Source of the DNA: Pseudomonadota bacterium
Lineage (GTDB): Bacteria; Pseudomonadota; Alphaproteobacteria; MED-G09
Reading direction: 5' to 3'
Length of the DNA stretch: 46,581 nucleotides
NCBI GenBank assembly: GCA_036230365.1
Contig: JAZAJI010000038.1
Coordinates: forward strand, 1 to 46,581
Shown: piece after piece, positions 1 through 46,581 of the stretch
Position numbering within the stretch: position 1 is the stretch's first letter
How the letters are laid out: each line of letters starts with the position of its first letter
The notes under the pieces: model-generated
Databases searched by the model: none
What the model saw: the letters and a program-made list of their open reading frames with translations, nothing else
Told to the model about the DNA's origin: nothing
Translations under genes and position numbers: made by a program

Positions 1-492
1 AACTCCATAATCTGCAGCATTTATAAGGTTAATACTTAAATCATAGCCAATAGAAGAAAATAATTCCTTTATTTCACCTACTAATTTTCCTTTTTTAAAA
101 GAAAATATACCTTTAACATTTTCATAAACAAAAATATTAGGATTAAGAGATTTAATGGCTCTAAAATATTCCTTAAAAAGGTTTGCCCTAGGATCACTTA
201 AAGATCTTTTTCCGGAAGTTGAATATGCCTGACAGGGAGGTCCTCCAATTACAACATCAATTTCCTGCTTTTCAGAAATTTCATCAAAATTGATAGAGCT
301 AATTGTTTCAGATTTTATTTCAGTATCTGGAAAGTTTATTGAGTATGCATGACACATATCAATATCAACATCATTAGCAAAAATTGTTTGGAATCTTTTT
401 GTATTATTAAACCCAAGTGTTAAACCACCTACGCCACAAAAAAGATCAACAACTTTATATTTTGAATTTATTTTGCTTCTAAAGGAGCCCAT
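1..492 (-). CDS. DNA (cytosine-5)-methyltransferase, N-terminal 164 codons; the gene continues past the left window edge
   Basis: Absent from the supplied ORF track because no stop lies in the window. My minus-strand translation from ATG 492-490 reads MGSFRSKINSKYKVVDLFCGVGGLTLGF..IDVVIGGPPCQAYSTSGKRS..NIFVYENVKGIF..NAADYGV. Motif I FCGVGG is at about 424-441, motif IV GGPPCQ at 229-246 and motif VI ENV at 115-123. The frame is open to base 1. The start overlaps the last 25 nt of the upstream bicupin gene. Confidence 0.85.
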   Translation of the reverse strand, partial: MGSFRSKINSKYKVVDLFCGVGGLTLGFNNTKRFQTIFANDVDIDMCHAYSINFPDTEIKSETISSINFDEISEKQEIDVVIGGPPCQAYSTSGKRSLSDPRANLFKEYFRAIKSLNPNIFVYENVKGIFSFKKGKLVGEIKELFSSIGYDLSINLINAADYGV

Positions 493-1547
493 GCAAGTAA
501 AGTTTTATCATTAGAATTAGAATTCGGGACAAGTTTAATTCCGCCTTCTTCTGCCATGGTTTTATAATCTAACCAAGAGACAACTGCCTCCACAGGTGTA
601 CCGGGGCCTGAATCAAAAACCAAAGGCCCATAAATATTTGCAGTGTAAATAAGGTCTTCATCAGTTACCCTTTGCGTCTCTTCATGTCTAGCTCCAGCAG
701 GTTCATAAAACCACATTCCAGGTCCATAACCTTCCGGAGGTCCAGCACGAACACCCAATGCTCCACTTAAAACTAAGAAATCACTTGCACCTATATGCGT
801 ATGAGGAAGAGCAACACCATTGTGCCTTACTATCATAGATACAAAACCCGTTTCTTCACTTACACGTAAAAGTTTTAACCCTACATCTGGCATAGTGGGC
901 ATTGTAAACCAAGGTACATCTCGTGTATCAACAAAATGAGGGTGCGATATTTCCGATGACAATACAGATCCAACATCTGAATCCACTAATGTTGCAGCAT
1001 TAGAAGATGCAATAGCTAGAGGCTCGCCAGGACCGTCATAAGTTTGAGGCCCCCTTTCCCAACATTCAGTAGATGAGTTAGGGACAAGAGAGATGTTTTT
1101 TTCTTTAGCAAGTTGCATTAAATCATTACCAGTTAAAATCGTTTTAAGAGATCCATCATCTTTTAAGAAAACAACTGCACTATAAAAATTAGCCAGAACT
1201 TCAGCTTCTTCATTAGCTGTAATTGAATTTACTTTAGAGTTTGCTGAAATAAAACCCCATGTTCCAGGAGCTAAAACACTTTCCTTTTCCTCCTGAACAT
1301 AACTAAGCTGTCCAGATAAAACCAATAAATCCATACCCCCTAAATAAATTGAACTTGGAAATGAACATCCTTCGTCTAATTTAAAAATAATGGAAAACAT
1401 TCCACTTTCAGGGCTTACCCTAATAGGTTTTACATATAGACCTGTAACATCCTTCATAGGAATCCATGGCATCGCATTGGTATCTATAGACCCCTCTGCC
1501 CCAAGTGGATTATATTCAGGATTAAAAGTTTCTTTTTGTTCGCTCAT
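468..1547 (-). CDS. Two-domain cupin (bicupin), ChrR-like / dihydroxyacetophenone-dioxygenase-like cupin family
   Basis: Two repeats share the pattern (M/V)PW(I/F)..P...G(L)..K.(I/L)RVS.E(S/T)G(M/F).S.I. The second repeat keeps a metal-type HTHIGASDFLVLSG; the first has GGMDLLVLSGQL with no His pair. The track start at 1601 is a TTG. ATG at 1547 (MSEQKETF) sits behind GGGGAAG and looks more likely. Confidence 0.55.
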   Translation of the reverse strand: MSEQKETFNPEYNPLGAEGSIDTNAMPWIPMKDVTGLYVKPIRVSPESGMFSIIFKLDEGCSFPSSIYLGGMDLLVLSGQLSYVQEEKESVLAPGTWGFISANSKVNSITANEEAEVLANFYSAVVFLKDDGSLKTILTGNDLMQLAKEKNISLVPNSSTECWERGPQTYDGPGEPLAIASSNAATLVDSDVGSVLSSEISHPHFVDTRDVPWFTMPTMPDVGLKLLRVSEETGFVSMIVRHNGVALPHTHIGASDFLVLSGALGVRAGPPEGYGPGMWFYEPAGARHEETQRVTDEDLIYTANIYGPLVFDSGPGTPVEAVVSWLDYKTMAEEGGIKLVPNSNSNDKTLLAWAPLEAK

Positions 1548-1626
1548 AGCTATCTTCCCCGTTTTTTTGAAGAGTATATGTAGAAAATTAATACCTGTCA
1601 AAAAAAGTAAGTAAACAAAATTCTTG

Positions 1627-2061
1627 TTAAGAATAATCTTTAAGCATTTTCTTTAGTTCAAGAGAATGCTGCTCTTCTTGTCCAATCATAGTTCGAGCGT
1701 ATTCTTCTAGATAAATTGAAGCATTTTCAACATTTTCAAGAAGTTTTTTATATAAACCTAATGCATGCTCTTCATGTTCTAGGCTTTCTTTCAATATAGC
1801 TTCAATGGAATGTTGGTTGCTCTCTTCAATTCTAGAGATTTTCTGACTTGGATGACCATCAAGACCTGTTAGTAATTCGCCTGCTTGCTGAGCATGAGCT
1901 AAAGATTCATTTGCTTGGGCCTGTAAAAACTCAACTATTGGTATCCGATTTGGGCCCGAAACCATTAAAGAGGAATGTGTATATCTTACCACCCCAGCTA
2001 ATTCGTACTCCATGATCTCATTTAGAATATCACAGACAATACCTTCATCAAGTTCTTCCAT
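1627..2061 (-). CDS. Ferritin-like four-helix-bundle protein (bacterioferritin/Dps-like)
   Basis: 144 aa with a bacterioferritin-like layout: EYELAGV..Y, NESLAH, LEHEEHA, GQEEQHS. The second ExxH motif is canonical. The first is E-x3-H, so it is not a textbook Bfr. Strong SD AGGAG before the ATG. Confidence 0.6.
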   Translation of the reverse strand: MEELDEGIVCDILNEIMEYELAGVVRYTHSSLMVSGPNRIPIVEFLQAQANESLAHAQQAGELLTGLDGHPSQKISRIEESNQHSIEAILKESLEHEEHALGLYKKLLENVENASIYLEEYARTMIGQEEQHSLELKKMLKDYS

Positions 2062-2120
2062 TTGTTGCTCCTATTCTTCTTATAGAAGGGCTTATAACAT
2101 AGAAAAATATTGCTTGTCTG

Positions 2121-2143
2121 TTAATGCAATTTAATTGCAATAA
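2121..2143. promoter_or_regulatory. Perfect 7-1-7 palindrome TGCAATT-t-AATTGCA (core 2125-2139), 64-78 nt upstream of the ferritin-like gene
   Basis: Read directly from ttaaTGCAATTtAATTGCAataa. Too AT-rich and short-looped for a terminator, and positioned like an operator. Confidence 0.3.
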
Positions 2144-2824
2144 TTAAGACAGTTTAAGTTGTTCAATCCTTTTCGAAAAACCATAACTAAGCGAAAACAT
2201 AGAAATAACGGATAAAAAAACTATAATTTTCTGAATAATTGCTTGATTTATCATTACATCTTTATTTTCCAAAGGATTTCCTCCAAGTAACTGATAAAAA
2301 ACATAAGATGTTGTTAAAAAAAGAAATATAGCTATTACAACTGAATATCTCTTTTCAAGAGGGCTCCTTAAGAAAACAATTAAATATAGAATTGATGCTG
2401 GTATCAAGAGTCTAAAAGAATTTAGTGCAAAAAACACATGAAGATCCAAATATAGATCATAAGGAGTTAATCCTACTCCAGCAAAAAAACATGATCCTAT
2501 AAAGAAAAAAAAAGATCCTATGACGGCTGAAGCAAATGTTATTTTATCTTCTTTAAATAAAAGGGGAACAAATAAGAAAGAGATGCCCGAAAGAAAAAAT
2601 AATAACATAGATAAATTAAATAATATTGAAGAAATAAAATTATCATTACCAGAGTGAGATTCAATTCCTCCTAAATCACTTAAAAAATTATGTGTAAAAG
2701 AATACCCTACTTGAGAGGGATCATGAATATTTCCGCCGTGATAAAAATAAACGCCAATAAAGAATGAGAAAACAAAAAATATTGTAACAAATCTTATGAC
2801 CTTAACTGTCCAAAATTTAATCAT
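2144..2824 (-). CDS. Polytopic membrane protein, unknown function (possibly DUF998-like)
   Basis: About 6 hydrophobic segments. The NFLSDLGG motif recalls the ISELG motif of DUF998. No catalytic motif recognised. Confidence 0.45.
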   Translation of the reverse strand: MIKFWTVKVIRFVTIFFVFSFFIGVYFYHGGNIHDPSQVGYSFTHNFLSDLGGIESHSGNDNFISSILFNLSMLLFFLSGISFLFVPLLFKEDKITFASAVIGSFFFFIGSCFFAGVGLTPYDLYLDLHVFFALNSFRLLIPASILYLIVFLRSPLEKRYSVVIAIFLFLTTSYVFYQLLGGNPLENKDVMINQAIIQKIIVFLSVISMFSLSYGFSKRIEQLKLS

Positions 2825-2840
2825 AGGAATTTAAATTACT

Positions 2841-3452
2841 TTACTGCATCTCTATAGCAGTTTTGAAAGCTTCACGATTACTAATTTTTTCAACATATTG
2901 TTTAAGATGAACCATTTCATCAGGTACACAACCCATCCTATTGCCCATAAAACAAGAATGACCAAGCATTAAATCTGCTGCTGAAAAGTCGCCTATTAGA
3001 TAATCTTTTCCTTCTAAAGTTTCATTAACTGGGGCTAAGGATTTTGTTAGTAATCTTTGAGCTTGCCCTAAAACAGTTTCATCCCTTCTATCAGGAGGTA
3101 GTAGAATAGTTTGTACAACTATTGTGTTAATTGGAGGCATAACCATCCCTTCACAATAATGAAACCATTGAAGATACTCAGGATATCTTTCATCTTCAAC
3201 AGAAGGCTTTAAACCCCCATTTTTATGCCTTTCTAAAACATATTCTATAATAGCACCTGATTCATAAATTCTTATTTCTCCGTCATCAAGAACTGGTATT
3301 CTACCCAAAGGGTGTCTTTTACGATGCTCATCAGATTTAAGGTCTTTTGGATGAAAAGCCATATTGTTAACTTCATATGGAAGAGATAACTCTTCTAGAA
3401 GCCAAATTATCCTCCCGGCTCTTGAATTAGGAGCAAAATGTACTTTAAGCAT
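2841..3452 (-). CDS. Glutathione S-transferase
   Basis: N-terminal thioredoxin-like GST domain: SRAGRIIWLLEEL, GRIPVLDDGEIRIYESGAIIEYV. Helical C-terminal domain, 203 aa. SD AAGGA. Confidence 0.85.
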   Translation of the reverse strand: MLKVHFAPNSRAGRIIWLLEELSLPYEVNNMAFHPKDLKSDEHRKRHPLGRIPVLDDGEIRIYESGAIIEYVLERHKNGGLKPSVEDERYPEYLQWFHYCEGMVMPPINTIVVQTILLPPDRRDETVLGQAQRLLTKSLAPVNETLEGKDYLIGDFSAADLMLGHSCFMGNRMGCVPDEMVHLKQYVEKISNREAFKTAIEMQ

Positions 3453-3467
3453 AATTAATTTTCCTTA

Positions 3468-3489
3468 TTGTAAATTAATAGTTTTACAA
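3468..3489. promoter_or_regulatory. Palindrome TTGTAAA-N8-TTTACAA (site 1), just upstream of the SD of the GST gene
   Basis: Sequence attgtaaattaatagttttacaaa. It shares TGTAAA-N8-TTTACA exactly with site 2, 53 bp away. Confidence 0.4.
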
Positions 3490-3521
3490 AAAAATTTTAT
3501 AAATTAGATTTAAGAGATTAA

Positions 3522-3541
3522 TGTAAAATAAAATTTTTACA
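3522..3541. promoter_or_regulatory. Palindrome TGTAAA-N8-TTTACA (site 2), just upstream of the SD of the epimerase gene
   Basis: Sequence aatgtaaaataaaatttttacaaa. Same half-sites and spacing as site 1. Confidence 0.4.
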
Positions 3542-3564
3542 AATAATTTTATAGGAGGAATTAA

Positions 3565-3975
3565 ATGGTTGGACCATTAAATCATGTTGGAGTTGCAGTG
3601 CCTTCAATAGAAAAAGCAGCTAAAACTTATAAAGATCTCTATGATATAATTGACATAACAGAGCCGGCAGAAATGCCTGCACAGGGTGTACGATTTTGCT
3701 TTGTAAATCTTCCTAATAGTCAAATCGAATTAATAGAACCTTTAGGAGATGATTCTCCTATTACTAATTTCCTTGAAAAGAATCCAAAAGGTGGACAACA
3801 TCATATCTGCTTTGAGGTAGATGATATTAATATCGCTAAAAGGGAAATGGAGGAAAAAGGCGCAACTGTTCTAAATGAACCGCGAATAGGTGCCCATGGT
3901 ACTCCTGTTATCTTTATTCATCCAAAAAACACAGATGGTGTATTAATTGAGTTAATGGAATCTCCAAAAAGTTAA
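3565..3975 (+). CDS. mce: Methylmalonyl-CoA epimerase (VOC superfamily)
   Basis: 136 aa with LNHVGVAVPSI, IELIEPLGDDSPI..FL, GGQHHICFEVDDI and GVLIELME, typical of methylmalonyl-CoA epimerases. Strong SD AGGAGG. Confidence 0.8.
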   Translation: MVGPLNHVGVAVPSIEKAAKTYKDLYDIIDITEPAEMPAQGVRFCFVNLPNSQIELIEPLGDDSPITNFLEKNPKGGQHHICFEVDDINIAKREMEEKGATVLNEPRIGAHGTPVIFIHPKNTDGVLIELMESPKS

Positions 3976-3982
3976 CTGATAT

Positions 3983-5053
3983 TTAATCTAAAAAATTCTC
4001 AATAATTTTATTTATATTAACTAATTTGAAATTCTGATTTACTTTCTTAGCTTGTAAGGAAACTCCATCTAATTCAAACTCATCCATATTCATGTCATCT
4101 TGAGCAATGAAAATTCCTTCACTAAAGTTTTCGTTTATTTTTCCATAAAATATTTCAATACCATCTGTTCGTGATACCCCATCAATTCTTTTACTTTTAT
4201 TAATGGAAAAGCTTCCTATAAATTCCTTATTCTGACTTACATTATAAACAGTAAAGTTACTGGAGCCTTGAGAAGAGGCAATAAGTAATTTTCCTTTAGG
4301 GTGATTTAATAAAGCAAGCCCTTCAGTGTCTCCATTAATATTACCATTGTATTTTCTAGTTCTATCCAATGTCTCTACTTTATTATCATTAGGTTCTGCA
4401 TCTATAAAATAGACACCAGAATCTTTATCTTCTTGAGCAAAATATAATATTCCAGATTCATCATCTGCAACACAACCTTCTGAAGTTGTTGAAGTCTTAA
4501 TTTGTCTAACCATTTGAGTCTTAAGAGGAAAAAAATTAAGAACCCTATATTGATAAATTGATAAAGTTTCAATATCGCTTACAAAAATATAAGTTGATTT
4601 GGATTTGAGGCTTTTATACATACAAAGTCCATATACACTTTCAAGTCCAGTTATGATTTCATTATTATTTAAATTATCTATAAAACCTTCTTCATTTATT
4701 AAGTATATGATTATTGAGTTATTGCTGCCATTTGAACCGGCTAAAATAGAAAACTTTTTCGCCCCAAAACTATAGCCGCTCCTACTATCAATATTATTTA
4801 CTCTTCCTGATGGAATAAATTGTAACCTTTTACCGTCCAATGAAAAAGAGTGAACTCCTGCCTTTTTATCAGTTCCAAAAATTACGCTTTTATTTGGATT
4901 ATTTGGGTTATACCAAAAAGCGGGGTCATCAGCGGCATCGCCGCTTGTAAAAACTGGCTCTGTTTCAACTTTTGGAGATATATCAATAATTAAAGCATAA
5001 ACATTACAGCAAAAGAGTAATGATATTGTAATTGTAAACAGCTTAATCATCAT
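3983..5053 (-). CDS. Secreted beta-propeller phytase (3-phytase)
   Basis: Signal peptide MMIKLFTITISLLFCCNVYA. GDAADDPAFWYNP matches the DAADDPA(I/L)W signature of Bacillus-type beta-propeller phytases. Repeated beta-strand/Asp-rich blades follow. Confidence 0.8.
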   Translation of the reverse strand: MMIKLFTITISLLFCCNVYALIIDISPKVETEPVFTSGDAADDPAFWYNPNNPNKSVIFGTDKKAGVHSFSLDGKRLQFIPSGRVNNIDSRSGYSFGAKKFSILAGSNGSNNSIIIYLINEEGFIDNLNNNEIITGLESVYGLCMYKSLKSKSTYIFVSDIETLSIYQYRVLNFFPLKTQMVRQIKTSTTSEGCVADDESGILYFAQEDKDSGVYFIDAEPNDNKVETLDRTRKYNGNINGDTEGLALLNHPKGKLLIASSQGSSNFTVYNVSQNKEFIGSFSINKSKRIDGVSRTDGIEIFYGKINENFSEGIFIAQDDMNMDEFELDGVSLQAKKVNQNFKLVNINKIIENFLD

Positions 5054-5089
5054 AAAAATATTTTAAGAATAATTTCTTAAAAAATAAAC

Positions 5090-5125
5090 AAAATATAAAA
5101 AAGGGCAGTTTAAAAACTGCCCTTT
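5090..5125 (-). terminator. Rho-independent terminator after the TonB-dependent receptor gene
   Basis: 11-bp perfect stem aaagggcagtt/aactgcccttt (5100-5110 and 5115-5125) with a 4-nt loop. On the minus strand a T-rich tract (ttatattttgtt) follows. Confidence 0.8.
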
Positions 5126-5145
5126 ATTATTAATGTTAAGTAAAT

Positions 5146-7587
5146 TTATCTTTGGTAAGATAATTTTAATGCAACAGTTCTACCTGGTTTAATATATGCA
5201 TACCTATCACCAGCAAAACCAGCTTCAGTACCAGCACCACCGCCTGTTGAAGGCGCATCAGAACCAGAGGTTTGGATATATTCATCACCAAGATTTCTGC
5301 CTATTAAAGCTAATTTCCAACCATTATTTGGAGATGATAAGTTTATGCCAGCATCCCAAGCTGTATATTTTGGTTGAAAAATATCCGGAATAGTATCACT
5401 TAATCTGTATTCGTCGGAATGTTTAACATTTACATTAAAACCAAACTCAAGACCATTACTTAAAGGTGTATTGTAATTCAACCCAAAGTTCATTCTGTTT
5501 TCAGGAGCTATAGCCTTTTTACTACCATTTAAATTTTGTAGTGTAAGGCCGCCATCTGGAACATTACAACCTTCTGAAGGTTTTTGACCACCTGCACAAG
5601 GACCAACAAATTTTACATAATTTGAGTCATTATACCCATAAGCAGCTGTTAATCTTAGACCCTCAATACTTGGAGGAAGATAAGCAACTTGTAGCTCTAG
5701 GCCTCTAGATTCAGATTCTTCAGCATTTAGGGTTCTATAAGCAAATGTAGCTGCATTAAAGTAATTAAGTTGAAGATCATCATAGGTATAATCATAAATA
5801 TCAAAATTTACTTCAAGACTTCCGTCATTTAAAAGAGCTTTTACACCAGCTTCAAAACCTTCAACATGTTCAGGCTGATATGTAATATCTGCTATTGGAT
5901 CTGAATTTAAAGTACTATCAATTGATCCATTATCAAAGCCACCTGACTTCCACCCTTCTTTATAAGCTAAAAAGTAGGTAAGTGTATCTGAAGGCTGATA
6001 ACGGAAAGTTACTTCTGGAACAAAATCATCAAATGATTGATCTGCAGCTAGTGTTCTTCCTTCAATAAATAAGAAACCAAAAACAGGGTTAACATAAGGT
6101 TGGATAAAATATGAATCTTTAGATTCATCAATATAACGACCACCAGCTGTTAATTGCATAGTGTCATTTATATCCCACCTTAATTCACCATAAACTGAGA
6201 AAGTTTCACCGTCAGTTTCTGATATTTTATCATAAGCAACAAACCTATTTGTTGGATCTGCAGCAGAATTTTCTGCGCCAGCAAAAATAACTTCCTGAGC
6301 AAAATATCTTTCTGTCTCTTGCCAGTAGCCGCCTAGAGCCCAATTAAGAGAGCCTCCGCCAGTAGATACAAGTTTTAATTCTAATGATAAATTTTCAAAA
6401 TCGTTAACCTCACCAGCAAAACAACTTGTGTTTGAATTGTAATCACAATCGATAACCCAAGCTACATTTTGTTCATGAGAATTTAAAATAGCTCTAAGTT
6501 GTGCTGTATCAAAATCATGAGTTAAATCTGCAGTATAAATCTTAGATTCATATGTCTCACCAAGTTCTCCACCAAATTGTCCTGTTAATTCATAAGCGGC
6601 AGCAGGTACAGTAGGAATATTATTAAAGCCTGTGGCTCTATCTTTATTACACTCACCTCCAGTCGGTAAAGGATTTGCAACACCTCCTGTATTAATTTGT
6701 GGAATATCACCTAAATAACAATCAAATAACTCGGCCATAGTTACTGAGGCCATTTTTTTATCAGCAAGACTTGCTTTAAGTTTCAAAGTTGTTCTTTCTC
6801 CTAGCTCTCCTTTAAGTGTTAATCTTTGATAAGAATCTTCACTTGCAGGAAAATATTTAGTAGTAGGTTCAGGATTTTCATGGGCAGTAGGTGCAAATCC
6901 ATTAGCAGCATCAACAGTAGTATAAGTTGTTGCTGTTGCAGTATTTTTGAACCAACCTTTATCCATTTCACTTTCATAAATAGCTAAACGAGCACCCCAA
7001 TTATCACTAATAGGGCCTGAAACAACAAATTCATATGTATCTGATTCATATTCAAATTCGTGTGAGGCACTTGCTATAAACTCAAATTCATCTCCAGGAT
7101 CATTAGTCACTATAGCAACAGCACCTGCGGTAGCATTTTTACCAAAATAAAGTGCTTGAGGGCCTTTTAGAATAGCAACTTGATTAGTATCAAACAAACC
7201 TTCGTTAATAACTCTTCCTTGAGGGAAATAAACACCATCTATCATAACAGCAACTGACTGTTCAATTCCTAAACTACCTGGGCTAGATGCAATACCTCTA
7301 ATAGCAATCTGAACTCCACTGCCACTGTTAATACGATTAATTTCAAGTGATGCAGAAGATGCTGCGATATCATCTAGAGAATTAATGTTAAGATTCTCCA
7401 TCTCCTCTTCACCATAAGCTGTAATAGCAACAGGAATATCTCTAATTGATTCCTCCGTTGCACGTGCTGTAACAACAATCTCTTCAATGTATGAAGATAA
7501 ATTACTTGTATTAGAATCTTGAGCATTAGCTACAAATCCAAAAACTACAGCAAATAAAAATATATAAATATTCTTTAAATAATTCAT
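5146..7587 (-). CDS. TonB-dependent outer-membrane receptor
   Basis: Signal peptide ending VANAQ, TonB-box-like EEIVVTA and plug motifs (DIPVAITAY, IAIRGI, YFGKNATAGAV). Long Gly/Tyr/Asp-rich barrel. SD AGGGAGGG. Confidence 0.9.
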   Translation of the reverse strand: MNYLKNIYIFLFAVVFGFVANAQDSNTSNLSSYIEEIVVTARATEESIRDIPVAITAYGEEEMENLNINSLDDIAASSASLEINRINSGSGVQIAIRGIASSPGSLGIEQSVAVMIDGVYFPQGRVINEGLFDTNQVAILKGPQALYFGKNATAGAVAIVTNDPGDEFEFIASASHEFEYESDTYEFVVSGPISDNWGARLAIYESEMDKGWFKNTATATTYTTVDAANGFAPTAHENPEPTTKYFPASEDSYQRLTLKGELGERTTLKLKASLADKKMASVTMAELFDCYLGDIPQINTGGVANPLPTGGECNKDRATGFNNIPTVPAAAYELTGQFGGELGETYESKIYTADLTHDFDTAQLRAILNSHEQNVAWVIDCDYNSNTSCFAGEVNDFENLSLELKLVSTGGGSLNWALGGYWQETERYFAQEVIFAGAENSAADPTNRFVAYDKISETDGETFSVYGELRWDINDTMQLTAGGRYIDESKDSYFIQPYVNPVFGFLFIEGRTLAADQSFDDFVPEVTFRYQPSDTLTYFLAYKEGWKSGGFDNGSIDSTLNSDPIADITYQPEHVEGFEAGVKALLNDGSLEVNFDIYDYTYDDLQLNYFNAATFAYRTLNAEESESRGLELQVAYLPPSIEGLRLTAAYGYNDSNYVKFVGPCAGGQKPSEGCNVPDGGLTLQNLNGSKKAIAPENRMNFGLNYNTPLSNGLEFGFNVNVKHSDEYRLSDTIPDIFQPKYTAWDAGINLSSPNNGWKLALIGRNLGDEYIQTSGSDAPSTGGGAGTEAGFAGDRYAYIKPGRTVALKLSYQR

Positions 7588-7745
7588 TTAAACCCTCCCT
7601 CGGATAATTGATGGAATATATTTTTGATATATAATTATAAAAAATTAGCCAAAAAAAGCTGAAAAGTAAAATTATAATTGAAAATAATTAATTATTACTA
7701 TTAATTTTAAGAATAGAACAAAATAAAATAAAAAAAGGGGAAATA

Positions 7746-8168
7746 ATGACATTTAACGGTTCTGTCGAAGATAAATTATCTATCCATGAATTAATAATGG
7801 TTTATGGGGATGCTGTTACACGGAAAGACTCTCATGACTGGGGGTCTACTTGGTCAGAAAAAGCTATTTGGAGTGTACCAAATTTTCCTGGTTTAGAAAA
7901 AGTAGAAGGAAGAAAAGAAATAGTTAAAAAATGGGAAGAGGCAATGGAAAACTATCAATATATTGTTTTTACCGCTCAGTTAGGCTCGTTAAATATCTCT
8001 GGCGATAAAGCAGAAGGTACAACTTATACATTAGAGGTTGGGACGAATACAGAAGGTAAAAAATCTCAAATTCATGGACAATATTTAGATGAGTTTATTA
8101 AGCAAAATGGGGAATGGTATTTTTCTAAAAGAACATTTTCTATTTTACATGATTATTTAGAAGAATAA
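7746..8168 (+). CDS. SnoaL_4 / NTF2-fold protein (paralogue of 17769-18167)
   Basis: 140 aa. DKLSIHELIMVYGDAV, WGSTWSE and GEWYFSKRTF match 17769-18167 (DKLAIRELLDRYCDGV, WGSTWSE, GEWKFSKRSF). Confidence 0.7.
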   Translation: MTFNGSVEDKLSIHELIMVYGDAVTRKDSHDWGSTWSEKAIWSVPNFPGLEKVEGRKEIVKKWEEAMENYQYIVFTAQLGSLNISGDKAEGTTYTLEVGTNTEGKKSQIHGQYLDEFIKQNGEWYFSKRTFSILHDYLEE

Positions 8169-8208
8169 TTTTAACCAGCATTTTCTGAAAAGAAAAATAA
8201 AGGATATT

Positions 8209-9528
8209 ATGAAAAAAGACCCTAAAAAAGAAAGAGCAAACAATGTAAGCGGATCAGCTAATGCATTTTATGATGAGGAAGTAAAAATTACTGGAGATCG
8301 CTACACCTCAAAAGACTTTATGGAGAAAGAGTTAAAAAAATTATGGCCTAAAGTCTGGAATATTGGTGGATGGAGCAAAGAATTACAAAAAGAAGGTGAT
8401 TTTATTACGCATAATATTGGAAGAGAATCAATCCTGATGGTAAGGGAAAAAAATAACAAAATAAAAGCCTTCCATAATGTTTGTCCACATAGAGGTAATA
8501 GACTCATTCATGTTGATTCAGGATTTGTTAAGGATTTTACCTGCACTTATCATGGTTGGAAATTTAACTACTCAGGGGATTTAATATATGCTCAAGATGA
8601 AGATGACTTTCCGCAGGGAAATCCATGCGGAAAAGTAAAATTATCAGAAATACCATGTGAAGAGTATGGCGGTTTCATATGGTATAATATGGATAAAAAA
8701 TGCTTTCCTTTAAAAGGTTTTCTTGGAGAAGTAACTAATTATATAGATAAATATGACAACGAAGGATTAAAGAGAGTTTATTATAAAGTTTGCGAAGTAC
8801 CTTTTAATTGGAAAGCTTTGAGAGATAATTTCTGTGAATCATATCATTTACCTTCAACTCATCCTCAAATTGGTGATTATTATGATGATGATTATAAAAA
8901 TACTGATTTTGAACTTTATGAAACAGGTCATAATCTAATGAAAATGAAAGGCTCTTTACCATCTTTAAGAAACCCAAAAACATTTAAAATGAATGATAAG
9001 TTGGAAGCGGATCTAGTTTATTGGGATTTAAATCCAAAAGATTTCGATGGAAAAGCTCACTTAGTCAGACAAAGTTTACAAACTCAAAAAAGAAAGCTTG
9101 GAGAAAGCAAAGGGTTTAAACATTTTGAAGATTTGCCAGATTCATGGTTAACAGATGCTTTCCATTTTAATATTTTTCCAGGAACATCAATAACTTATAC
9201 TTCTGCTGCTGTATCTTTACAAAGAACAGAGCCTCATCCTACTGACCCAAACAAAGCTATATATGATCACTGGGGATTTGCTTTGAAGCCCAATGATTTG
9301 GATTTAGTTCCTTCTCCAGAAGATATGGTCCCATGGGAAGAGGTCGAAAAAAAAGTAGTTATTTTTGGTGAAGAAACTTTAAGTGATGTGGCCGACCAAG
9401 ACCTTGTTAGAGCAAGCGCTCAACAATTAGGTTTTCATTCAAGTGGTTTTGAAGGGGCTTACTTATCTGGACAAGAAAATCGTGTCCAACAATTTCATAA
9501 TTTTATTGATAGATACATTAATAATTGA
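8209..9528 (+). CDS. Rieske non-heme iron oxygenase, alpha subunit
   Basis: Rieske motif CPHRGNRL-x15-CTYHGW (C92, H94, C112, H115; nt about 8482-8553). Mononuclear iron motif DNFCESYHLPSTH. Confidence 0.85.
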   Translation: MKKDPKKERANNVSGSANAFYDEEVKITGDRYTSKDFMEKELKKLWPKVWNIGGWSKELQKEGDFITHNIGRESILMVREKNNKIKAFHNVCPHRGNRLIHVDSGFVKDFTCTYHGWKFNYSGDLIYAQDEDDFPQGNPCGKVKLSEIPCEEYGGFIWYNMDKKCFPLKGFLGEVTNYIDKYDNEGLKRVYYKVCEVPFNWKALRDNFCESYHLPSTHPQIGDYYDDDYKNTDFELYETGHNLMKMKGSLPSLRNPKTFKMNDKLEADLVYWDLNPKDFDGKAHLVRQSLQTQKRKLGESKGFKHFEDLPDSWLTDAFHFNIFPGTSITYTSAAVSLQRTEPHPTDPNKAIYDHWGFALKPNDLDLVPSPEDMVPWEEVEKKVVIFGEETLSDVADQDLVRASAQQLGFHSSGFEGAYLSGQENRVQQFHNFIDRYINN

Positions 9529-9617
9529 TGCTAGATACCATTCAAGACAAATAATTTATTTGTTAAAAAACAAAATTTTATCTAAATTATTAGAAATATA
9601 TTTCTTAGGGGAAAGAA

Positions 9618-11054
9618 ATGGACAAAATTTTTAGGCATCCATCAGTAATTGATGGTAAAGACCCCAATAATTTGAGAGGAGATCCAATAACTAATGATCG
9701 CTATTTCTCAAAAGACTTTATGCAAAAAGAATGGAAGAGTATGTGGACAAAAGTCTGGCTTATTGCGGGCAGGGAAGTCCAAATAAAAGAACCAGGAGAT
9801 TATATTGTCCATGATCTTGCTACAGAATCAGTCATCATCGTTAGACAAAAAGACGGTTCTTTAAGGGGTTTTTATAATAGTTGTGCACATAGGGGGCAAA
9901 GAATTGTTGAGTGCGATAGCTCGCAAGATTCGTTTCGATGCCCTTATCATGATTGGCAATTTGGATTAGATGGCGAAGTAATAGGTTGTCCAGATGAAGA
10001 TGATTATCCTCAAGGGAGTCCTATTGGTAAAAGAAGATTAGTTGAGGTTAGGGTTGATACTTGGGATGGATTTATTTTCTACACCATGAATGATGAGGCT
10101 CCTGATCTTTTAGATTATTTAGACCCTCTTCCAGAAATTTATAAAAATCATAATTTCAAAGACCAGATTAGGGCTCAATGGGTAAGAGTTGAACTTGATG
10201 TAAATTGGAAATTCTTTTGCGATAATTTTAATGAATCTTACCACACTCGTTTTGTACATCCACAAGTGCCTTCGGTTATTGATCAAGATCATTTTACTTC
10301 AAGATATGAAATGTTTCCAAAAGGTCATGCAAGAATAATTCAGATGGGCAGACCTTCCTTAAGGGATAGAATTAAAGAAGGAGAAGATCACCCTTTCGAA
10401 ATGATTCTTGAAGATTGGGGGATTGATACCAGTAAATACCCTGATTATGAATCTTTATCTGAGAAAGGCTGGTTAGATTTAAAAGAGGCAAAAAAGAAGC
10501 TTTGGAAAGAAAAAGGATATCACCACTATGAAAATTTATCGGATGAGGAATTAACAGAAAGTCCTTTTCAATTTATTTTTCCAAATATTGCAATGGGAGT
10601 ACAAGCAGATGGTTGCATCCTCTTAAATTGGTTCCCTCATCCTACAGATCCTGAAAAGTGCTTTTTCGATCTTTGGGATATGGGATATCCAATTGGTGGA
10701 TCTGCAAAAGGTATAGGTAAAACAGGTAGAGATACCGATAAAGGATTCACCTCAACCTCAGCAGGCATAGGCAAACAAGATTTAGCTAATAATCAAGAAT
10801 TTCTTAGTCGCACTAAAGTAAATCCAGTTAAACTTCAGGAAGTTGAATTAGATTTTCGAGATTATGATGGAGGAAAAGGCGTTGAAGATCTTTGGGATCA
10901 TGTTGTTTATCAAGACTGGCAACTCACTGATGGATTACGACGTGGTGTAAGATCTAAAGGGTATCAAGAGCCTTATTTGTCAGGGCAAGAATCCCGAGTT
11001 AGATACTTTCATGAAACTTTACATGATTACCTGAACGGGAAACCGCCAAAATAA
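9618..11054 (+). CDS. Rieske non-heme iron oxygenase, alpha subunit (paralogue)
   Basis: CAHRGQRI..CPYHDWQF and DNFNESYHTRFVH. The N-terminal block YFSKDFMQKEWKSMWTKVW is almost identical to 16402-17766. Confidence 0.85.
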   Translation: MDKIFRHPSVIDGKDPNNLRGDPITNDRYFSKDFMQKEWKSMWTKVWLIAGREVQIKEPGDYIVHDLATESVIIVRQKDGSLRGFYNSCAHRGQRIVECDSSQDSFRCPYHDWQFGLDGEVIGCPDEDDYPQGSPIGKRRLVEVRVDTWDGFIFYTMNDEAPDLLDYLDPLPEIYKNHNFKDQIRAQWVRVELDVNWKFFCDNFNESYHTRFVHPQVPSVIDQDHFTSRYEMFPKGHARIIQMGRPSLRDRIKEGEDHPFEMILEDWGIDTSKYPDYESLSEKGWLDLKEAKKKLWKEKGYHHYENLSDEELTESPFQFIFPNIAMGVQADGCILLNWFPHPTDPEKCFFDLWDMGYPIGGSAKGIGKTGRDTDKGFTSTSAGIGKQDLANNQEFLSRTKVNPVKLQEVELDFRDYDGGKGVEDLWDHVVYQDWQLTDGLRRGVRSKGYQEPYLSGQESRVRYFHETLHDYLNGKPPK

Positions 11055-11060
11055 TATTTG

Positions 11061-11477
11061 TCAATCTATTAAAACAACTTCGTTAAAGACTTTGTTATTC
11101 TTTAAATCTACATCCCATATTACAAAATTTTGTTCGCCATTACTAAGATCGTCCAAGCTATGGATTCGAAAAGTTGTTCCACCTCCGCTCCAAACACCTC
11201 TTAAGTGAGCCTGAACCATTTCTGATTCAGGGTTAAAATTTCTAGCAAATCCCTCAAAAAGACCGTGTGTTTTATTCCAACCATTTGTGTATAGAGTCCA
11301 AGTGGCTAATACTTTTCCATATTTTCCTACATTACCTTCGCCGGAAATTGTAATTCCCTTTTCTGACGAATAAACATTAGTAATATCAAACTCTCCTTTG
11401 TTTGAGTTAGATAGATCTAAGGCAGAAATTTGTATAGAAATAAATATACACATTATAAATATAATTAACTTATTCAT
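11061..11477 (-). CDS. Small secreted protein, unknown function
   Basis: Signal peptide MNKLIIFIMCIFISIQISA. 138 aa, beta-rich composition. SD AAAGGA. Confidence 0.5.
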   Translation of the reverse strand: MNKLIIFIMCIFISIQISALDLSNSNKGEFDITNVYSSEKGITISGEGNVGKYGKVLATWTLYTNGWNKTHGLFEGFARNFNPESEMVQAHLRGVWSGGGTTFRIHSLDDLSNGEQNFVIWDVDLKNNKVFNEVVLID

Positions 11478-11490
11478 TTTTTATCCTTTC

Positions 11491-11517
11491 AAAAAAAACG
11501 CCCATTTCTGGGCGTTT
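11491..11517 (-). terminator. Rho-independent terminator after 11540-11950
   Basis: Stem aaacgccca/tgggcgttt (11496-11504 and 11509-11517), loop tttc, followed on the minus strand by a T run. Confidence 0.8.
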
Positions 11518-11539
11518 AATTATACATTTTGTTATAAAC

Positions 11540-11950
11540 TTAGTTATTTTTAGGTAACCATATTTGACCAAGAATAATTATTCCTGATATTACAATAAAA
11601 GCTATACCTAGAGGCGTAGGAGTTGTCGTAGCTTCAGTTGTGCCTACAAAAGCAAGATAACCTTCAGCTGTGCTGGAAATTTCTGTTCCACTTGCCTTAA
11701 GTCCTTCTAAATTATTAGCTGCAGCGATCCAAGTATTTGCACCTACTCTGTATTGAATCCAAGTAAAAGCAAGAACAACTATCCCGAAAGCGCTTGAAAC
11801 AATTTTCCCAAATAAATTAGTTTCACTGCTATTACGAGTTGCAACCGCTACTCTCATTGCAAGCCATATAGATAACAAAGTTCCGATCCCTATAAGACCG
11901 CCGCCAATTCTATTTGAGCTCCATAAAGTCCATATTTCTAATTCTGTCAT
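11540..11950 (-). CDS. Small membrane protein, unknown function
   Basis: 136 aa with 3-4 hydrophobic helices. SD AAGGAG. Confidence 0.5.
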   Translation of the reverse strand: MTELEIWTLWSSNRIGGGLIGIGTLLSIWLAMRVAVATRNSSETNLFGKIVSSAFGIVVLAFTWIQYRVGANTWIAAANNLEGLKASGTEISSTAEGYLAFVGTTEATTTPTPLGIAFIVISGIIILGQIWLPKNN

Positions 11951-11977
11951 TTTTAATCTCCTTAATTAATATAAAAT

Positions 11978-11992
11978 TGAGAATGATTTTCA
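11978..11992. promoter_or_regulatory. Fur-box-like 7-1-7 palindrome TGAGAAT-g-ATTTTCA upstream of 11540-11950
   Basis: 12 of 14 defined positions match TGATAAT-N-ATTATCA. It lies 28-42 nt upstream of the ATG at 11950. Confidence 0.35.
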
Positions 11993-12038
11993 TCTAATAA
12001 GAAATTATTCAATTAAGCGATACTTTTTTTAAAGTTAT

Positions 12039-12047
12039 TGTGGATAA
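12039..12047 (-). promoter_or_regulatory. Perfect DnaA-box 9-mer (TTATCCACA on the minus strand) inside the inverted repeat AAGTTAT-N5-ATAACTT (12032-12050)
   Basis: The plus strand reads aagttatTGTGGATAActt. The match is exact; the function is unproven. Confidence 0.3.
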
Positions 12048-12089
12048 CTTCTCTAAGACTTTGTTTAAATTAAATTTATTAGATAAAAG

Positions 12090-12245
12090 TTAAGAAGCAA
12101 ACTTAGTTTTAATCTTTTGTTTTTTTACTTTCATTCTATGAAGCTGTGAATATAAGTTTTCTGTTCTTTTTTTGGTAATTATTTTTATACTTGATCTTCT
12201 TTTTCTTGCTCTTTCTGATCTACTTAATCTTTCTGCTTTATTCAT
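12090..12245 (-). CDS. Candidate small, very basic protein (51 aa), not in the ORF track
   Basis: My translation: MNKAERLSRSERARKRRSSIKIITKKRTENLYSQLHRMKVKKQKIKTKFAS. It starts 40 nt downstream of the EthD stop on the same strand. No clear SD and no family recognised. Confidence 0.3.
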   Translation of the reverse strand: MNKAERLSRSERARKRRSSIKIITKKRTENLYSQLHRMKVKKQKIKTKFAS

Positions 12246-12254
12246 ATTTAATAA

Positions 12255-12269
12255 TAAGAATGATTCTTA
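12255..12269. promoter_or_regulatory. Perfect 7-1-7 palindrome TAAGAAT-g-ATTCTTA
   Basis: Shares 12 of 15 positions with the site at 11978-11992. It lies 10-24 nt upstream of the candidate small ORF. Confidence 0.3.
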
Positions 12270-12285
12270 AAAATTTTTCAAATCT

Positions 12286-12648
12286 TTAAGTATTATTAAT
12301 ATTTGATTCATGCTCCTCAACAATATATGAACGCATCATAGATAAATCGAATATTTTCTCTTCATCCTCATTAATTTCTCTTTTTATTTCAGGTTCTTGA
12401 AGATTTTTTCCACAAGCCTCAAAAGTTTCCATATCCGGGTACCAAATCTCCATAAGCACATCAAACTCTGGATCAGTTATATTTCCTGATCTATCAGGAA
12501 GAGGTTCAGTAAATCTTCTTATGTATTTAATTGCATAGCCAGAAAGATATTTCTCTCCAATAACTCTATGTTTTGTTTCGTAATAGTCTCTAAATTCACT
12601 AATAGACATACCAGGTCTTCTCTTCATAGGCATAATAACTTTTATCAT
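12286..12648 (-). CDS. EthD-family protein (dimeric alpha/beta barrel)
   Basis: 120 aa. MIKVIMPMKRRPGMSISEFRDYYETKH is the typical EthD N-terminus. Confidence 0.65.
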   Translation of the reverse strand: MIKVIMPMKRRPGMSISEFRDYYETKHRVIGEKYLSGYAIKYIRRFTEPLPDRSGNITDPEFDVLMEIWYPDMETFEACGKNLQEPEIKREINEDEEKIFDLSMMRSYIVEEHESNINNT

Positions 12649-12709
12649 TTCAAATATCCTTTGATTTTATAATAATTAATTAAATTTTAAGATTAACGAC
12701 AAATTATCG

Positions 12710-13909
12710 CTACTCAATAACCTTAAAAGTAACCCCGGCATCAGGTAATCTTTTAATTAATGAATCTCCCATTGCCGATGCGGGAGTCCAAAAACCTCCC
12801 CCAACATTTAAATTGTCTTGAGCTAAAGCCATAGCGCTTTCTGCAATCATTTTTGAAGTAGATCTATATCCTGGATCTTTATCTCCCTCTACCCATACTC
12901 TCAAATCTTTACTTCTATCGTTTGGATGAATTCCCAATAATTCTACCTCAAAATATCCCTTTTCCATCGTTTCTTCTGAAGGACCTTCTCCAGGCTTAGG
13001 AAGAAATTTTTGCATTAATGTTCTAGTGGGTGAAAAAGCTGCCATGCCTGACATTCCACCTGTAACTAAACCTGAAGTTGTCGCGCCTATAAAACCTCCA
13101 GGACCTTTTCCTGTTATACTTCCTTCGTCATAACGAAAATCTTCACCATATATCTGATTTAGCAATTCATTAGTTCTTCGTACAACCCTTGTATTTATCC
13201 CTGCCATAATAAATGGTCCTACCCATGCATCAAAATCTTCATCAAAAAAAGGCGCCATCTTATCTGGTCCATCTTGTCCATTAATTTTATCATTAAGGGC
13301 ATAAGGATTAGATATAGTTTTTAGAATTGATGAGTCTTTTTTTGCTTGCTCCATCATAGACATTAAACTATCTACCGTTCCACCACTTGCCCCACCAGAA
13401 AACCCTCTTGTTCGATATTTAATATGCTTTGCATTGACGCCATGTATTTCTTTCATCTTCTTTTGCAAGAAATAAACACCTATATCTGATGGAATGCTAT
13501 CAAATCCACAAGTATGGACAATTCGGGCACCACTGTCTTTAGCGACATCCTGATATTTAGTTATCATATCTCTCATCCAATGAACTTCTCCCGTTAAATC
13601 ACAATAATGGGTGCCATTTTCTGCGCACACCTCCACTAACTCCGATCCATATCTTGCATATGGCCCAACAGTTGTAAGAATAACTTTTGTTTGCTTAACT
13701 AATTCTACTAAAGATTCTTTATCATGACTGTCAGCAATAAGAATAGGGGCTTCTCTTTCCCCAAGAATTTCTTTTAGTTTGGACTCATTTCTACCAGCAA
13801 CTGCCCAAGTCAGATTACTTTTGCTTTGATTTTTATGTATATAATCAATAACTAATCGACCTGTAAAACCACTAGCTCCCCAAATAATAATATCATAGGG
13901 TTTTTCCAT
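12710..13909 (-). CDS. Saccharopine dehydrogenase-like NAD(P)-binding oxidoreductase (SCCPDH / trans-acting enoyl reductase family)
   Basis: YDIIIWGASGFTGRLV Rossmann motif, TTVGPYARYG, HYCDLTGE, CGFDSIPSD. Confidence 0.75.
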   Translation of the reverse strand: MEKPYDIIIWGASGFTGRLVIDYIHKNQSKSNLTWAVAGRNESKLKEILGEREAPILIADSHDKESLVELVKQTKVILTTVGPYARYGSELVEVCAENGTHYCDLTGEVHWMRDMITKYQDVAKDSGARIVHTCGFDSIPSDIGVYFLQKKMKEIHGVNAKHIKYRTRGFSGGASGGTVDSLMSMMEQAKKDSSILKTISNPYALNDKINGQDGPDKMAPFFDEDFDAWVGPFIMAGINTRVVRRTNELLNQIYGEDFRYDEGSITGKGPGGFIGATTSGLVTGGMSGMAAFSPTRTLMQKFLPKPGEGPSEETMEKGYFEVELLGIHPNDRSKDLRVWVEGDKDPGYRSTSKMIAESAMALAQDNLNVGGGFWTPASAMGDSLIKRLPDAGVTFKVIE

Positions 13910-13930
13910 AATTTTCTCCTTAAAGTTTTT

Positions 13931-14392
13931 CTATCTTATTTGAAAAGGATCACTAATTTCATCCTGTTCATTAGTTAACGGATTATCATAAAGACATTTT
14001 TCGATTAAGACAGTATCAAAAAAGGCATGTAATTCTTTTATTTTTCCATCTTTAAGAGTAAAAATTTCACAATAAGTTTGCTCATAAGATTCACCCTTTT
14101 TTGTAGGACCGCCTCCTTGCATCATACCAACAACCCTGTCACCTTCGGCTGCAACAATTTTCCATGATTTAGAGAATTTAATATTTTCCGGCACCAATTT
14201 CTCAAGAAGCTTTTCTGCAATCATTCCATTGCAACAAGCATCTTTTCCATAAATTCTTCCTGAAACCGGTGTAGAACCAAGCATATTATAAATAACATCA
14301 TCATGATGCATATCAAAGATGGTTTCAAAATCACCTTCCGCAAGCGCTATATACCATTTTTCGATTAGTTTTTTATTTTCAGTAACACTCAT
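13931..14392 (-). CDS. SnoaL-like / NTF2-fold protein (ketosteroid-isomerase-like)
   Basis: 153 aa. NKKLIEKWYIALAEGDFETIFDM.HDDV and a C-terminal DGKIKELHAFFD pattern. Confidence 0.65.
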   Translation of the reverse strand: MSVTENKKLIEKWYIALAEGDFETIFDMHHDDVIYNMLGSTPVSGRIYGKDACCNGMIAEKLLEKLVPENIKFSKSWKIVAAEGDRVVGMMQGGGPTKKGESYEQTYCEIFTLKDGKIKELHAFFDTVLIEKCLYDNPLTNEQDEISDPFQIR

Positions 14393-14431
14393 AAAATTAA
14401 TCTAGACCAATAAAATTTTCTTACAATAGAT

Positions 14432-14863
14432 TTAATCAGCTTTAGCTAAATAAGTATCTCCAGATTCCCAATTAACATCTATAGGGCCCATAGAAATAAG
14501 AATAAATTCACACCCTTCTTCACCAGATTCTTCCGGTCCGTACATATGGTTTGCCCTTACCCATCTAACATCTCCTTTCTTGTACCATCCAGTTCCATCA
14601 TTAAAAGTCATAGTTCCACGCATTATAATATAAATTGTATCTGCTGCATGTGAATGCACATCGGCTTTTGTGTTCGGTGGAAATTTATTGGGAACTATCC
14701 AAGGGCCTTTTTCCCAGTTTTCGCCCATAAACTTAACTTTGACAATATCAGTCATATGTTTAAAAAAATCTGGAGATGTTTCAGGATCAACAAAGGTTGT
14801 CCATTCTCCATCATCTAGGCTCGCTTTTCCCCGCCAGTCATTATAATTCGCTATCGTTTCCAT
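14432..14863 (-). CDS. Cupin-domain protein
   Basis: HSHAADTIYIIMRGTMTF and GPEESGEEGCEFI cupin motifs. SD GGGGGAA. Confidence 0.6.
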   Translation of the reverse strand: METIANYNDWRGKASLDDGEWTTFVDPETSPDFFKHMTDIVKVKFMGENWEKGPWIVPNKFPPNTKADVHSHAADTIYIIMRGTMTFNDGTGWYKKGDVRWVRANHMYGPEESGEEGCEFILISMGPIDVNWESGDTYLAKAD

Positions 14864-14911
14864 TTTTCCCCCTTATTTGAATTCTTATAATTTTTAGCCT
14901 ATATAAATTAT

Positions 14912-15886
14912 ATGAGATTTCTATTAATTTTTTCTTTAATAGCTACATATAGTTTTTCTTCATATTCGGAAGAAAGGTTTTCTAATAGCGATAATTCGTC
15001 AAACGAAAGAAGCTTTAGCGAAATACTAAAATGGAGCTTTAATAGAGAAAGCCCAAACCCAGAATATCTTGAAATAAAAAAGTTAAAAGATCCTAGCATC
15101 CTAAAAAATGACAGTCCTTATGCAGTTTGGATAGGTCATGCAAGTTTCTTAGTTTTTAATGGAGATATTACTATACTTTTTGACCCAATTTTTTCTGAAA
15201 GAGCTTCTCCTTTAAAATTTGCCGGACCTAAAAGATTAATTAAACCTGCCCTAAAAATTTCAGAATTACCTAAGATTGATATAATTGCTATCAGTCATAA
15301 TCATTATGATCATCTCGACATACCAAGCTTAAAGAAAGTACAAAAAAGATTTCCTAATGTTAGAATTCTTGTTCCAAAAGGTGATAAAAAATTATTAAAT
15401 AAATATAGTTTAAAAAACGGAGAAGAATTTGTTTGGTGGCAAGAAAAAAAAGTTAATAATACCATTCTAACATTTACACCTACACAACATTGGTCAGCGA
15501 GAGGTTTGGGAGATAGAAATAAAAGTTTGTGGGGAAGTTGGTTCTTGAATTATGATAAAAAAAGTATTTTCCATGCAGGTGATACCGGTTATTCAAAAGA
15601 TTTCAAAGAAATAAGAAAAAGGCTTGGTCCTGTTGATTTTGCAATGATACCTATAGGAGCATATGCGCCAAAATGGTTTATGGGTTACTCTCATGTTAAT
15701 CCTGAAGAAGCTTTAAATATAGCTACGGATTTAGATGCCAAGGAAAGTGTAGGAATGCATTGGGGCACCTTTATACTTACTGATGAACCTGTTTTAGAGC
15801 CGAGAACTCGCCTTGATAAAATTACCAAAGATAAAAACATTAACTTTTATACAGTTTTACCAGGAACATTTATTAAAATTAAATAA
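14912..15886 (+). CDS. Secreted MBL-fold metallohydrolase, NAPE-PLD-like
   Basis: Signal peptide MRFLLIFSLIATYSFSS. ISHNHYDHLD metal motif as in N-acyl-phosphatidylethanolamine phospholipase D-type enzymes. GDTGY and HWGTF follow. Confidence 0.7.
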   Translation: MRFLLIFSLIATYSFSSYSEERFSNSDNSSNERSFSEILKWSFNRESPNPEYLEIKKLKDPSILKNDSPYAVWIGHASFLVFNGDITILFDPIFSERASPLKFAGPKRLIKPALKISELPKIDIIAISHNHYDHLDIPSLKKVQKRFPNVRILVPKGDKKLLNKYSLKNGEEFVWWQEKKVNNTILTFTPTQHWSARGLGDRNKSLWGSWFLNYDKKSIFHAGDTGYSKDFKEIRKRLGPVDFAMIPIGAYAPKWFMGYSHVNPEEALNIATDLDAKESVGMHWGTFILTDEPVLEPRTRLDKITKDKNINFYTVLPGTFIKIK

Positions 15887-16366
15887 CTAAGGATTAATTT
15901 TTTTTGAAATTATTTTATATAAAATAAAAATTAAACTAAAAAAGCATAAAATCCACTTACATTGATTAAATAAACTGGCAAAAAATATTTGCGATGTTGA
16001 TATTTCACTAAATGTATAAGAAGACATCATAATCGAGATATAAATATTTTCAGCTAAATCAAAAATTCCTGCTAAAATTGGCAAAAATAAAAAAAAGATT
16101 CTTCTTTCATTAAAATTTAGCAATATCGAAATAAATAATAAGACATAAAGAATTGGAAAAACTGTATCAAGAATTAAAGCCGAATAAATATAATTTATTC
16201 TTCCTTTCTCTCCCAATGCATCAAAAGTCTTTTGGACATCTAAAGAATTAAGACCAAAAGATAAATCCAACATATTTGGATAAATATTATTTGGTAAATT
16301 CTGAAAAATGACGGAACAAAAAATTAAAAGAATTATAATTACCAAAATAGATTTATTTGAAGACAA
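15887..16366 (-). CDS. Membrane protein, unknown function
   Basis: About 5 hydrophobic segments. TTG start at 16366 with no SD; follows the Rieske gene by 35 nt. Confidence 0.4.
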   Translation of the reverse strand: MSSNKSILVIIILLIFCSVIFQNLPNNIYPNMLDLSFGLNSLDVQKTFDALGEKGRINYIYSALILDTVFPILYVLLFISILLNFNERRIFFLFLPILAGIFDLAENIYISIMMSSYTFSEISTSQIFFASLFNQCKWILCFFSLIFILYKIISKKINP

Positions 16367-16401
16367 AATTTTGGAGTTTAATAAATTTGAAAAGATTACT
16401 T

Positions 16402-17766
16402 CTATCTCCTTCCTTCAATATAATCATTTAAAACTTCGTGGTAACGCCTTACTCTTCTTTCTTGGTTAGTCAGTATTGCATCCTCAAAACCTTTTGATTT
16501 AACACCTTTTTGCTGGCCAATGGCCATACTTATATCTTGATCAGTAACATAACCCATAGAACCTTCAGGATATATAACCCATTCATGCTCAGCAGGCTTT
16601 AAAGGTCTTGGCCCAAGCGGTGTTTCTGTCATTTTTTCACCAGCAGTTGTTTCTGTAGTATCAGAACCCATAAATGTTGCTGAAGCTGACAAACTTTCCA
16701 TATCAGGTACAAGCCACCAATGTTCAAAAAGGCATTTCTCAGGATCAGTTGGATGTGGTTGTGGTCTTTGAAACTGTATTCCATCAGGTGTCATTGTTAT
16801 ATCATAATTAGGAAAGCAATTATAAAAATAATAATCAGTCAATTGTTCATTAGTTAAAAATTCATAATGCCAAAACCCTCTTTCTTTAGCTAATTTTCTT
16901 TTCTGCTCTTGTATAGCTAATCTTGTTTCTTGAGCCTTTCCTTGAAAATCTTTTGGGTTTAAATCCCATGCCTCTAAAGCCGCGTCTAGAGGAAAATTAA
17001 CATCATTAGGAGACTCATCCCCTAAAGCAGGCTTATGGCCGGGCATCAACATTCTATTGTGTCCATTGTCATACATATCAAATTGAGAAAACTTATAATT
17101 GTTCTCAATATGAACCGAAAGCTCCGGATGTAAAGTTGGTAAATGATAAGATTCATTAAAATTATCATGTATAATCTTCCAATTACAATCTACTTCACAA
17201 GTTAAATTTAAAACCCTTATGTATCTTTCAGGTTGATAAGGTTTCATATGGTCTATAAGAGGATTTAAAGCCTCTTCGAATTTCTGAGGTTTTTCTGATA
17301 AGTTAACCCAAACAAATCCTAAAGAAACTTCGCAGTGCACTTCTTTTAATTTAATTTTTCCACAAGGATTTCCACCATCAAAATCTTCAGCATCTTGCAA
17401 GTGAGTCAAAACACCTTCAGTATTATATTCCCAACCATGGTAGGTACATTTGAAAGTATCTAAACAACCATTATCAACATGAACAAGAATATTGCCTCTG
17501 TGAGGACAAACATTATAAAATGCTTTAATAGATTTATCTTTTTGCCTTACAACTAATATTTCTTCTAATCCAATCCTATAAACAAAAAAATCATCTGGCT
17601 CAGGAATTTCTGACGCTATTCCAGCTATTTGCCATACTTTAGTCCACATATGATCCCATTCTTTTTGCATAAAATCCTTAGAATAGTATCTTGCACCAGA
17701 AATTTTATCCCCTCTCAATTTAGGATCAGGATGCTTTTCTCTTGGAGTAGGAATCATCTTGTTCAT
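16402..17766 (-). CDS. Rieske non-heme iron oxygenase, alpha subunit (paralogue)
   Basis: CPHRGNIL..CTYHGWEY and DNFNESYHLPTLH. The ATG lies 2 nt after the stop of the SnoaL_4 gene. Confidence 0.85.
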   Translation of the reverse strand: MNKMIPTPREKHPDPKLRGDKISGARYYSKDFMQKEWDHMWTKVWQIAGIASEIPEPDDFFVYRIGLEEILVVRQKDKSIKAFYNVCPHRGNILVHVDNGCLDTFKCTYHGWEYNTEGVLTHLQDAEDFDGGNPCGKIKLKEVHCEVSLGFVWVNLSEKPQKFEEALNPLIDHMKPYQPERYIRVLNLTCEVDCNWKIIHDNFNESYHLPTLHPELSVHIENNYKFSQFDMYDNGHNRMLMPGHKPALGDESPNDVNFPLDAALEAWDLNPKDFQGKAQETRLAIQEQKRKLAKERGFWHYEFLTNEQLTDYYFYNCFPNYDITMTPDGIQFQRPQPHPTDPEKCLFEHWWLVPDMESLSASATFMGSDTTETTAGEKMTETPLGPRPLKPAEHEWVIYPEGSMGYVTDQDISMAIGQQKGVKSKGFEDAILTNQERRVRRYHEVLNDYIEGRR

Positions 17767-17768
17767 TA

Positions 17769-18167
17769 CTATTCACCATGAAGTGATTTAAAAGATCTCT
17801 TTGAAAATTTCCATTCGCCATCTTCTTTAATACACTCATCTTCATATTGGCCGCATGGATGAATCTCTGTTCCGTCAGGAAGAACAGCTGTTTCGAGAGT
17901 ATAACTTCTCATCGCTGCTTTATTCCCATCAATTTTTATATATGCAGGCTGTGCCATCATATGAACAAATGGGAATCCTTTCATAGCTTCATTCCAAATA
18001 TTAACAATATTCTCCTTACCTTCGTTCTTTATGTCTAAATGAGGAATTTCCCAAAGCGCATTTTCAGACCAAGTACTTCCCCAAAGTTCTGGATTTCTTT
18101 GATTAACACCATCACAATATCTATCTAATAACTCTCGAATAGCTAATTTATCTTCTATATCACTCAT
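17769..18167 (-). CDS. SnoaL_4 / NTF2-fold protein (paralogue of 7746-8168)
   Basis: 132 aa with the motifs shared with 7746-8168 listed under that feature. SD GGGGG. Confidence 0.7.
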   Translation of the reverse strand: MSDIEDKLAIRELLDRYCDGVNQRNPELWGSTWSENALWEIPHLDIKNEGKENIVNIWNEAMKGFPFVHMMAQPAYIKIDGNKAAMRSYTLETAVLPDGTEIHPCGQYEDECIKEDGEWKFSKRSFKSLHGE

Positions 18168-18301
18168 TAAACCCCCTATATTCTTAGAAAAAGTTAAAAT
18201 AACTTAACAGACTAATCATAGCTAGAAAATATTTAAATATTTATAATTATTTACTAAAAATGAATTTTGATTTAAAGAAAAACTAGGGGATTAAGAAAAT
18301 T

Positions 18302-19708
18302 ATGAGCGAAGTTATTAAAGATAAAAACATCAAAATTGATAAGCAAAGAACTCCGGATACGAGTTATACCGAATATTTGAGTGAAGATGCTAAAAAAGTT
18401 CCTGATTTCATGGTTGAAGAAAGTTTTGTAGATCTAGGATCGGACGATATTGATATAGAAAGATATACATCTAAAGAATTCTTTAAAAAAGAAGCAGACT
18501 GCATGTGGACAAGAGTTTGGCAATTTGCATGTAGAGTAGAGGATATTCCAGAGGTTGGAGATAGTCTTGTTTATGATATTCTTGATTGGTCTTTTATTAT
18601 AGTTAGATCTGAAGAAGATAAGATTAAAGGTTTTTATAATAGCTGTCTTCACAGAGGAAGAAGAATTAAGACAGATAGGTCTTTCAGTAAAGACTTGGAG
18701 TGCCCTTTTCACGGTTTTTGCTGGAATCTTGATGGATCACTTAAACGCACACCGGCTCCTTGGGATTTTCAACACATAAAAGATAGAGAGTTTAATTTAC
18801 CGGAAGTACGACTAGAAATCTGGCAAGGTTTTGTTTTTATTAATATGGATGATAATGCAGTATCACTAGAAGAATATTTAGCTCCATTACCAGAACATCA
18901 TGAAAGATGGGATTTAGGAAATTGTAAAAAAGTAATACATGTATCTAAAGTTGTTCCTGGAAATTGGAAAACTGTTCAAGAAGCTTTTATGGAATCATTT
19001 CATGCAACAAAAATTCATCCGGAAATTATGCCTTTCCAAGCAGATGAAAATGCACGGTATGACATATATGGTGATCATATGAATAGAAATATTGCCCTTA
19101 CAGGAAAACCAAGCCCCAATTGCCCTGAAGTTGATGAACAAGAAATATTAGATACTATTTTTTATGGCTCAGGAAGAGTTGAAGCTGAAGATAAAATTAT
19201 TGTACCTGAGGGTGCAGAAGCAAGAAAAGTTGCGGCACAAGCAATGAGAGATGCCTTTAGTGAGGCAGATGGTCATGATTATTCTGATAAATCTGACGCA
19301 GAAATGCTTGATGCTATTGTTTACAATGTCTTTCCGAATTTCTCTCCATGGGGAGGTTTTCCAAGAAATCTTATTTATAGATTTAGACCTAATGGAACTC
19401 GAGAAGATTCAGCTATAATGGAAGCAATATTTTTACAAAGAAATCATAAAGATCCAGAAAAACAAGAAAAATACGAACCAATACCGATTCATTATTTGAG
19501 TGAGGATGAAAATTGGGATGATGCTGAAGAGTTAACAGGGATTGGTTTTATTTTTGATCAGGATATGTCTAATATTCCTGAAGTTGAAAGAGGTATAAGA
19601 ACTAAAAAAGGCGGAAAAATTGTTTATGCTAATTACCAAGAAAGCAGACTTCGTCATTATCATAACACTATTGATAAATATATCGCTAAAGGCCCTTTTA
19701 AACCTTAA
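18302..19708 (+). CDS. Rieske non-heme iron oxygenase, alpha subunit (divergent paralogue)
   Basis: CLHRGRRI..CPFHGFCW and EAFMESFHATKIH. Confidence 0.8.
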   Translation: MSEVIKDKNIKIDKQRTPDTSYTEYLSEDAKKVPDFMVEESFVDLGSDDIDIERYTSKEFFKKEADCMWTRVWQFACRVEDIPEVGDSLVYDILDWSFIIVRSEEDKIKGFYNSCLHRGRRIKTDRSFSKDLECPFHGFCWNLDGSLKRTPAPWDFQHIKDREFNLPEVRLEIWQGFVFINMDDNAVSLEEYLAPLPEHHERWDLGNCKKVIHVSKVVPGNWKTVQEAFMESFHATKIHPEIMPFQADENARYDIYGDHMNRNIALTGKPSPNCPEVDEQEILDTIFYGSGRVEAEDKIIVPEGAEARKVAAQAMRDAFSEADGHDYSDKSDAEMLDAIVYNVFPNFSPWGGFPRNLIYRFRPNGTREDSAIMEAIFLQRNHKDPEKQEKYEPIPIHYLSEDENWDDAEELTGIGFIFDQDMSNIPEVERGIRTKKGGKIVYANYQESRLRHYHNTIDKYIAKGPFKP

Positions 19709-20473
19709 TTACGCAGTACTTCCGCCATCAACTGTATAAACCGATCCAGTAATAAAATTACTATCATCGCTTGCTAGAAACAGCATTAACTTTGCTACAT
19801 CTTCAGGTGTTCCATATCTTCCTAAAGGTATGTTTGCCTCCATCATATTTTTAGCTTCGCTTGCCTCACCTGGCATCAAACCTTCCTCAAGACTTCTCAT
19901 CATTCTTGTTTCAATAGGAGATGGATTGACTGAATTAACCCTTATATTTTTTTCAGCACATTCTTTTGCAGCTGATTTCATAAGTCCAATTACGGCATGT
20001 TTACTTGTTGCATATGGGCCTATTCCAGGAGTCCCTGAAAGCCCTGCAATACTAGAAGTTACAATAAAACTTCCACCACCCCTTAAGTCCATTGCAGGTA
20101 TTGAAGCCTTTAAGCCCAAAAAAGGACCCCTAACATTTACAGCTATAACTTGATCAAATTTATCTATACTGTAATCTTCAATATTATTTACTTCACCTTC
20201 AATTCCAGCATTAGCAACAAAAATATCAACTCCACCATATTTTTCTTTAGCAATTTCAACTGCTTTTAAATTATCATCAGGTTTAGTAACATCTCCAGCA
20301 AAATAACTGAGATGATTTGACTCAATTTCCTTACAAGCCTCAACAAGATCGTTCTCATTTAAATCAAAAATTAATACATCTGCTCCCTCTTTCAAAAAAG
20401 CTTTAGCAGTTTCTTTTCCTATTCCACCAGCACCGCCCGTTATTATAGCTACTTTACCTTCAAGTTTATTCAT
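19709..20473 (-). CDS. Classical short-chain dehydrogenase/reductase
   Basis: TGGAGGIGKE, NAG, YATSKHAV (YxxxK). Confidence 0.85.
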   Translation of the reverse strand: MNKLEGKVAIITGGAGGIGKETAKAFLKEGADVLIFDLNENDLVEACKEIESNHLSYFAGDVTKPDDNLKAVEIAKEKYGGVDIFVANAGIEGEVNNIEDYSIDKFDQVIAVNVRGPFLGLKASIPAMDLRGGGSFIVTSSIAGLSGTPGIGPYATSKHAVIGLMKSAAKECAEKNIRVNSVNPSPIETRMMRSLEEGLMPGEASEAKNMMEANIPLGRYGTPEDVAKLMLFLASDDSNFITGSVYTVDGGSTA

Positions 20474-20504
20474 TACAATTTCTCCATTTATAAATAGTAA
20501 TTTA

Positions 20505-21392
20505 TCAGGATGTATCCTTAACTAAGTTTTTTTGAGACGGAAGAGTCGAAAAATCATCTTTATCACCACCAAATAATCTTTCAGGACTCACTGAATCCAT
20601 TGTACCTTCATGATCATTAGGATCTGTATAAAAACCAAGAACAAAACCTCCTTTTGAATAGCCAATTAATGATCTCAGCTCAGGGCTAAAATCTTTAGCT
20701 ATTTCTGGTGGGCAAGATAAGTATTGGTTCTCTTCTTGCCTAAGCCAATTGAGAGTATAATGCATAAAAACGCCGGTTCTGACATCATTTTTAGTTGTAT
20801 TCTTGCCCCCACCATGAAGAACTGTTCCTGTATACAATAAAACAGATCCTGAAGACATTTCTGCATAAGCTATTTCATCTTCTTTAGGCTCTCTATCTTT
20901 TTCCCATTTATGTGAACCAGGGACAATTTGTGTGGCTCCATTTTCTTTAGTAAACTCAGTTAATGCCCATACCGTGCTAAATTGAGTTTCTATTTTTCTA
21001 GGAATATAACCGCCCCAAAGACCTCTATCACGATGTAATATTTGTTTTGTCTCTCCTGGGCCAATACTAACAGCAGAAGTAAAATGCAGTTGATAACCAT
21101 CTCCATAAGGATCTAAAAATTTACCAGCAAGTTCATTGGCCATTGGATTTAGAGCTAACTCTCTGCAAGCTTCTGATCTTGCTAATAGACCTCCAACTCT
21201 TTTTGTCTCAAATCCAGTAAAATCCGAATTCCCTTTAATATAATTATTTAAATAAGGATCTAACTCTTCTTTCATTTGGGCTAAGAAATTTTTATTTAGA
21301 ACATTATCCAATATTACGCCAGCATCCTTATCAATCACCTCTAAAATATCTGAAATGGAAGCGTTAGAATTTAAATGTACTATCTCAGCCAT
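20505..21392 (-). CDS. Phytanoyl-CoA dioxygenase (PhyH) family Fe(II)/2-oxoglutarate oxygenase
   Basis: QILHRDRG (HxD), GATQIVPGSHKW, TVLHGGGKN. Confidence 0.75.
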   Translation of the reverse strand: MAEIVHLNSNASISDILEVIDKDAGVILDNVLNKNFLAQMKEELDPYLNNYIKGNSDFTGFETKRVGGLLARSEACRELALNPMANELAGKFLDPYGDGYQLHFTSAVSIGPGETKQILHRDRGLWGGYIPRKIETQFSTVWALTEFTKENGATQIVPGSHKWEKDREPKEDEIAYAEMSSGSVLLYTGTVLHGGGKNTTKNDVRTGVFMHYTLNWLRQEENQYLSCPPEIAKDFSPELRSLIGYSKGGFVLGFYTDPNDHEGTMDSVSPERLFGGDKDDFSTLPSQKNLVKDTS

Positions 21393-21406
21393 AGATTATT
21401 ATACCC

Positions 21407-21859
21407 CTAAAACCAGCGTCTAACTCTATTAGAGTAGCTTTTATAGTCTTCTCCAAAAAGATTTAACATGGCCTCTTCTTCTGGGATAATTTGAAAAATA
21501 GTTATATATAAAACGAATAAAGGAAGAAAAATAAAACCAACTATCAAACCTTTAAAAACTGAAAGACCAAATAAAAGAAGAAGCATACCTAAATACATAG
21601 GGTTTCTAGTAATTTTAAACATTCCATCAGTAACAAGAGTTGTTGCTTGATCTGGGTTCATTGGATCGATAGTAGTTTCTTTCTTTTTAAAAATTCTTGC
21701 AGAAGAAAATGTCACAAAGATTCCTAAAATAATAAAAATGGACGAAAGTATACCTCTCATAGGAATTTCTAGTACAATAAAATATCTTGATGAGAAATAA
21801 ATTGCCAAAGCAAAAATAAGAGTGACTATTGGTGGAGGTATTTTAGTTTTTAAAAACAT
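21407..21859 (-). CDS. Membrane methyltransferase, ICMT / phospholipid methyltransferase family
   Basis: GMFKITRNPMYLG and EEEAMLNLFGEDYKSYSNRVRRW. 4 TM segments. The ATG overlaps the upstream stop (TAATG). Confidence 0.7.
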   Translation of the reverse strand: MFLKTKIPPPIVTLIFALAIYFSSRYFIVLEIPMRGILSSIFIILGIFVTFSSARIFKKKETTIDPMNPDQATTLVTDGMFKITRNPMYLGMLLLLFGLSVFKGLIVGFIFLPLFVLYITIFQIIPEEEAMLNLFGEDYKSYSNRVRRWF

Positions 21860-22272
21860 TATTGTTGACGAATTCCTCTAGAAACTAACCTATGACAAGA
21901 AATCTTCCATTCACCATTTACCCTTTTCATATCTGTTTCATATGTTGCCCATAATGTAAGAATCTCCCCTTCAGGCTCCTTTAAATAATGTAAAGCCTGC
22001 ACATCTGTGCGACAATGAGCATCATCACCATTTATTGTTGCAAATTGAGGGCCTAACATGTGTTGCGTAGGTCCATAATTAGAAAGCGCACCTTTAACAT
22101 ATTCAACCCAATTATCTCTTCCATTAATTGGAGCATCTCCAAAATCAAGAATCTCAACATCTTCAAGGAAACATGATGAATACAAGTCAAAATCTCTTTC
22201 ATCTACTCCCGCAGCATATTTCAGCATTACATCCTGTAAAGCTATTCTATCTGCAACATATTGATCGTTCAT
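21859..22272 (-). CDS. SnoaL_4 / NTF2-fold protein
   Basis: DRIALQDVMLKYAAGVDERDFD..GEWKIS pattern. SD GGGGG. Confidence 0.65.
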   Translation of the reverse strand: MNDQYVADRIALQDVMLKYAAGVDERDFDLYSSCFLEDVEILDFGDAPINGRDNWVEYVKGALSNYGPTQHMLGPQFATINGDDAHCRTDVQALHYLKEPEGEILTLWATYETDMKRVNGEWKISCHRLVSRGIRQQ

Positions 22273-22354
22273 AATTAACCCCCTTCTATAATTTCTTATT
22301 TTATTAAAGCATAATTTTTGCCATAATTTAAATATTAAGTGAGGATAAAAAATT

Positions 22355-23500
22355 ATGTCTGAAATAAACCCCTTTATGATTCAAATTTCCAATGATGATC
22401 TTGAGGATCTCAAAAGAAGATTATTATCAACAAGATGGCCAGAAAAAGAAACTGTTGAAGATTGGTCACAAGGAATACCCCTTTCTTATATAAAAGAAAT
22501 TAGTGATTACTGGATTAATGAATATGATTGGAGATCAAGAGAAGAATATTATAATTCATTTCCTCAATTTATAACTAATATTGAAGGACTTGATATTCAT
22601 TTTATACATATAAAGAGTCCTCACGAAGAGGCTAAACCTCTAATAATTAGTCATGGTTGGCCAGGTTCTATCGTAGAGTTTCATAAAGTTATTAAACCTT
22701 TAATTGATCCAGTTTCCTTCGGAGGAAAAGCTGAAGACGCATTCCATTTGGTCTGCCCAACTCTACCAGGTTACGGATTTTCAGGAAAACCGTCTCAAAC
22801 AGGTACAGGTGTCGAAAGAATTGCAGAATTATGGGACATATTAATGAATAAAATTGGATACAGTAAATACTTTGCCCAAGGTGGTGATTGGGGCTCTGCA
22901 ATAACTATAGCAATAGGAAAACAAAACAAAGGAAGTTGCCAAGGTATCCATGTCAATATGCCATTTGCCCCACCTACTAAAGAGGCATTAGAAAATCCAT
23001 CTGAAAGAGATAAAATTGCATTTGAAGGTCTTGGCTATTATCAAGAATGGGGATCCGGCTATTCTAAACAACAAAGCACAAGACCTCAAACATTAGGCTA
23101 TGGTCTTGTCGATTCTCCAATTGGGCAAGCAAGTTGGATTATTGAAAAATTTTACGAATGGACAGATTGCAATGGGCATCCTGAAAATATCCTAAATAAA
23201 GAAGAGTTAATAGATAATGTAATGTTTTATTGGCTTACAAAAAGCGCAACCTCTTCCGCAAGACTTTATTGGGAAAGTTTTGGATCATTCGGTGGTAATC
23301 CTGAAGAAAAACTTGAGCTTCCAATAGGGTGCAGTATTTTTCCTAAAGAAATTTCTAGAACCCCAAGAAGTTGGGCTGAGCAGATATATTCAAATATTGT
23401 TTATTGGAATGAATTGAAAAAAGGTGGTCATTTTGCAGCTTTTGAACAACCAGAAATATTTGTTAATGAAATCAGGAATTGTTTTAAAGAAATGCGATAA
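22355..23500 (+). CDS. Epoxide hydrolase, microsomal type (EHN domain plus alpha/beta hydrolase)
   Basis: N-terminal RWPEKETVEDWSQGIPL..YW..YDWR, HGWPGS motif, nucleophile GGDWGS, C-terminal GGHFAAFEQP. Confidence 0.8.
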   Translation: MSEINPFMIQISNDDLEDLKRRLLSTRWPEKETVEDWSQGIPLSYIKEISDYWINEYDWRSREEYYNSFPQFITNIEGLDIHFIHIKSPHEEAKPLIISHGWPGSIVEFHKVIKPLIDPVSFGGKAEDAFHLVCPTLPGYGFSGKPSQTGTGVERIAELWDILMNKIGYSKYFAQGGDWGSAITIAIGKQNKGSCQGIHVNMPFAPPTKEALENPSERDKIAFEGLGYYQEWGSGYSKQQSTRPQTLGYGLVDSPIGQASWIIEKFYEWTDCNGHPENILNKEELIDNVMFYWLTKSATSSARLYWESFGSFGGNPEEKLELPIGCSIFPKEISRTPRSWAEQIYSNIVYWNELKKGGHFAAFEQPEIFVNEIRNCFKEMR

Positions 23501-23515
23501 TTTTTTTGATACTAA

Positions 23516-23866
23516 TTAAAATAATTTATACCCATATTGTCTTGATAGAACATCAACAATAATTACCCCTATTGCAGTTATAAGAATGCTTATAATAACT
23601 GCTATATAAAAGCCAAATTTATTTATAAAAAATGGAAATACCAAAAACATTGGTATCGTCGGAAGTAAATACAAAAGAGTATATGAAATATGCGAAGAAA
23701 TTTTGTCTGTAGAATTACCCTCATAATACATCCATAATATTACCAAGAAAGTAACAATAGGCATTGCAGCAATAAGGCCGCCTAACCTATCATCTGCTTT
23801 TGCAATTTCACTTATTAAGACTATTAAACAAGCAGTTATTATTATCTTTAAAATAATATAAATCAT
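23516..23866 (-). CDS. Small 4-TM membrane protein, DUF3147-like
   Basis: 116 aa. The ILKIIITACLIVLISEIAK start resembles DUF3147 proteins as I recall them. Confidence 0.5.
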   Translation of the reverse strand: MIYIILKIIITACLIVLISEIAKADDRLGGLIAAMPIVTFLVILWMYYEGNSTDKISSHISYTLLYLLPTIPMFLVFPFFINKFGFYIAVIISILITAIGVIIVDVLSRQYGYKLF

Positions 23867-23869
23867 TCT

Positions 23870-24928
23870 TTACTTTATAGATGTAATTTCAATTTTATCT
23901 GAATTTAAAGGCAGTATTACCATTGTACCATCTTCAGAAAGAGTCCAATCTTTTCTAATTTCACTTACACCTCTTACAAACATGTCTTCCATTAAACTTA
24001 GTCTTGGTGCAGGAGTAAGGTGATAAAAAACTAAATGACCTACATTAGCTTTATTTGCTACCTCAGCCGCCTCAATTGGTGTTGTGTGATATGTTGTAAT
24101 ATCTGACATGATTTTAGCAGCAAGAATATTACCAGATTTTTGATTGGTATCCTTGATTATCTTCAATATATGATTGGCCTGAGCTTCGTGAAATAAAACA
24201 TCAGCATTCAAAGAGTTTTTTATAACATTCTCATGATAAATTGTGTCCCCGCTTATCACGATAGACCTTCCTTTATAGTCAAAACGATAACCTAATGCTG
24301 GCTCAACAGGATCATGAACAACTGCAAAAGCCGTTACTTTTAAACCATCATCATTAATAATTATAGGATTTGATAAATCAATAGGGTAAGGCTCAAAACC
24401 TGATACATCTAAAGGTGCAACTTCATCTCCATGATGCTCATTTCTAAATAGATAATCTATAGCATACGCATCTTCAAAGCCTTTAGTGACAGTTTCAACT
24501 CCCTTTGGCCCATAAACAGAAAGTTTTTTAGACCTTGATTGTGCAATCCATGCATTTAAATGCAAATCTGCAAGGTCGGATATATGATCAGAATGAAGAT
24601 GAGTAAACAATGCTGCCTTAACATTTCCTAAATCAATTCTCCAATTTCTCAAATTAGTTACACTTCCATCACCAACATCAATTACATAAAGATTTTTTCC
24701 AGCCTTTATTAAGATACAAGCCTCCGCTCTCCCCGGTGCAGGTAATGGAGATCGACTACCACAGACTACAGCGCTTAAAGCATCTTCAGGTAATGTGGTT
24801 TGGCTACTTAAAATTCTATTAATAGCATTAGCAGTCACTCGGTCTTGAACTGCTGGGATTCTTGTTAAAACAATTATCCCTACTATTAAAATCAAGATTA
24901 ATATGAATATATATCTTAAAATTCTCAT
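23870..24928 (-). CDS. Membrane-anchored MBL-fold metallohydrolase (RNase Z / arylsulfatase-like branch)
   Basis: N-terminal TM helix, then FTHLHSDHISD, GDT and HTT motifs. The ATG overlaps the upstream stop (ATGA). Confidence 0.7.
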   Translation of the reverse strand: MRILRYIFILILILIVGIIVLTRIPAVQDRVTANAINRILSSQTTLPEDALSAVVCGSRSPLPAPGRAEACILIKAGKNLYVIDVGDGSVTNLRNWRIDLGNVKAALFTHLHSDHISDLADLHLNAWIAQSRSKKLSVYGPKGVETVTKGFEDAYAIDYLFRNEHHGDEVAPLDVSGFEPYPIDLSNPIIINDDGLKVTAFAVVHDPVEPALGYRFDYKGRSIVISGDTIYHENVIKNSLNADVLFHEAQANHILKIIKDTNQKSGNILAAKIMSDITTYHTTPIEAAEVANKANVGHLVFYHLTPAPRLSLMEDMFVRGVSEIRKDWTLSEDGTMVILPLNSDKIEITSIK

Positions 24929-25401
24929 TTCGATTCTCTAAGGGATAAAATAAAGAATATAATTAAGAAAATAAGTATATATGGAGCTAGATAGACACCG
25001 GGTGTTGCAGAGCTGTTAAAATTATTAATAACATCCCCGCCTCTACCAAAGAAAGGATAATACAAGAGTCTTACTCCCCACTCAATTATCCAAAACACAT
25101 ACATAAGTGGAACAAAAGATCTATATTTAAAAATAGCTATCCAACATACAAAACAAAAAATTAATTGTGCAAAGCCCCATATAGAAAAAAACCTATATAT
25201 CAATGGCATTGGATCCGGATCGCCCGTTAAAACCATTACATTTGCTATTTCATGAAGACCAAAAGGTTCAAAGAACATATGTATTATTGAACGCCAAGTC
25301 ATCAATGCAAGAACAGCTATAAGCATCCAAAACGCTATTCGACTTCCTGAATAATTATTATTCGCATTTTCAGGAAGGATTTTATTGAAAAAATTTACCA
25401 T
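24925..25401 (-). CDS. Membrane protein, unknown function
   Basis: 158 aa with 4 hydrophobic segments. Overlaps both neighbours. Confidence 0.45.
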   Translation of the reverse strand: MVNFFNKILPENANNNYSGSRIAFWMLIAVLALMTWRSIIHMFFEPFGLHEIANVMVLTGDPDPMPLIYRFFSIWGFAQLIFCFVCWIAIFKYRSFVPLMYVFWIIEWGVRLLYYPFFGRGGDVINNFNSSATPGVYLAPYILIFLIIFFILSLRESK

Positions 25402-25979
25402 TCAAATGCTCCTGTTTTCGTCTCAATGTTAAGTTGGCCTTTTAAACCCGCAGAACGATGTTTTTCGCTTTCTTGATAGTCTGAGTCCATTATCATCTCC
25501 AGCATTGCTTTACGACTCGGATATTTAGCAATTGCAACTACATCCCAAAGCTCTCCTACTTCACCCAGCATCAATCGTTCAACTATTCCTGAAAAAATTG
25601 CCTCTCCTCCAACTTTTTTAAGATGACCCTGCACTTCTTGTCCATAAATTGAGTAAGCCTCTGCACCAGTCAAATTAGTTTCACGACCATCTTCATACTC
25701 TGCTTTATCTTTAAATTTTAGTAAGTTAACCATATATATGGGTGTATCAATATCACCTTCAAATAAACCCTTCATTTGCCCATCAGTTGGTCTTATTGCA
25801 TTTTTTACTTCCATTACTTCATCTCCATTTATTTTTTTTATTGATAGCTTCGACTCTTCTCCAGATCCTCGTGCTTCAAGGATAAGGGGATATATCTCAA
25901 AAATGATATTGGCTCGATAATGCCAACCTACACTTCCTAAGATTATAAAAACACTAATAATAATTACAAAATTTTTCAT
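25395..25979 (-). CDS. Membrane-anchored DUF1330-domain protein
   Basis: N-terminal TM helix, then a DUF1330-like core YMVNLLKFKDKAEY..WDVVAIAKYPSRKAMLEMIMDSDYQ. Confidence 0.6.
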   Translation of the reverse strand: MKNFVIIISVFIILGSVGWHYRANIIFEIYPLILEARGSGEESKLSIKKINGDEVMEVKNAIRPTDGQMKGLFEGDIDTPIYMVNLLKFKDKAEYEDGRETNLTGAEAYSIYGQEVQGHLKKVGGEAIFSGIVERLMLGEVGELWDVVAIAKYPSRKAMLEMIMDSDYQESEKHRSAGLKGQLNIETKTGAFEW

Positions 25980-27043
25980 TTTTTCTCCCTTATGAAGTCT
26001 ATCAATATTCCTGAAAGTTTTTCAGCTCTGGTCCATTGAAAGAAATGACCTCCACCAATATGAGGAGCACTTTTCGCATTAGGGCACATATCTAAAACAT
26101 CTTGCTCTATACCATTTGTAACGGGGTCATCTCCGGCAAAAACACTTAAAAAGGGTTTATCCCATTTACTAAAAAATTCTCTTGCCTTCTTTTGTTGTTC
26201 CAACGATGCATCAGGAATTATTGGAACTTGACTAGGCATTGCTCTCGGGCCCATTTTATAACTACCATCAGGGAAAGGCGCTTCGTAAGCTTTAACGAGC
26301 TCTGATCCAAAATTAGATACTCTTCCTAAACCTAGTTTTATAAATATATATTGAGCTAGCATAGATATTCTAGGTCTGTTTTCCATCATTGATGAGGTAA
26401 CAAAACCAATTGGTAAATCCTCAGTATCCCAACACCATTTTTGCCAATACATAAATTTCAAGGCTGGAGAAGTTTCTCCTCCATCCATTTTTCTAACTTC
26501 TTTCATCATAGAAAAAGGTGTTAATCTTAAAGGACTAGCTCTAAAAGCCTTTACCTCCTCTATTATTTCATCAGAAACATTTGGGTTATATGGTAACCCA
26601 GTGTTTCCCATTGAAACTTTTGAAAAGCGATCGGGTTTATCAGCAACCATTCTCAACCCGATTAGGCCACCCCAATCTTGTCCAAAAAAAGTAAGGTCCT
26701 CTAAATTATTTTTCTCCAACCACTGAACCATCCAATCTACTTGTCTTTGGTAAGAATAGTCACCAAGGTTTGCGGGTTTGTCGGATTTACCATAACCAGG
26801 TAAATCTGGAGCTATAACGCGAATACCAGCGGCAGTTAGATAAGGTATCATCCTAATATAAAGGTAGCTCCATACTGGTTGACCATGCATAGCTAAAAGA
26901 ATTGGCCCATCTTTTGGACCTTCATCAATATGGTGAATTCGTAAATCACTCCCATCATGGGTATTAACAGATGTATAATGTGGTTCATAAGGATAATACT
27001 TTAAATTAGAAAAACAGTTATCAGGTGTTCTTAAAATTTCCAC
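25976..27043 (-). CDS. Haloalkane dehalogenase, DhlA-like (HLD-I) with an enlarged cap
   Basis: Collinear with my recollection of Xanthobacter DhlA: RTPDNCFSNL..YP, HHIDEGP, HGQPVWSYLY..MIP, RVIAPDLPGYGKSDKP, nucleophile plus halide Trp GQDWGG, AYEAPFPDGSY, GGGHFFQ. GTG start behind GGGGAAG. About 45 aa longer than DhlA in the cap region. Confidence 0.75.
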   Translation of the reverse strand: MEILRTPDNCFSNLKYYPYEPHYTSVNTHDGSDLRIHHIDEGPKDGPILLAMHGQPVWSYLYIRMIPYLTAAGIRVIAPDLPGYGKSDKPANLGDYSYQRQVDWMVQWLEKNNLEDLTFFGQDWGGLIGLRMVADKPDRFSKVSMGNTGLPYNPNVSDEIIEEVKAFRASPLRLTPFSMMKEVRKMDGGETSPALKFMYWQKWCWDTEDLPIGFVTSSMMENRPRISMLAQYIFIKLGLGRVSNFGSELVKAYEAPFPDGSYKMGPRAMPSQVPIIPDASLEQQKKAREFFSKWDKPFLSVFAGDDPVTNGIEQDVLDMCPNAKSAPHIGGGHFFQWTRAEKLSGILIDFIREKK

Positions 27044-27053
27044 ACTTCTTCCC

Positions 27054-28082
27054 CTAAGATATTAAATTCTCACATCCTGTATTAGCTAAAAAATTTTCAA
27101 TTCTTTTTTTATCTTTAACTTCCAAAGAATTAAATTCGTCCTTTATCCACTGTAAACACTTTGCCTGATAAGGAAATACTTTCTGTTCCCATTCTGCACC
27201 CTTTATATTTACTTTCCAACTATTTAAACCTTCGGATAAAGCTTTTGAGTTTTCTACCATTGCTGGAACATATCCTTTTCCTATTTCTTCAAAAATAGCA
27301 TGTAGAGAATTTGGAGCGTCTTCAAGTGAAAACCAATCGTTTGATTTGACGCTTAATCCCGAAAGATCTTCTATAATATCTACCCATGCAACTGATCTAG
27401 GGGACACTTCTAAAGCTAATGCTCTTGAAGTTGGATCGAACCCTATTAATTGGGTCATTTGTCCATAAAAAGAAAAGTCAGATGAGGAAGGTCTACTTCC
27501 AAGTAAATATCGTGAATTCTTAAAATGATCCTCTAAAAGGACTAACAATCTTTTATAACTTTCTTCAATTATTTGAGCGGTTTTATCATTTGAGCCTACA
27601 ACCCATAATCTACTAACCTGAAGCTCAGAAATATAATTTTTAAAAGTTTCATGAGACTCATCATCTAAATTCACTGCACTTAATAGAGGTAAAATATTTC
27701 CTGCATTGTTAATATCTTCTTTAAAATGCCATCTATAGTGGAACATAAATTTCGTAACCCATTCATCACCAAAATCTTCTAATATTGAATTAATAAATGC
27801 CAAAGCCTTATCTTCTGGAATTACATTTCTATCTCCAAATTGGGTTTCAAGCTGACGAATTATTGGAGTTGAATCACATATTGCTTCTTTTTCATTGGGA
27901 AATATAAAAACTGGTAAAAGAAGAGGTTTTGGTGCAGCCAAGCCCATCTCATCTAGGATTTCTTTAGTATTCCCCCATATAATTTTATAAGGAATTCTTC
28001 TATATCGTAATAGAGCTAACATCTTTCTTGTATAAGGTGATGCTGGAACACCTATTACAATAGTTTTATTATTATTTTCCAA
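27054..28082 (-). CDS. GST-like protein (thioredoxin-like N-domain, long helical C-domain)
   Basis: VPASPYTRKM and CDSTPII (ESxxI-like) motifs. 342 aa. TTG start with AAGGAA upstream. Confidence 0.55.
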   Translation of the reverse strand: MENNNKTIVIGVPASPYTRKMLALLRYRRIPYKIIWGNTKEILDEMGLAAPKPLLLPVFIFPNEKEAICDSTPIIRQLETQFGDRNVIPEDKALAFINSILEDFGDEWVTKFMFHYRWHFKEDINNAGNILPLLSAVNLDDESHETFKNYISELQVSRLWVVGSNDKTAQIIEESYKRLLVLLEDHFKNSRYLLGSRPSSSDFSFYGQMTQLIGFDPTSRALALEVSPRSVAWVDIIEDLSGLSVKSNDWFSLEDAPNSLHAIFEEIGKGYVPAMVENSKALSEGLNSWKVNIKGAEWEQKVFPYQAKCLQWIKDEFNSLEVKDKKRIENFLANTGCENLIS

Positions 28083-28172
28083 TTAAATTTATTCCTTAAA
28101 GTAAATTACTGAAAAGACAATTCTTTTTTGTTATATTAAATTCACTTACGGAAAGATTGTAAAGGAGAAAAA

Positions 28173-29288
28173 ATGAGTTCAGAAATTAGCGAACTTCAAA
28201 CTTCAAAAAATGATTTAACACAAACGCGCATAGAAAGTGGAAATCTTGATTCATCTAATCTAGAGAAAGGCGAAATTTTAGTAAAGATTGAACGCTTTGC
28301 TTTTACCGCAAACAATATAACTTACGGTCTTGCTGGTGATATGATGGGATATTGGAAATTTTTTCCTTCATTAAATGATTCACAAGATGAATGGGGATGT
28401 ATTCCAATGTGGGGGTTTGCCAAAGTTATTCATTCTAATAATGAGAATATAAAGATTGATGAAAGGCTTTTTGGTTATTTTCCAGCATCAAATTCAATAA
28501 TATTAAACCCTATAAAAGTTACTGATCAAAGCCTTACTGACGGTAAGGATCACCGAAAAGAATTGCCCCCCGTTTATAACAACTATATTCGACTTTCTGG
28601 CGAAGAGAATTATGATAGCACAATGGATAATTTAAGAGCTCTCTTGTTTCCCCTTCATATTACTTCTTTTTGCTTATGTGACGCCCTTCAAAATGAATCT
28701 TATTTGGGGGCTTCTCAAGTAATAATTGTTAGTGCTTCAAGCAAGACAGGGATAGGTCTTGCCCAAGGTCTAAAAGATGAAGATGAAAAGCCAAAAATTA
28801 TTGGGCTTACCGCTTCAAAAAATATAGATTTTGTTGAAAGCTTAGGTTGTTATGATGAAGTAATATCTTACAACCAACTTGAGAAAGTTAATTCAGATAT
28901 TCAAAGTGTAATGGTTGATATGGCAGGAAATAGGGAAATATTAGGGACTTTGCATGACTCTCTTAAAGACAATATGTTGAAATGTATTACTGTCGGAATG
29001 ACTCATTGGGATAGTGAAACAACAGCAGAAGATGCACTTGGTCAATTGATGATCAGAGATCGCACTGAATTCTTTTTTGCTCCCGATCATATTCAAAAAA
29101 GAATTAGTGATTGGGGGTCGGAAGGTTATAACCAAAGAACATCAGCCTTCATGAATACTAGAGCCAAACAAAGCATTGAATGGATGAATATTAAAGAGAT
29201 TTCTGGCTTGCATGAGTTTGTAAAGACTTACGATGAGGTTATAAGGGGGCATATTAATCCTGATGAAGGAATAATAGTAATTCCTTAA
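28173..29288 (+). CDS. DUF2855-like protein (MDR/alcohol-dehydrogenase-like fold, unknown function)
   Basis: VKIERFAFTANNITYG..YWKFFP..WGCIPMWGF..ERLFGYFP resembles DUF2855 family members as I recall them. Confidence 0.5.
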   Translation: MSSEISELQTSKNDLTQTRIESGNLDSSNLEKGEILVKIERFAFTANNITYGLAGDMMGYWKFFPSLNDSQDEWGCIPMWGFAKVIHSNNENIKIDERLFGYFPASNSIILNPIKVTDQSLTDGKDHRKELPPVYNNYIRLSGEENYDSTMDNLRALLFPLHITSFCLCDALQNESYLGASQVIIVSASSKTGIGLAQGLKDEDEKPKIIGLTASKNIDFVESLGCYDEVISYNQLEKVNSDIQSVMVDMAGNREILGTLHDSLKDNMLKCITVGMTHWDSETTAEDALGQLMIRDRTEFFFAPDHIQKRISDWGSEGYNQRTSAFMNTRAKQSIEWMNIKEISGLHEFVKTYDEVIRGHINPDEGIIVIP

Positions 29289-30667
29289 TCAATTATACCT
29301 CTAAACCAAAGGATAATTGGGAATAATATTCTTGCATAAAATGGCATTTCAGCGAGCTCAACAATAATTCCATCCGGATCATAAAATGCAATAATGCCTG
29401 ATGAAGAATCAGGACCTGAACAACATGGTGTAATACCTGAAATAAACTGGACCCCTTGTAATTCTAGCTCTCTTACATCTGCTTCTATATCAGTTGTTGC
29501 AAAAGCTATTCTATGGATTCCAGGATGATTTATTGGGATAGGATATGGTTTAGTATTATTATTAGGTTCTATCCATTGGATCAATTCAATTTCTGAACCA
29601 TCGCCTTTAAGTTTCATCAGATTACCTTTAATTTTAATTGCTTTATCAAAACCCATAGCTTTTGAAACTTCCAAAGATTCTGTTTCTGGTAGAGTATTTG
29701 ATATCTTATATCCAAACATTTTATACCAAGCTTTGGACCTTTCTAAATCACTAATATTAAAGGTTACCTCACCAATCTTATAAATATTTGTTATATTTTT
29801 CTGATCTTTTTGAGTAACACCTTCAATTAATTTATAAAATGTTCCGTCTGGATCTTGAAAAATTGCAAAATTCTTACCATCAGATCTTTTTATAGGAGAT
29901 GAAATAAATTTAATTCCATTACTCTTCATATATTCATAATCAGAATTTATATTACTTGAATACATGGAAGCACTTACCATACCTATATTATTCATAGTGG
30001 AATAAGGTTTCTCTTCATTTCTTGGAATTGTAAATTCAATTACATCAATAACTCCACCATTATAATTATTAATACCAAGAAGTTCAGCATAAAGAACATA
30101 GCCCCCTGCCTCACCCCCTTGTGAACCATCATATGAAGTAGGTGTTTTAATTCCCATAGCTCTAGCCATAGCTTGAGTATTTGTTTCCGGAGCGCCAGAT
30201 AGTTTTTCAAAGCCTAAAGAGTTATAAAAATTCTTAGTTTTGTTGAAGTCCGTAACATTTGTATTAAAATGAATCCGAGAAATTACATTTAAATTAACTT
30301 CTGCAGTTTGTTTTATTCGCAATGTAAATTCGTCTTTATTTATTTCTTCCACATTAAGATAAAGAGTATTTTCTTTAATAAGATCGATAGCAATTTCAAT
30401 ATCCTTTTTCCCATCAAATGAATCATCAACAATAATCTTATTATTATTTAAATTGATTTCTAAGTTTGTCATTAAATTAGAACGTGAGATTATTAGCCTA
30501 GCAGGTCCTTCAGTTCCAAAAAAAGTTGTCTGCCCTTTTTCTCTATCTGCAATCTGATAATTGATAAGGTGTCGAGTAAAATCTATTTTCTCAGCATACG
30601 AAATAAGAGGAAATAGAAAAATAAAAAGCGCAAAAACCCTTAAACAGGACAATTTAGAAAAATACAT
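29285..30667 (-). CDS. Secreted multi-domain VOC (glyoxalase/dioxygenase-fold) protein
   Basis: Signal peptide MYFSKLSCLRVFALFIFLFPLISYA when started at ATG 30667. The track start at 30721 lies inside the upstream SDR and has no SD. An unknown domain of about 100 aa is followed by two VOC modules (FNTNVTDFNKTKNFYNSLGF, FNISDLERSKAWYKMFGY, GIHRIAFATTDI). Confidence 0.6.
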   Translation of the reverse strand: MYFSKLSCLRVFALFIFLFPLISYAEKIDFTRHLINYQIADREKGQTTFFGTEGPARLIISRSNLMTNLEINLNNNKIIVDDSFDGKKDIEIAIDLIKENTLYLNVEEINKDEFTLRIKQTAEVNLNVISRIHFNTNVTDFNKTKNFYNSLGFEKLSGAPETNTQAMARAMGIKTPTSYDGSQGGEAGGYVLYAELLGINNYNGGVIDVIEFTIPRNEEKPYSTMNNIGMVSASMYSSNINSDYEYMKSNGIKFISSPIKRSDGKNFAIFQDPDGTFYKLIEGVTQKDQKNITNIYKIGEVTFNISDLERSKAWYKMFGYKISNTLPETESLEVSKAMGFDKAIKIKGNLMKLKGDGSEIELIQWIEPNNNTKPYPIPINHPGIHRIAFATTDIEADVRELELQGVQFISGITPCCSGPDSSSGIIAFYDPDGIIVELAEMPFYARILFPIILWFRGIID

Positions 30668-30698
30668 ATGAAAAATTCCTAAAAAGTTCCTTAAATTC

Positions 30699-31394
30699 TT
30701 ACCAAGGATGGATTTCTCCATTCCATTTATAGAAATTACCAGAATCTTCTTTAGTTAAGCCATTAATAACATTTCTAATACCTGAAGCACTTTCTTCAGC
30801 TGTTATTTCAGCTGTTGGTCCACCCATATCTGTTTGAACCCAACCTGGATGCATAATTGAAACTGTTATTGGCTCTTCAGCCCAGTCAAGTGATAATATC
30901 TTTCCAGCTTTTCCAACGGCAGCTTTAGTGGTTGAATAAATATACATTCCACCCATTGGCCATGTTGAAGCCCCTAATTGACTTGATAAGATCATTAAAT
31001 TTCCATTACCCGACGCAACTAAATTATCTTTAAAAGCTTTCGCAACTAAAAGCGGGCCTATTGTATTTGTGTCTAATGTTCTATGCCACTCTTCAACATC
31101 GATATTATCGATAGATTGATTCTCAGGCATTCCTCCAACAGCACCAGCAACTATAATAACGGTATCGATAGCTGTATCACCAATTTTATTTGAAGCTTCC
31201 TCTATGGAAGAAGGATTAGCAACGTCTAACTGTTCAATTGAAATATTATCTTTACCAGAAGCTAATTCATCTAACAAAGATGCTGATCCAGTATCACGCG
31301 CACATGCAATAACAGAATTGCCTTCCTCAGAATATTGTTTTGTGAGTTCCAGGCCAATTCCTCTTGTTGCACCAACGATCATTATATTAGACAT
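30699..31394 (-). CDS. Short-chain dehydrogenase/reductase (CsgA/C-factor-like)
   Basis: VGATRGIGLEL, YSTTKAAV. Confidence 0.8.
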   Translation of the reverse strand: MSNIMIVGATRGIGLELTKQYSEEGNSVIACARDTGSASLLDELASGKDNISIEQLDVANPSSIEEASNKIGDTAIDTVIIVAGAVGGMPENQSIDNIDVEEWHRTLDTNTIGPLLVAKAFKDNLVASGNGNLMILSSQLGASTWPMGGMYIYSTTKAAVGKAGKILSLDWAEEPITVSIMHPGWVQTDMGGPTAEITAEESASGIRNVINGLTKEDSGNFYKWNGEIHPW

Positions 31395-31466
31395 ATTTAT
31401 CTCCCTGAAGTTTGAATTATTAAGAATTTAATATTACAGAATGTAAGTAAATACTCAACAATAAGT

Positions 31467-32057
31467 TTATTTTCTAGCTTCTCGAAGCATTGGATGTGCT
31501 GGAGGAGAATCCCCTATCTGAACCTTTCCAATACTTTCAAAACCGTGTCTTTCATATAAAGACATATTTCTAGGATTTGATGACTCTAAATAGGCTTTCT
31601 CACCCTTTTCATCAATCATTTTTAAAGCCTCCTTTAATATGAACGAACCAACTCCCATGCCTTGCTTAGAAGGATCCACACCAATAAAAGCAAGATACCA
31701 AGCATCTTCTGGATGATAATTAGAGAATTCTTCAAAAAATTGAATAACATTTTCTAACCTATCTTTTGGAATAGAATCAAAAGTTGGAGCTAAGGAAGTT
31801 TCGTCAAATTTTGCACCCGGAGGATGCCATAATGATGCTCCGTAAAAATTATCATCAGCAAAAACAATATCATTTGAAAACGATATTTTAGAAAATTCTT
31901 CCATCCATAAATCAAAGGATTTTAAATATGAATTTGCATCAGGAAAGACCCAACGGACTAATGGGTCAGTTGAAAAACCAAGTTTAAGTGCACTTTTTAC
32001 ATCTTCTTTCGAACTATCTTTAACTCTAACAACTTTTGGTAAATTATCTTGTTCCAT
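31467..32057 (-). CDS. GNAT-family N-acetyltransferase
   Basis: QGMGVGSFILKEAL acetyl-CoA motif, YERHGF. Confidence 0.7.
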   Translation of the reverse strand: MEQDNLPKVVRVKDSSKEDVKSALKLGFSTDPLVRWVFPDANSYLKSFDLWMEEFSKISFSNDIVFADDNFYGASLWHPPGAKFDETSLAPTFDSIPKDRLENVIQFFEEFSNYHPEDAWYLAFIGVDPSKQGMGVGSFILKEALKMIDEKGEKAYLESSNPRNMSLYERHGFESIGKVQIGDSPPAHPMLREARK

Positions 32058-32072
32058 ATCTTTCTATCACCT

Positions 32073-33005
32073 CTATATCTTTTTAAAATTGAAACTCTTA
32101 TCTCTTGCTATAACTATATCAGCAAATTTAGGAACTTCCTCTAATATATATCGCGTTAAACGCTCATAATGCATTACAAATCTATAAACCTCATCTTTAG
32201 TCATAATCTTCTTTTTCATTTCTTCATCTTTTAAGGTCTTTGCAAGAGTCTTTTCTTGCACCCATCTACTTTCATAAACATGTTCCATATTTGGTACTTT
32301 AATCATTACAAGAATATCAAAGGCATCGAAAAGTTTCTGATAATCGCCTTTTAATTCTTTGTTGTACCACTTTGACCATAATCCATTTGGATCTTCGTTT
32401 TTCTCTAGCTCATTAATTGGCTCTTCCCAATTTTCTTCAGAAATTGGTTTAGCCCCACAAAACCAACCATCAAAAAAAATAAAATCTGGCTTACCTGAAT
32501 ATTTTATCCAATTTTCTTTGGGTAGATGTTCATCGAGTGGTTTAGAAAAAATTGGAATCAATGTGATTTGATCTGGATCAGCATTATATAATGAATTTAA
32601 TGTATCTAAACCTAGTTGAACATTATGCGTTCCCGGAACTCCCCTTACTTCGCATAATGGGTGTATAGATAACCCTAACTCTTTTCTTTCTTCTTTTGTT
32701 TTATAAATATCATCAATTGAAAATCCTATGGATTTTCTATTAAAATACTCTTTGAGAATTAACTGAACAAATTCTGATAAAGTTGTTTTACCAGATCCTT
32801 GGCCTCCAGTTAATCCAACTAAAAATGGGCTGTTATCCTTTTTTAAAGAATCGAAATGCACAGATAAAGGAATTACAATTTCTTTGAAAAAGTCATCATT
32901 AATATTATTAATTTTAAATTTATCAGCAAGAAATTTGAGTTTTTCTTTCATTTTATCAAACACTTCCTTGCAAAGGATATTATTTGGGTCAGGTAATTTA
33001 TTCAT
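32073..33005 (-). CDS. P-loop kinase, D-glycerate 3-kinase (GLYK/TDA10)-like
   Basis: GLTGGQGSGKTT Walker A, SIDDIY, RGVPGTHN, FFDGWFCGAKP. These are collinear with plant-type glycerate kinases as I recall them. Confidence 0.55.
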   Translation of the reverse strand: MNKLPDPNNILCKEVFDKMKEKLKFLADKFKINNINDDFFKEIVIPLSVHFDSLKKDNSPFLVGLTGGQGSGKTTLSEFVQLILKEYFNRKSIGFSIDDIYKTKEERKELGLSIHPLCEVRGVPGTHNVQLGLDTLNSLYNADPDQITLIPIFSKPLDEHLPKENWIKYSGKPDFIFFDGWFCGAKPISEENWEEPINELEKNEDPNGLWSKWYNKELKGDYQKLFDAFDILVMIKVPNMEHVYESRWVQEKTLAKTLKDEEMKKKIMTKDEVYRFVMHYERLTRYILEEVPKFADIVIARDKSFNFKKI

Positions 33006-33079
33006 TTGATTTAATTTAACTTCACATACATAAGTTAAAATATTATATAAAAACTAAAAAAAAGGATAACAAATTTATA

Positions 33080-34315
33080 ATGGATAAATCTTTTCTGATA
33101 TTTTTAGCAATTCCTATATTCTTTTTAATGATTGGAATTGAGTTAACTTACGGTCTCTTAAAAGGAAAAAATACTTACCGATTAAATGATACCATAACAA
33201 GTATTAATATTGGCCTTATTAGTAGATTCCCAACAATCTTAAATTTAGGATTTCAGGGGGTTGTTTTTTCTTATGCGGCAAAAAACCTAAATCTTTTTCA
33301 ACTCCCAATTAATTCACCTTTTACATGGATACTAGCTTTTGTTCTTTATGATTTTTTATATTATTGGATGCACAGACTTCATCACGAATATAAATTTCTT
33401 TGGGCTACACATGCAGTACATCATCATGGAGAAGAATTTAATCTTTCAACGGCGCTAAGACAAACAAGTTCAGGTTTTCTATGGAAATGGATATTTTTCG
33501 TTCCAATTTTATTGATTGGCATACCTTCAGTAGTATTTGTAGCAGTTGGAGGCCTTAATTTAATTTACCAGTTTTGGGTTCACACTGAGCATATTGGGAA
33601 ATTAGGATGGTATGAGAAATACTTTATATCACCATCAAATCATAGAATTCATCACGCAAAAAATCCTGAATATATTGATAAAAATTATGGCGGTGTTTTC
33701 ATTTTATGGGACAGATTTTTTGGAACATATTGTGAAGAAAAAGATGAAATTAAGCCTGTCTATGGTACTGTTAAAGCCTTGAGAAGCTGGAATCCTGTTT
33801 GGGCAAATATTGAAGTTTTCATAAGCATGTTCAAAGACTCCTACTATACAAAAAATTGGAAAGATAAGATTAAAGTTTGGTTTGCTAAAACAACCTGGCG
33901 ACCCAAAGATGTAGAATTAAAATTCCCAAATAAAGAGTTTGAGCAAAATGAAAAATTCAACACTGATATGTCTTCAACACTTTCAAAATTCGTTTGGTTG
34001 CAATTAATATTTATACCGGTTCTTACTATGGTTGTGTTTTTTACATTAAATAATCAACTTTTTATAGAAACTGTGTCTTTTGGGTTATTTCTTATAGCAT
34101 CCTCATTAATAATTTCCTTTGCATTAAGCAATAGGGGTTTTGTTCTGTATTTAGAAATATTTAGATCCCTAATAATAATCTTATCTATTATGTATTTAAA
34201 TATTTTATCTTTAGACCTTTTAGCAACACAAATACTGTTAATTCATTCAGCAATTAATCTACTGGTTATAATTCCAATGATAATTGGAACAAAAAATAAA
34301 CCTGCACATTATTAA
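33080..34315 (+). CDS. Fatty-acid-hydroxylase superfamily enzyme, alkylglycerol monooxygenase (AGMO/TMEM195)-like
   Basis: His boxes HRLHHE, HAVHHHGEEFNLSTALRQ, YQFWVHTEH, SNHRIHHA..YIDKNYGGVFILWDRFFGT. Full-length collinearity with animal AGMO as I recall it, including the hydrophobic C-terminal third. Confidence 0.65.
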   Translation: MDKSFLIFLAIPIFFLMIGIELTYGLLKGKNTYRLNDTITSINIGLISRFPTILNLGFQGVVFSYAAKNLNLFQLPINSPFTWILAFVLYDFLYYWMHRLHHEYKFLWATHAVHHHGEEFNLSTALRQTSSGFLWKWIFFVPILLIGIPSVVFVAVGGLNLIYQFWVHTEHIGKLGWYEKYFISPSNHRIHHAKNPEYIDKNYGGVFILWDRFFGTYCEEKDEIKPVYGTVKALRSWNPVWANIEVFISMFKDSYYTKNWKDKIKVWFAKTTWRPKDVELKFPNKEFEQNEKFNTDMSSTLSKFVWLQLIFIPVLTMVVFFTLNNQLFIETVSFGLFLIASSLIISFALSNRGFVLYLEIFRSLIIILSIMYLNILSLDLLATQILLIHSAINLLVIIPMIIGTKNKPAHY

Positions 34316-34318
34316 ATA

Positions 34319-34738
34319 TTAAAAAAAAGGGTCATATGCCCACTGAAGAAGAGCTTGTCTTTGTCTTGCTCTACACCATATATCACCCTCCTCGCAATTT
34401 TTTTTAATCCCTCCAATATGTCTCGGGCCAAATGCTTTCCATCTTTTTATTTGAAAGTTATCTACTTTATCAATTCTTCGTCCCATAAAGTATCTACAAT
34501 ACCACTGGAACCATCCCAAAGGATCTTCAGGTGTTATCCATCCCTTATTTTGCCAAACTTGTAATGATTGGCCAGATTCAATTTTAAAATAATTTAAATC
34601 CACTTTAAATCCATCAAAGCTAATTTTAGCATTGTCGAACCAGGCCTTCGGAAATTCAGAAGTATCTTGAAAATAGAAGCCTCCAAATACACCTAATTCT
34701 AACATTTCCTGTGGAGTTAATTGAGGAGAAAAACCCAT
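34319..34738 (-). CDS. Trp/Arg-rich cytoplasmic protein, unknown function
   Basis: 139 aa with GWFQWYCRYFMGRR and IKRWKAFGPRH. Starts 3 nt after the upstream stop. Confidence 0.45.
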   Translation of the reverse strand: MGFSPQLTPQEMLELGVFGGFYFQDTSEFPKAWFDNAKISFDGFKVDLNYFKIESGQSLQVWQNKGWITPEDPLGWFQWYCRYFMGRRIDKVDNFQIKRWKAFGPRHIGGIKKNCEEGDIWCRARQRQALLQWAYDPFF

Positions 34739-34741
34739 AGC

Positions 34742-35488
34742 CTACTTATATTCAACTTTTTGAGATTGATAAAGGTCTGGAAGAATCTCTCCTAAAAATT
34801 TCATTTCTTCTTTTGCGTGTTTTTTGAGGTCTTCGGCACTTTTTTTATTAATAATTAGCATCCTAATTAAAGCTGTATTACCTACATATCCTAACAAAGA
34901 AGGGGTAACTTCATTCTTCTTTCTTTTTGCTATGTGTCCCATCCAAAAACGTGATCTCATTTCTGCCCCAGTTTTAGTATTTATAACAACATGACACATT
35001 TTTGCTATATTGAGATCTCTTTCAAGCTCTCCTACTCTTGCGCAAATTGCAAAAGTATCCTTATTATTTATGTTATGTCCAAAAAACTCAGAAGAATCTA
35101 CAAATTGTATTCTGAGTTTTCTTAAATTTTCTCCAATATATTCATGAACAAGATGGGAAGCTCCAATTATTTTTCCCTCTTCCTTGCTTTCCCAATCCAT
35201 CCATACATGATCCTTAGGATGCCATAATCTATAATGTTCACTTGTTTTTAGAAAATCAGAAAACCACCACCTAACCATATAAGTCTTAACCTCTGGCATT
35301 GAAGTTCTGACAGAAACTAAATAAGTTCCGTCAGATAATCTATAACTGGTAGTTGGATATTGATCTAACTCTTTAATTAAAGTTATTTCACTATCAACTG
35401 TTCTCTTAAAAGGCTTAAAACCAAACAAGAGAACAATCGTGGTTAAAGAAAATAAAGCAATATAAATTATGATACGAAAAGTTTTCAT
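34742..35488 (-). CDS. Membrane-anchored protein, unknown function
   Basis: N-terminal TM helix, then MVRWWFSDF..EHYRLWHPKDHVWMDWE. This may be a DAPG/phloretin-hydrolase-like fold, but I cannot verify that. Confidence 0.4.
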   Translation of the reverse strand: MKTFRIIIYIALFSLTTIVLLFGFKPFKRTVDSEITLIKELDQYPTTSYRLSDGTYLVSVRTSMPEVKTYMVRWWFSDFLKTSEHYRLWHPKDHVWMDWESKEEGKIIGASHLVHEYIGENLRKLRIQFVDSSEFFGHNINNKDTFAICARVGELERDLNIAKMCHVVINTKTGAEMRSRFWMGHIAKRKKNEVTPSLLGYVGNTALIRMLIINKKSAEDLKKHAKEEMKFLGEILPDLYQSQKVEYK

Positions 35489-35543
35489 TTTTATACTTTA
35501 TATTATTAGAATATAATAAACTATAAAACAGAGGTTATAAATT

Positions 35544-36152
35544 ATGAACAAAGCTCTTATTACAAAATTAATTATTATGATTTTCCTTTTATCTACTAAC
35601 GCTTTTGCAGGAAATAATCATGCTTCCAATGAATGGCAAATAGACGCTTATTCTAGCGCCGCTCCTTCGTTTATAGGAGATTTTGCTACAATAATTGGTG
35701 GAAATGGTGAAGTAATAAGAAAGGGTTCAAATGGATGGACTTGTCAGGCTGGAAACCCAAGGCCATTTCCTAAAAACGGATGGAAAGATGTTCACGAAGC
35801 CATGCCTGCGTGCTCTGATAAAGAAGCAGTTAAATGGATGATGGCTTATATGGCTGGAAAAAAACCTCAACTAGATAATGATGGTTGGATGTGGATGCTT
35901 CATGGTGATGTCGGTGAGGATAATCTTAAGGCAGGTGTTCTTAATAAAGAAGATAGCACACCAGGACAATGGATTGAATCAGGACCTCATCTTATGTTAA
36001 TGCCTAAGGATCCATCATCACTTGACAATATGAATGCAGATTTCTCAAATGGTGCACCTTATGTAATGTTTCCAAAAACAATTTGGGCCCATGTTATGAT
36101 TCCTGTGAATGGATATTATAAATATCAAAAAGAGTCTGAACCTATAAAATAA
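35544..36152 (+). CDS. Secreted protein, unknown function
   Basis: Signal peptide ending TNAFA. 202 aa, Trp/Met-rich, two Cys pairs. Confidence 0.45.
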   Translation: MNKALITKLIIMIFLLSTNAFAGNNHASNEWQIDAYSSAAPSFIGDFATIIGGNGEVIRKGSNGWTCQAGNPRPFPKNGWKDVHEAMPACSDKEAVKWMMAYMAGKKPQLDNDGWMWMLHGDVGEDNLKAGVLNKEDSTPGQWIESGPHLMLMPKDPSSLDNMNADFSNGAPYVMFPKTIWAHVMIPVNGYYKYQKESEPIK

Positions 36153-36168
36153 CCTTAAGAGAATTACC

Positions 36169-37143
36169 CTAAAAAAGTTCTTTTAATTCATTAATCTGAT
36201 CATCATTGAGTTTACCTTTTTCTTCAGCATATACACATTCTTTCAACTCTTCCCGATTTTTAATCCCCAGTATTACTGAACTAACTTTCTCAATACTTAA
36301 AGCGAATCTATGAGCTAAAGACGCAGGCGTCTCTCCCCATTTTTCTGAAAGTTCTCTAAAGGGTAATGCTTTATTAAAATCATTAAAATCTGCTTTATCT
36401 AAACCAGATGGATTTGGTTTTCTATCCATACTTGAAGTAAGCGCTCCAGCTTGAACCGCTCTTATCGCAAGTATTGGTATATTTTTATTCTGACATTCTT
36501 CAAGAATTATATTTGGATTAGGTTTTTTGCTTATATAACCAATTGCTCCGTTAGAATTTAGAATATTTACTACACATTGCATAGCTTCTGGGGGATGCTC
36601 ATGATTGATTGCCCTTATTAAAGCTTCTTCTTGACCCAAACCAATACCCCAATGATCAATCTTTCCTTCTTTTTTTAGTTTCTCAAAGGCCGGAATAACT
36701 GCATTGAAGTAACTTGATAAAGGAGTTGTGTTTGTTGCTTTAAATTCTTTTAAATTAGGTAATTCATAATCATCTTCAATAAGTTGTGAATGAAGAATAA
36801 ACAAATTTACCTTTTCAACACTCATTGTTTGCAAGCTTCTACAAAGAGAATTGTTTAATCGCTCATAAACATCAGAATCTGGGAGTGTGCCCAACCTACA
36901 TTTAGTGGTTAAATTAATTGATGAAACATCTTCTCCTTTTAAAGCTTCACCAACAACTCTTTCGGCCTCACCTTTCCCATAACTAGGAGCTACATCAAGA
37001 TGATCAATACCTAAATCAATTGCCAATTTAACTGATAATACCGATTCCTCTCTTGTGGTTTTCCCCCAAACATTTCCTATTCCTCCACCTCCAAGAGTTA
37101 ATGCGCTTATTGTTCCAAAAGGCTTAAATTCTCTTTTTTCCAT
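36169..37143 (-). CDS. Aldo/keto reductase
   Basis: LGGGGIG, DHLDVAPSYGKGEAE (catalytic D/Y/K region), HWGIG. Confidence 0.8.
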   Translation of the reverse strand: MEKREFKPFGTISALTLGGGGIGNVWGKTTREESVLSVKLAIDLGIDHLDVAPSYGKGEAERVVGEALKGEDVSSINLTTKCRLGTLPDSDVYERLNNSLCRSLQTMSVEKVNLFILHSQLIEDDYELPNLKEFKATNTTPLSSYFNAVIPAFEKLKKEGKIDHWGIGLGQEEALIRAINHEHPPEAMQCVVNILNSNGAIGYISKKPNPNIILEECQNKNIPILAIRAVQAGALTSSMDRKPNPSGLDKADFNDFNKALPFRELSEKWGETPASLAHRFALSIEKVSSVILGIKNREELKECVYAEEKGKLNDDQINELKELF

Positions 37144-37166
37144 TATTTTTCTCGTTAATGAAATTC

Positions 37167-37181
37167 ATAAAATGATTTTAT
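37167..37181. promoter_or_regulatory. Perfect 7-1-7 palindrome ATAAAAT-g-ATTTTAT upstream of the aldo/keto reductase
   Basis: Same AAT-G-ATT core as the sites at 11978 and 12255. It lies 24-38 nt upstream of the ATG at 37143. Confidence 0.25.
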
Positions 37182-37191
37182 ATTATTAGCT

Positions 37192-40167
37192 TTATTTCAT
37201 CTTTAATGTGAAATCAATGTAGTAGTTTCTTCCATAATCTTGATGAGCATCAGCATAGTATCCATAATATCTATCTGCTGTAGGAGCTCTTTCATCATCA
37301 ATATTTCTTACTGCAAATCTAACCCTTGCATCATGATCACTTAATTCAAAGTCATAAGACATTGTTAGATTCCATGTTGTCATAGACGGAATAAGGTAAG
37401 CTACGCCATCCTTCAAACCCAATGAAGTTTGTACAAATGAACCTTTTCTAAGTCCATATAAGCTAACTCCATACGGGCCTTTATCCCAAGATAATCTTAG
37501 CGTGTGCTTGTTGTCATATATTCCGTCTTTTCCCAGTAAATCGCCAAAACCTTTTAAAGGTATTGAATCTGGAATTTCTCCAGCATCTTTTTTGGCTTGT
37601 AGTTCAGCAAACTGTCCACTTGCTTTTTGCTCAAACTTATCAAGAAATGTTCCGATATATCGAAAATCAAAATTACCCACTTGGCTCTCAAAATTATAGT
37701 AGATACCAACATCAATTCCTTCAATAATTCTTTCAGCCATATTGGTGTAATCATTTTTAATATATTTAATGTCACCGAATGGACATACGCCTGCTGCTGC
37801 AAAACCTGCTAAATCACCATCGTCAGGAGCCTCTCTTACTACCAAAGGATCTCCTATAAAAGTTGCGCAATTATTTGTTCCATTTGCAAATCGTAAAAGC
37901 ATGTCATTAACTGTTTGGTTTTCACGACCAAATAAGCCAATGGTTTTATCTTTTTCAATACTCCAAGCATCAACAGTAACAATTAAATTATCTGTTGGAG
38001 TTAACACAACACCAAAGGATATGTTATCTGATTCTTCAGCTTCAAGATTTTCTGCTCCCGTTGCCATTCTTTGTATGGTATAGCGTGAATCAGAATCAAT
38101 TACATTTTCAACGCTTTGCACAGCATTAACTTGGAAAGCTGCTCGATCATATCTTGTTCCGGATCTTACAACAGTCTTTTCATTTACCTGAATGATGTTC
38201 GGAGCCCTAAAAGCTGATGATATTGAGCCTCTAAAATCAATCCATGAAGCCGCTTGCCAACCTAATGCTAGCTTTCCTACTGTTGAGGAACCATAATCAG
38301 AAAAATCCTCAGTTCGAATTGCCGCTTGTAAATCAATTGTATCGGTTACTGGAATTTGTAATTCAGCAAAGAAAGATACAACATCTCTTGAGCCTGAAAC
38401 ATCTCCTGTTGGTGATGAATTTAGAACATCTGAAACTAAAGGATAGGTATCTCCTTCGTAGTCAGTGTAAGTAATGGTGCCATCTAGTCTTGGATCTCTA
38501 TTATCAGTTATTTCCTCATCACGATACTCAAACCCCAATAAGAGAGCAACATCTCCTGCAGGAAGCTCCCATAAGGAATTATTTGATATTTTAAAATCAA
38601 ACATCGTAAGCTCACTTGAGCCTTTCCTATATACATCAATTAAAGTTCTTTCGATATTTGAATCTACACCCGCACTAAATGGATTGTAAGCTGCTGGGGT
38701 AGAGTCATACAAAGCTTCTTTTAAAAGATTATTAGACATTCTTTGGCTTGTTACATCATCAGATGTAGCTTTAGAAGTTACAAAAGCTGTTTCCCAATCC
38801 CAATCACCACTAGAACCTCTGAAACCTTGAAGAAATCTATAAGTTTCTTTTTTTACATTTACTAGTCTAGGTACTTCCATGTATCGATAATTATCTATGT
38901 AAAGATTTTTTCCAGCAAATATTGCTGTTGGAATGCCATCTACATCTACCTTTAATTGATTTAGATAGTAATTATCCGGACCTACTCTATGCTTCGAGGA
39001 AGAAAACGCATATGAAGAATGAGCAATTCTGTCGCTATCTGATTCATAATAAGAAAACTCTGTAAAAGATTCAATGCCATTACCCATATCATGGTTGATA
39101 AACATCATAATATTAGTTCTAACTAGTTCAGATCTAACATCGGTTTTACCCCAGAAATTACTTCTTAAAGCACCATTTCCATCTTGAGCAATACAAGTCC
39201 CATAACCTGTATCAAACAGCGGATGACCTCTATTAGTACACTTAGCATCTCCCAAAGGAAAAATTTCAAATTCACCATTGGAGTCAGTCCAGACATGATC
39301 GTAACTTTCTCCAGCATGTTCTTTAGAATTAACCATATCAAATTGGCCGTATAGAGAATGTGAACTTAAATTTCTAAAAGAAGTGCTAGTTTTCCATGGT
39401 GAATTATCGTCAACAAAAGGTCTGTGATCCCCAGCACCCCATCTTGGGTCTTCTTGAGCATTAATACTTTCACGATCATAATAATCAAAAAATACGCTTA
39501 CATTTGTGGCCCCATCATTAAAGAAGGACCCCCATTTCGCAGTTATTTTTGTATCATTAGCATTAAAATGTTCATATCCATTAACTCTAGCTGTAAAGTT
39601 AAAACCTTCAAAATCTGTCTGCAATACATTGTTTACAACACCAGCTACAGCGTCTGCGCCATAAATAGCTGAAGCGCCATCTCGTAAAATTTCTAATCTT
39701 TCTAGTCCTGATACCGGAATTATGTTTGCATTAACACTGACTGTTGGAACATAATCACCACCAATTAACTCAGTTTGATAACCAGGTGAGTTAACTAATC
39801 TTCTTCCGTTAAGAAGAGTAAGAGAATTACCAACGCCTAGATTTCTTAAGTTATAAGCCCCAACATCACCACGTGATGCATTTACACCACCAGCGGCGTC
39901 TTCAGCTTCTACAAAATAGTTCTGCCCTTGCTCTGCTATATGCTCCAATAAGTCATCACCAGAAGTAGATGCAATTGCTTCAATATCTATGTCCGTAATA
40001 ACCGAAACATTCAAAGATCCAGTAATCTTTGCACCTTTAATTTGTGATCCAATTACTGTAATTTTTTCAATTTCTCTTGAAGGAATATTTACTCCGCCCT
40101 CTTGTGCAAAAACTAGATTAATTGAAAATAAAGTTATTAAAGAGATATATAAAAGTCTTATTGACAT
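37192..40167 (-). CDS. TonB-dependent outer-membrane receptor (991 aa)
   Basis: Signal peptide ending LVFAQ, TonB-box-like EKITVIGS, plug motifs (NLRNLGVGNSLTLLNGRR, LRDGASAIYGADAVAGVVN), long barrel. SD AAGGAGG. Confidence 0.9.
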   Translation of the reverse strand: MSIRLLYISLITLFSINLVFAQEGGVNIPSREIEKITVIGSQIKGAKITGSLNVSVITDIDIEAIASTSGDDLLEHIAEQGQNYFVEAEDAAGGVNASRGDVGAYNLRNLGVGNSLTLLNGRRLVNSPGYQTELIGGDYVPTVSVNANIIPVSGLERLEILRDGASAIYGADAVAGVVNNVLQTDFEGFNFTARVNGYEHFNANDTKITAKWGSFFNDGATNVSVFFDYYDRESINAQEDPRWGAGDHRPFVDDNSPWKTSTSFRNLSSHSLYGQFDMVNSKEHAGESYDHVWTDSNGEFEIFPLGDAKCTNRGHPLFDTGYGTCIAQDGNGALRSNFWGKTDVRSELVRTNIMMFINHDMGNGIESFTEFSYYESDSDRIAHSSYAFSSSKHRVGPDNYYLNQLKVDVDGIPTAIFAGKNLYIDNYRYMEVPRLVNVKKETYRFLQGFRGSSGDWDWETAFVTSKATSDDVTSQRMSNNLLKEALYDSTPAAYNPFSAGVDSNIERTLIDVYRKGSSELTMFDFKISNNSLWELPAGDVALLLGFEYRDEEITDNRDPRLDGTITYTDYEGDTYPLVSDVLNSSPTGDVSGSRDVVSFFAELQIPVTDTIDLQAAIRTEDFSDYGSSTVGKLALGWQAASWIDFRGSISSAFRAPNIIQVNEKTVVRSGTRYDRAAFQVNAVQSVENVIDSDSRYTIQRMATGAENLEAEESDNISFGVVLTPTDNLIVTVDAWSIEKDKTIGLFGRENQTVNDMLLRFANGTNNCATFIGDPLVVREAPDDGDLAGFAAAGVCPFGDIKYIKNDYTNMAERIIEGIDVGIYYNFESQVGNFDFRYIGTFLDKFEQKASGQFAELQAKKDAGEIPDSIPLKGFGDLLGKDGIYDNKHTLRLSWDKGPYGVSLYGLRKGSFVQTSLGLKDGVAYLIPSMTTWNLTMSYDFELSDHDARVRFAVRNIDDERAPTADRYYGYYADAHQDYGRNYYIDFTLKMK

Positions 40168-40233
40168 AGGGCCTCCTTGTTTTAGAGTTAAGCTAACATT
40201 TAATATTATATTAATACCTTTTATGGAGAAAAT

Positions 40234-41019
40234 ATGAAACCAGTTTGTTTAGTTTTAGGCGCAGGAGCAGGAATAGGTGGTACCGTTGCGGCAAAGTTTG
40301 CAAGAGAAGGTTATCATTCTTATTTATGTAGAAGAAGTGATAAAGAAGGCTTAGATAGATTAATAGGTAATATAGAAAATGAAGGTAATAGTGCTTCTGG
40401 TTGCTTGTTAAATGCTACGGATGATAATGTTCTCGAAGATTTAATCGTTTCCATAGAAAAAGATATTGGACCAATTGAAGTCCTTATTTACAATTTGGGT
40501 GCACAAACTGGTATGAAACTTCTTCATGAAACAACTTATAAAGAATTTGAATTAGGTTGGAGAATGGCAAGTTTCGGTCTATTTCGAACAGCAAAAACAT
40601 TATGTCCACTAATGGTTGAAAGAGGTAAAGGAGCTATTTTAGTGACATCTGCAACTGCCGCAATGAGAGGAAATAAAACTCAACACTCTCATGCAGCTGC
40701 AATGGGGGCGAGAAGAATGCTTTGCCAATCATTAAATGCTGAATTTTCTTCAAAAGGAATACATGTTGCCCATATTGTAGTAGATGGAGCGGTTGATGCT
40801 CCTGATACTTTAGGAAAAATATTAGGACCGGAACTTTATCAGAAAATGAGGGAAACTAAAGGAATGGAACATGATGGCCTTATATTGCCTGAAAAAATTG
40901 CTGAAACTTATTTTCATCTTGCCTCACAACATAGATCAACTTGGACTCATGAGATTGATATAAGAGCTTTTTCTGATCAAGCTTGGTGGAATCACGACAC
41001 TATGTTAGACAAAGATTAA
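40234..41019 (+). CDS. SDR-fold protein lacking the YxxxK catalytic pair
   Basis: GAGAGIGGTVA Rossmann motif. Where YxxxK is expected the sequence reads HAAAM (..NKTQHSHAAAMGARR..). Confidence 0.65.
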   Translation: MKPVCLVLGAGAGIGGTVAAKFAREGYHSYLCRRSDKEGLDRLIGNIENEGNSASGCLLNATDDNVLEDLIVSIEKDIGPIEVLIYNLGAQTGMKLLHETTYKEFELGWRMASFGLFRTAKTLCPLMVERGKGAILVTSATAAMRGNKTQHSHAAAMGARRMLCQSLNAEFSSKGIHVAHIVVDGAVDAPDTLGKILGPELYQKMRETKGMEHDGLILPEKIAETYFHLASQHRSTWTHEIDIRAFSDQAWWNHDTMLDKD

Positions 41020-41025
41020 AATTTA

Positions 41026-41055
41026 GTGGAGCAATTAATAAATTAATTACTCCAC
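41026..41055. terminator. 30-nt imperfect palindrome between convergent genes; possible bidirectional terminator
   Basis: gtggag c aattaat..attaatt a ctccac gives 6 + 6 bp with one mismatch. The flanks are only moderately T-rich. Confidence 0.4.
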
Positions 41056-41063
41056 CAATAAAT

Positions 41064-43208
<2,145 letters not shown>

Positions 43209-43257
43209 CTAAATTCATTTATTAGACCTAAATTGCGAAAATTATATAAAAAAATTA

Positions 43258-43291
43258 AATAATATTGTAGATTCGGGCATGTAATATTATT
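43258..43291. promoter_or_regulatory. Inverted repeat AATAATATT-N16-AATATTATT in the katG / dehydrogenase divergent region
   Basis: Read directly. The 16-nt spacer contains the only GC-rich patch of the region (attcgggcatg). Confidence 0.3.
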
Positions 43292-43300
43292 AACTTTTTT

Positions 43301-43324
43301 CTAGTGTATTTCAATACAAACTAG
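43301..43324. promoter_or_regulatory. Near-palindrome CTAG-TGTATT-tc-AATACA-aa-CTAG
   Basis: Read directly. It lies 38-61 nt upstream of the ATG at 43362. Confidence 0.3.
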
Positions 43325-43361
43325 AAATTTTATCTTTAAAAAACTTAGGAGATAATTCTTT

Positions 43362-44945
43362 ATGAGTAATGTAAAAGTAATTCTCGTATGCTTATCACTG
43401 CTGTTCGTTAGTTGCGCTATAGAAGAAAGCAATAATACAAAAAAAGATTCTTTTGACCAAAAATTTTGGGTTGAAGATTATGTCAAAAATCTTAGTTTCC
43501 CATGGGCAATTGCTTGGCTACCGAACGGGGATTTACTTCTTACCGAGCGATTAGGAAATATTAAATTAATTCGTAATGGAAAAGTTATCACTGAACTAGA
43601 AGGTGTTCCAGATGTAATGTCTGCAAGCCCTTTTGATGGATTATTAGATATAAAGATTGATCCAGATTTTAATACAAAGCCCTATATTTACCTTACTTAT
43701 ACAAAGGGTTCAGCAACTTCTAGAGTGGGTGTAATTTATAAAGCAAAAATTGAAGGTAATCGATTAATAGAAGGTAAAGAAATTTACAATACATATCCTG
43801 CTGCACCTACCGGGGGGCCAAATATAACTCGCATTCAATTTCTTAAGGATAAGTCATTAGTTGCGGCAGTAGGATCTAGTGGTCAACATGCTTACGGAAT
43901 GGTTCAAAGACTTGACGGGGATATAGGAAAAATAATTCGAATCTATAGTGATGGATCGATTCCAAATGATAATGCTTTAGCTATTACAAATAAAGGTGCA
44001 AAACCAGAATTATGGGCTACCGGTCTAAGATCTGTAGGCGGATTAACATTAGATGAAGAGTATCGTTTGTGGGGTGTAGAGATGGGACCTCAAGGAGGTG
44101 ATGAATTAAATCTAATACAACCTGGAGGAAATTACGGTTTTCCATTAATTAGCTGGGGTTTTGACTATTCTGGAAGAGCTTTATCTGAGAGACAAAGTGC
44201 AGCTGGTTTTGTTGATCCAATAGTAACATGGAGTCCATCAATTTCGCCTTATGGCATTACCTATTATCAAGAAGAAGCCTTCCCCAACTGGAAAGGTGAT
44301 TTATTTATGGGTGTATTAGGTGATCAGACAATTCTTAGAATGAGAATCCGTAATAATAAACTTATAGAACAACAAGATTTATTACCTGACCTTAATGAAA
44401 GAATTCGTTCGGTAGAAACTGGTCCTGATGGATTTATATACGGAGTTACAGATTCATCAAAAGGTAAGATTATACGAATAAGACCCGGAAAACCATCCGA
44501 GAAAGATCTAGAAAATGTTTCTAAACCATTCCCAATGCCCACAAATAGTGACATTGGTGAAAGATTAAAACAACATGGTGTAATGCAAAATGAAAAAACT
44601 ATGCTAGCTCTTCAAGCTGCTTATGATCCAGAAAGAGCTGAATTTATATACAATCAAAATTGTGTAAGTTGCCATAGCCTGAAAGCTAGCGCAGAAAGCA
44701 ATATCGGTCCCCATCTTGAGGCCATTGCAGGTCGAAGATCTGGCACTTTACCTGATTACAATTATTCTGCAGCTATGAAGGTAAATAACCGGACAAGCGT
44801 AATTTGGGATTCACGTACAATTGCTGCTTTTATAACTAATCCTCAAGCTATATTTCCTGGCACTAAAATGATATCAAGACCTCTTAATTTTGAAGATGCA
44901 GTACAAGTTAGTAGTTATTTAACTAGGTTAAAAAATGAAGAATAA
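43362..44945 (+). CDS. Lipoprotein PQQ-dependent (sGDH/YliI-type) beta-propeller dehydrogenase fused to a C-terminal class I cytochrome c
   Basis: Lipobox LLFVSC. FPWAIAWLPNGDLLLTERLGNIKLI is typical of glucose/sorbosone dehydrogenases. The C-terminus has CVSCH and IFPGTKM, resembling mitochondrial-type cytochrome c. Confidence 0.75.
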   Translation: MSNVKVILVCLSLLFVSCAIEESNNTKKDSFDQKFWVEDYVKNLSFPWAIAWLPNGDLLLTERLGNIKLIRNGKVITELEGVPDVMSASPFDGLLDIKIDPDFNTKPYIYLTYTKGSATSRVGVIYKAKIEGNRLIEGKEIYNTYPAAPTGGPNITRIQFLKDKSLVAAVGSSGQHAYGMVQRLDGDIGKIIRIYSDGSIPNDNALAITNKGAKPELWATGLRSVGGLTLDEEYRLWGVEMGPQGGDELNLIQPGGNYGFPLISWGFDYSGRALSERQSAAGFVDPIVTWSPSISPYGITYYQEEAFPNWKGDLFMGVLGDQTILRMRIRNNKLIEQQDLLPDLNERIRSVETGPDGFIYGVTDSSKGKIIRIRPGKPSEKDLENVSKPFPMPTNSDIGERLKQHGVMQNEKTMLALQAAYDPERAEFIYNQNCVSCHSLKASAESNIGPHLEAIAGRRSGTLPDYNYSAAMKVNNRTSVIWDSRTIAAFITNPQAIFPGTKMISRPLNFEDAVQVSSYLTRLKNEE

Positions 44946-46086
44946 GAAGTCTTTTTCTAGAAGGACATTTTTAACCGGTACATTAACTACTGGTGCACTA
45001 GCTATTACTCCTAAGTCACTAAGAAGTAATGAAAATATTTTTTCATATATAACAAGACACGGCCCTTCATCAGGAATTGCCAAACTTAATGGTAACGAAA
45101 ATCCTTATGGGCCAAGTCAAAAGGCTTTAAGAGCTATTAATGAAGCATCTAAAAAATCTGGTTACTATGTTCATACATCAGGTGAAACATTACGATCAAT
45201 GATTGCAGAAAAGAATGGATTAACTAATGATTATATCATCTTAAGTTCCGGGTCTACAGCAGCTCTAACGAACATTGCACTGGCATCAATTAAAAAAGGT
45301 CATATTCTAGCTCCAGATCTTTTTTGGGATAGCACAGCAAATTTAGCTGCAGGAACTAGTCAAAATAAATTGAAAAGATTACCAAGCAATACAAAACACC
45401 AAATAGATCTAGGAATTATGAAGAATTCAATTTCTAAGGATATATCTCTAGTTCATATAACAAATCCGAATAATCCAACAGGATCAGTATTAAATAATTC
45501 TGAGTTAAAAGAATTTTGTAGAGAAGTTTCAAAGACTTGCACTATATTAATTGATGAAGCATATAATGATCTAACTGATAATCCTAAATCTTCAACAATG
45601 ATACCCCTTATTAAAGAAGGTAGAAATATTATTGTAACACGTACATTTTCAAAGATTCACGGCTTAGCTGGTTTACGGATAGGTTATATGATTGCTAAGC
45701 CTAAGTTAATAAAAGAAATCATGAAATTTGGAATAATCGGTAACTGGACAACCAATCATGCGGGTATAGCAGCAGCTATAGCTAGTTATAATGATAAAAA
45801 TTTCTTATCACATTCAAAAGCAATGATAAATGAAGGAAAAGAAATGGTCATGGAAGCCGTTAAAAAAAATGGACTTTCCGCCTTACCCTCAAAAGCTAAT
45901 TTCATCTTTGTTAATTTAGGATCTTTAAATGCCGATAAATTCAAAGCAAGCATGGCTAAAAGAAATATAATAATATCTGGAATTTACCGAAATCATAAAA
46001 ACTGGTCACGTGTAAGTATGGGAAAAATTAGTGACATACAAAGATATGTAAATACTATGCCAGAAGCTTTGGAAGAGATTAGCTAG
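44935..46086 (+). CDS. HisC-like class II PLP aminotransferase with a twin-arginine (Tat) signal peptide
   Basis: FSRRTFLTGTLTTGALAI matches S-R-R-x-F-L. NENPYGPS, NPNNPTG and TFSKIHGLAGLRIGY (PLP lysine) are present. The start overlaps the upstream gene by 11 nt. Confidence 0.7.
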   Translation: MKNKKSFSRRTFLTGTLTTGALAITPKSLRSNENIFSYITRHGPSSGIAKLNGNENPYGPSQKALRAINEASKKSGYYVHTSGETLRSMIAEKNGLTNDYIILSSGSTAALTNIALASIKKGHILAPDLFWDSTANLAAGTSQNKLKRLPSNTKHQIDLGIMKNSISKDISLVHITNPNNPTGSVLNNSELKEFCREVSKTCTILIDEAYNDLTDNPKSSTMIPLIKEGRNIIVTRTFSKIHGLAGLRIGYMIAKPKLIKEIMKFGIIGNWTTNHAGIAAAIASYNDKNFLSHSKAMINEGKEMVMEAVKKNGLSALPSKANFIFVNLGSLNADKFKASMAKRNIIISGIYRNHKNWSRVSMGKISDIQRYVNTMPEALEEIS

Positions 46087-46581
46087 ATTTATTGATAAAT
46101 TGACTCACATCCTTATAAATTAAACAAGCCATAAGTATTAGTCCAATATAACCTATTGAAGGATATATTAAATTAATAAGCTGGCCAAAAGGTAGTAAGT
46201 TTCCTCCAAACCAACAAATTAATGTAAGGATTACTGCTAAAAGTCTGAAACGCAAGCTATGCTCTACAGCAAAGCGACGGCAAATTGTCCACATTAAAGG
46301 TGTGACAGTGGTGTAAATACCAAGAAAAATAACAACAGCAAAGATTGAACCATAAACCGGGAAAACTTTTGTTGCTAATACAAGTATTGGAACTTCAGCA
46401 TTATATACCGATTGAATATTGCCTAAAAGCGCAAGAAATACGATGGTCATTGCCCCAATAAAGAGTAATGGCCCAAAAAGTGATACCCCTTTTACTTCAA
46501 AATTACTTCTAATAGTTGTTCCTACAAGAGGTAAAAAACCATATAAACCTGGGAGGGAAAAAACTGCGTACAAAATAGCAG
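46079..46581 (-). CDS. Polytopic membrane protein, C-terminal part (possibly YkvI/transporter-like); the N-terminus lies beyond the right window edge
   Basis: The frame stays open upstream of the TTG at 46573 to the window end. About 5 hydrophobic segments. The stop overlaps the aminotransferase gene by 8 nt. Confidence 0.45.
   Translation of the reverse strand, partial: AILYAVFSLPGLYGFLPLVGTTIRSNFEVKGVSLFGPLLFIGAMTIVFLALLGNIQSVYNAEVPILVLATKVFPVYGSIFAVVIFLGIYTTVTPLMWTICRRFAVEHSLRFRLLAVILTLICWFGGNLLPFGQLINLIYPSIGYIGLILMACLIYKDVSQFINKSS

Follow-up and report, generated by a model that had tools for sequence, protein, structure and literature searches.

Group V of the Rieske non-haem iron oxygenases, which includes the carnitine monooxygenase CntA, the glycine betaine monooxygenase GbcA and the stachydrine demethylase Stc2, combines a Rieske domain with a Ring_hydroxyl_A catalytic domain in proteins of approximately 370-430 aa. 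The classical alpha3beta3 dioxygenases (naphthalene, biphenyl, HcaEF and TPADO) have a catalytic domain of the same Pfam family, and in classical sphingomonad systems several terminal oxygenases depend on one electron-transfer chain; in S. yanoikuyae B1 and N. aromaticivorans F199, many oxygenases are served by one ferredoxin and reductase. In Sphingobium sp. SYK-6, LigXa, LigXc and LigXd constitute the 5,5'-dehydrodivanillate O-demethylase, which works with the TonB-dependent receptor (TBDR) DdvT; the ferredoxin and reductase genes are unlinked to that of LigXa, and the receptor gene is linked to the cluster (PMC12997858, PMC6874591). NTF2-family enzymes also act in sphingomonad and pseudomonad catabolism, and SnoaL_4/NTF2 proteins catalyse lyase or isomerase steps of catabolic pathways.

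In the present study, a stretch of 46,581 nucleotides from a marine alphaproteobacterium of the OCS116/PS1 clade (the window) was analysed, in which four genes for Rieske oxygenase alpha-type subunits (A1-A4) were observed (Table 1). Herein, we propose that this region forms the central part of a widespread, inherited catabolic gene cluster without a characterised counterpart, a reading to which we assign a probability of approximately 0.6.

Table 1. Features of the oxygenase region, numbered from the first nucleotide of the window.
Feature	Position	Strand	Length or support
TonB-dependent outer-membrane receptor	5146..7587	-	Pfam Plug + TonB_dep_Rec_b-barrel
S1 SnoaL_4 (NTF2-fold) protein	7746..8168	+	Pfam SnoaL_4, E 1.9e-16
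A1 Rieske oxygenase alpha-type subunit	8209..9528	+	439 aa; Pfam Rieske + Ring_hydroxyl_A
A2 Rieske oxygenase alpha-type subunit	9618..11054	+	478 aa; Pfam + alignment
EthD-domain protein	12286..12648	-	Pfam EthD
A3 Rieske oxygenase alpha-type subunit	16402..17766	-	454 aa; Pfam
S3 SnoaL_4 (NTF2-fold) protein	17769..18167	-	Pfam SnoaL_4, E 1e-21
A4 divergent Rieske oxygenase alpha-type subunit	18302..19708	+	468 aa; Pfam
SDR-family dehydrogenase	19709..20473	-	Pfam adh_short
S5 third SnoaL_4 protein	21859..22272	-	Pfam SnoaL_4, E 5e-23

The four open reading frames had been read as Rieske alpha subunits from two motifs, and the Pfam search upheld this assignment: all four proteins scored above the gathering thresholds for Rieske (E 1e-13 to 1e-16) and Ring_hydroxyl_A (E 3e-16 to 3e-31), and all four carry C-x-H...C-x-x-H and D/E-x3-E-x2-H-x4-H in the alignment. 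The bridging Glu205, His208/His213 and a conserved C-terminal Asp (Rieske and iron ligands are numbered as in A3) are present in A1-A4, and the residues invariant among 58 homologues include C87, H89, C107, H110, D201, N202, F203, E205, H208, H213 and D411. An insertion of approximately 30 aa was seen in the C-terminal domain of A2, and A4 is transcribed divergently from the S3-A3 pair. The blocks SKDFM.KE., DF..G[NS]P[CI]GK and DNF[NC]ESYH are indeed common to three of the alphas, and A4 is the more divergent one, with EAFMESFH at the corresponding block and 27-28% identity to the others. The first-pass annotation had called these blocks near-identical; however, the BLASTP identities among the three proteins are low (A1-A3 43%, A2-A3 36%, A1-A2 33%), and therefore the likeness is at the level of motifs, not of near-identical proteins.

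The surroundings of the alphas recur outside the PS1 clade. The TBDR gene, divergent from the S1-A1-A2 operon, encodes a candidate substrate importer; in 8 non-PS1 loci, an alpha homologue has a clear orthologue of this receptor (358-808 bits) no more than 10 kb away, and in approximately 18 further loci a more distantly related TBDR. The SDR is the most widely co-conserved non-oxygenase neighbour, with 46 of 75 non-PS1 loci carrying a homologue at E<1e-25, the strongest (2e-75) in Porticoccaceae loci, and the EthD protein is an occasional conserved neighbour (7/75). The plasmid pNL2 of N. aromaticivorans holds a cluster with four alphas, and the multi-alpha architecture with a TonB receptor, NTF2 proteins and SDRs was observed both there and in Halopseudomonas. 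In outline, this arrangement resembles that of LigXa, a Rieske oxygenase clustered with catabolic genes and a substrate-specific TBDR and served by unlinked partners. However, LigXa occurs in few sphingomonads ('None found' in two other strains) and the window alpha family is widespread; as far as gene arrangement can tell, the likeness is one of analogy, not of membership.

A Pfam search of the 48 open reading frames of at least 80 aa in the window returned no Fer2, Fer4, FAD_binding_6, NAD_binding_1, Pyr_redox or Ring_hydroxyl_B domain, and a cysteine-motif scan of the 75 frames of at least 60 aa placed Rieske motifs in the four alphas only and gave no ferredoxin-type motif; the coding density of the window is 94%, with one gap longer than 170 bp. 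These scans bear out the earlier remark that the window contains no ferredoxin, reductase or Ring_hydroxyl_B subunit. Approximately 90% of the related loci are likewise devoid of redox partners; the absence is typical of the family and not peculiar to a streamlined genome. A small Rieske-type ferredoxin was found in 7 of approximately 73 non-redundant genome loci (an eighth, in L091, comes from a locus fetched separately and outside this count), and in two loci it is encoded immediately upstream of an alpha. Pyr_redox_2 reductases numbered one or two in the related loci, and Fer2 was not found there. By likeness to the classical dioxygenases, a Rieske-type ferredoxin would be the likely donor for the window alphas too, and one electron-transfer chain probably serves several terminal oxygenases here as well. 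The window alphas differ from the classical enzymes in that the bridging residue is Glu rather than Asp and in scores far under the equivalog cutoffs; moreover, among the same-strand frames directly flanking 114 homologues, Ring_hydroxyl_B was absent upstream and outside the 25 commonest families downstream.

The most frequent flanking family is SnoaL_4, found beside 36 of the 114 homologues (23 upstream, 13 downstream). S1 sits 40 nt upstream of A1, with a Shine-Dalgarno-like AAAGGA before the A1 ATG, and 2 nt separate the S3 stop codon from the A3 start (junction TAGTAATG). The range picked out by the first-pass annotation opens with the S1 frame; the annotation did not recognise S1 and S3 as members of the beta-subunit fold superfamily. 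S1 and S3 might be non-canonical, beta-like small subunits, with A1 and A3 forming alpha3(NTF2)3 hetero-hexamers in which SnoaL_4 replaces Ring_hydroxyl_B, which, if true, would be a new two-subunit architecture. In favour of this possibility are the NTF2 fold superfamily shared with beta subunits (3eby at TMq 0.80), a weak NCBIfam match of S3 to the AndAd small subunit (E 2.5e-6), the tight S3-A3 spacing, the prevalence of SnoaL_4 where canonical beta subunits are missing, the parallel identities of S1/S3 (44%) and A1/A3 (43%), the co-varying distances of alphas and adjacent NTF2 proteins (r = 0.43, reached in 0/2000 permutations), and the crystallised 3b8l (Saro_3538; JCSG 'putative aromatic ring hydroxylase'), the NTF2 protein encoded 79 bp directly upstream of a pNL2 alpha of this family. 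Nevertheless, we consider it unlikely, since 68% of the homologues have no adjacent NTF2 gene, the gene may lie upstream or downstream, and the NTF2:alpha numbers are non-stoichiometric (3:2 in the related locus L001, 5:4 on pNL2). In addition, other PS1 genomes hold lone A3 orthologues (75-89% identity) with no adjacent NTF2 gene, a TBDR gene separates S1 from A1 in the sister species, the S3 homologues closest among cultured bacteria, those of Luminiphilus (66%) and pNL2 (40%), adjoin SDRs and not alphas, and the nearest alpha relatives, CntA and Stc2, are alpha3-only (PMC7948474). The fold and profile matches also favour an enzyme-type NTF2 protein: the AF2 model of S3 (pLDDT 95.6) retrieved 3ef8 (a putative scytalone dehydratase), LinA, 3b8l, Rv3472 and BaiE at the top of the Foldseek results, with the first RHO beta subunit at rank 38, and a profile search of the PDB gave no beta subunit at E<=0.1. 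The likeness of S3 to LinA, scytalone dehydratase, BaiE, LdpA, the predicted tautomerase MgaD and 3b8l reaches TMq 0.84-0.90. One difference from LinA is that its Asp25 position is read as Asn or Thr in S3 and S1 in the PDB profile alignment; the His73 position was judged by eye only. S1 and S3 also carry an invariant set of their own (Y17, D19, E92, Y108, D110 and R124), and Y89 is a further invariant polar residue of the NTF2 proteins. From models and alignments, the SnoaL_4 proteins appear to resemble LinA/scytalone-dehydratase-type enzymes more than beta subunits.

No characterised orthologue of any alpha, close or otherwise, was found among the NCBIfam equivalogs, where GbcA is the top match for all four (107-122 bits; cutoff 670). 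The top PDB matches, CntA and BphA1 (approximately 1e-25 to 1e-29), cover the N-terminal half only. The AF2 model of A3 (pLDDT 92.7) matched Stc2, 3n0q and CntA first, then TPADO and NDO (TMq 0.62-0.66, identity 16-19%). The substrates guessed at previously fared differently: the KshA, VanA, PAO, CAO and Neverland types were excluded at the Pfam level, and quaternary amines stay a weak possibility. In the latter reading, the four proteins would be quaternary-ammonium monooxygenases or demethylases (group V, CntA/GbcA/Stc2-like) for marine osmolytes. CntA, GbcA and Stc2 are the top HMM, sequence and fold matches, the domain architecture is the same, and D-N-[FY]-x-E-x-Y-H-x4-H-P occurs at the same spacing; the alpha motif aligns with CntA (NWKVIVDNYMECYH....HP), including its bridging Glu205, and this residue, whose role is described for CntA, and the aromatic Phe203 at the CntA Tyr203 position are group Va signatures (PMC7948474). 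The alpha DQD region aligns weakly with the Asp ligand region of CntA. However, the scores are five- to six-fold under the equivalog cutoff, the similarity is limited to the N-terminal 200 or so residues, and the window alphas are longer than group V proteins, with a divergent C-terminal domain. An aromatic residue after Asn is found in classical dioxygenases too, such as Asn201-Phe202 in NDO. Furthermore, neither the window nor approximately 75 related loci have a CntB/GbcB-type two-component Fer2-flavin reductase beside an alpha, the partner, where present, is a Rieske-type ferredoxin, and the entirely different neighbourhood (TBDR, SDRs, NTF2 proteins, P450, KstD-like desaturase and ACADs) is unsuited to small-osmolyte catabolism, so that an osmolyte role seems quite improbable.

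The ages of the paralogues also bear on the origin of the cluster. The closest relatives outside the clade (A1 57%, A2 50%, A3 58/54%, A4 44%), which belong to Sphingomonadales or other orders, exceed the identities inside the window (at most 43%), and in a neighbour-joining tree A1-A4 fall in separate clades, each with sphingomonad or gammaproteobacterial sequences; A2 has its own clade with sphingomonad sequences. The closest outside relative of A1 (in L068) adjoins an orthologous TBDR, A4-type and A3-type alphas lie within 10 kb of each other in many loci, and A4 shares 42% and 37% identity with two alphas of pNL2. By sequence comparison, the four alphas are anciently diverged members of one clade of Rieske non-haem iron oxygenases without a characterised member. 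The first-pass annotation had seen a local paralogue expansion, and a recent lineage-specific burst of duplication in a streamlined genome, with selection for several closely related substrates, would fit four paralogues with common motif blocks in 12 kb and the duplicate-like S1-A1 and S3-A3 modules, but is highly implausible given the mutual identities of just 27-43%, the nearer homologues (44-58%) in other orders and separate clades, the same paralogue types together in sphingomonad, Halopseudomonas and other loci, and the even GC content across the region. Since sphingomonads and other Proteobacteria have this cluster too, an inherited pathway is indicated rather than local gene expansion.

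For this inherited cluster, the best explanation as a whole, to which the probability given above applies, joins alpha3 oxygenases, electron supply in trans, TBDR import and SDR/NTF2 processing. First, each alpha would most likely act as an alpha3 homotrimer, a state suggested by a marginally better match of the A3 model to CntA, Stc2 and GbcA than to alpha3beta3 enzymes (Foldseek E 1.6e-22 vs 6.7e-22, with TM-scores about equal); a subunit relationship would also fit the 2-nt S3-A3 spacing, the 36/114 SnoaL_4 neighbours and the co-variation. Second, the oxygenases would draw electrons from one common NAD(P)H reductase and a small Rieske-type ferredoxin, whose genes would lie in another part of the genome, unlinked to the cluster; the electrons may pass from the Rieske [2Fe-2S] centre (Cys87/His89/Cys107/His110) through the bridging Glu205 to the mononuclear iron (His208, His213, Asp411) of the neighbouring subunit for O2 activation and substrate hydroxylation. 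Third, the substrate would enter via the co-conserved TBDR, and the products would be handled by the SDR dehydrogenases and the SnoaL_4 proteins, the latter probably as dehydratase-, isomerase- or hydrolase-like enzymes and not as structural beta subunits. The targets of all four oxygenases are probably bulky hydrophobic compounds of a single class, likely alicyclic or polycyclic, with each enzyme probably attacking a different position or catalysing a different step. Gene neighbours in relatives point tentatively to alicyclic or steroid-like compounds: the pNL2 cluster holds a KstD/4-oxocyclohexanecarboxylate-desaturase-like flavoenzyme, a P450, DUF35+thiolase and a pimeloyl/cyclohexanecarboxyl-CoA-DH-like ACAD, and that of Halopseudomonas holds ChsH2-like+thiolase, ACADs and MMPL, neighbours that are mostly absent from the window. 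S5, 26% identical to S3 and with no adjacent alpha, stands at the head of a block that also encodes a PEMT-like methyltransferase, PhyH and the SDR, and its relatives on pNL2 adjoin alphas. A protein identical to A3 was found on 18 contigs, including Tara assemblies and one NCBI MAG.

The 46.6-kb window is ~33% GC and 94% coding, and four of its genes, A1 to A4, are Rieske oxygenase alpha-type genes. In all four, the Pfam Rieske domain (PF00355) scored above its gathering threshold (E 1e-13 to 1e-16), as did Ring_hydroxyl_A (PF00848; 60-110 bits against a gathering score of 24.9, E 3e-16 to 3e-31), and alignment revealed both the CxH...CxxH motif, which a motif scan found in no other ORF of the window, and the D/E-x3-E-x2-H-x4-H iron motif. 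Thus, the four alphas proposed in the first-pass annotation, a reading of the sequence alone, have passed profile verification, and the shared sequence blocks it named were seen in A1-A3. Residues E205, H208, H213 and D411, invariant among 58 homologues, correspond to the bridging carboxylate and the 2-His-1-carboxylate iron site. For ten neighbouring genes, NCBIfam returned generic names only; Rfam and tRNA scans gave zero matches in the window, and in this AT-rich DNA promoter and terminator scans scored shuffled sequence equally well. The features are collected in the table below.

Oxygenase, partner and neighbouring features of the window
Feature	Position (nt)	Strand	Remarks
TBDR	5146-7587	-	TonB-dependent receptor; divergent from S1-A1-A2
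S1	7746-8168		SnoaL_4 (E 2e-16); stop codon 40 nt before A1
A1	8209-9528	+	Rieske + Ring_hydroxyl_A
A2	9618-11054	+	Rieske + Ring_hydroxyl_A
Intergenic gap	11951-12285		Sole sizeable gap
51-aa ORF	12090-12245	-	Very basic (MNKAERLSRSERARKRRSSIKIITKKRTENLY...); inside the gap
Block between oxygenase pairs	12286-14863	-	Cupin, SnoaL_2, saccharopine-dehydrogenase-like NAD(P) protein, EthD
A3	16402-17766	-	Rieske + Ring_hydroxyl_A
S3	17769-18167		SnoaL_4 (E 1e-21); stop codon 2 nt before the A3 start codon (TAGTAATG)
A4	18302-19708	+	Rieske + Ring_hydroxyl_A
Operon-like block	19709-22272	-	Converges on A4: S5, PEMT/ICMT-like membrane methyltransferase, PhyH-family dioxygenase, SDR
SDR	19709-20473		
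S5	21859-22272		Third SnoaL_4 gene, not alpha-adjacent; S5 stop codon and methyltransferase start codon overlap by one base (21859)
Right-hand region	20505-46573		Rich in oxidoreductases and hydrolases
Second TBDR	37192-40167		

With respect to class, no curated equivalog in the NCBIfam scan fits A1-A4, and the enzymes are uncharacterised, as had been proposed from the sequence. The top equivalog was GbcA (NF058607); its 107-122 bits compare with a cutoff of 670, and only residues ~27-245 align. HcaE and BenA came next. Sequence matches in the PDB spanned only the N-terminal ~200 residues and included CntA (1e-24 to 1e-29) and, for A1, also BphA1 and benzene dioxygenase (1e-29). With the AF2 model of A3 (pLDDT 92.7), Foldseek ranked Stc2, 3n0q and CntA first, closely followed by TPADO and NDO-type alphas, all at TMq 0.62-0.66 and 16-19% identity. 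Glu205 of CntA is essential for inter-subunit electron transfer, and the group V signature consists of the bridging E205 with Tyr/Phe (Va) or Asn (Vb) at position 203 (PMC7948474). The window alphas resemble CntA in the bridging Glu205 and the aromatic residue at 203 (DNF203-N-E205-SYH against DNY203-M-E205-CYH), a signature not exclusive to this group, and the iron motifs align without gaps (DNFNESYH....HP against DNYMECYH....HP); D411, invariant in the homologues, aligned weakly with the Asp-ligand region of CntA (second domain, -0.2 bits). However, unlike the group V enzymes (CntA/GbcA/Stc2/CMO), they fall far below the GbcA cutoff and are not accompanied by a two-component CntB/GbcB-type reductase (flavin and plant-type 2Fe-2S), and unlike the classical alpha3beta3 dioxygenases, they carry an invariant Glu instead of Asp as the bridging residue, with no Ring_hydroxyl_B (PF00866) gene beside them. 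Taken together, the equivalog, PDB, Foldseek and motif comparisons indicate that the family is an uncharacterised clade, nearest to but outside the group V (alpha3-only) oxygenases, a placement that relies on score comparisons.

Several other classes were rejected. The first-pass annotation had listed KshA, VanA, PAO, CAO and Neverland among its candidates; for these and the Tic55 type, Pfam at E<=0.01 reported Rieske and Ring_hydroxyl_A only, and the corresponding catalytic domains were undetected in A1-A4. The sterol SdmA model gave 23-37 bits against a cutoff of 600, and the bile-salt side-chain Rieske monooxygenases of Sphingomonadaceae (bioRxiv 10.1101/2021.05.19.444901) are KshA homologues and thus a different family. 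Literature searches found no published account of this oxygenase family or gene cluster. For such loci, "aromatic ring-hydroxylating dioxygenase" and "no beta subunit" are both inadequate labels and a likely annotation trap.

The four alphas had been interpreted as a local expansion, and this interpretation was not borne out. In BLASTP comparisons, A1 and A3 are 43% identical, A2 and A3 36%, A1 and A2 33%, and A4 is 27-28% identical to the others, whereas the closest relatives outside the PS1 clade, the marine alphaproteobacterial clade of the window organism, reach 57% for A1, 50% for A2, 58% and 54% for A3, and 44% for A4; each alpha is thus closer to outside relatives than to any paralogue in the window. 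The database holds 1262 homologues of A3 at E<=1e-10, all generically named, from Sphingomonadales, Pseudomonas/Halopseudomonas, Porticoccaceae, Zoogloea/Aromatoleum/Thauera, Emcibacter and others, and 80 genome loci were collected. These loci, together with earlier ones and the window, supplied 177 alpha sequences for a neighbour-joining tree, which places A1, A2, A3 and A4 in four different clades, each with sequences of other orders. Many loci have alphas of A2 type and A4 type no more than 10 kb from those of A3 type, and Halopseudomonas xiamenensis carries SnoaL_4-alpha, SnoaL_4-SnoaL_4-alpha and a third alpha inside 13 kb. The clearest parallel, over about 33 kb, is on plasmid pNL2 of Novosphingobium aromaticivorans (NC_009427.1 140177-173454; locus L092), where a TetR regulator and a TonB-dependent receptor accompany four alphas (two each of the A1/A3 and A4 types), five NTF2 genes, seven SDRs, a P450, a VOC protein, a KstD-like flavoenzyme, an ACAD and a DUF35+thiolase pair. 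The separate clades and the cluster shared with other orders show that A1-A4 are ancient paralogues kept together in one conserved cluster, and the earlier view of their origin is wrong on this account.

The oxygenases stand without electron-transfer genes. Among the 48 window ORFs of at least 80 aa, Pfam detected no ferredoxin, flavin reductase or Ring_hydroxyl_B; the ferredoxin-type cysteine motif was absent from all window ORFs of at least 60 aa, with Rieske motifs confined to A1-A4; and neither Pfam nor the motif scan found a Fer2 or FNR-like ORF in the window. Since domain, motif and ORF scans agree with it, the original observation that no redox partner lies near the alphas is confirmed. 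Partners were then sought in ~73 non-redundant related loci, with candidates selected by motif and confirmed by Pfam. Small Rieske-type ferredoxins (Rieske + Rieske_2) were found in seven of these loci and an eighth in L091, which was fetched separately; in two related loci the ferredoxin gene is immediately upstream of an alpha. The whole screen contained one or two Pyr_redox_2 reductases, and no plant-type Fer2 was confirmed among the motif-selected candidates of ~75 related loci. About 90% of the related loci carry no partner within 10 kb, so that the window conforms to the family norm in lacking one. Electrons would likely reach the oxygenases through a shared chain of the three-component type, with a reductase and a Rieske ferredoxin encoded in trans. 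The LigXa/LigXc/LigXd demethylase system of SYK-6, with unlinked partner genes and a TonB receptor in the cluster, offers a precedent, as a functional analogy only (PMC12997858, PMC6874591).

The statement that a canonical beta subunit is lacking requires a qualification. It stands in so far as Ring_hydroxyl_B is absent, but it overlooked the NTF2-fold genes S1 and S3 upstream of A1 and A3, and is incomplete because these potential partners are present. S1 and S3 are 44% identical, and their Pfam matches are SnoaL_4, SnoaL_2 and DUF4440 only, without Ring_hydroxyl_B. The NTF2-like fold superfamily also includes the canonical RHO beta subunit. One possibility is that S1 and S3, with 3b8l (Saro_3538) on pNL2, represent a new kind of small subunit that takes the place of the Ring_hydroxyl_B beta. 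Rieske oxygenases of this alpha/NTF2 type would form a class of their own, which abundant marine bacterioplankton and sphingomonads would use, along with a dedicated TonB receptor, to attack alicyclic or polycyclic organic matter. In the ORFs that immediately adjoin 114 homologues of A1/A2/A3 type on the same strand, SnoaL_4 ranked first both upstream (23) and downstream (13; together 36 of 114 or 32%), followed by SDRs (12 and 8) and Glyoxalase_4 (11 downstream), and Ring_hydroxyl_B was absent from the 23 families in 79 upstream ORFs and from the 25 commonest of 46 families in 75 downstream ORFs. Moreover, the distances of alphas and their adjacent NTF2 proteins co-vary (r = 0.43, a value reached in 0 of 2000 permutations). 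Flanking frequency and co-divergence favour a specific alpha-NTF2 partnership. However, two-thirds of the 114 homologues have no NTF2 gene beside them, loci differ in how many NTF2 genes they carry and in what order, and close A3 orthologues stand alone, without an NTF2 neighbour. S3 is matched most closely by homologues in Luminiphilus (66%) and on pNL2 (40%), whose genes come after SDR genes, not alphas. In a sister species (OCS116 cluster bacterium AG-430-B22; L012 16703-21060), the S1 and A1 orthologues are separated by a TBDR gene and so are not adjacent, a local rearrangement relative to the window, where the TBDR is upstream of S1. This speaks against S1 and S3 being obligate subunits, and the small-subunit reading is unlikely.

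Structural comparisons bear on the same question. The AF2 model of S3 (pLDDT 95.6) adopts an NTF2-like cone fold with TMq of up to 0.90, its closest structures (TMq 0.84-0.90) being a putative scytalone dehydratase, LinA, 3b8l, Rv3472 and BaiE, and the first RHO beta subunit (3eby) appears at rank 38 (TMq 0.80). Searching the PDB by profile with the NTF2 partners retrieved no RHO beta subunit at E<=0.1, and the AndAd small-subunit model gave 27 bits against a cutoff of 230. The polar residues invariant among the S1/S3 relatives (Y17, D19, Y89, E92, Y108, D110 and R124) look like an active site, and the LinA dyad is apparently not conserved in the alignment of the profile search. Catabolic enzymes of the NTF2 family are well documented, with LdpA, PcfL and the predicted MgaD as examples. 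In view of enzyme-like fold matches and the variable gene pairing, we prefer an enzymatic or accessory role for S1 and S3 to that of a beta-like subunit, and assign it a probability of roughly 60%. The structure 3b8l, deposited as a "putative aromatic ring hydroxylase", is the product of the pNL2 cluster's NTF2 gene SARO_RS18565 (100% over the 125 residues compared), located at L092:15422-15856, 79 bp ahead of a family alpha; a solved structure is thus already available for one of the system's partner proteins.

The importer is also conserved with the oxygenases. In eight non-PS1 loci of several orders, alpha homologues have an orthologue of the TBDR upstream of S1 (358-808 bits) as a neighbour, more distant TBDRs occur near alphas in about 18 further loci, and the best A1 relative (L068) adjoins the best TBDR orthologue. 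The second TBDR of the window has one strong counterpart (L070, 472 bits). For the SDR next to A4, 46 of 75 loci contain a homologue at E<1e-25, and EthD homologues accompany family alphas in 7 of 75 other loci; most of the remaining window genes show no such co-conservation. Clusters of the relatives add a KstD/4-oxocyclohexanecarboxylate-desaturase-like flavoenzyme (241 bits, under the cutoff), a P450, a pimeloyl/cyclohexanecarboxyl-CoA-dehydrogenase-like ACAD, pairs of ChsH2-DUF35 and thiolase, a BCKDH-like complex and an MMPL transporter. These additional genes point weakly to bulky alicyclic, steroid-like or terpenoid-like substrates rather than small osmolytes. The products of the right-hand region of the window include an epoxide hydrolase, two MBL-fold proteins, GST-like proteins, DUF2855, a double glyoxalase/VOC protein, a fatty-acid hydroxylase, a DAPG-hydrolase-like protein, an AKR, KatG and a sorbosone-dehydrogenase-like protein, and its genes are mostly not conserved beside the oxygenase family elsewhere.

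OCS116/PS1 is a common uncultured group of marine bacterioplankton, OCS116 being an unplaced marine alphaproteobacterial clade. An identical A3 protein occurs on 18 contigs, including a Tara Oceans scaffold and the NCBI MAG GCA_036125685.1; gene order is unchanged across the four loci inspected. Among species-representative genomes, the nearest (A3 identity 84-91%) are an "OCS116 cluster bacterium" SAG together with MAGs and SAGs labelled "Rhodobiaceae" and "PS1 clade". An origin in SAR86, to which the low GC and the TonB receptors had seemed to point, is rejected on this basis. The closest A3-like database protein cluster (87% identical) represents 1116 member sequences. The gene cluster is shared with three sister genomes (L011, L012 and L015). 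Four other PS1 genomes (L010, L013, L014 and L016) carry a lone A3 orthologue, 75-89% identical, in housekeeping surroundings (dapA, smpB, relA/spoT, rnc and era), with neither a second alpha nor an adjacent SnoaL_4 gene; the PS1 clade therefore comprises cluster-bearing and cluster-less genome types. The retention of four oxygenases, an importer and tailoring enzymes suggests a substrate class exploited by OCS116/PS1 oligotrophs, sphingomonads, Porticoccaceae and Halopseudomonas alike, and the finding would be of greater interest if this were a major class of marine DOM or if the NTF2 proteins were a new kind of small subunit. Because a copy of the cluster resides in the genetically tractable N. 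aromaticivorans and one partner protein has already been crystallised, the substrate question is experimentally accessible. Finally, the gap between the oxygenase pairs had no Rfam match, and its 51-aa basic ORF is also annotated on the matching Tara and NCBI contigs.

Follow-up and report, generated by a model that had tools for sequence, protein, structure and literature searches.

The six tightly packed minus-strand genes between positions 23516 and 28082 of the window (the whole 46,581-nt stretch of alphaproteobacterial DNA analysed here) are real, and they are the form taken here by a so far undescribed gene module, which centres on an intact haloalkane dehalogenase, an anchored metallo-hydrolase and an uncharacterised membrane protein. 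What recurs across genomes is not the window's six genes but a set consisting of a long Ser-type GST, a subfamily I haloalkane dehalogenase (HLD-I), a DUF1330 protein, the membrane protein TM158, a DUF2855 protein and an anchored MBL-fold hydrolase; DUF3147, like the anchor on DUF1330, is confined to the alphaproteobacterial lineage. We see roughly an even chance that a membrane-associated module for catabolism or detoxification has been shared horizontally and that the six genes are its PS1/OCS116 arrangement. Judged from the sequences, the best reading is that this module would strip halide, and in SAR86 and Flavobacteriaceae-type loci also sulfate, from lipophilic compounds. The module is common to several abundant ocean bacteria and gives a route to testing the natural role of these dehalogenases. 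The features discussed are as follows.

22355..23500, plus strand: epoxide hydrolase (EHN and α/β-hydrolase), convergent, 15 nt from the operon end, lineage-specific neighbour; called from EHN
23516..23866, minus strand: DUF3147/PRK09272-like small four-TM membrane protein, last operon gene, lineage-specific; sub-threshold family matches
23870..24928, minus strand: N-terminally anchored di-metal MBL-fold hydrolase, 352 aa; Lactamase_B_2 and metal ligands
24925..25401, minus strand: TM158, four-helix membrane protein, 158 aa, no curated family; AF2 model
25395..25979, minus strand: DUF1330 protein, 194 aa, with a 55-aa N-terminal hydrophobic extension; Pfam DUF1330
25976..27043, minus strand: HLD-I (DhlA-type) haloalkane dehalogenase, 355 aa, two cap-domain insertions; PRK00870 and pentad
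27054..28082, minus strand: long Ser-type GST-like protein, 342 aa, first operon gene, TTG start; GST_N_3 and motif
28083..28172, no strand: 90-nt divergent intergenic region between operon and DUF2855, presumed promoter region by position
28173..29288, plus strand: DUF2855 protein, 371 aa, divergent, core module member, predicted MDR fold; Pfam DUF2855

Operon architecture

The initial annotation had described six minus-strand genes with very short junctions, and reading the sequence confirmed the coordinates and junctions exactly. From 5′ to 3′ on the minus strand the order is GST, HLD, DUF1330, TM158, MBL and DUF3147, with junctions of +10, -4, -7, -4 and +3 nt. The GST stop codon TAG is followed by GGGAAGAAGT, an SD-like, purine-rich stretch of 10 nt, and then by the HLD start codon GTG. 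ATGA overlaps join HLD to DUF1330 and TM158 to MBL, while DUF1330 and TM158 share a 7-nt overlap (ATGGTAA) and MBL and DUF3147 are separated by a 3-nt gap (TAA-aga-ATG). All the domain calls hold, that of DUF3147 at sub-threshold level only.

Such packing could reflect the chance juxtaposition of functionally unlinked genes in a streamlined genome: the window is 94% coding, gaps of ≤10 nt or overlaps also occur at 5 of its 22 other same-strand junctions (median 33 nt), and promoter and terminator scans were uninformative, the promoter scan giving no enrichment over shuffles. However, all five consecutive operon junctions are ≤10 nt (naive p ~6e-4 against the rest of the window) and stay tight in relatives, order and overlaps persist in two classes of proteobacteria, and Flavobacteriaceae-labelled genomes repeat the core trio with an HLD-I that is not orthologous. 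We consider chance highly improbable, and the synteny data effectively refute it. In relatives the intergenic region between the operon and DUF2855 is only 51-90 nt long, and the SD and start codon were the only conserved elements resolved in it.

Distribution and synteny

The window does not come from a SAR86-like organism but from a PS1/OCS116-type alphaproteobacterium. Its nearest relatives, PS1/OCS116 Alphaproteobacteria, have all six genes in order, with gene order and overlaps kept in eight species-level genomes, and SAR86 (Gammaproteobacteria) keeps five of the six operon genes together with DUF2855. Synteny is thus present in relatives and the genes behave as a unit that is inherited together, although the unit was drawn incorrectly at its edges, including the lineage-specific DUF3147 and leaving out the divergent core member DUF2855. 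Between the window and SAR86, identity is 65-74% for HLD, ~70% for DUF1330, 60-70% for DUF2855 and 54-65% for MBL, which is unusually high across classes and suggests that the module was transferred as a whole. The taxon labels that MAGs and SAGs carry are not fully reliable, as in two loci (L038 and L041) whose labels differ while gene order and identities to the window proteins are the same.

The synteny survey covered 80 species-level TM158 loci, 47 of which had at least 6 kb on both sides. The cluster was found in 26 of these 47, and 17 of the 26 carry GST, HLD, DUF1330, TM158, DUF2855 and MBL all together. DUF2855 and TM158 are co-localised in 23 of the 26 clustered loci, and in SAR86 DUF2855 lies directly downstream of TM158. 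The GST gene is always ≤10 nt upstream of HLD (33 loci) and DUF1330 overlaps TM158 by 1-7 nt (19 loci). Six Flavobacteriaceae-labelled loci have TM158 beside the same RNase Z/GntH-like MBL subgroup, together with a dehalogenase of a different HLD-I lineage, which retains the full pentad and scores 292 bits against PRK00870 (cut-off 265) but is only 36% identical to the window HLD. One SAR86 lineage (L014, L015 and L035) keeps the rest of the module without HLD; therefore HLD is not strictly obligatory.

The module is often flanked by S1 sulfatases and β-oxidation-type genes. In ~29 of the 80 loci an S1 sulfatase gene follows TM158 downstream at a distance of no more than about two genes, and genes for acyl-CoA dehydrogenase, thiolase, NMO/FabK-like, fatty-acid hydroxylase and SDR proteins occur nearby. 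The epoxide hydrolase beside the operon (EHN domain, 133 bits) is kept in PS1/OCS116 loci, and a 56%-identical copy lies near TM158 in one SAR86 locus (L074). Of the 9 PS1/OCS116-type loci, 8 have a DUF3147 orthologue, and the SAR86 and Flavobacteriaceae-labelled loci yielded none. The window DUF3147 protein has four hydrophobic segments, a precomputed PF28289 match on record and sub-threshold matches in Pfam (16.8 vs 23.6) and NCBIfam (PRK09272.1-4, 130.9 vs 154); it is unrelated to TM158.

The initial annotation knew of no described pathway with such a composition, and our literature search likewise found none for the module. The paper on a SAR86 isolate infers periplasmic lipid desulfation, abundant GSTs and β-oxidation; the cluster is not mentioned there.

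Conserved enzymes of the module

The DhlA-type assignment survives proper alignment. The HLD scores 322 bits against NCBIfam PRK00870, above the cut-off of 265, and carries the full HLD-I pentad as defined in PMC6920932 (D123, W124, W200, D305, H333), conserved in 36 of 37 aligned HLD sequences including the window's, with N at D305 in the remaining one. It shares the α/β-hydrolase core and an identical Asp-His-Asp and Trp-Trp pentad with HLD-I enzymes, namely DhlA of Xanthobacter autotrophicus and the best solved relatives 6f9o (279 bits), 5esr and 4mj3. We take these three structures to be DpcA, DccA and DmrA. Alignment with 6f9o is end to end over the N-terminal 154 residues, whereas the cap domain is ~45-55 residues longer than in these relatives; the extra length consists of two insertions, which are conserved in SAR86 orthologues and could alter specificity in ways not readable from sequence. 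DhlA has alcohol dehydrogenase, aldehyde dehydrogenase and haloacid dehalogenase as pathway partners, whereas the window-type gene sits in a conserved module with GST, DUF1330, TM158, DUF2855 and anchored MBL. To our knowledge, the natural substrates of HLDs are generally unknown.

The GST-like protein matches GST_N_3 (47.7 bits, cut-off 22), with sub-threshold C-terminal GST domains. Its motif P13-x-S15-P-Y-T-R-K does not vary among 33 orthologues, S15 lines up with the region of the catalytic Ser in delta-class GSTs, and the TTG/GTG start with an AGGA-type SD is conserved in relatives.

The MBL protein matches Lactamase_B_2 (66.9 bits), and its H110-x-H-x-D-H115, H205, D228, H247 and H281 show no variation among 36 orthologues (H303 is kept in 35 of 36). 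The nearest solved structures are PNGM-1 (66 bits) and the arylsulfatase 8gyg (58 bits), RNase Z scores 43 bits, and the NCBIfam models for RNase Z, GntH and phosphodiesterase all give scores far under their cut-offs. By sequence similarity, the protein falls in the RNase Z/PNGM-1/S4-arylsulfatase neighbourhood; in SulfAtlas, family S4 adjoins the RNase Z clade. The HxHxDH motif and downstream His/Asp ligands are shared with PNGM-1, S4 arylsulfatase (AtsA; PDB 8gyg) and RNase Z/ElaC, from which the window protein differs by a conserved N-terminal membrane anchor (hydrophobic segment at residues 3-21) and a juxtamembrane motif, R-[VI]-P-x-[VI]-Q-D-R. Alphaproteobacterial and SAR86 orthologues keep both anchor and motif wherever their N-terminus is readable, and, with TM158 as a four-helix membrane protein, the suggested membrane association is upheld.

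The DUF2855 protein (Pfam, 330 bits) had no sequence-level match in the PDB. Its AF2 model (pLDDT 83.5) has NADP(H) double-bond reductases as best Foldseek matches, namely 2j3h (5.7e-17), 4b7x, PTGR1, LTB4DH and CurA, with probability 1.0, and the protein is predicted from this model to be an MDR-type, double-bond-reductase-like oxidoreductase. The GroES-like and Rossmann domains are shared with PTGR1/LTB4DH, AtDBR, CurA and PA1648 at TM-scores of 0.6-0.7, but sequence identity is only 11-16% and DUF2855 is a separate Pfam family without described function. The earlier description, which counted three domains of unknown function among the membrane proteins, is sharpened by the modelled fold of DUF2855 and the placement of MBL.

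The DUF1330 and TM158 pair

The DUF1330 protein matches Pfam at 25.2 bits (cut-off 23), and residues 69-182 score 86 bits against the solved RPA0582 (3dca). The domain is like that of the structural-genomics proteins (RPA0582, PDB 3dca/3hhl), whereas the window protein adds the 55-aa extension and the window type is always paired with TM158. Our literature search found no function for any DUF1330 protein. The initial annotation's call of an anchored DUF1330 is correct for the window, with a hydrophobic segment at residues 1-19 and an extension conserved as coding sequence in the 8 PS1/OCS116 genomes, but does not extend to SAR86, where orthologues lack the extension and start at MEVKN. Location thus looks inconsistent: anchored in PS1/OCS116, with two TM segments in x210, and unanchored in clustered SAR86 copies.

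TM158 matched nothing in Pfam or NCBIfam, and its AF2 model (pLDDT 82; helices 21-42, 65-92, 94-120 and 134-154) had no Foldseek match in the PDB (best E-value 1.5). The family comprises 568 clusters at 50% identity, with P10, N15, R37, S38, H41, W75, G76, Q79, Y93 and R111 conserved family-wide. In ~18 SAR86 loci TM158 is accompanied only by a DUF1330-like partner, from which it follows that the pair has an enzyme-independent role.

TM158 might instead be the centre of a membrane thiol/redox or cofactor-handling system: glutathione-dependent GSTs, joined in some SAR86 loci by a DsbA-domain protein, would serve its helix-2 CxxC, and the hydrolases would be passengers. C83-x-x-C86 is invariant in 20 close relatives, and SAR86 clusters encode both a YfcG/YghU-like GST of the 'GSH-dependent disulfide-bond oxidoreductase' type and a 457-aa DSBA-domain protein. 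Yet both cysteines occur in only 6 of 74 remote full-length representatives, so that CxxC is no family feature, Foldseek found nothing similar in structure among solved proteins, VKOR and DsbB included, and the conserved linkage to HLD and MBL is left unexplained. We hold such a system to be improbable.

Proposed role of the module

Under the dehalogenation reading, lipophilic algal or abiotic compounds with good leaving groups on alkyl carbons would partition into the envelope. The anchored MBL, probably facing the periplasm, could remove ester groups at the membrane surface, acting with the S1 sulfatases where SAR86 and Flavobacteriaceae-type loci co-encode them. The cytoplasmic HLD would hydrolyse C-Cl, C-Br or C-I bonds to alcohol and halide, the tightly coupled GST may deal with electrophilic substrates or intermediates, and DUF2855 may oxidise or reduce the product with NAD(P)(H), with carbon passing to the fatty-acid and β-oxidation genes around the module in SAR86 and Flavobacteriaceae-type loci. 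TM158 and DUF1330 form an obligate membrane pair, which, as a guess, would hand over, or act on, a membrane-embedded substrate. The intact active sites (HLD pentad, MBL metal ligands and GST serine motif) are consistent with such a module. No S1 sulfatase lies within 10 kb in the alphaproteobacterial version seen in the window; the case for sulfate removal therefore rests on the SAR86 and Flavobacteriaceae-type loci and on the weak similarity of MBL to arylsulfatase.

A general detoxification of reactive lipid electrophiles rather than of halogenated compounds is the less probable, if plausible, alternative. It would act on oxidised or peroxidised lipids, α,β-unsaturated aldehydes (e.g. diatom polyunsaturated aldehydes) and epoxides: GST would conjugate them, DUF2855 would saturate enals and enones as a double-bond reductase, epoxide hydrolase, DJ-1 and glyoxalase-type neighbours would clear other electrophiles, and the HLD-like enzyme would be accessory or act on a non-halogen substrate. 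It fits the alkenal/enone reductases (PTGR1, LTB4DH, AtDBR, CurA) among the best structural matches of DUF2855, the richness of the module in GSTs, including a Nu-class YfcG/YghU-like GST in SAR86, the epoxide hydrolase and VOC/glyoxalase protein that neighbour the operon in the window, the DJ-1/PfpI in Flavobacteriaceae-type loci and the SAR86 lineage entirely without HLD. On the other hand, the halide-stabilising Trp pair and whole pentad are strictly conserved in two independent TM158-linked HLD-I lineages, which makes a halide leaving group hard to dispense with, and the recurrent sulfatases do not fit aldehyde or enone detoxification.

The lin pathway for hexachlorocyclohexane comprises LinA (NTF2-like dehydrochlorinase), LinB (HLD), LinC (SDR), LinD (GST-type dechlorinase) and LinE (VOC dioxygenase). 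The window has the same superfamilies within ~10 kb (SnoaL/NTF2, HLD, SDR, GST and VOC/glyoxalase), a likeness at fold level only. Its SnoaL protein matches LinA at E = 0.009 (19 bits), its VOC protein had no match among solved structures, and both genes lie outside the conserved module. LinB belongs to HLD subfamily II by established classification, whereas the window HLD is of subfamily I.

Operon architecture

The six minus-strand reading frames between 23516 and 28082, and the junctions claimed for them in the initial annotation, match the ORF list and the minus-strand sequence exactly.

Genes of the operon, from the ORF list
27054-28082, minus strand, GST-like gene
25976-27043, minus strand, haloalkane dehalogenase (HLD) gene
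25395-25979, minus strand, DUF1330 gene
24925-25401, minus strand, TM158 gene (158-aa four-helix membrane protein)
23870-24928, minus strand, MBL gene (anchored metallo-hydrolase, 352 aa)
23516-23866, minus strand, DUF3147-like gene

GST and HLD are separated by a purine-rich gap of 10 nt (TAG-GGGAAGAAGT-GTG), HLD and DUF1330 share an ATGA overlap, as do TM158 and MBL, DUF1330 and TM158 overlap by 7 nt (ATGGTAA), and a 3-nt gap separates MBL from the DUF3147-like gene. The coding density of the window is 94%, and its remaining same-strand junctions (n = 22) have a median of 33 nt. Since 5 of these 22 are 10 nt or shorter, five consecutive tight junctions are improbable by chance (about 6e-4 relative to the other same-strand junctions of the window). 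The genes thus have the features of an operon, namely a single strand, short or overlapping junctions and an order that is kept in relatives. The TTG start of the GST gene is credible because relatives in seven genomes have TTG or GTG at the same place, behind an AGGA-type Shine-Dalgarno sequence.

Scans of the window for promoters and terminators gave counts not above those of shuffled sequences, with no terminator at the end of the operon, and an Rfam scan of the entire window gave no match. Upstream, the operon faces a divergent gene for a 371-aa DUF2855 protein (28173-29288, plus strand). The intergenic region between GST and DUF2855 is short in relatives (51-90 nt), too short for footprinting and with sequences too alike or too diverged, and no motif was revealed there except the Shine-Dalgarno sequence and start codon.

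A predicted haloalkane dehalogenase with an intact pentad

Haloalkane dehalogenases are among the best-studied enzymes of biocatalysis, yet little is known of what most of them act on in nature or of their physiological setting. The window HLD matches the α/β-hydrolase family Abhydrolase_1 at 87.8 bits. Over residues 1-354 it also matches the NCBIfam model of the HLD-I subfamily (PRK00870; cut-off 265) at 322.1 bits, and among solved structures the HLD-I enzymes 6f9o, 5esr and 4mj3 are closest to it. The HLD-I catalytic pentad is defined as Asp-His-Asp plus Trp-Trp (PMC6920932). In the alignment, D123, H333, D305, W124 and W200 of the window protein correspond to D124, H289, D260, W125 and W175 of DhlA. 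The numbering of the DhlA reference agrees with the literature positions. The proposed DhlA-type assignment is borne out on proper alignment by a complete pentad, which 36 of 37 aligned sequences (the window's included) retain; the remaining one has N at the D305 position. The extra length of the protein comes from two cap-domain insertions common to the SAR86 orthologues. Judged by its sequence, the protein is a new HLD-I member with an enlarged cap and a predicted dehalogenase, and this lineage may take unusual, perhaps long-chain or amphiphilic, substrates.

Conservation and spread of the module

The exact TM158 protein of the window is found in many marine metagenome contigs and MAGs with identical gene order. 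Relatives that are 76-95% identical bear the labels PS1 clade, OCS116, Rhodobiaceae or Rhizobiales (Alphaproteobacteria), whereas the SAR86 copies are only 50-63% identical. The window is therefore PS1/OCS116-like, and the SAR86-like host of the initial annotation is not upheld. Public taxon labels call for caution: related loci L038, from "Flavobacteriales bacterium NAT88" (MAG), and L041, from "OCS116 cluster bacterium AG-390-A19" (SAG), agree in gene order and in their identities to the window proteins, and at least one of the two labels is wrong.

Synteny was determined by tblastn of sixteen window proteins, plus a second set of neighbour proteins, onto fetched loci; the underlying TM158 profile scan covered one genome per species.

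Gene arrangements in the related loci
Type A, PS1/OCS116, 9 loci: divergent DUF2855; GST, HLD, DUF1330, TM158, MBL, DUF3147
Type A, continuation: convergent epoxide hydrolase, then SnoaL, PEMT, PhyH; identical to the window arrangement
Type B, SAR86, about 35 loci: two gene orders
Type B, order 1: GST, HLD, two small GSTs, one or two DUF1330, TM158, DUF2855 ... MBL, SDR
Type B, order 2 (rearranged): NMO between HLD and TM158; MBL on the opposite strand
Type C, SAR86, 18 loci: TM158, then x210 (a 210-aa protein) only
Type D, six loci labelled Flavobacteriaceae/Bacteroidetes: fatty-acid hydroxylase, SDR, MBL, DUF1214, DUF1254, HLD, DJ-1, TM158, S1 sulfatase

In order 1 of type B, an S1 sulfatase and a small membrane protein often lie between DUF2855 and MBL. 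Magnimaribacter mokuoloeensis HIMB1674, reportedly the first SAR86 isolate in culture (PMC11582366), carries the module in the rearranged order (locus L027); its HLD gene lies at L027 8017-9081, or about 1,102,902-1,103,966 of CP151794.1. The genes are clustered in 26 of the 47 loci that are flanked by 6 kb or more on either side, and GST, HLD, DUF1330, TM158, DUF2855 and MBL are all present in 17 of these 26, so that synteny is kept in SAR86 and other marine genomes. As a unit, the six-gene set first described holds for type A and not elsewhere: DUF3147 occurs in just 4 loci of the same survey, every one alphaproteobacterial, and DUF2855 is an additional member, lying immediately downstream of TM158 in SAR86 in place of its divergent position in the window. 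Spacing is also tight across relatives, with -4 to +10 nt from GST to HLD (33 loci), an overlap of 1-7 nt between DUF1330 and TM158 (19 loci), ATGA between TM158 and MBL in all eight type-A loci and -4 to +17 nt from TM158 to DUF2855 (34 loci). Such synteny excludes that the genes were juxtaposed by chance.

The type-D hydrolase is also an HLD-I enzyme (PRK00870 at 292 bits, cut-off 265), and each of the six loci retains the complete pentad. Its identity to the window HLD is only 36%, about as low as that of DhlA (33%). The type-D MBL falls in the same RNase Z/GntH-like subgroup as the window protein, with the same metal ligands and a comparable hydrophobic N-terminus. An HLD-I of a different lineage has thus been recruited beside TM158 and an MBL of the same subgroup, and this is the strongest argument for a functional association. 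The acetoacetate-CoA ligase in the type-D flank, all named close relatives of which bear a Flavobacteriaceae label, agrees with the taxon label of these loci.

Identities between proteins of the alphaproteobacterial window and of gammaproteobacterial SAR86 are 65-74% for HLD, about 70% for DUF1330, 60-70% for DUF2855 and 54-65% for MBL, which is high for accessory enzymes between classes. Taken with the patchy presence of the module in SAR86, these values suggest that it moved horizontally as a unit.

Predicted hydrolytic and redox partners

The MBL protein matches Lactamase_B_2 at 66.9 bits. Its set of di-metal ligands is complete: H110-L-H-S-D-H115, H205, D228, H247 and H281 are invariant among 36 orthologues, and H303 is present in 35 of them. 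Its nearest solved relatives are PNGM-1, the MBL-fold arylsulfatase 8gyg and RNase Z. Equivalog models for RNase Z, GntH and phosphodiesterase were all far under their cut-offs, and assignment as RNase Z was rejected (best model 124 bits against a cut-off of 363; TIGR02651 102 against 293). The N-terminus is strongly hydrophobic, and the anchor and an R-[VI]-P-x-[VI]-Q-D-R motif are kept in those alphaproteobacterial and SAR86 orthologues with a readable N-terminus; the conserved membrane anchor counts against a role in tRNA processing. By the positive-inside rule, the MBL domain would lie on the periplasmic side. In SulfAtlas, the S4 arylsulfatases neighbour the RNase Z clade, and a member must have HxHxDH and be 30% or more identical to AtsA along its length (PMC5066984). 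The window protein has HxHxDH and aligns to the 8gyg "arylsulfatase" over residues 60-307 (58.5 bits, E = 6e-15). The SAR86 S1 sulfatase has an N-terminal signal or anchor similar to that of MBL. In the Flavobacteriaceae-type locus L063 (17277-18936), a second S1 sulfatase is broken into two ORFs, one of 240 aa matching the N-terminal half of arylsulfatase models and one of 290 aa matching the C-terminal half, which looks like a frameshift or pseudogene.

For DUF2855 there was no PDB relative at the sequence level and no mention in the literature searched. Its AF2 model (pLDDT 83.5) has a predicted two-domain fold, GroES-like plus Rossmann, with 402 Foldseek matches in the PDB at E <= 0.001. 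The top matches are NADP(H) double-bond reductases of the MDR superfamily, namely AtDBR, PA1648, PTGR1/LTB4DH and CurA (E down to 5.7e-17, probability 1.0). An invariant S187-A-S-S-K-T-x-I-G195 is sited at the first Rossmann β-α turn of the model, and DUF2855 is predicted to be an MDR-superfamily oxidoreductase.

The GST-like protein (342 aa) matches GST_N_3 at 47.7 bits (cut-off 22) and GST_N_2 at 31.8 bits (cut-off 25), with GST_C_2, GST_C_3 and GST_C_6 each at 16-19 bits and under their cut-offs in the C-terminal region. Residues 178-241 align weakly to delta-class GST C-domains, and about 100 residues beyond these, towards the C-terminus, carry no domain assignment. The motif P-x-S15-P-Y-T-R-K is invariant in 33 orthologues, and S15, which aligns with the "DASPP" catalytic-serine region of delta-class GSTs, is probably catalytic.

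The window DUF1330 protein is a marginal match to PF07045 (25.2 bits, cut-off 23), with 86 bits (E = 3e-23) to the solved RPA0582. Its N-terminal anchor is confined to type-A loci, where the protein sequence is kept in 8 genomes; clustered SAR86 orthologues start at MEVKN, without the anchor. In the literature searched, DUF1330 receives only passing mentions. Membership of the last operon protein in DUF3147 was rejected (PF11345 16.8 bits against 23.6; NCBIfam PRK09272.1-4 130.9 against 154). A precomputed match to PF28289 (BV97_02767) is on record, and the protein is most aptly called a small 4-TM protein of PRK09272/DUF3147-like type. Neither it nor the 125-aa membrane protein of SAR86 (x125) is a paralogue of TM158 (hhalign probability 0.2% each), and BLASTP gave no alignment between the two.

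TM158, a widespread membrane protein family

The window TM158 has no Pfam or NCBIfam match, and the same holds for ten remote members of the family. Its AlphaFold model consists of four long helices (pLDDT 82), for which Foldseek found no solved relative in the PDB (best E-value 1.5). The full profile search gave 568 clusters at 50% identity (E <= 1e-3). Family-wide residues are P10, N15, R37-S38-x-x-H41, W75-G76-x-x-Q79, Y93 (100%) and R111, and these conserved polar residues within the helices suggest a binding or catalytic site and not a passive anchor. A thiol-redox role would draw on a CxxC motif that is invariant among close relatives; it is a weak alternative, as the motif is not family-wide, both cysteines being present in only 6 of 74 remote representatives.

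A DUF1330-type partner stands beside TM158 in most loci (types A, B and C, with a weaker match of 26-30% in D) and was lost in a few. TM158 sequences cluster by gene context, and the type-D protein is 65% identical to that of SAR86 type B, versus 57% for SAR86's own type-C paralogue. In about 18 SAR86 genomes, the paralogue and x210 form a two-gene unit (L011 7001-8115; L043, L044, L047, L049, L053 and others). The x210 protein has no Pfam family but is homologous by BLASTP (E = 1e-9) to the DUF1330 domain, and a hydrophobic segment lies at each of its ends; it is truncated in L075 and missing from L061 and L039. A short contig of 27% GC (L096 1-1114) has DJ-1, TM158 and sulfatase in type-D order, with 86% identity to type D in DJ-1 and 72% in the sulfatase but just 40% in TM158, reflecting either rapid divergence or replacement inside a conserved neighbourhood. 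In L097 and L098 (contigs of about 36% GC), remote TM158 homologues (31%) adjoin a 703-aa protein with EGF-type repeats, a context that may be eukaryotic or otherwise very different. The gene context of very remote relatives was uninformative, their contigs being short or eukaryote-like.

Proposed function and alternatives

The best-supported reading is a membrane-associated module in which lipophilic alkyl compounds would lose their leaving groups and the products would go on to be oxidised. HLD-I would remove halide, the anchored MBL and the S1 sulfatases would remove sulfate or another ester group, the GST would take care of electrophiles, and a redox step would fall to the DUF2855 oxidoreductase. 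Genes around the module in SAR86 and in the Flavobacteriaceae-type loci include those for acyl-CoA dehydrogenase, thiolase, NMO/FabK-like reductases, fatty-acid hydroxylase, SDR and acetoacetate-CoA ligase, and such lipid-metabolism-type neighbours agree with a lipid-like substrate. The periplasmic desulfation, abundant GSTs and β-oxidation inferred independently for the SAR86 isolate also agree with it (PMC11582366); that paper makes no mention of a dehalogenase, and the literature searched held nothing linking SAR86 to haloalkane dehalogenases. The main alternative, general detoxification of reactive lipid electrophiles, would fit the enone-reductase-like predicted fold of DUF2855 and the epoxide hydrolase (EH), DJ-1 and VOC neighbours. 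It accounts less well for the sulfatases in the surroundings of the module and for halide-stabilising tryptophans that are strictly conserved in two HLD-I lineages.

No described pathway of this composition was found in the literature searched, in keeping with the initial annotation. A resemblance to the lin (γ-HCH) pathway extends only to the fold level; membership was rejected, with a LinA match of E = 0.009 (19 bits) and no solved relative for the VOC protein. We would classify the module as a catabolic or detoxification cluster that has a dehalogenase of known type at its core and in which three conserved partners are uncharacterised.

An intact predicted HLD-I thus lies in a conserved, apparently horizontally transferred module of very abundant ocean bacteria. 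The module supplies defined genes, and a host that can be cultured, for asking what marine HLDs act on, and its abundance, conservation and presence in a cultured SAR86 strain make the natural role of HLDs directly testable. It also gives a functional context to three uncharacterised families (TM158, DUF1330 and DUF2855) and is a candidate route by which surface seawater bacteria turn over natural organohalogens and possibly sulfated lipids.

SAR86, PS1/OCS116 and uncultured Flavobacteriaceae are among the most abundant surface-ocean heterotrophs. A bolder proposal, which we regard as unlikely, is that TM158 and its DUF1330-type partner are an unrecognised membrane device, either an integral enzyme or a hand-over unit for lipid substrates, coupling ester hydrolysis at the membrane surface (anchored MBL, S1 sulfatases) to cytoplasmic dehalogenation (HLD-I, GST). 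The whole would be a dedicated pathway for halogenated, sulfated algal lipids (chlorosulfolipid-like, or chlorinated/sulfated polyketides) that spread horizontally among these three groups. If true, it would reveal the natural role of HLD-I and a marine sink for natural organohalogens.

Surroundings in the window

Four genes for Rieske ring-hydroxylating oxygenase α-subunits lie within about 12 kb (8209-9528, 9618-11054, 16402-17766 and 18302-19708), and two of the four are accompanied by SnoaL-like genes; neither a β-subunit gene nor a reductase gene was evident. This suggests that the operon is inside a larger island oxidising hydrophobic compounds. The catabolic region is flanked by genes for TonB-dependent receptors (5146-7587 and 37192-40167; 813 and 991 aa), which are possible routes of substrate uptake.

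A VOC/glyoxalase-domain ORF (29285-30721, 478 aa) overlaps the upstream SDR gene (30699-31394) by 23 nt, and its stop overlaps the convergent DUF2855 stop by 4 nt. On related contigs, a start 18 codons downstream (460 aa) is mostly called. The gene is missing from L001 and L017-L024, which points to a recent insertion beside DUF2855. A second tight run (20505-22272), just past the convergent epoxide hydrolase, encodes SnoaL_4, a PEMT/ICMT-like methyltransferase and a PhyH dioxygenase; of its junctions, one is a 1-nt overlap and the other a 14-nt gap, and the run is kept with the operon in PS1/OCS116 only. Other genes of the window encode a 710-aa haem peroxidase of the catalase-peroxidase type (41064-43196), a β-propeller phytase (3983-5053) and a ChrR-like cupin protein (468-1601).

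Follow-up and report, generated by a model that had tools for sequence, protein, structure and literature searches.

Two overlapping genes of an uncultured marine bacterium, located on the analysed window (the whole stretch of DNA under study, 46,581 nucleotides), encode a beta-propeller fused to a c-type cytochrome (gene 1) and a HisC-like transaminase with a leader for twin-arginine translocation (Tat; gene 2). This locus raises the question of whether both enzymes process periplasmic compounds together, and how far such a connection extends beyond the window. In order to address this question, domain composition, active-site residues, export signals and the genomic context of homologues were evaluated. 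Based on these analyses, the locus is regarded as a new arrangement of known parts.

Organization of the locus and gene content of the window

Both open reading frames (ORFs) and their overlap of 11 nt, as described in the original prediction, were confirmed in the sequence. The coordinates of all features are summarized in Table 1. As deduced from gene geometry, gene 1 and gene 2 are probably co-transcribed. A scan of the locus for promoter and terminator consensus motifs returned fewer matches than shuffled sequence. The intergenic region between gene 1 and the divergent katG gene shows 97-99% identity in the related contigs L009 and L010.

Table 1. Features of the propeller-cytochrome/transaminase locus (positions refer to the window).
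Feature	Position	Strand	Remark
Divergent katG/gene 1 intergenic region	43197..43361	.	AGGAG Shine-Dalgarno and two palindromes (inverted repeats 43249-43266/43283-43300 and 43298-43305/43320-43327)
Gene 1, predicted lipoprotein: six-bladed GSDH-fold beta-propeller and class-I c-type cytochrome	43362..44945	+	527 aa
Gene 1 signal peptide	43362..43415	+	lipobox LFVSC, Cys18, then Ala
Gene 1 beta-propeller domain, residues 45-372	43494..44477	+	divergent active site
GGPNITR	43812-43832	+	Pro (Pro153) in place of sGDH His144
RSVGG	44028-44042	+	Arg228 kept; Asn229 replaced by Ser, Gln231 by Gly
EMGPQ	44079-44093	+	Gln246 replaced by Met
LFMGVLGD	44301-44324	+	Lys377 replaced by Gly
RIRSV	44400-44414	+	Arg406/408 kept
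Gene 1 cytochrome c domain, residues 420-522	44619..44927	+	linker of ~47 residues before the domain
Haem motif CVSCH, residues 434-438	44661-44675	+	
Distal Met motif PGTKM, residues 499-503	44856-44870	+	
Gene 1 stop/gene 2 start overlap, 11 nt	44935..44945	+	ATGAAGAATAA; weak AGG 9 nt upstream
Gene 2, HisC-like fold-type I PLP transaminase, PtaA/PRK09105 family	44935..46086	+	383 aa
Predicted twin-arginine signal peptide, residues 1-23	44935..45003	+	MKNKKSFSRRTFLTGTLTTGALA; likely cleavage after ALA
SRRTFL, residues 8-13	44956-44973	+	
PLP-lysine motif FSKIHG (K240)	45646..45663	+	aligns to TFSKIHAMAG of 3LY1
Convergent polytopic membrane protein gene, 3' part	46079..46581	-	stop overlaps gene 2 end by 8 nt

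The convergent gene adjoins gene 1 in relatives both with and without gene 2. Its product, comprising 358 aa when complete (L009) and approximately 10-11 hydrophobic segments, matched no Pfam or NCBIfam family. A relationship to TauE or to the Bacteroidota partner N2 was rejected, as no homology was detected by BLASTP or hhalign. Since the three proteins lack homology to each other, the idea of a single disguised conserved transporter partner was dropped.

In agreement with the original prediction, genes for PQQ biosynthesis were not detected by Pfam and NCBIfam scans and cluster names among 45 of the 47 ORFs of at least 120 aa (all but those at 12286-12648 and 34319-34738), a set that does not extend to the tiny pqqA and pqqD. 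Two Lactamase_B_2 ORFs considered as PqqB were ruled out by NCBIfam. No pvd or NRPS genes were detected among the 45 annotated ORFs of these 47, and the window likewise yielded no his genes, no TauE homologue and no further transaminase. Many TonB-dependent receptors are encoded in the window; together with the low G+C content, they give no more than an impression of a SAR86-like affiliation.

Gene 1 represents a cytochrome-fused propeller clade with a divergent active site

Gene 1, deposited as 'PQQ-dependent sugar dehydrogenase' (MED5436992.1), matched the Pfam family GSDH (PF07995) over residues 45-372 with E=7e-95, the top matches among solved structures being E. coli YliI (2G8S, 3e-58) and 7CDY. 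The lipobox noted previously matches the PROSITE-type lipoprotein pattern, and the h-region has a mean Kyte-Doolittle value of 2.96. Among 84 full-length fused homologues, 54 carry a lipobox, including the closer marine relatives sampled. The gene 1 product is predicted to be a periplasmic lipoprotein. The C-terminal haem domain was also recovered: both motifs are present, and matches to NCBIfam CycA (1.5e-16) and to cytochromes c in the PDB (3e-15) were obtained, together with a weak cytochrome c match in Pfam (20.6 bits vs. a cut-off of 21.3). All of the 84 fused homologues contain CxxCH, and 79 of them the distal Met motif.

The active site was analyzed by alignment with YliI and by means of a motif table for 120 homologues, with sGDH-B numbering fixed by profile alignment. 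Roles of sGDH residues, including the catalytic His144, were taken from previous work (PMC6881810, PMC6881789). Six of the nine side chains checked, namely His144, Asn229, Gln231, Gln246, Lys377 and the substrate-binding Gln76 (replaced by Phe), are exchanged throughout the fused clade, whereas unfused relatives retain His144 and the canonical PQQ-site residues. Among seven PQQ-contacting side chains checked, only Arg228, Arg406 and Arg408 are kept in gene 1; these arginines and the Gly-Pro calcium loop of sGDH are preserved in the fused clade. Moreover, gene 1 reached a score of 102.8 against TIGR03606, which is below the cut-off of 434.55. Based on these comparisons, gene 1 is assigned to a distinct propeller clade that is always cytochrome-fused. 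As His144 and the majority of the side chains that contact PQQ are lost in this clade, dependence of gene 1 on PQQ is unproven, and its initial designation as a PQQ-dehydrogenase is doubtful. The GenBank name of gene 1, which several of the fused homologues bear as well, reflects the fold alone.

It is conceivable, albeit doubtful, that gene 1 encodes a conventional PQQ-dependent aldose dehydrogenase relying on scavenged PQQ like E. coli YliI, with a cytochrome added and the changed residues only retuning specificity. Loss of the catalytic His would be compatible with such an enzyme, as this residue is also missing from more than 25% of fungal AA12 PQQ enzymes (PMC6881810). The replacement of six side chains throughout the clade, in positions kept by unfused relatives, and the low TIGR03606 score argue against it, despite the strong fold-level homology to YliI and the retained arginines and calcium loop. 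Scavenging itself would be plausible, since TonB-dependent receptors, a type encoded in the window, can import PQQ (bioRxiv 10.1101/2022.06.07.495086). Nevertheless, gene 1 would fail the nine-residue PQQ signature defined recently (bioRxiv 10.64898/2026.07.10.737718).

The neighbours of gene 1 vary by lineage and include KatG/SDR, two GPH-type MFS transporters, a GST with E1 alpha/beta, a blue-copper protein and an 8-blade PQQ dehydrogenase. Across the lineages compared, neither a conserved operon partner nor a shared neighbour theme was found that could serve as a clue to the substrate.

Gene 2 encodes a transaminase with a conserved Tat leader

Gene 2 was originally described as a HisC-family PLP enzyme, and this classification was corroborated by its match to Aminotran_1_2 (PF00155, E=8e-42) and by the PLP lysine K240. 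Its best PDB match is 3LY1 (1e-41), and S239 and K240 are invariant in a 30-sequence family alignment. Within NCBIfam, PRK09105 (1.3e-68), hisC (8e-63) and PtaA (4.9e-59) were matched, all under the respective cut-offs: 231.5 vs. 444 for PRK09105 (NF006580), 212.4 vs. 276.55 for HisC (TIGR01141) and 199.8 vs. 500 for PtaA (NF051461). Gene 2 is accordingly placed in a subfamily related to, yet distinct from, the PtaA equivalog and PRK09105.

Approximately 25 extra N-terminal residues with a Tat motif had been predicted for gene 2. Indeed, the HisC model starts at residue 42 (model position 16), corresponding to an extension of approximately 26 residues. The SRRTFL motif is present and is followed by a moderately hydrophobic h-region and the ALA site. 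Furthermore, an RR leader is kept in 118 of 120 protein homologues and in 75 of 80 genome loci from several phyla. This conservation indicates that the leader is not a chance feature; it is considered a genuine, family-wide trait, and export of gene 2 is predicted. For PA2531, a homologue with a similar leader, Tat export has been shown experimentally (PMC6085387), and PtaA is exported together with PLP (PMC6206403).

The deposited annotation of gene 2 (MED5436993.1, 'histidinol-phosphate transaminase') and its hisC match would fit a cytoplasmic histidinol-phosphate aminotransferase with a mis-called start. The probability of this assignment is regarded as negligible. The hisC score falls short of the cut-off, his genes were not detected in the window, and the stretch from the RR motif to the domain offers no in-frame start with which a conserved N-terminus would be left. 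Family-wide conservation of the RR motif rules out a mis-called start, and the Tat leader stands without invoking a later one. The GenBank name is probably wrong for gene 2 and likely for many of its relatives.

Distribution and neighbourhood of the transaminase family

Periplasmic transaminases had been regarded as rare in the original prediction, which does not hold when genomes are surveyed. Tat-leader HisC-like enzymes were found in Gamma- and Alphaproteobacteria, Bacteroidota, Rhodothermales, Acidobacteriota and Marinimicrobia, and PtaA homologues outside pyoverdine producers have been noted before (PMC6206403). In Proteobacteria, the usual neighbour of the family is a TauE-family membrane protein, and never an sGDH. 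Of the 80 genome loci, 16 encode TauE immediately upstream of the transaminase, among them all 10 with at least 47% identity; the same arrangement is seen in L002, L003, L005, L144 and L145. In the phylogenetic tree, the transaminase clade of the window is the sister of the TauE-linked gammaproteobacterial clade. A description of the pairing between TauE and a periplasmic aminotransferase was not found in the literature searched. A membrane-protein neighbour, of the TauE type or another, is nearly constant in the family and provides a lead on how an amino acceptor or donor is supplied to a periplasmic PLP enzyme, a question raised in the PtaA literature.

In three further Tat-transaminase lineages (L001, L087 and L129), the gene adjoins 8-blade PQQ-repeat propellers that are non-homologous to gene 1; in L087 and L129, the propeller is a full PQQ dehydrogenase accompanied by a cytochrome c. 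The transaminase of L001 is a sister of the window clade, and those of L087 and L129 represent two unrelated lineages. The L086 transaminase, 83% identical to that of L087, has no dehydrogenase neighbour. The enrichment of this adjacency has a P value of 0.001-0.08, and statistically the adjacency is only suggestive of a link between the transaminases and haem-wired periplasmic dehydrogenases.

Conservation of the gene pair in related contigs

The pair recurs with an identical 11-nt overlap in at least nine related metagenomic contigs, the same geometry being observed in L006, L007, L009, L010, L012, L014, L015 and L034. The overlap is conserved in every contig containing both genes and is preserved over a dS of approximately 1. 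To this extent the pair is conserved, but it is absent beyond one narrow marine lineage. Co-occurrence in other genomes, which the original prediction had raised, was not observed: none of 80 transaminase genome loci contained an sGDH or related cytochrome within 6 kb, and no transaminase was located beside sGDH-cytochrome c homologues at or below 68% identity. Based on these results, conservation of the pair across genomes was ruled out.

Between gene 1 and the membrane gene, the transaminase is absent in L011, L016, L019, L021, L022 and L041. Among these contigs with gene 1 but no transaminase, L011 and L016 are close relatives, and L011 shows a clean deletion scar. Identity of L010 to the window amounts to 99% for KatG, 97-99% for the intergenic region, 88% for gene 1, 74% for gene 2 and 81% for the membrane gene. 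Where the pair is present, omega values of 0.11-0.15 (gene 1) and 0.10-0.14 (gene 2) were obtained, and both genes are under purifying selection; dS is discordant between them.

Proposed role of the gene pair

In the proposed mechanism, the gene 1 product would oxidise a periplasmic substrate and hand electrons via its haem domain to soluble respiratory-chain acceptors. The gene 2 product would fold with PLP in the cytoplasm, leave via the Tat system and interconvert amine and carbonyl on a periplasmic compound. The transaminase may have left its usual TauE-linked context and entered the position flanked by gene 1 and the convergent membrane gene in one marine lineage. There it would represent an accessory gene, kept by purifying selection where present and deleted or missing from sister lineages in which gene 1 is retained, and it would provide an optional amine/carbonyl branch to the compound pool handled by gene 1. 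On balance, it is somewhat probable that the two genes are co-transcribed with a link that is at most facultative, the transaminase being an optional add-on rather than part of an obligate two-step pathway. Against this reading, retention of the overlap over a dS of approximately 1 would fit selection for coupled expression, and the propeller adjacencies of L001, L087 and L129 hint at a biochemical link.

These observations would fit an obligate two-step periplasmic pathway along the lines of the original prediction, in which the propeller-cytochrome oxidises a hydroxy compound or aldose to a carbonyl that the transaminase aminates, or the reverse, with translational coupling fixing the stoichiometry. 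HisC enzymes interconvert amino alcohol phosphates and hydroxy-ketone phosphates, a chemistry that would suit such a scheme, and both products are predicted to be periplasmic. Nevertheless, an obligate pathway is improbable, as gene 1 occurs on its own in close relatives, of which one bears a deletion scar, and every gene 1 homologue at or below 68% identity lacks the transaminase. The 80 transaminase loci without an sGDH or related cytochrome within 6 kb, the L086 locus without a dehydrogenase and the range of the enrichment P values speak against it as well.

Conversely, the transaminase may simply have come to lie at a variable site prone to recombination in a streamlined genome, without any biochemical relation to gene 1, the overlap being a by-product of compaction. 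The presence/absence polymorphism with its deletion scar, the sharp drop of L010 identity from KatG and the intergenic region to gene 1, gene 2 and the membrane gene, the discordant dS and the different gene 1 neighbours in every lineage are in line with this explanation. It is nonetheless considered rather unlikely, given that the overlap is retained over long divergence, that both enzymes are assigned to the same compartment and that the transaminase family adjoins periplasmic PQQ-repeat propellers recurrently and independently, two of which are dehydrogenases with cytochrome c. A more far-reaching and unlikely proposal is that Tat HisC-like transaminases and haem-wired propeller dehydrogenases with six or eight blades make up a modular periplasmic pathway that recurs in marine bacteria. 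The window would then harbour one independently assembled version, with a His-less, always cytochrome-fused propeller clade whose cofactor chemistry differs from that of classical PQQ/Ca sGDH. In such a pathway, hydroxy, carbonyl and amino groups of extracellular compounds would be converted into one another, with electrons passing to the respiratory chain. If the two enzymes cooperate, abundant marine heterotrophs would process amino/hydroxy compounds outside the cytoplasm while conserving electrons.

Comparison with known systems

PtaA (P. fluorescens PtaA and P. aeruginosa PA2531) resembles gene 2 in being a HisC-like fold-type I PLP transaminase with an SRR-x-F leader; PtaA leaves the cytoplasm via Tat in folded form with PLP, and the NCBIfam PtaA model aligns to gene 2 residues 6-373. 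In view of its score far below the PtaA cut-off, gene 2 is not an orthologue; furthermore, pyoverdine genes were not detected in the window, and gene 2 follows a propeller-cytochrome gene. With HisC (TIGR01141; PDB 3GET, 3FFH and others), gene 2 shares the fold and the PLP-lysine motif, with matches of 1e-34 to 1e-24 to solved HisC structures compared with 8e-63 to the model. It differs from HisC by its sub-threshold score, its Tat leader, the missing his operon context and its predicted periplasmic location. The transaminase family of gene 2 also occurs in the TauE(TSUP)-Tat-transaminase module of marine Proteobacteria (47-58% identity), hosted by Microbulbifer, Alteromonas, Halieaceae and a SAR86 single-cell genome. 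In the window, the propeller-cytochrome gene precedes the transaminase, and a TauE homologue is missing.

The GSDH fold of gene 1 is common to the six-bladed PQQ/Ca aldose dehydrogenases YliI/Asd (2G8S) and A. calcoaceticus sGDH-B (1C9U), which share Arg228, Arg406/408, the Gly-Pro calcium loop and NYG[FW]P with gene 1. In contrast to these enzymes, gene 1 carries Pro, Ser, Gly, Met, Gly and Phe in place of His144, Asn229, Gln231, Gln246, Lys377 and Gln76, respectively, as well as a C-terminal cytochrome c and a predicted lipoprotein anchor. Fusions of a propeller to a haem domain are also represented by Coprinopsis cinerea PDH (AA12 propeller and AA8 cytochrome b) and by type II quinohaemoprotein alcohol dehydrogenases (8-blade PQQ propeller and cytochrome c). 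Fusion of a PQQ-type propeller to a haem domain serves intramolecular electron transfer (PMC4332668, PMC6881789). Gene 1 differs from both by its class-I c-type C-terminal haem domain, its propeller clade and its non-conserved PQQ-ligand set. Moreover, six-bladed PQQ propellers with all nine PQQ-binding residues are encoded beside periplasmic cytochrome c4/c551 genes (bioRxiv 10.64898/2026.07.10.737718). They resemble gene 1 in pairing six blades with a periplasmic c-type cytochrome as acceptor, but feature a separate cytochrome gene and the full signature, whereas the cytochrome of gene 1 is fused and its signature incomplete. The transaminase family is already recognised and widespread; what is new here is its arrangement behind a propeller-cytochrome gene.

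Organization of the gene pair and its surroundings

The window, featuring approximately 33% G+C, is a complete contig of 46,581 bp from a marine "Pseudomonadota bacterium" MAG. As originally predicted, it harbors two overlapping genes, namely gene 1, encoding a lipoprotein composed of a GSDH-fold propeller and a c-type cytochrome (propeller-cytochrome), and gene 2, encoding a HisC-like transaminase with a Tat leader. Both ORFs share 11 nt (ATGAAGAATAA). Within the intergenic region between gene 1 and the divergently oriented katG gene, a strong AGGAG site and two palindromes were observed, one featuring 18-nt AT-rich arms and the other representing a perfect 8-nt pair (TTTCTAGT/ACTAGAAA). Among the homologous loci from metagenome contigs or genomes (L-numbers), L009 showed full conservation of both palindromes, and in L010 the 18-nt arm carries a single substitution. 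Possibly, they constitute an operator common to gene 1 and katG.

Convergent to gene 2, a gene encoding a polytopic membrane protein without Pfam or NCBIfam match continues past the window end. Its listed TTG start is a contig-end artefact, and the full protein comprises 358 aa in L009. The window has 47 ORFs of at least 120 aa. Pfam/NCBIfam scans or cluster names covered 45 of them, all except two (Table), and, in agreement with the original prediction, no pqq gene was found. The contig represents a dense collection of oxidative and catabolic functions: four genes for Rieske ring-hydroxylating oxygenase alpha-subunits are accompanied by several SnoaL-like, GST, glyoxalase, epoxide hydrolase, MBL-fold and SDR genes, and a beta-propeller phytase and two TonB receptors are also encoded.

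Table. Features of the window and of the loci compared with it
Feature	Locus	Position	Strand	Remark
Beta-propeller phytase gene	window	3983-5053		
Rieske alpha-subunit gene	window	8209-9528		
Rieske alpha-subunit gene	window	9618-11054		
Rieske alpha-subunit gene	window	16402-17766		
Rieske alpha-subunit gene	window	18302-19708		
ORF outside pqq scan	window	12286-12648		
ORF outside pqq scan	window	34319-34738		
Block compared with L010	window	41064-46581		
Both palindromes	window	43249-43327		
Palindrome, 18-nt arms	window	43249-43266/43283-43300		
Palindrome, 8-nt pair	window	43298-43305/43320-43327		
Gene 1	window	43362..44945	+	ORF, 527 aa
Gene 2	window	44935..46086	+	ORF, 383 aa
Membrane gene	window	46079-46581	-	convergent
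Membrane gene, full length	L009	7718-8794		
Deletion scar	L011	1954-2090		vs window 44880-46120
Transaminase and 8-blade PQQ-repeat propeller	L001	110-2894		metagenomic contig
Transaminase and cytochrome c::PQQ dehydrogenase fusion	L087	5773-9341		Luminiphilus
Transaminase, cytochrome c, PQQ dehydrogenase and NHL propeller	L129	3411-8021		Marinimicrobia
TauE and transaminase in operon-like row	L144	1016-8896		
Neighbours of distant fused propellers	L138	4908-5360		
Neighbours of distant fused propellers	L139	3334-3786		
Neighbours of distant fused propellers	L140	590-6626		
Neighbours of distant fused propellers	L141	8055-11647		
Neighbours of distant fused propellers	L023-L033			
TauE upstream of transaminase	L002, L003, L005, L058-L067, L071-L073, L075, L077, L081, L144, L145			
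Membrane protein downstream of transaminase	L090, L093, L097, L098, L100, L101, L103, L107, L114, L117			Bacteroidota
GNAT acetyltransferase downstream of transaminase	L118, L121, L130, L132			Bacteroidota

The propeller-cytochrome encoded by gene 1

The GSDH domain of gene 1 is full (PF07995, E = 7e-95, residues 45-372). Its C-terminal c-type cytochrome is marginal in Pfam (20.6 bits vs. a cut-off of 21.3) and matched NCBIfam CycA with 1.5e-16 and PDB cytochromes c with 3e-15. The lipobox and the C-terminal haem domain claimed previously were both recovered, as LFVSC ending in Cys18, CVSCH (434-438) and PGTKM (499-503). Among 84 full-length fused homologues, CxxCH was present in all, the Met motif in 79 and the lipobox in 54. 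Among solved structures, E. coli YliI/Asd (2G8S, 3e-58) and 7CDY came closest.

For the active site, sGDH residue numbering follows an alignment of A. calcoaceticus sGDH-B with a profile built from unfused canonical relatives. In sGDH, His144 is the catalytic base, and Arg228 and Asn229 flank the PQQ carbonyls (PMC6881810, PMC6881789). At the motifs HxxGR (His144), RNPQG (Arg228, Asn229, Gln231), E[HQ]GP (Gln246, Gly247, Pro248), GALK of YliI (its K being Lys377) and RxRDV (Arg406, Arg408), gene 1 carries GGPNITR, RSVGG, EMGPQ, GVLGD and RIRSV, respectively, keeping only the three arginines and the Gly-Pro loop. Loss of His144 is common to the cytochrome-fused homologues having this region, among them those of Sphingobium, Polymorphobacter and Steroidobacter, down to an identity of 36%. 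In the motif table, unfused relatives of approximately 380 aa from the same search retained His144 and RN, and nearly all of them GQGG and EHGP. Furthermore, gene 1 scored 102.8 against TIGR03606 (cut-off 434.55) and would fail the nine-residue PQQ signature of a 2026 survey of six-bladed propellers, which also reports separate cytochrome c4/c551 genes adjoining bona fide PQQ propellers (bioRxiv 10.64898/2026.07.10.737718).

As judged from its sequence, gene 1 does not encode a canonical PQQ sugar dehydrogenase. Since over a quarter of the AA12 enzymes from fungi also lack the histidine (PMC6881810), gene 1 may still use PQQ. Of the predicted PQQ-dehydrogenase::cytochrome c fusion, the fusion itself stood, given the GSDH fold and haem motifs, and the PQQ label became doubtful, His144 and most PQQ-contacting side chains being replaced. 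No description of a His-less fused propeller clade was found in the literature searched.

In loci L013-L018, representing the group of approximately 78% identity, gene 1 is preceded on the same strand by one or two genes for GPH-type MFS sugar transporters (PF13347), which hints at a glycoside or sugar as possible substrate. Next to distant fused propellers, genes for 2-oxoacid dehydrogenase E1 alpha/beta (plus lipoyl/E2) recur, and a blue-copper protein and an 8-blade PQQ dehydrogenase were also encountered.

The transaminase family with a Tat leader

Gene 2 encodes an aminotransferase of fold type I (PF00155, 8e-42), K240 being its PLP lysine. The hisC model (8e-63) starts aligning at residue 42, upstream of which SRRTFL is located together with a stretch of moderate hydrophobicity and an ALA site. 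PRK09105, the best NCBIfam model (1.3e-68), aligned from residue 5 and included the leader; for PtaA, the pyoverdine enzyme (4.9e-59), alignment began at residue 6. Gene 2 scores under every cut-off of these three models. The predicted Tat motif was confirmed, the RR motif occurring at the same place in 118 of the 120 best protein homologues (47-99% identity) and in 75 of 80 homologous loci of species-representative genomes (31-54% identity). These 80 loci span Gamma- and Alphaproteobacteria, Bacteroidota, Rhodothermales, Acidobacteriota and Marinimicrobia. For the P. aeruginosa homologue PA2531, a Tat leader of the same type was validated experimentally (PMC6085387), and according to a pyoverdine review, PtaA is Tat-exported together with PLP and also present in many species that do not synthesise pyoverdine, which explains its general name (PMC6206403). 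Conservation of RR and export of PA2531 and PtaA argue that the gene 2 leader is a genuine Tat signal and that a HisC-like periplasmic transaminase is not new in itself. The supposed rarity of periplasmic transaminases is contradicted at the genome level by the spread of these 80 loci. Gene 2 falls into a large transaminase family that had been recognised before, and its GenBank name "histidinol-phosphate transaminase" is probably a misnomer.

In most proteobacterial homologues, a gene for a TauE/TSUP-family membrane protein immediately precedes the transaminase, namely in all ten genome loci of at least 47% identity (Microbulbifer, Alteromonas, Halieaceae and a SAR86 single-cell genome), in six more distant genome loci and in L002, L003, L005, L144 and L145; a TonB-dependent receptor often follows downstream. 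No description of this TauE/Tat-transaminase module, which could bear on co-substrate supply to a periplasmic PLP enzyme, was found in the literature searched. L144 provides further periplasmic redox context of the family, with an operon-like row of DUF6662, FMN_bind, ApbE, cytochrome b-like, TauE and Tat-transaminase genes and a convergent TonB receptor. In Bacteroidota, the transaminase is directly followed in 10 loci by a polytopic membrane protein lacking annotation (approximately 378 aa, without Pfam or NCBIfam match) and in 4 loci by a GNAT acetyltransferase; several of these loci carry SusC/SusD-like genes upstream. No TauE homologue was found in the window, and its membrane protein is related neither to TauE nor to the Bacteroidota partner.

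Conservation of the gene pair

The metagenome scan with gene 1 yielded 49 loci. The pair was found with identical overlap geometry in at least nine loci, L009, L010, L012, L013, L014, L015 and L034 and, via the transaminase, in L006 and L007, with identities to the window of 78-99% for gene 1 and 74-99% for gene 2. In L011 (gene 1 87%, membrane gene 97.5%), gene 1 is directly followed by the convergent membrane gene. The transaminase is likewise absent between these genes in L016 (78%) and in L019, L021, L022 and L041 (approximately 66%). In L011, where the propeller-cytochrome gene is intact, a scar between it and the membrane gene has retained the first 14 nt (ATGAAGAATAGGAA) and the last approximately 25 nt of the transaminase gene, the mark of a clean internal deletion. 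Gene 1 homologues of 57-62% identity, like the distant genome-derived ones, are accompanied by neither transaminase nor membrane gene, and sGDH or a related cytochrome was encoded within 6 kb of the transaminase in none of the 80 genome loci. Wider conservation of the pair was thus not observed. Judged by gene content, gene 1 does not depend on the transaminase.

Omega values of 0.10-0.15 show that both genes evolve under purifying selection wherever they occur. Synonymous divergence differs between them, dS for gene 1 and gene 2 being 0.55 and 1.18 in L010 and 0.66 and 0.37 in L012. Moreover, L010 is 99% identical to the window in KatG and 97-99% in the katG/gene 1 intergenic region, vs. 88% in gene 1, 74% in gene 2 and 81% in the membrane gene. 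This drop suggests recombination boundaries around the block, which looks like a recombination-prone variable region. In an unbootstrapped distance tree, the window transaminase clade together with L001 is sister to the TauE-linked gammaproteobacterial clade. Presence/absence pattern, tree and divergence data together indicate that the transaminase gene is accessory and entered this slot in a single lineage. Neither the arrangement nor this accessory status was found described in the literature searched.

Transaminases next to PQQ-repeat propellers

Three loci combine a related transaminase with PQQ-repeat propellers. In L001 (sister clade, transaminase 60-65%), an 8-blade propeller with signal peptide follows after 20 nt; it lacks a cytochrome and matches the dehydrogenase model only partially. 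In L087 (38%), the cytochrome c::PQQ dehydrogenase fusion (PF01011, 5e-174) begins 42 nt after the transaminase, and in L129 (33%), the transaminase is followed by a separate cytochrome c, a PQQ dehydrogenase (4e-180) and an NHL propeller. The dehydrogenases of L087 and L129 are orthologous (45-49% identity), whereas their transaminases are only 34% identical, indicating that the association arose more than once. The L086 transaminase is 83% identical to that of L087, yet the dehydrogenase is absent at L086. Dehydrogenase/propeller matches numbered 3 in 404 kb beside the transaminase vs. 1 in 498 kb of outer flanks (post hoc P ~0.05; 0.001 to 0.08 with assumed genome-wide backgrounds). A functional link between transaminase and propeller dehydrogenase is accordingly suggested rather than established.

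Proposed function and relation to known systems

Gene 1 and gene 2 would be co-transcribed from the katG-proximal intergenic region. The gene 1 product is predicted to be lipidated at Cys18 and to face the periplasm, where its propeller would oxidise a substrate and pass electrons via the fused haem to soluble acceptors. The gene 2 product would take up PLP in the cytoplasm, undergo Tat export with cleavage near ALA23 and transaminate a periplasmic compound. The two activities are probably linked facultatively at most. Of the undescribed oxidise/transaminate step originally proposed outside the cytoplasm, both genes and their signals were confirmed; conservation of the pair did not extend past a narrow clade, and L011 and L016 keep gene 1 without the transaminase. 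Each partner belongs to a known kind, gene 2 to the periplasmic transaminases of the PtaA type and gene 1 to the GSDH-fold propellers wired to a cytochrome.
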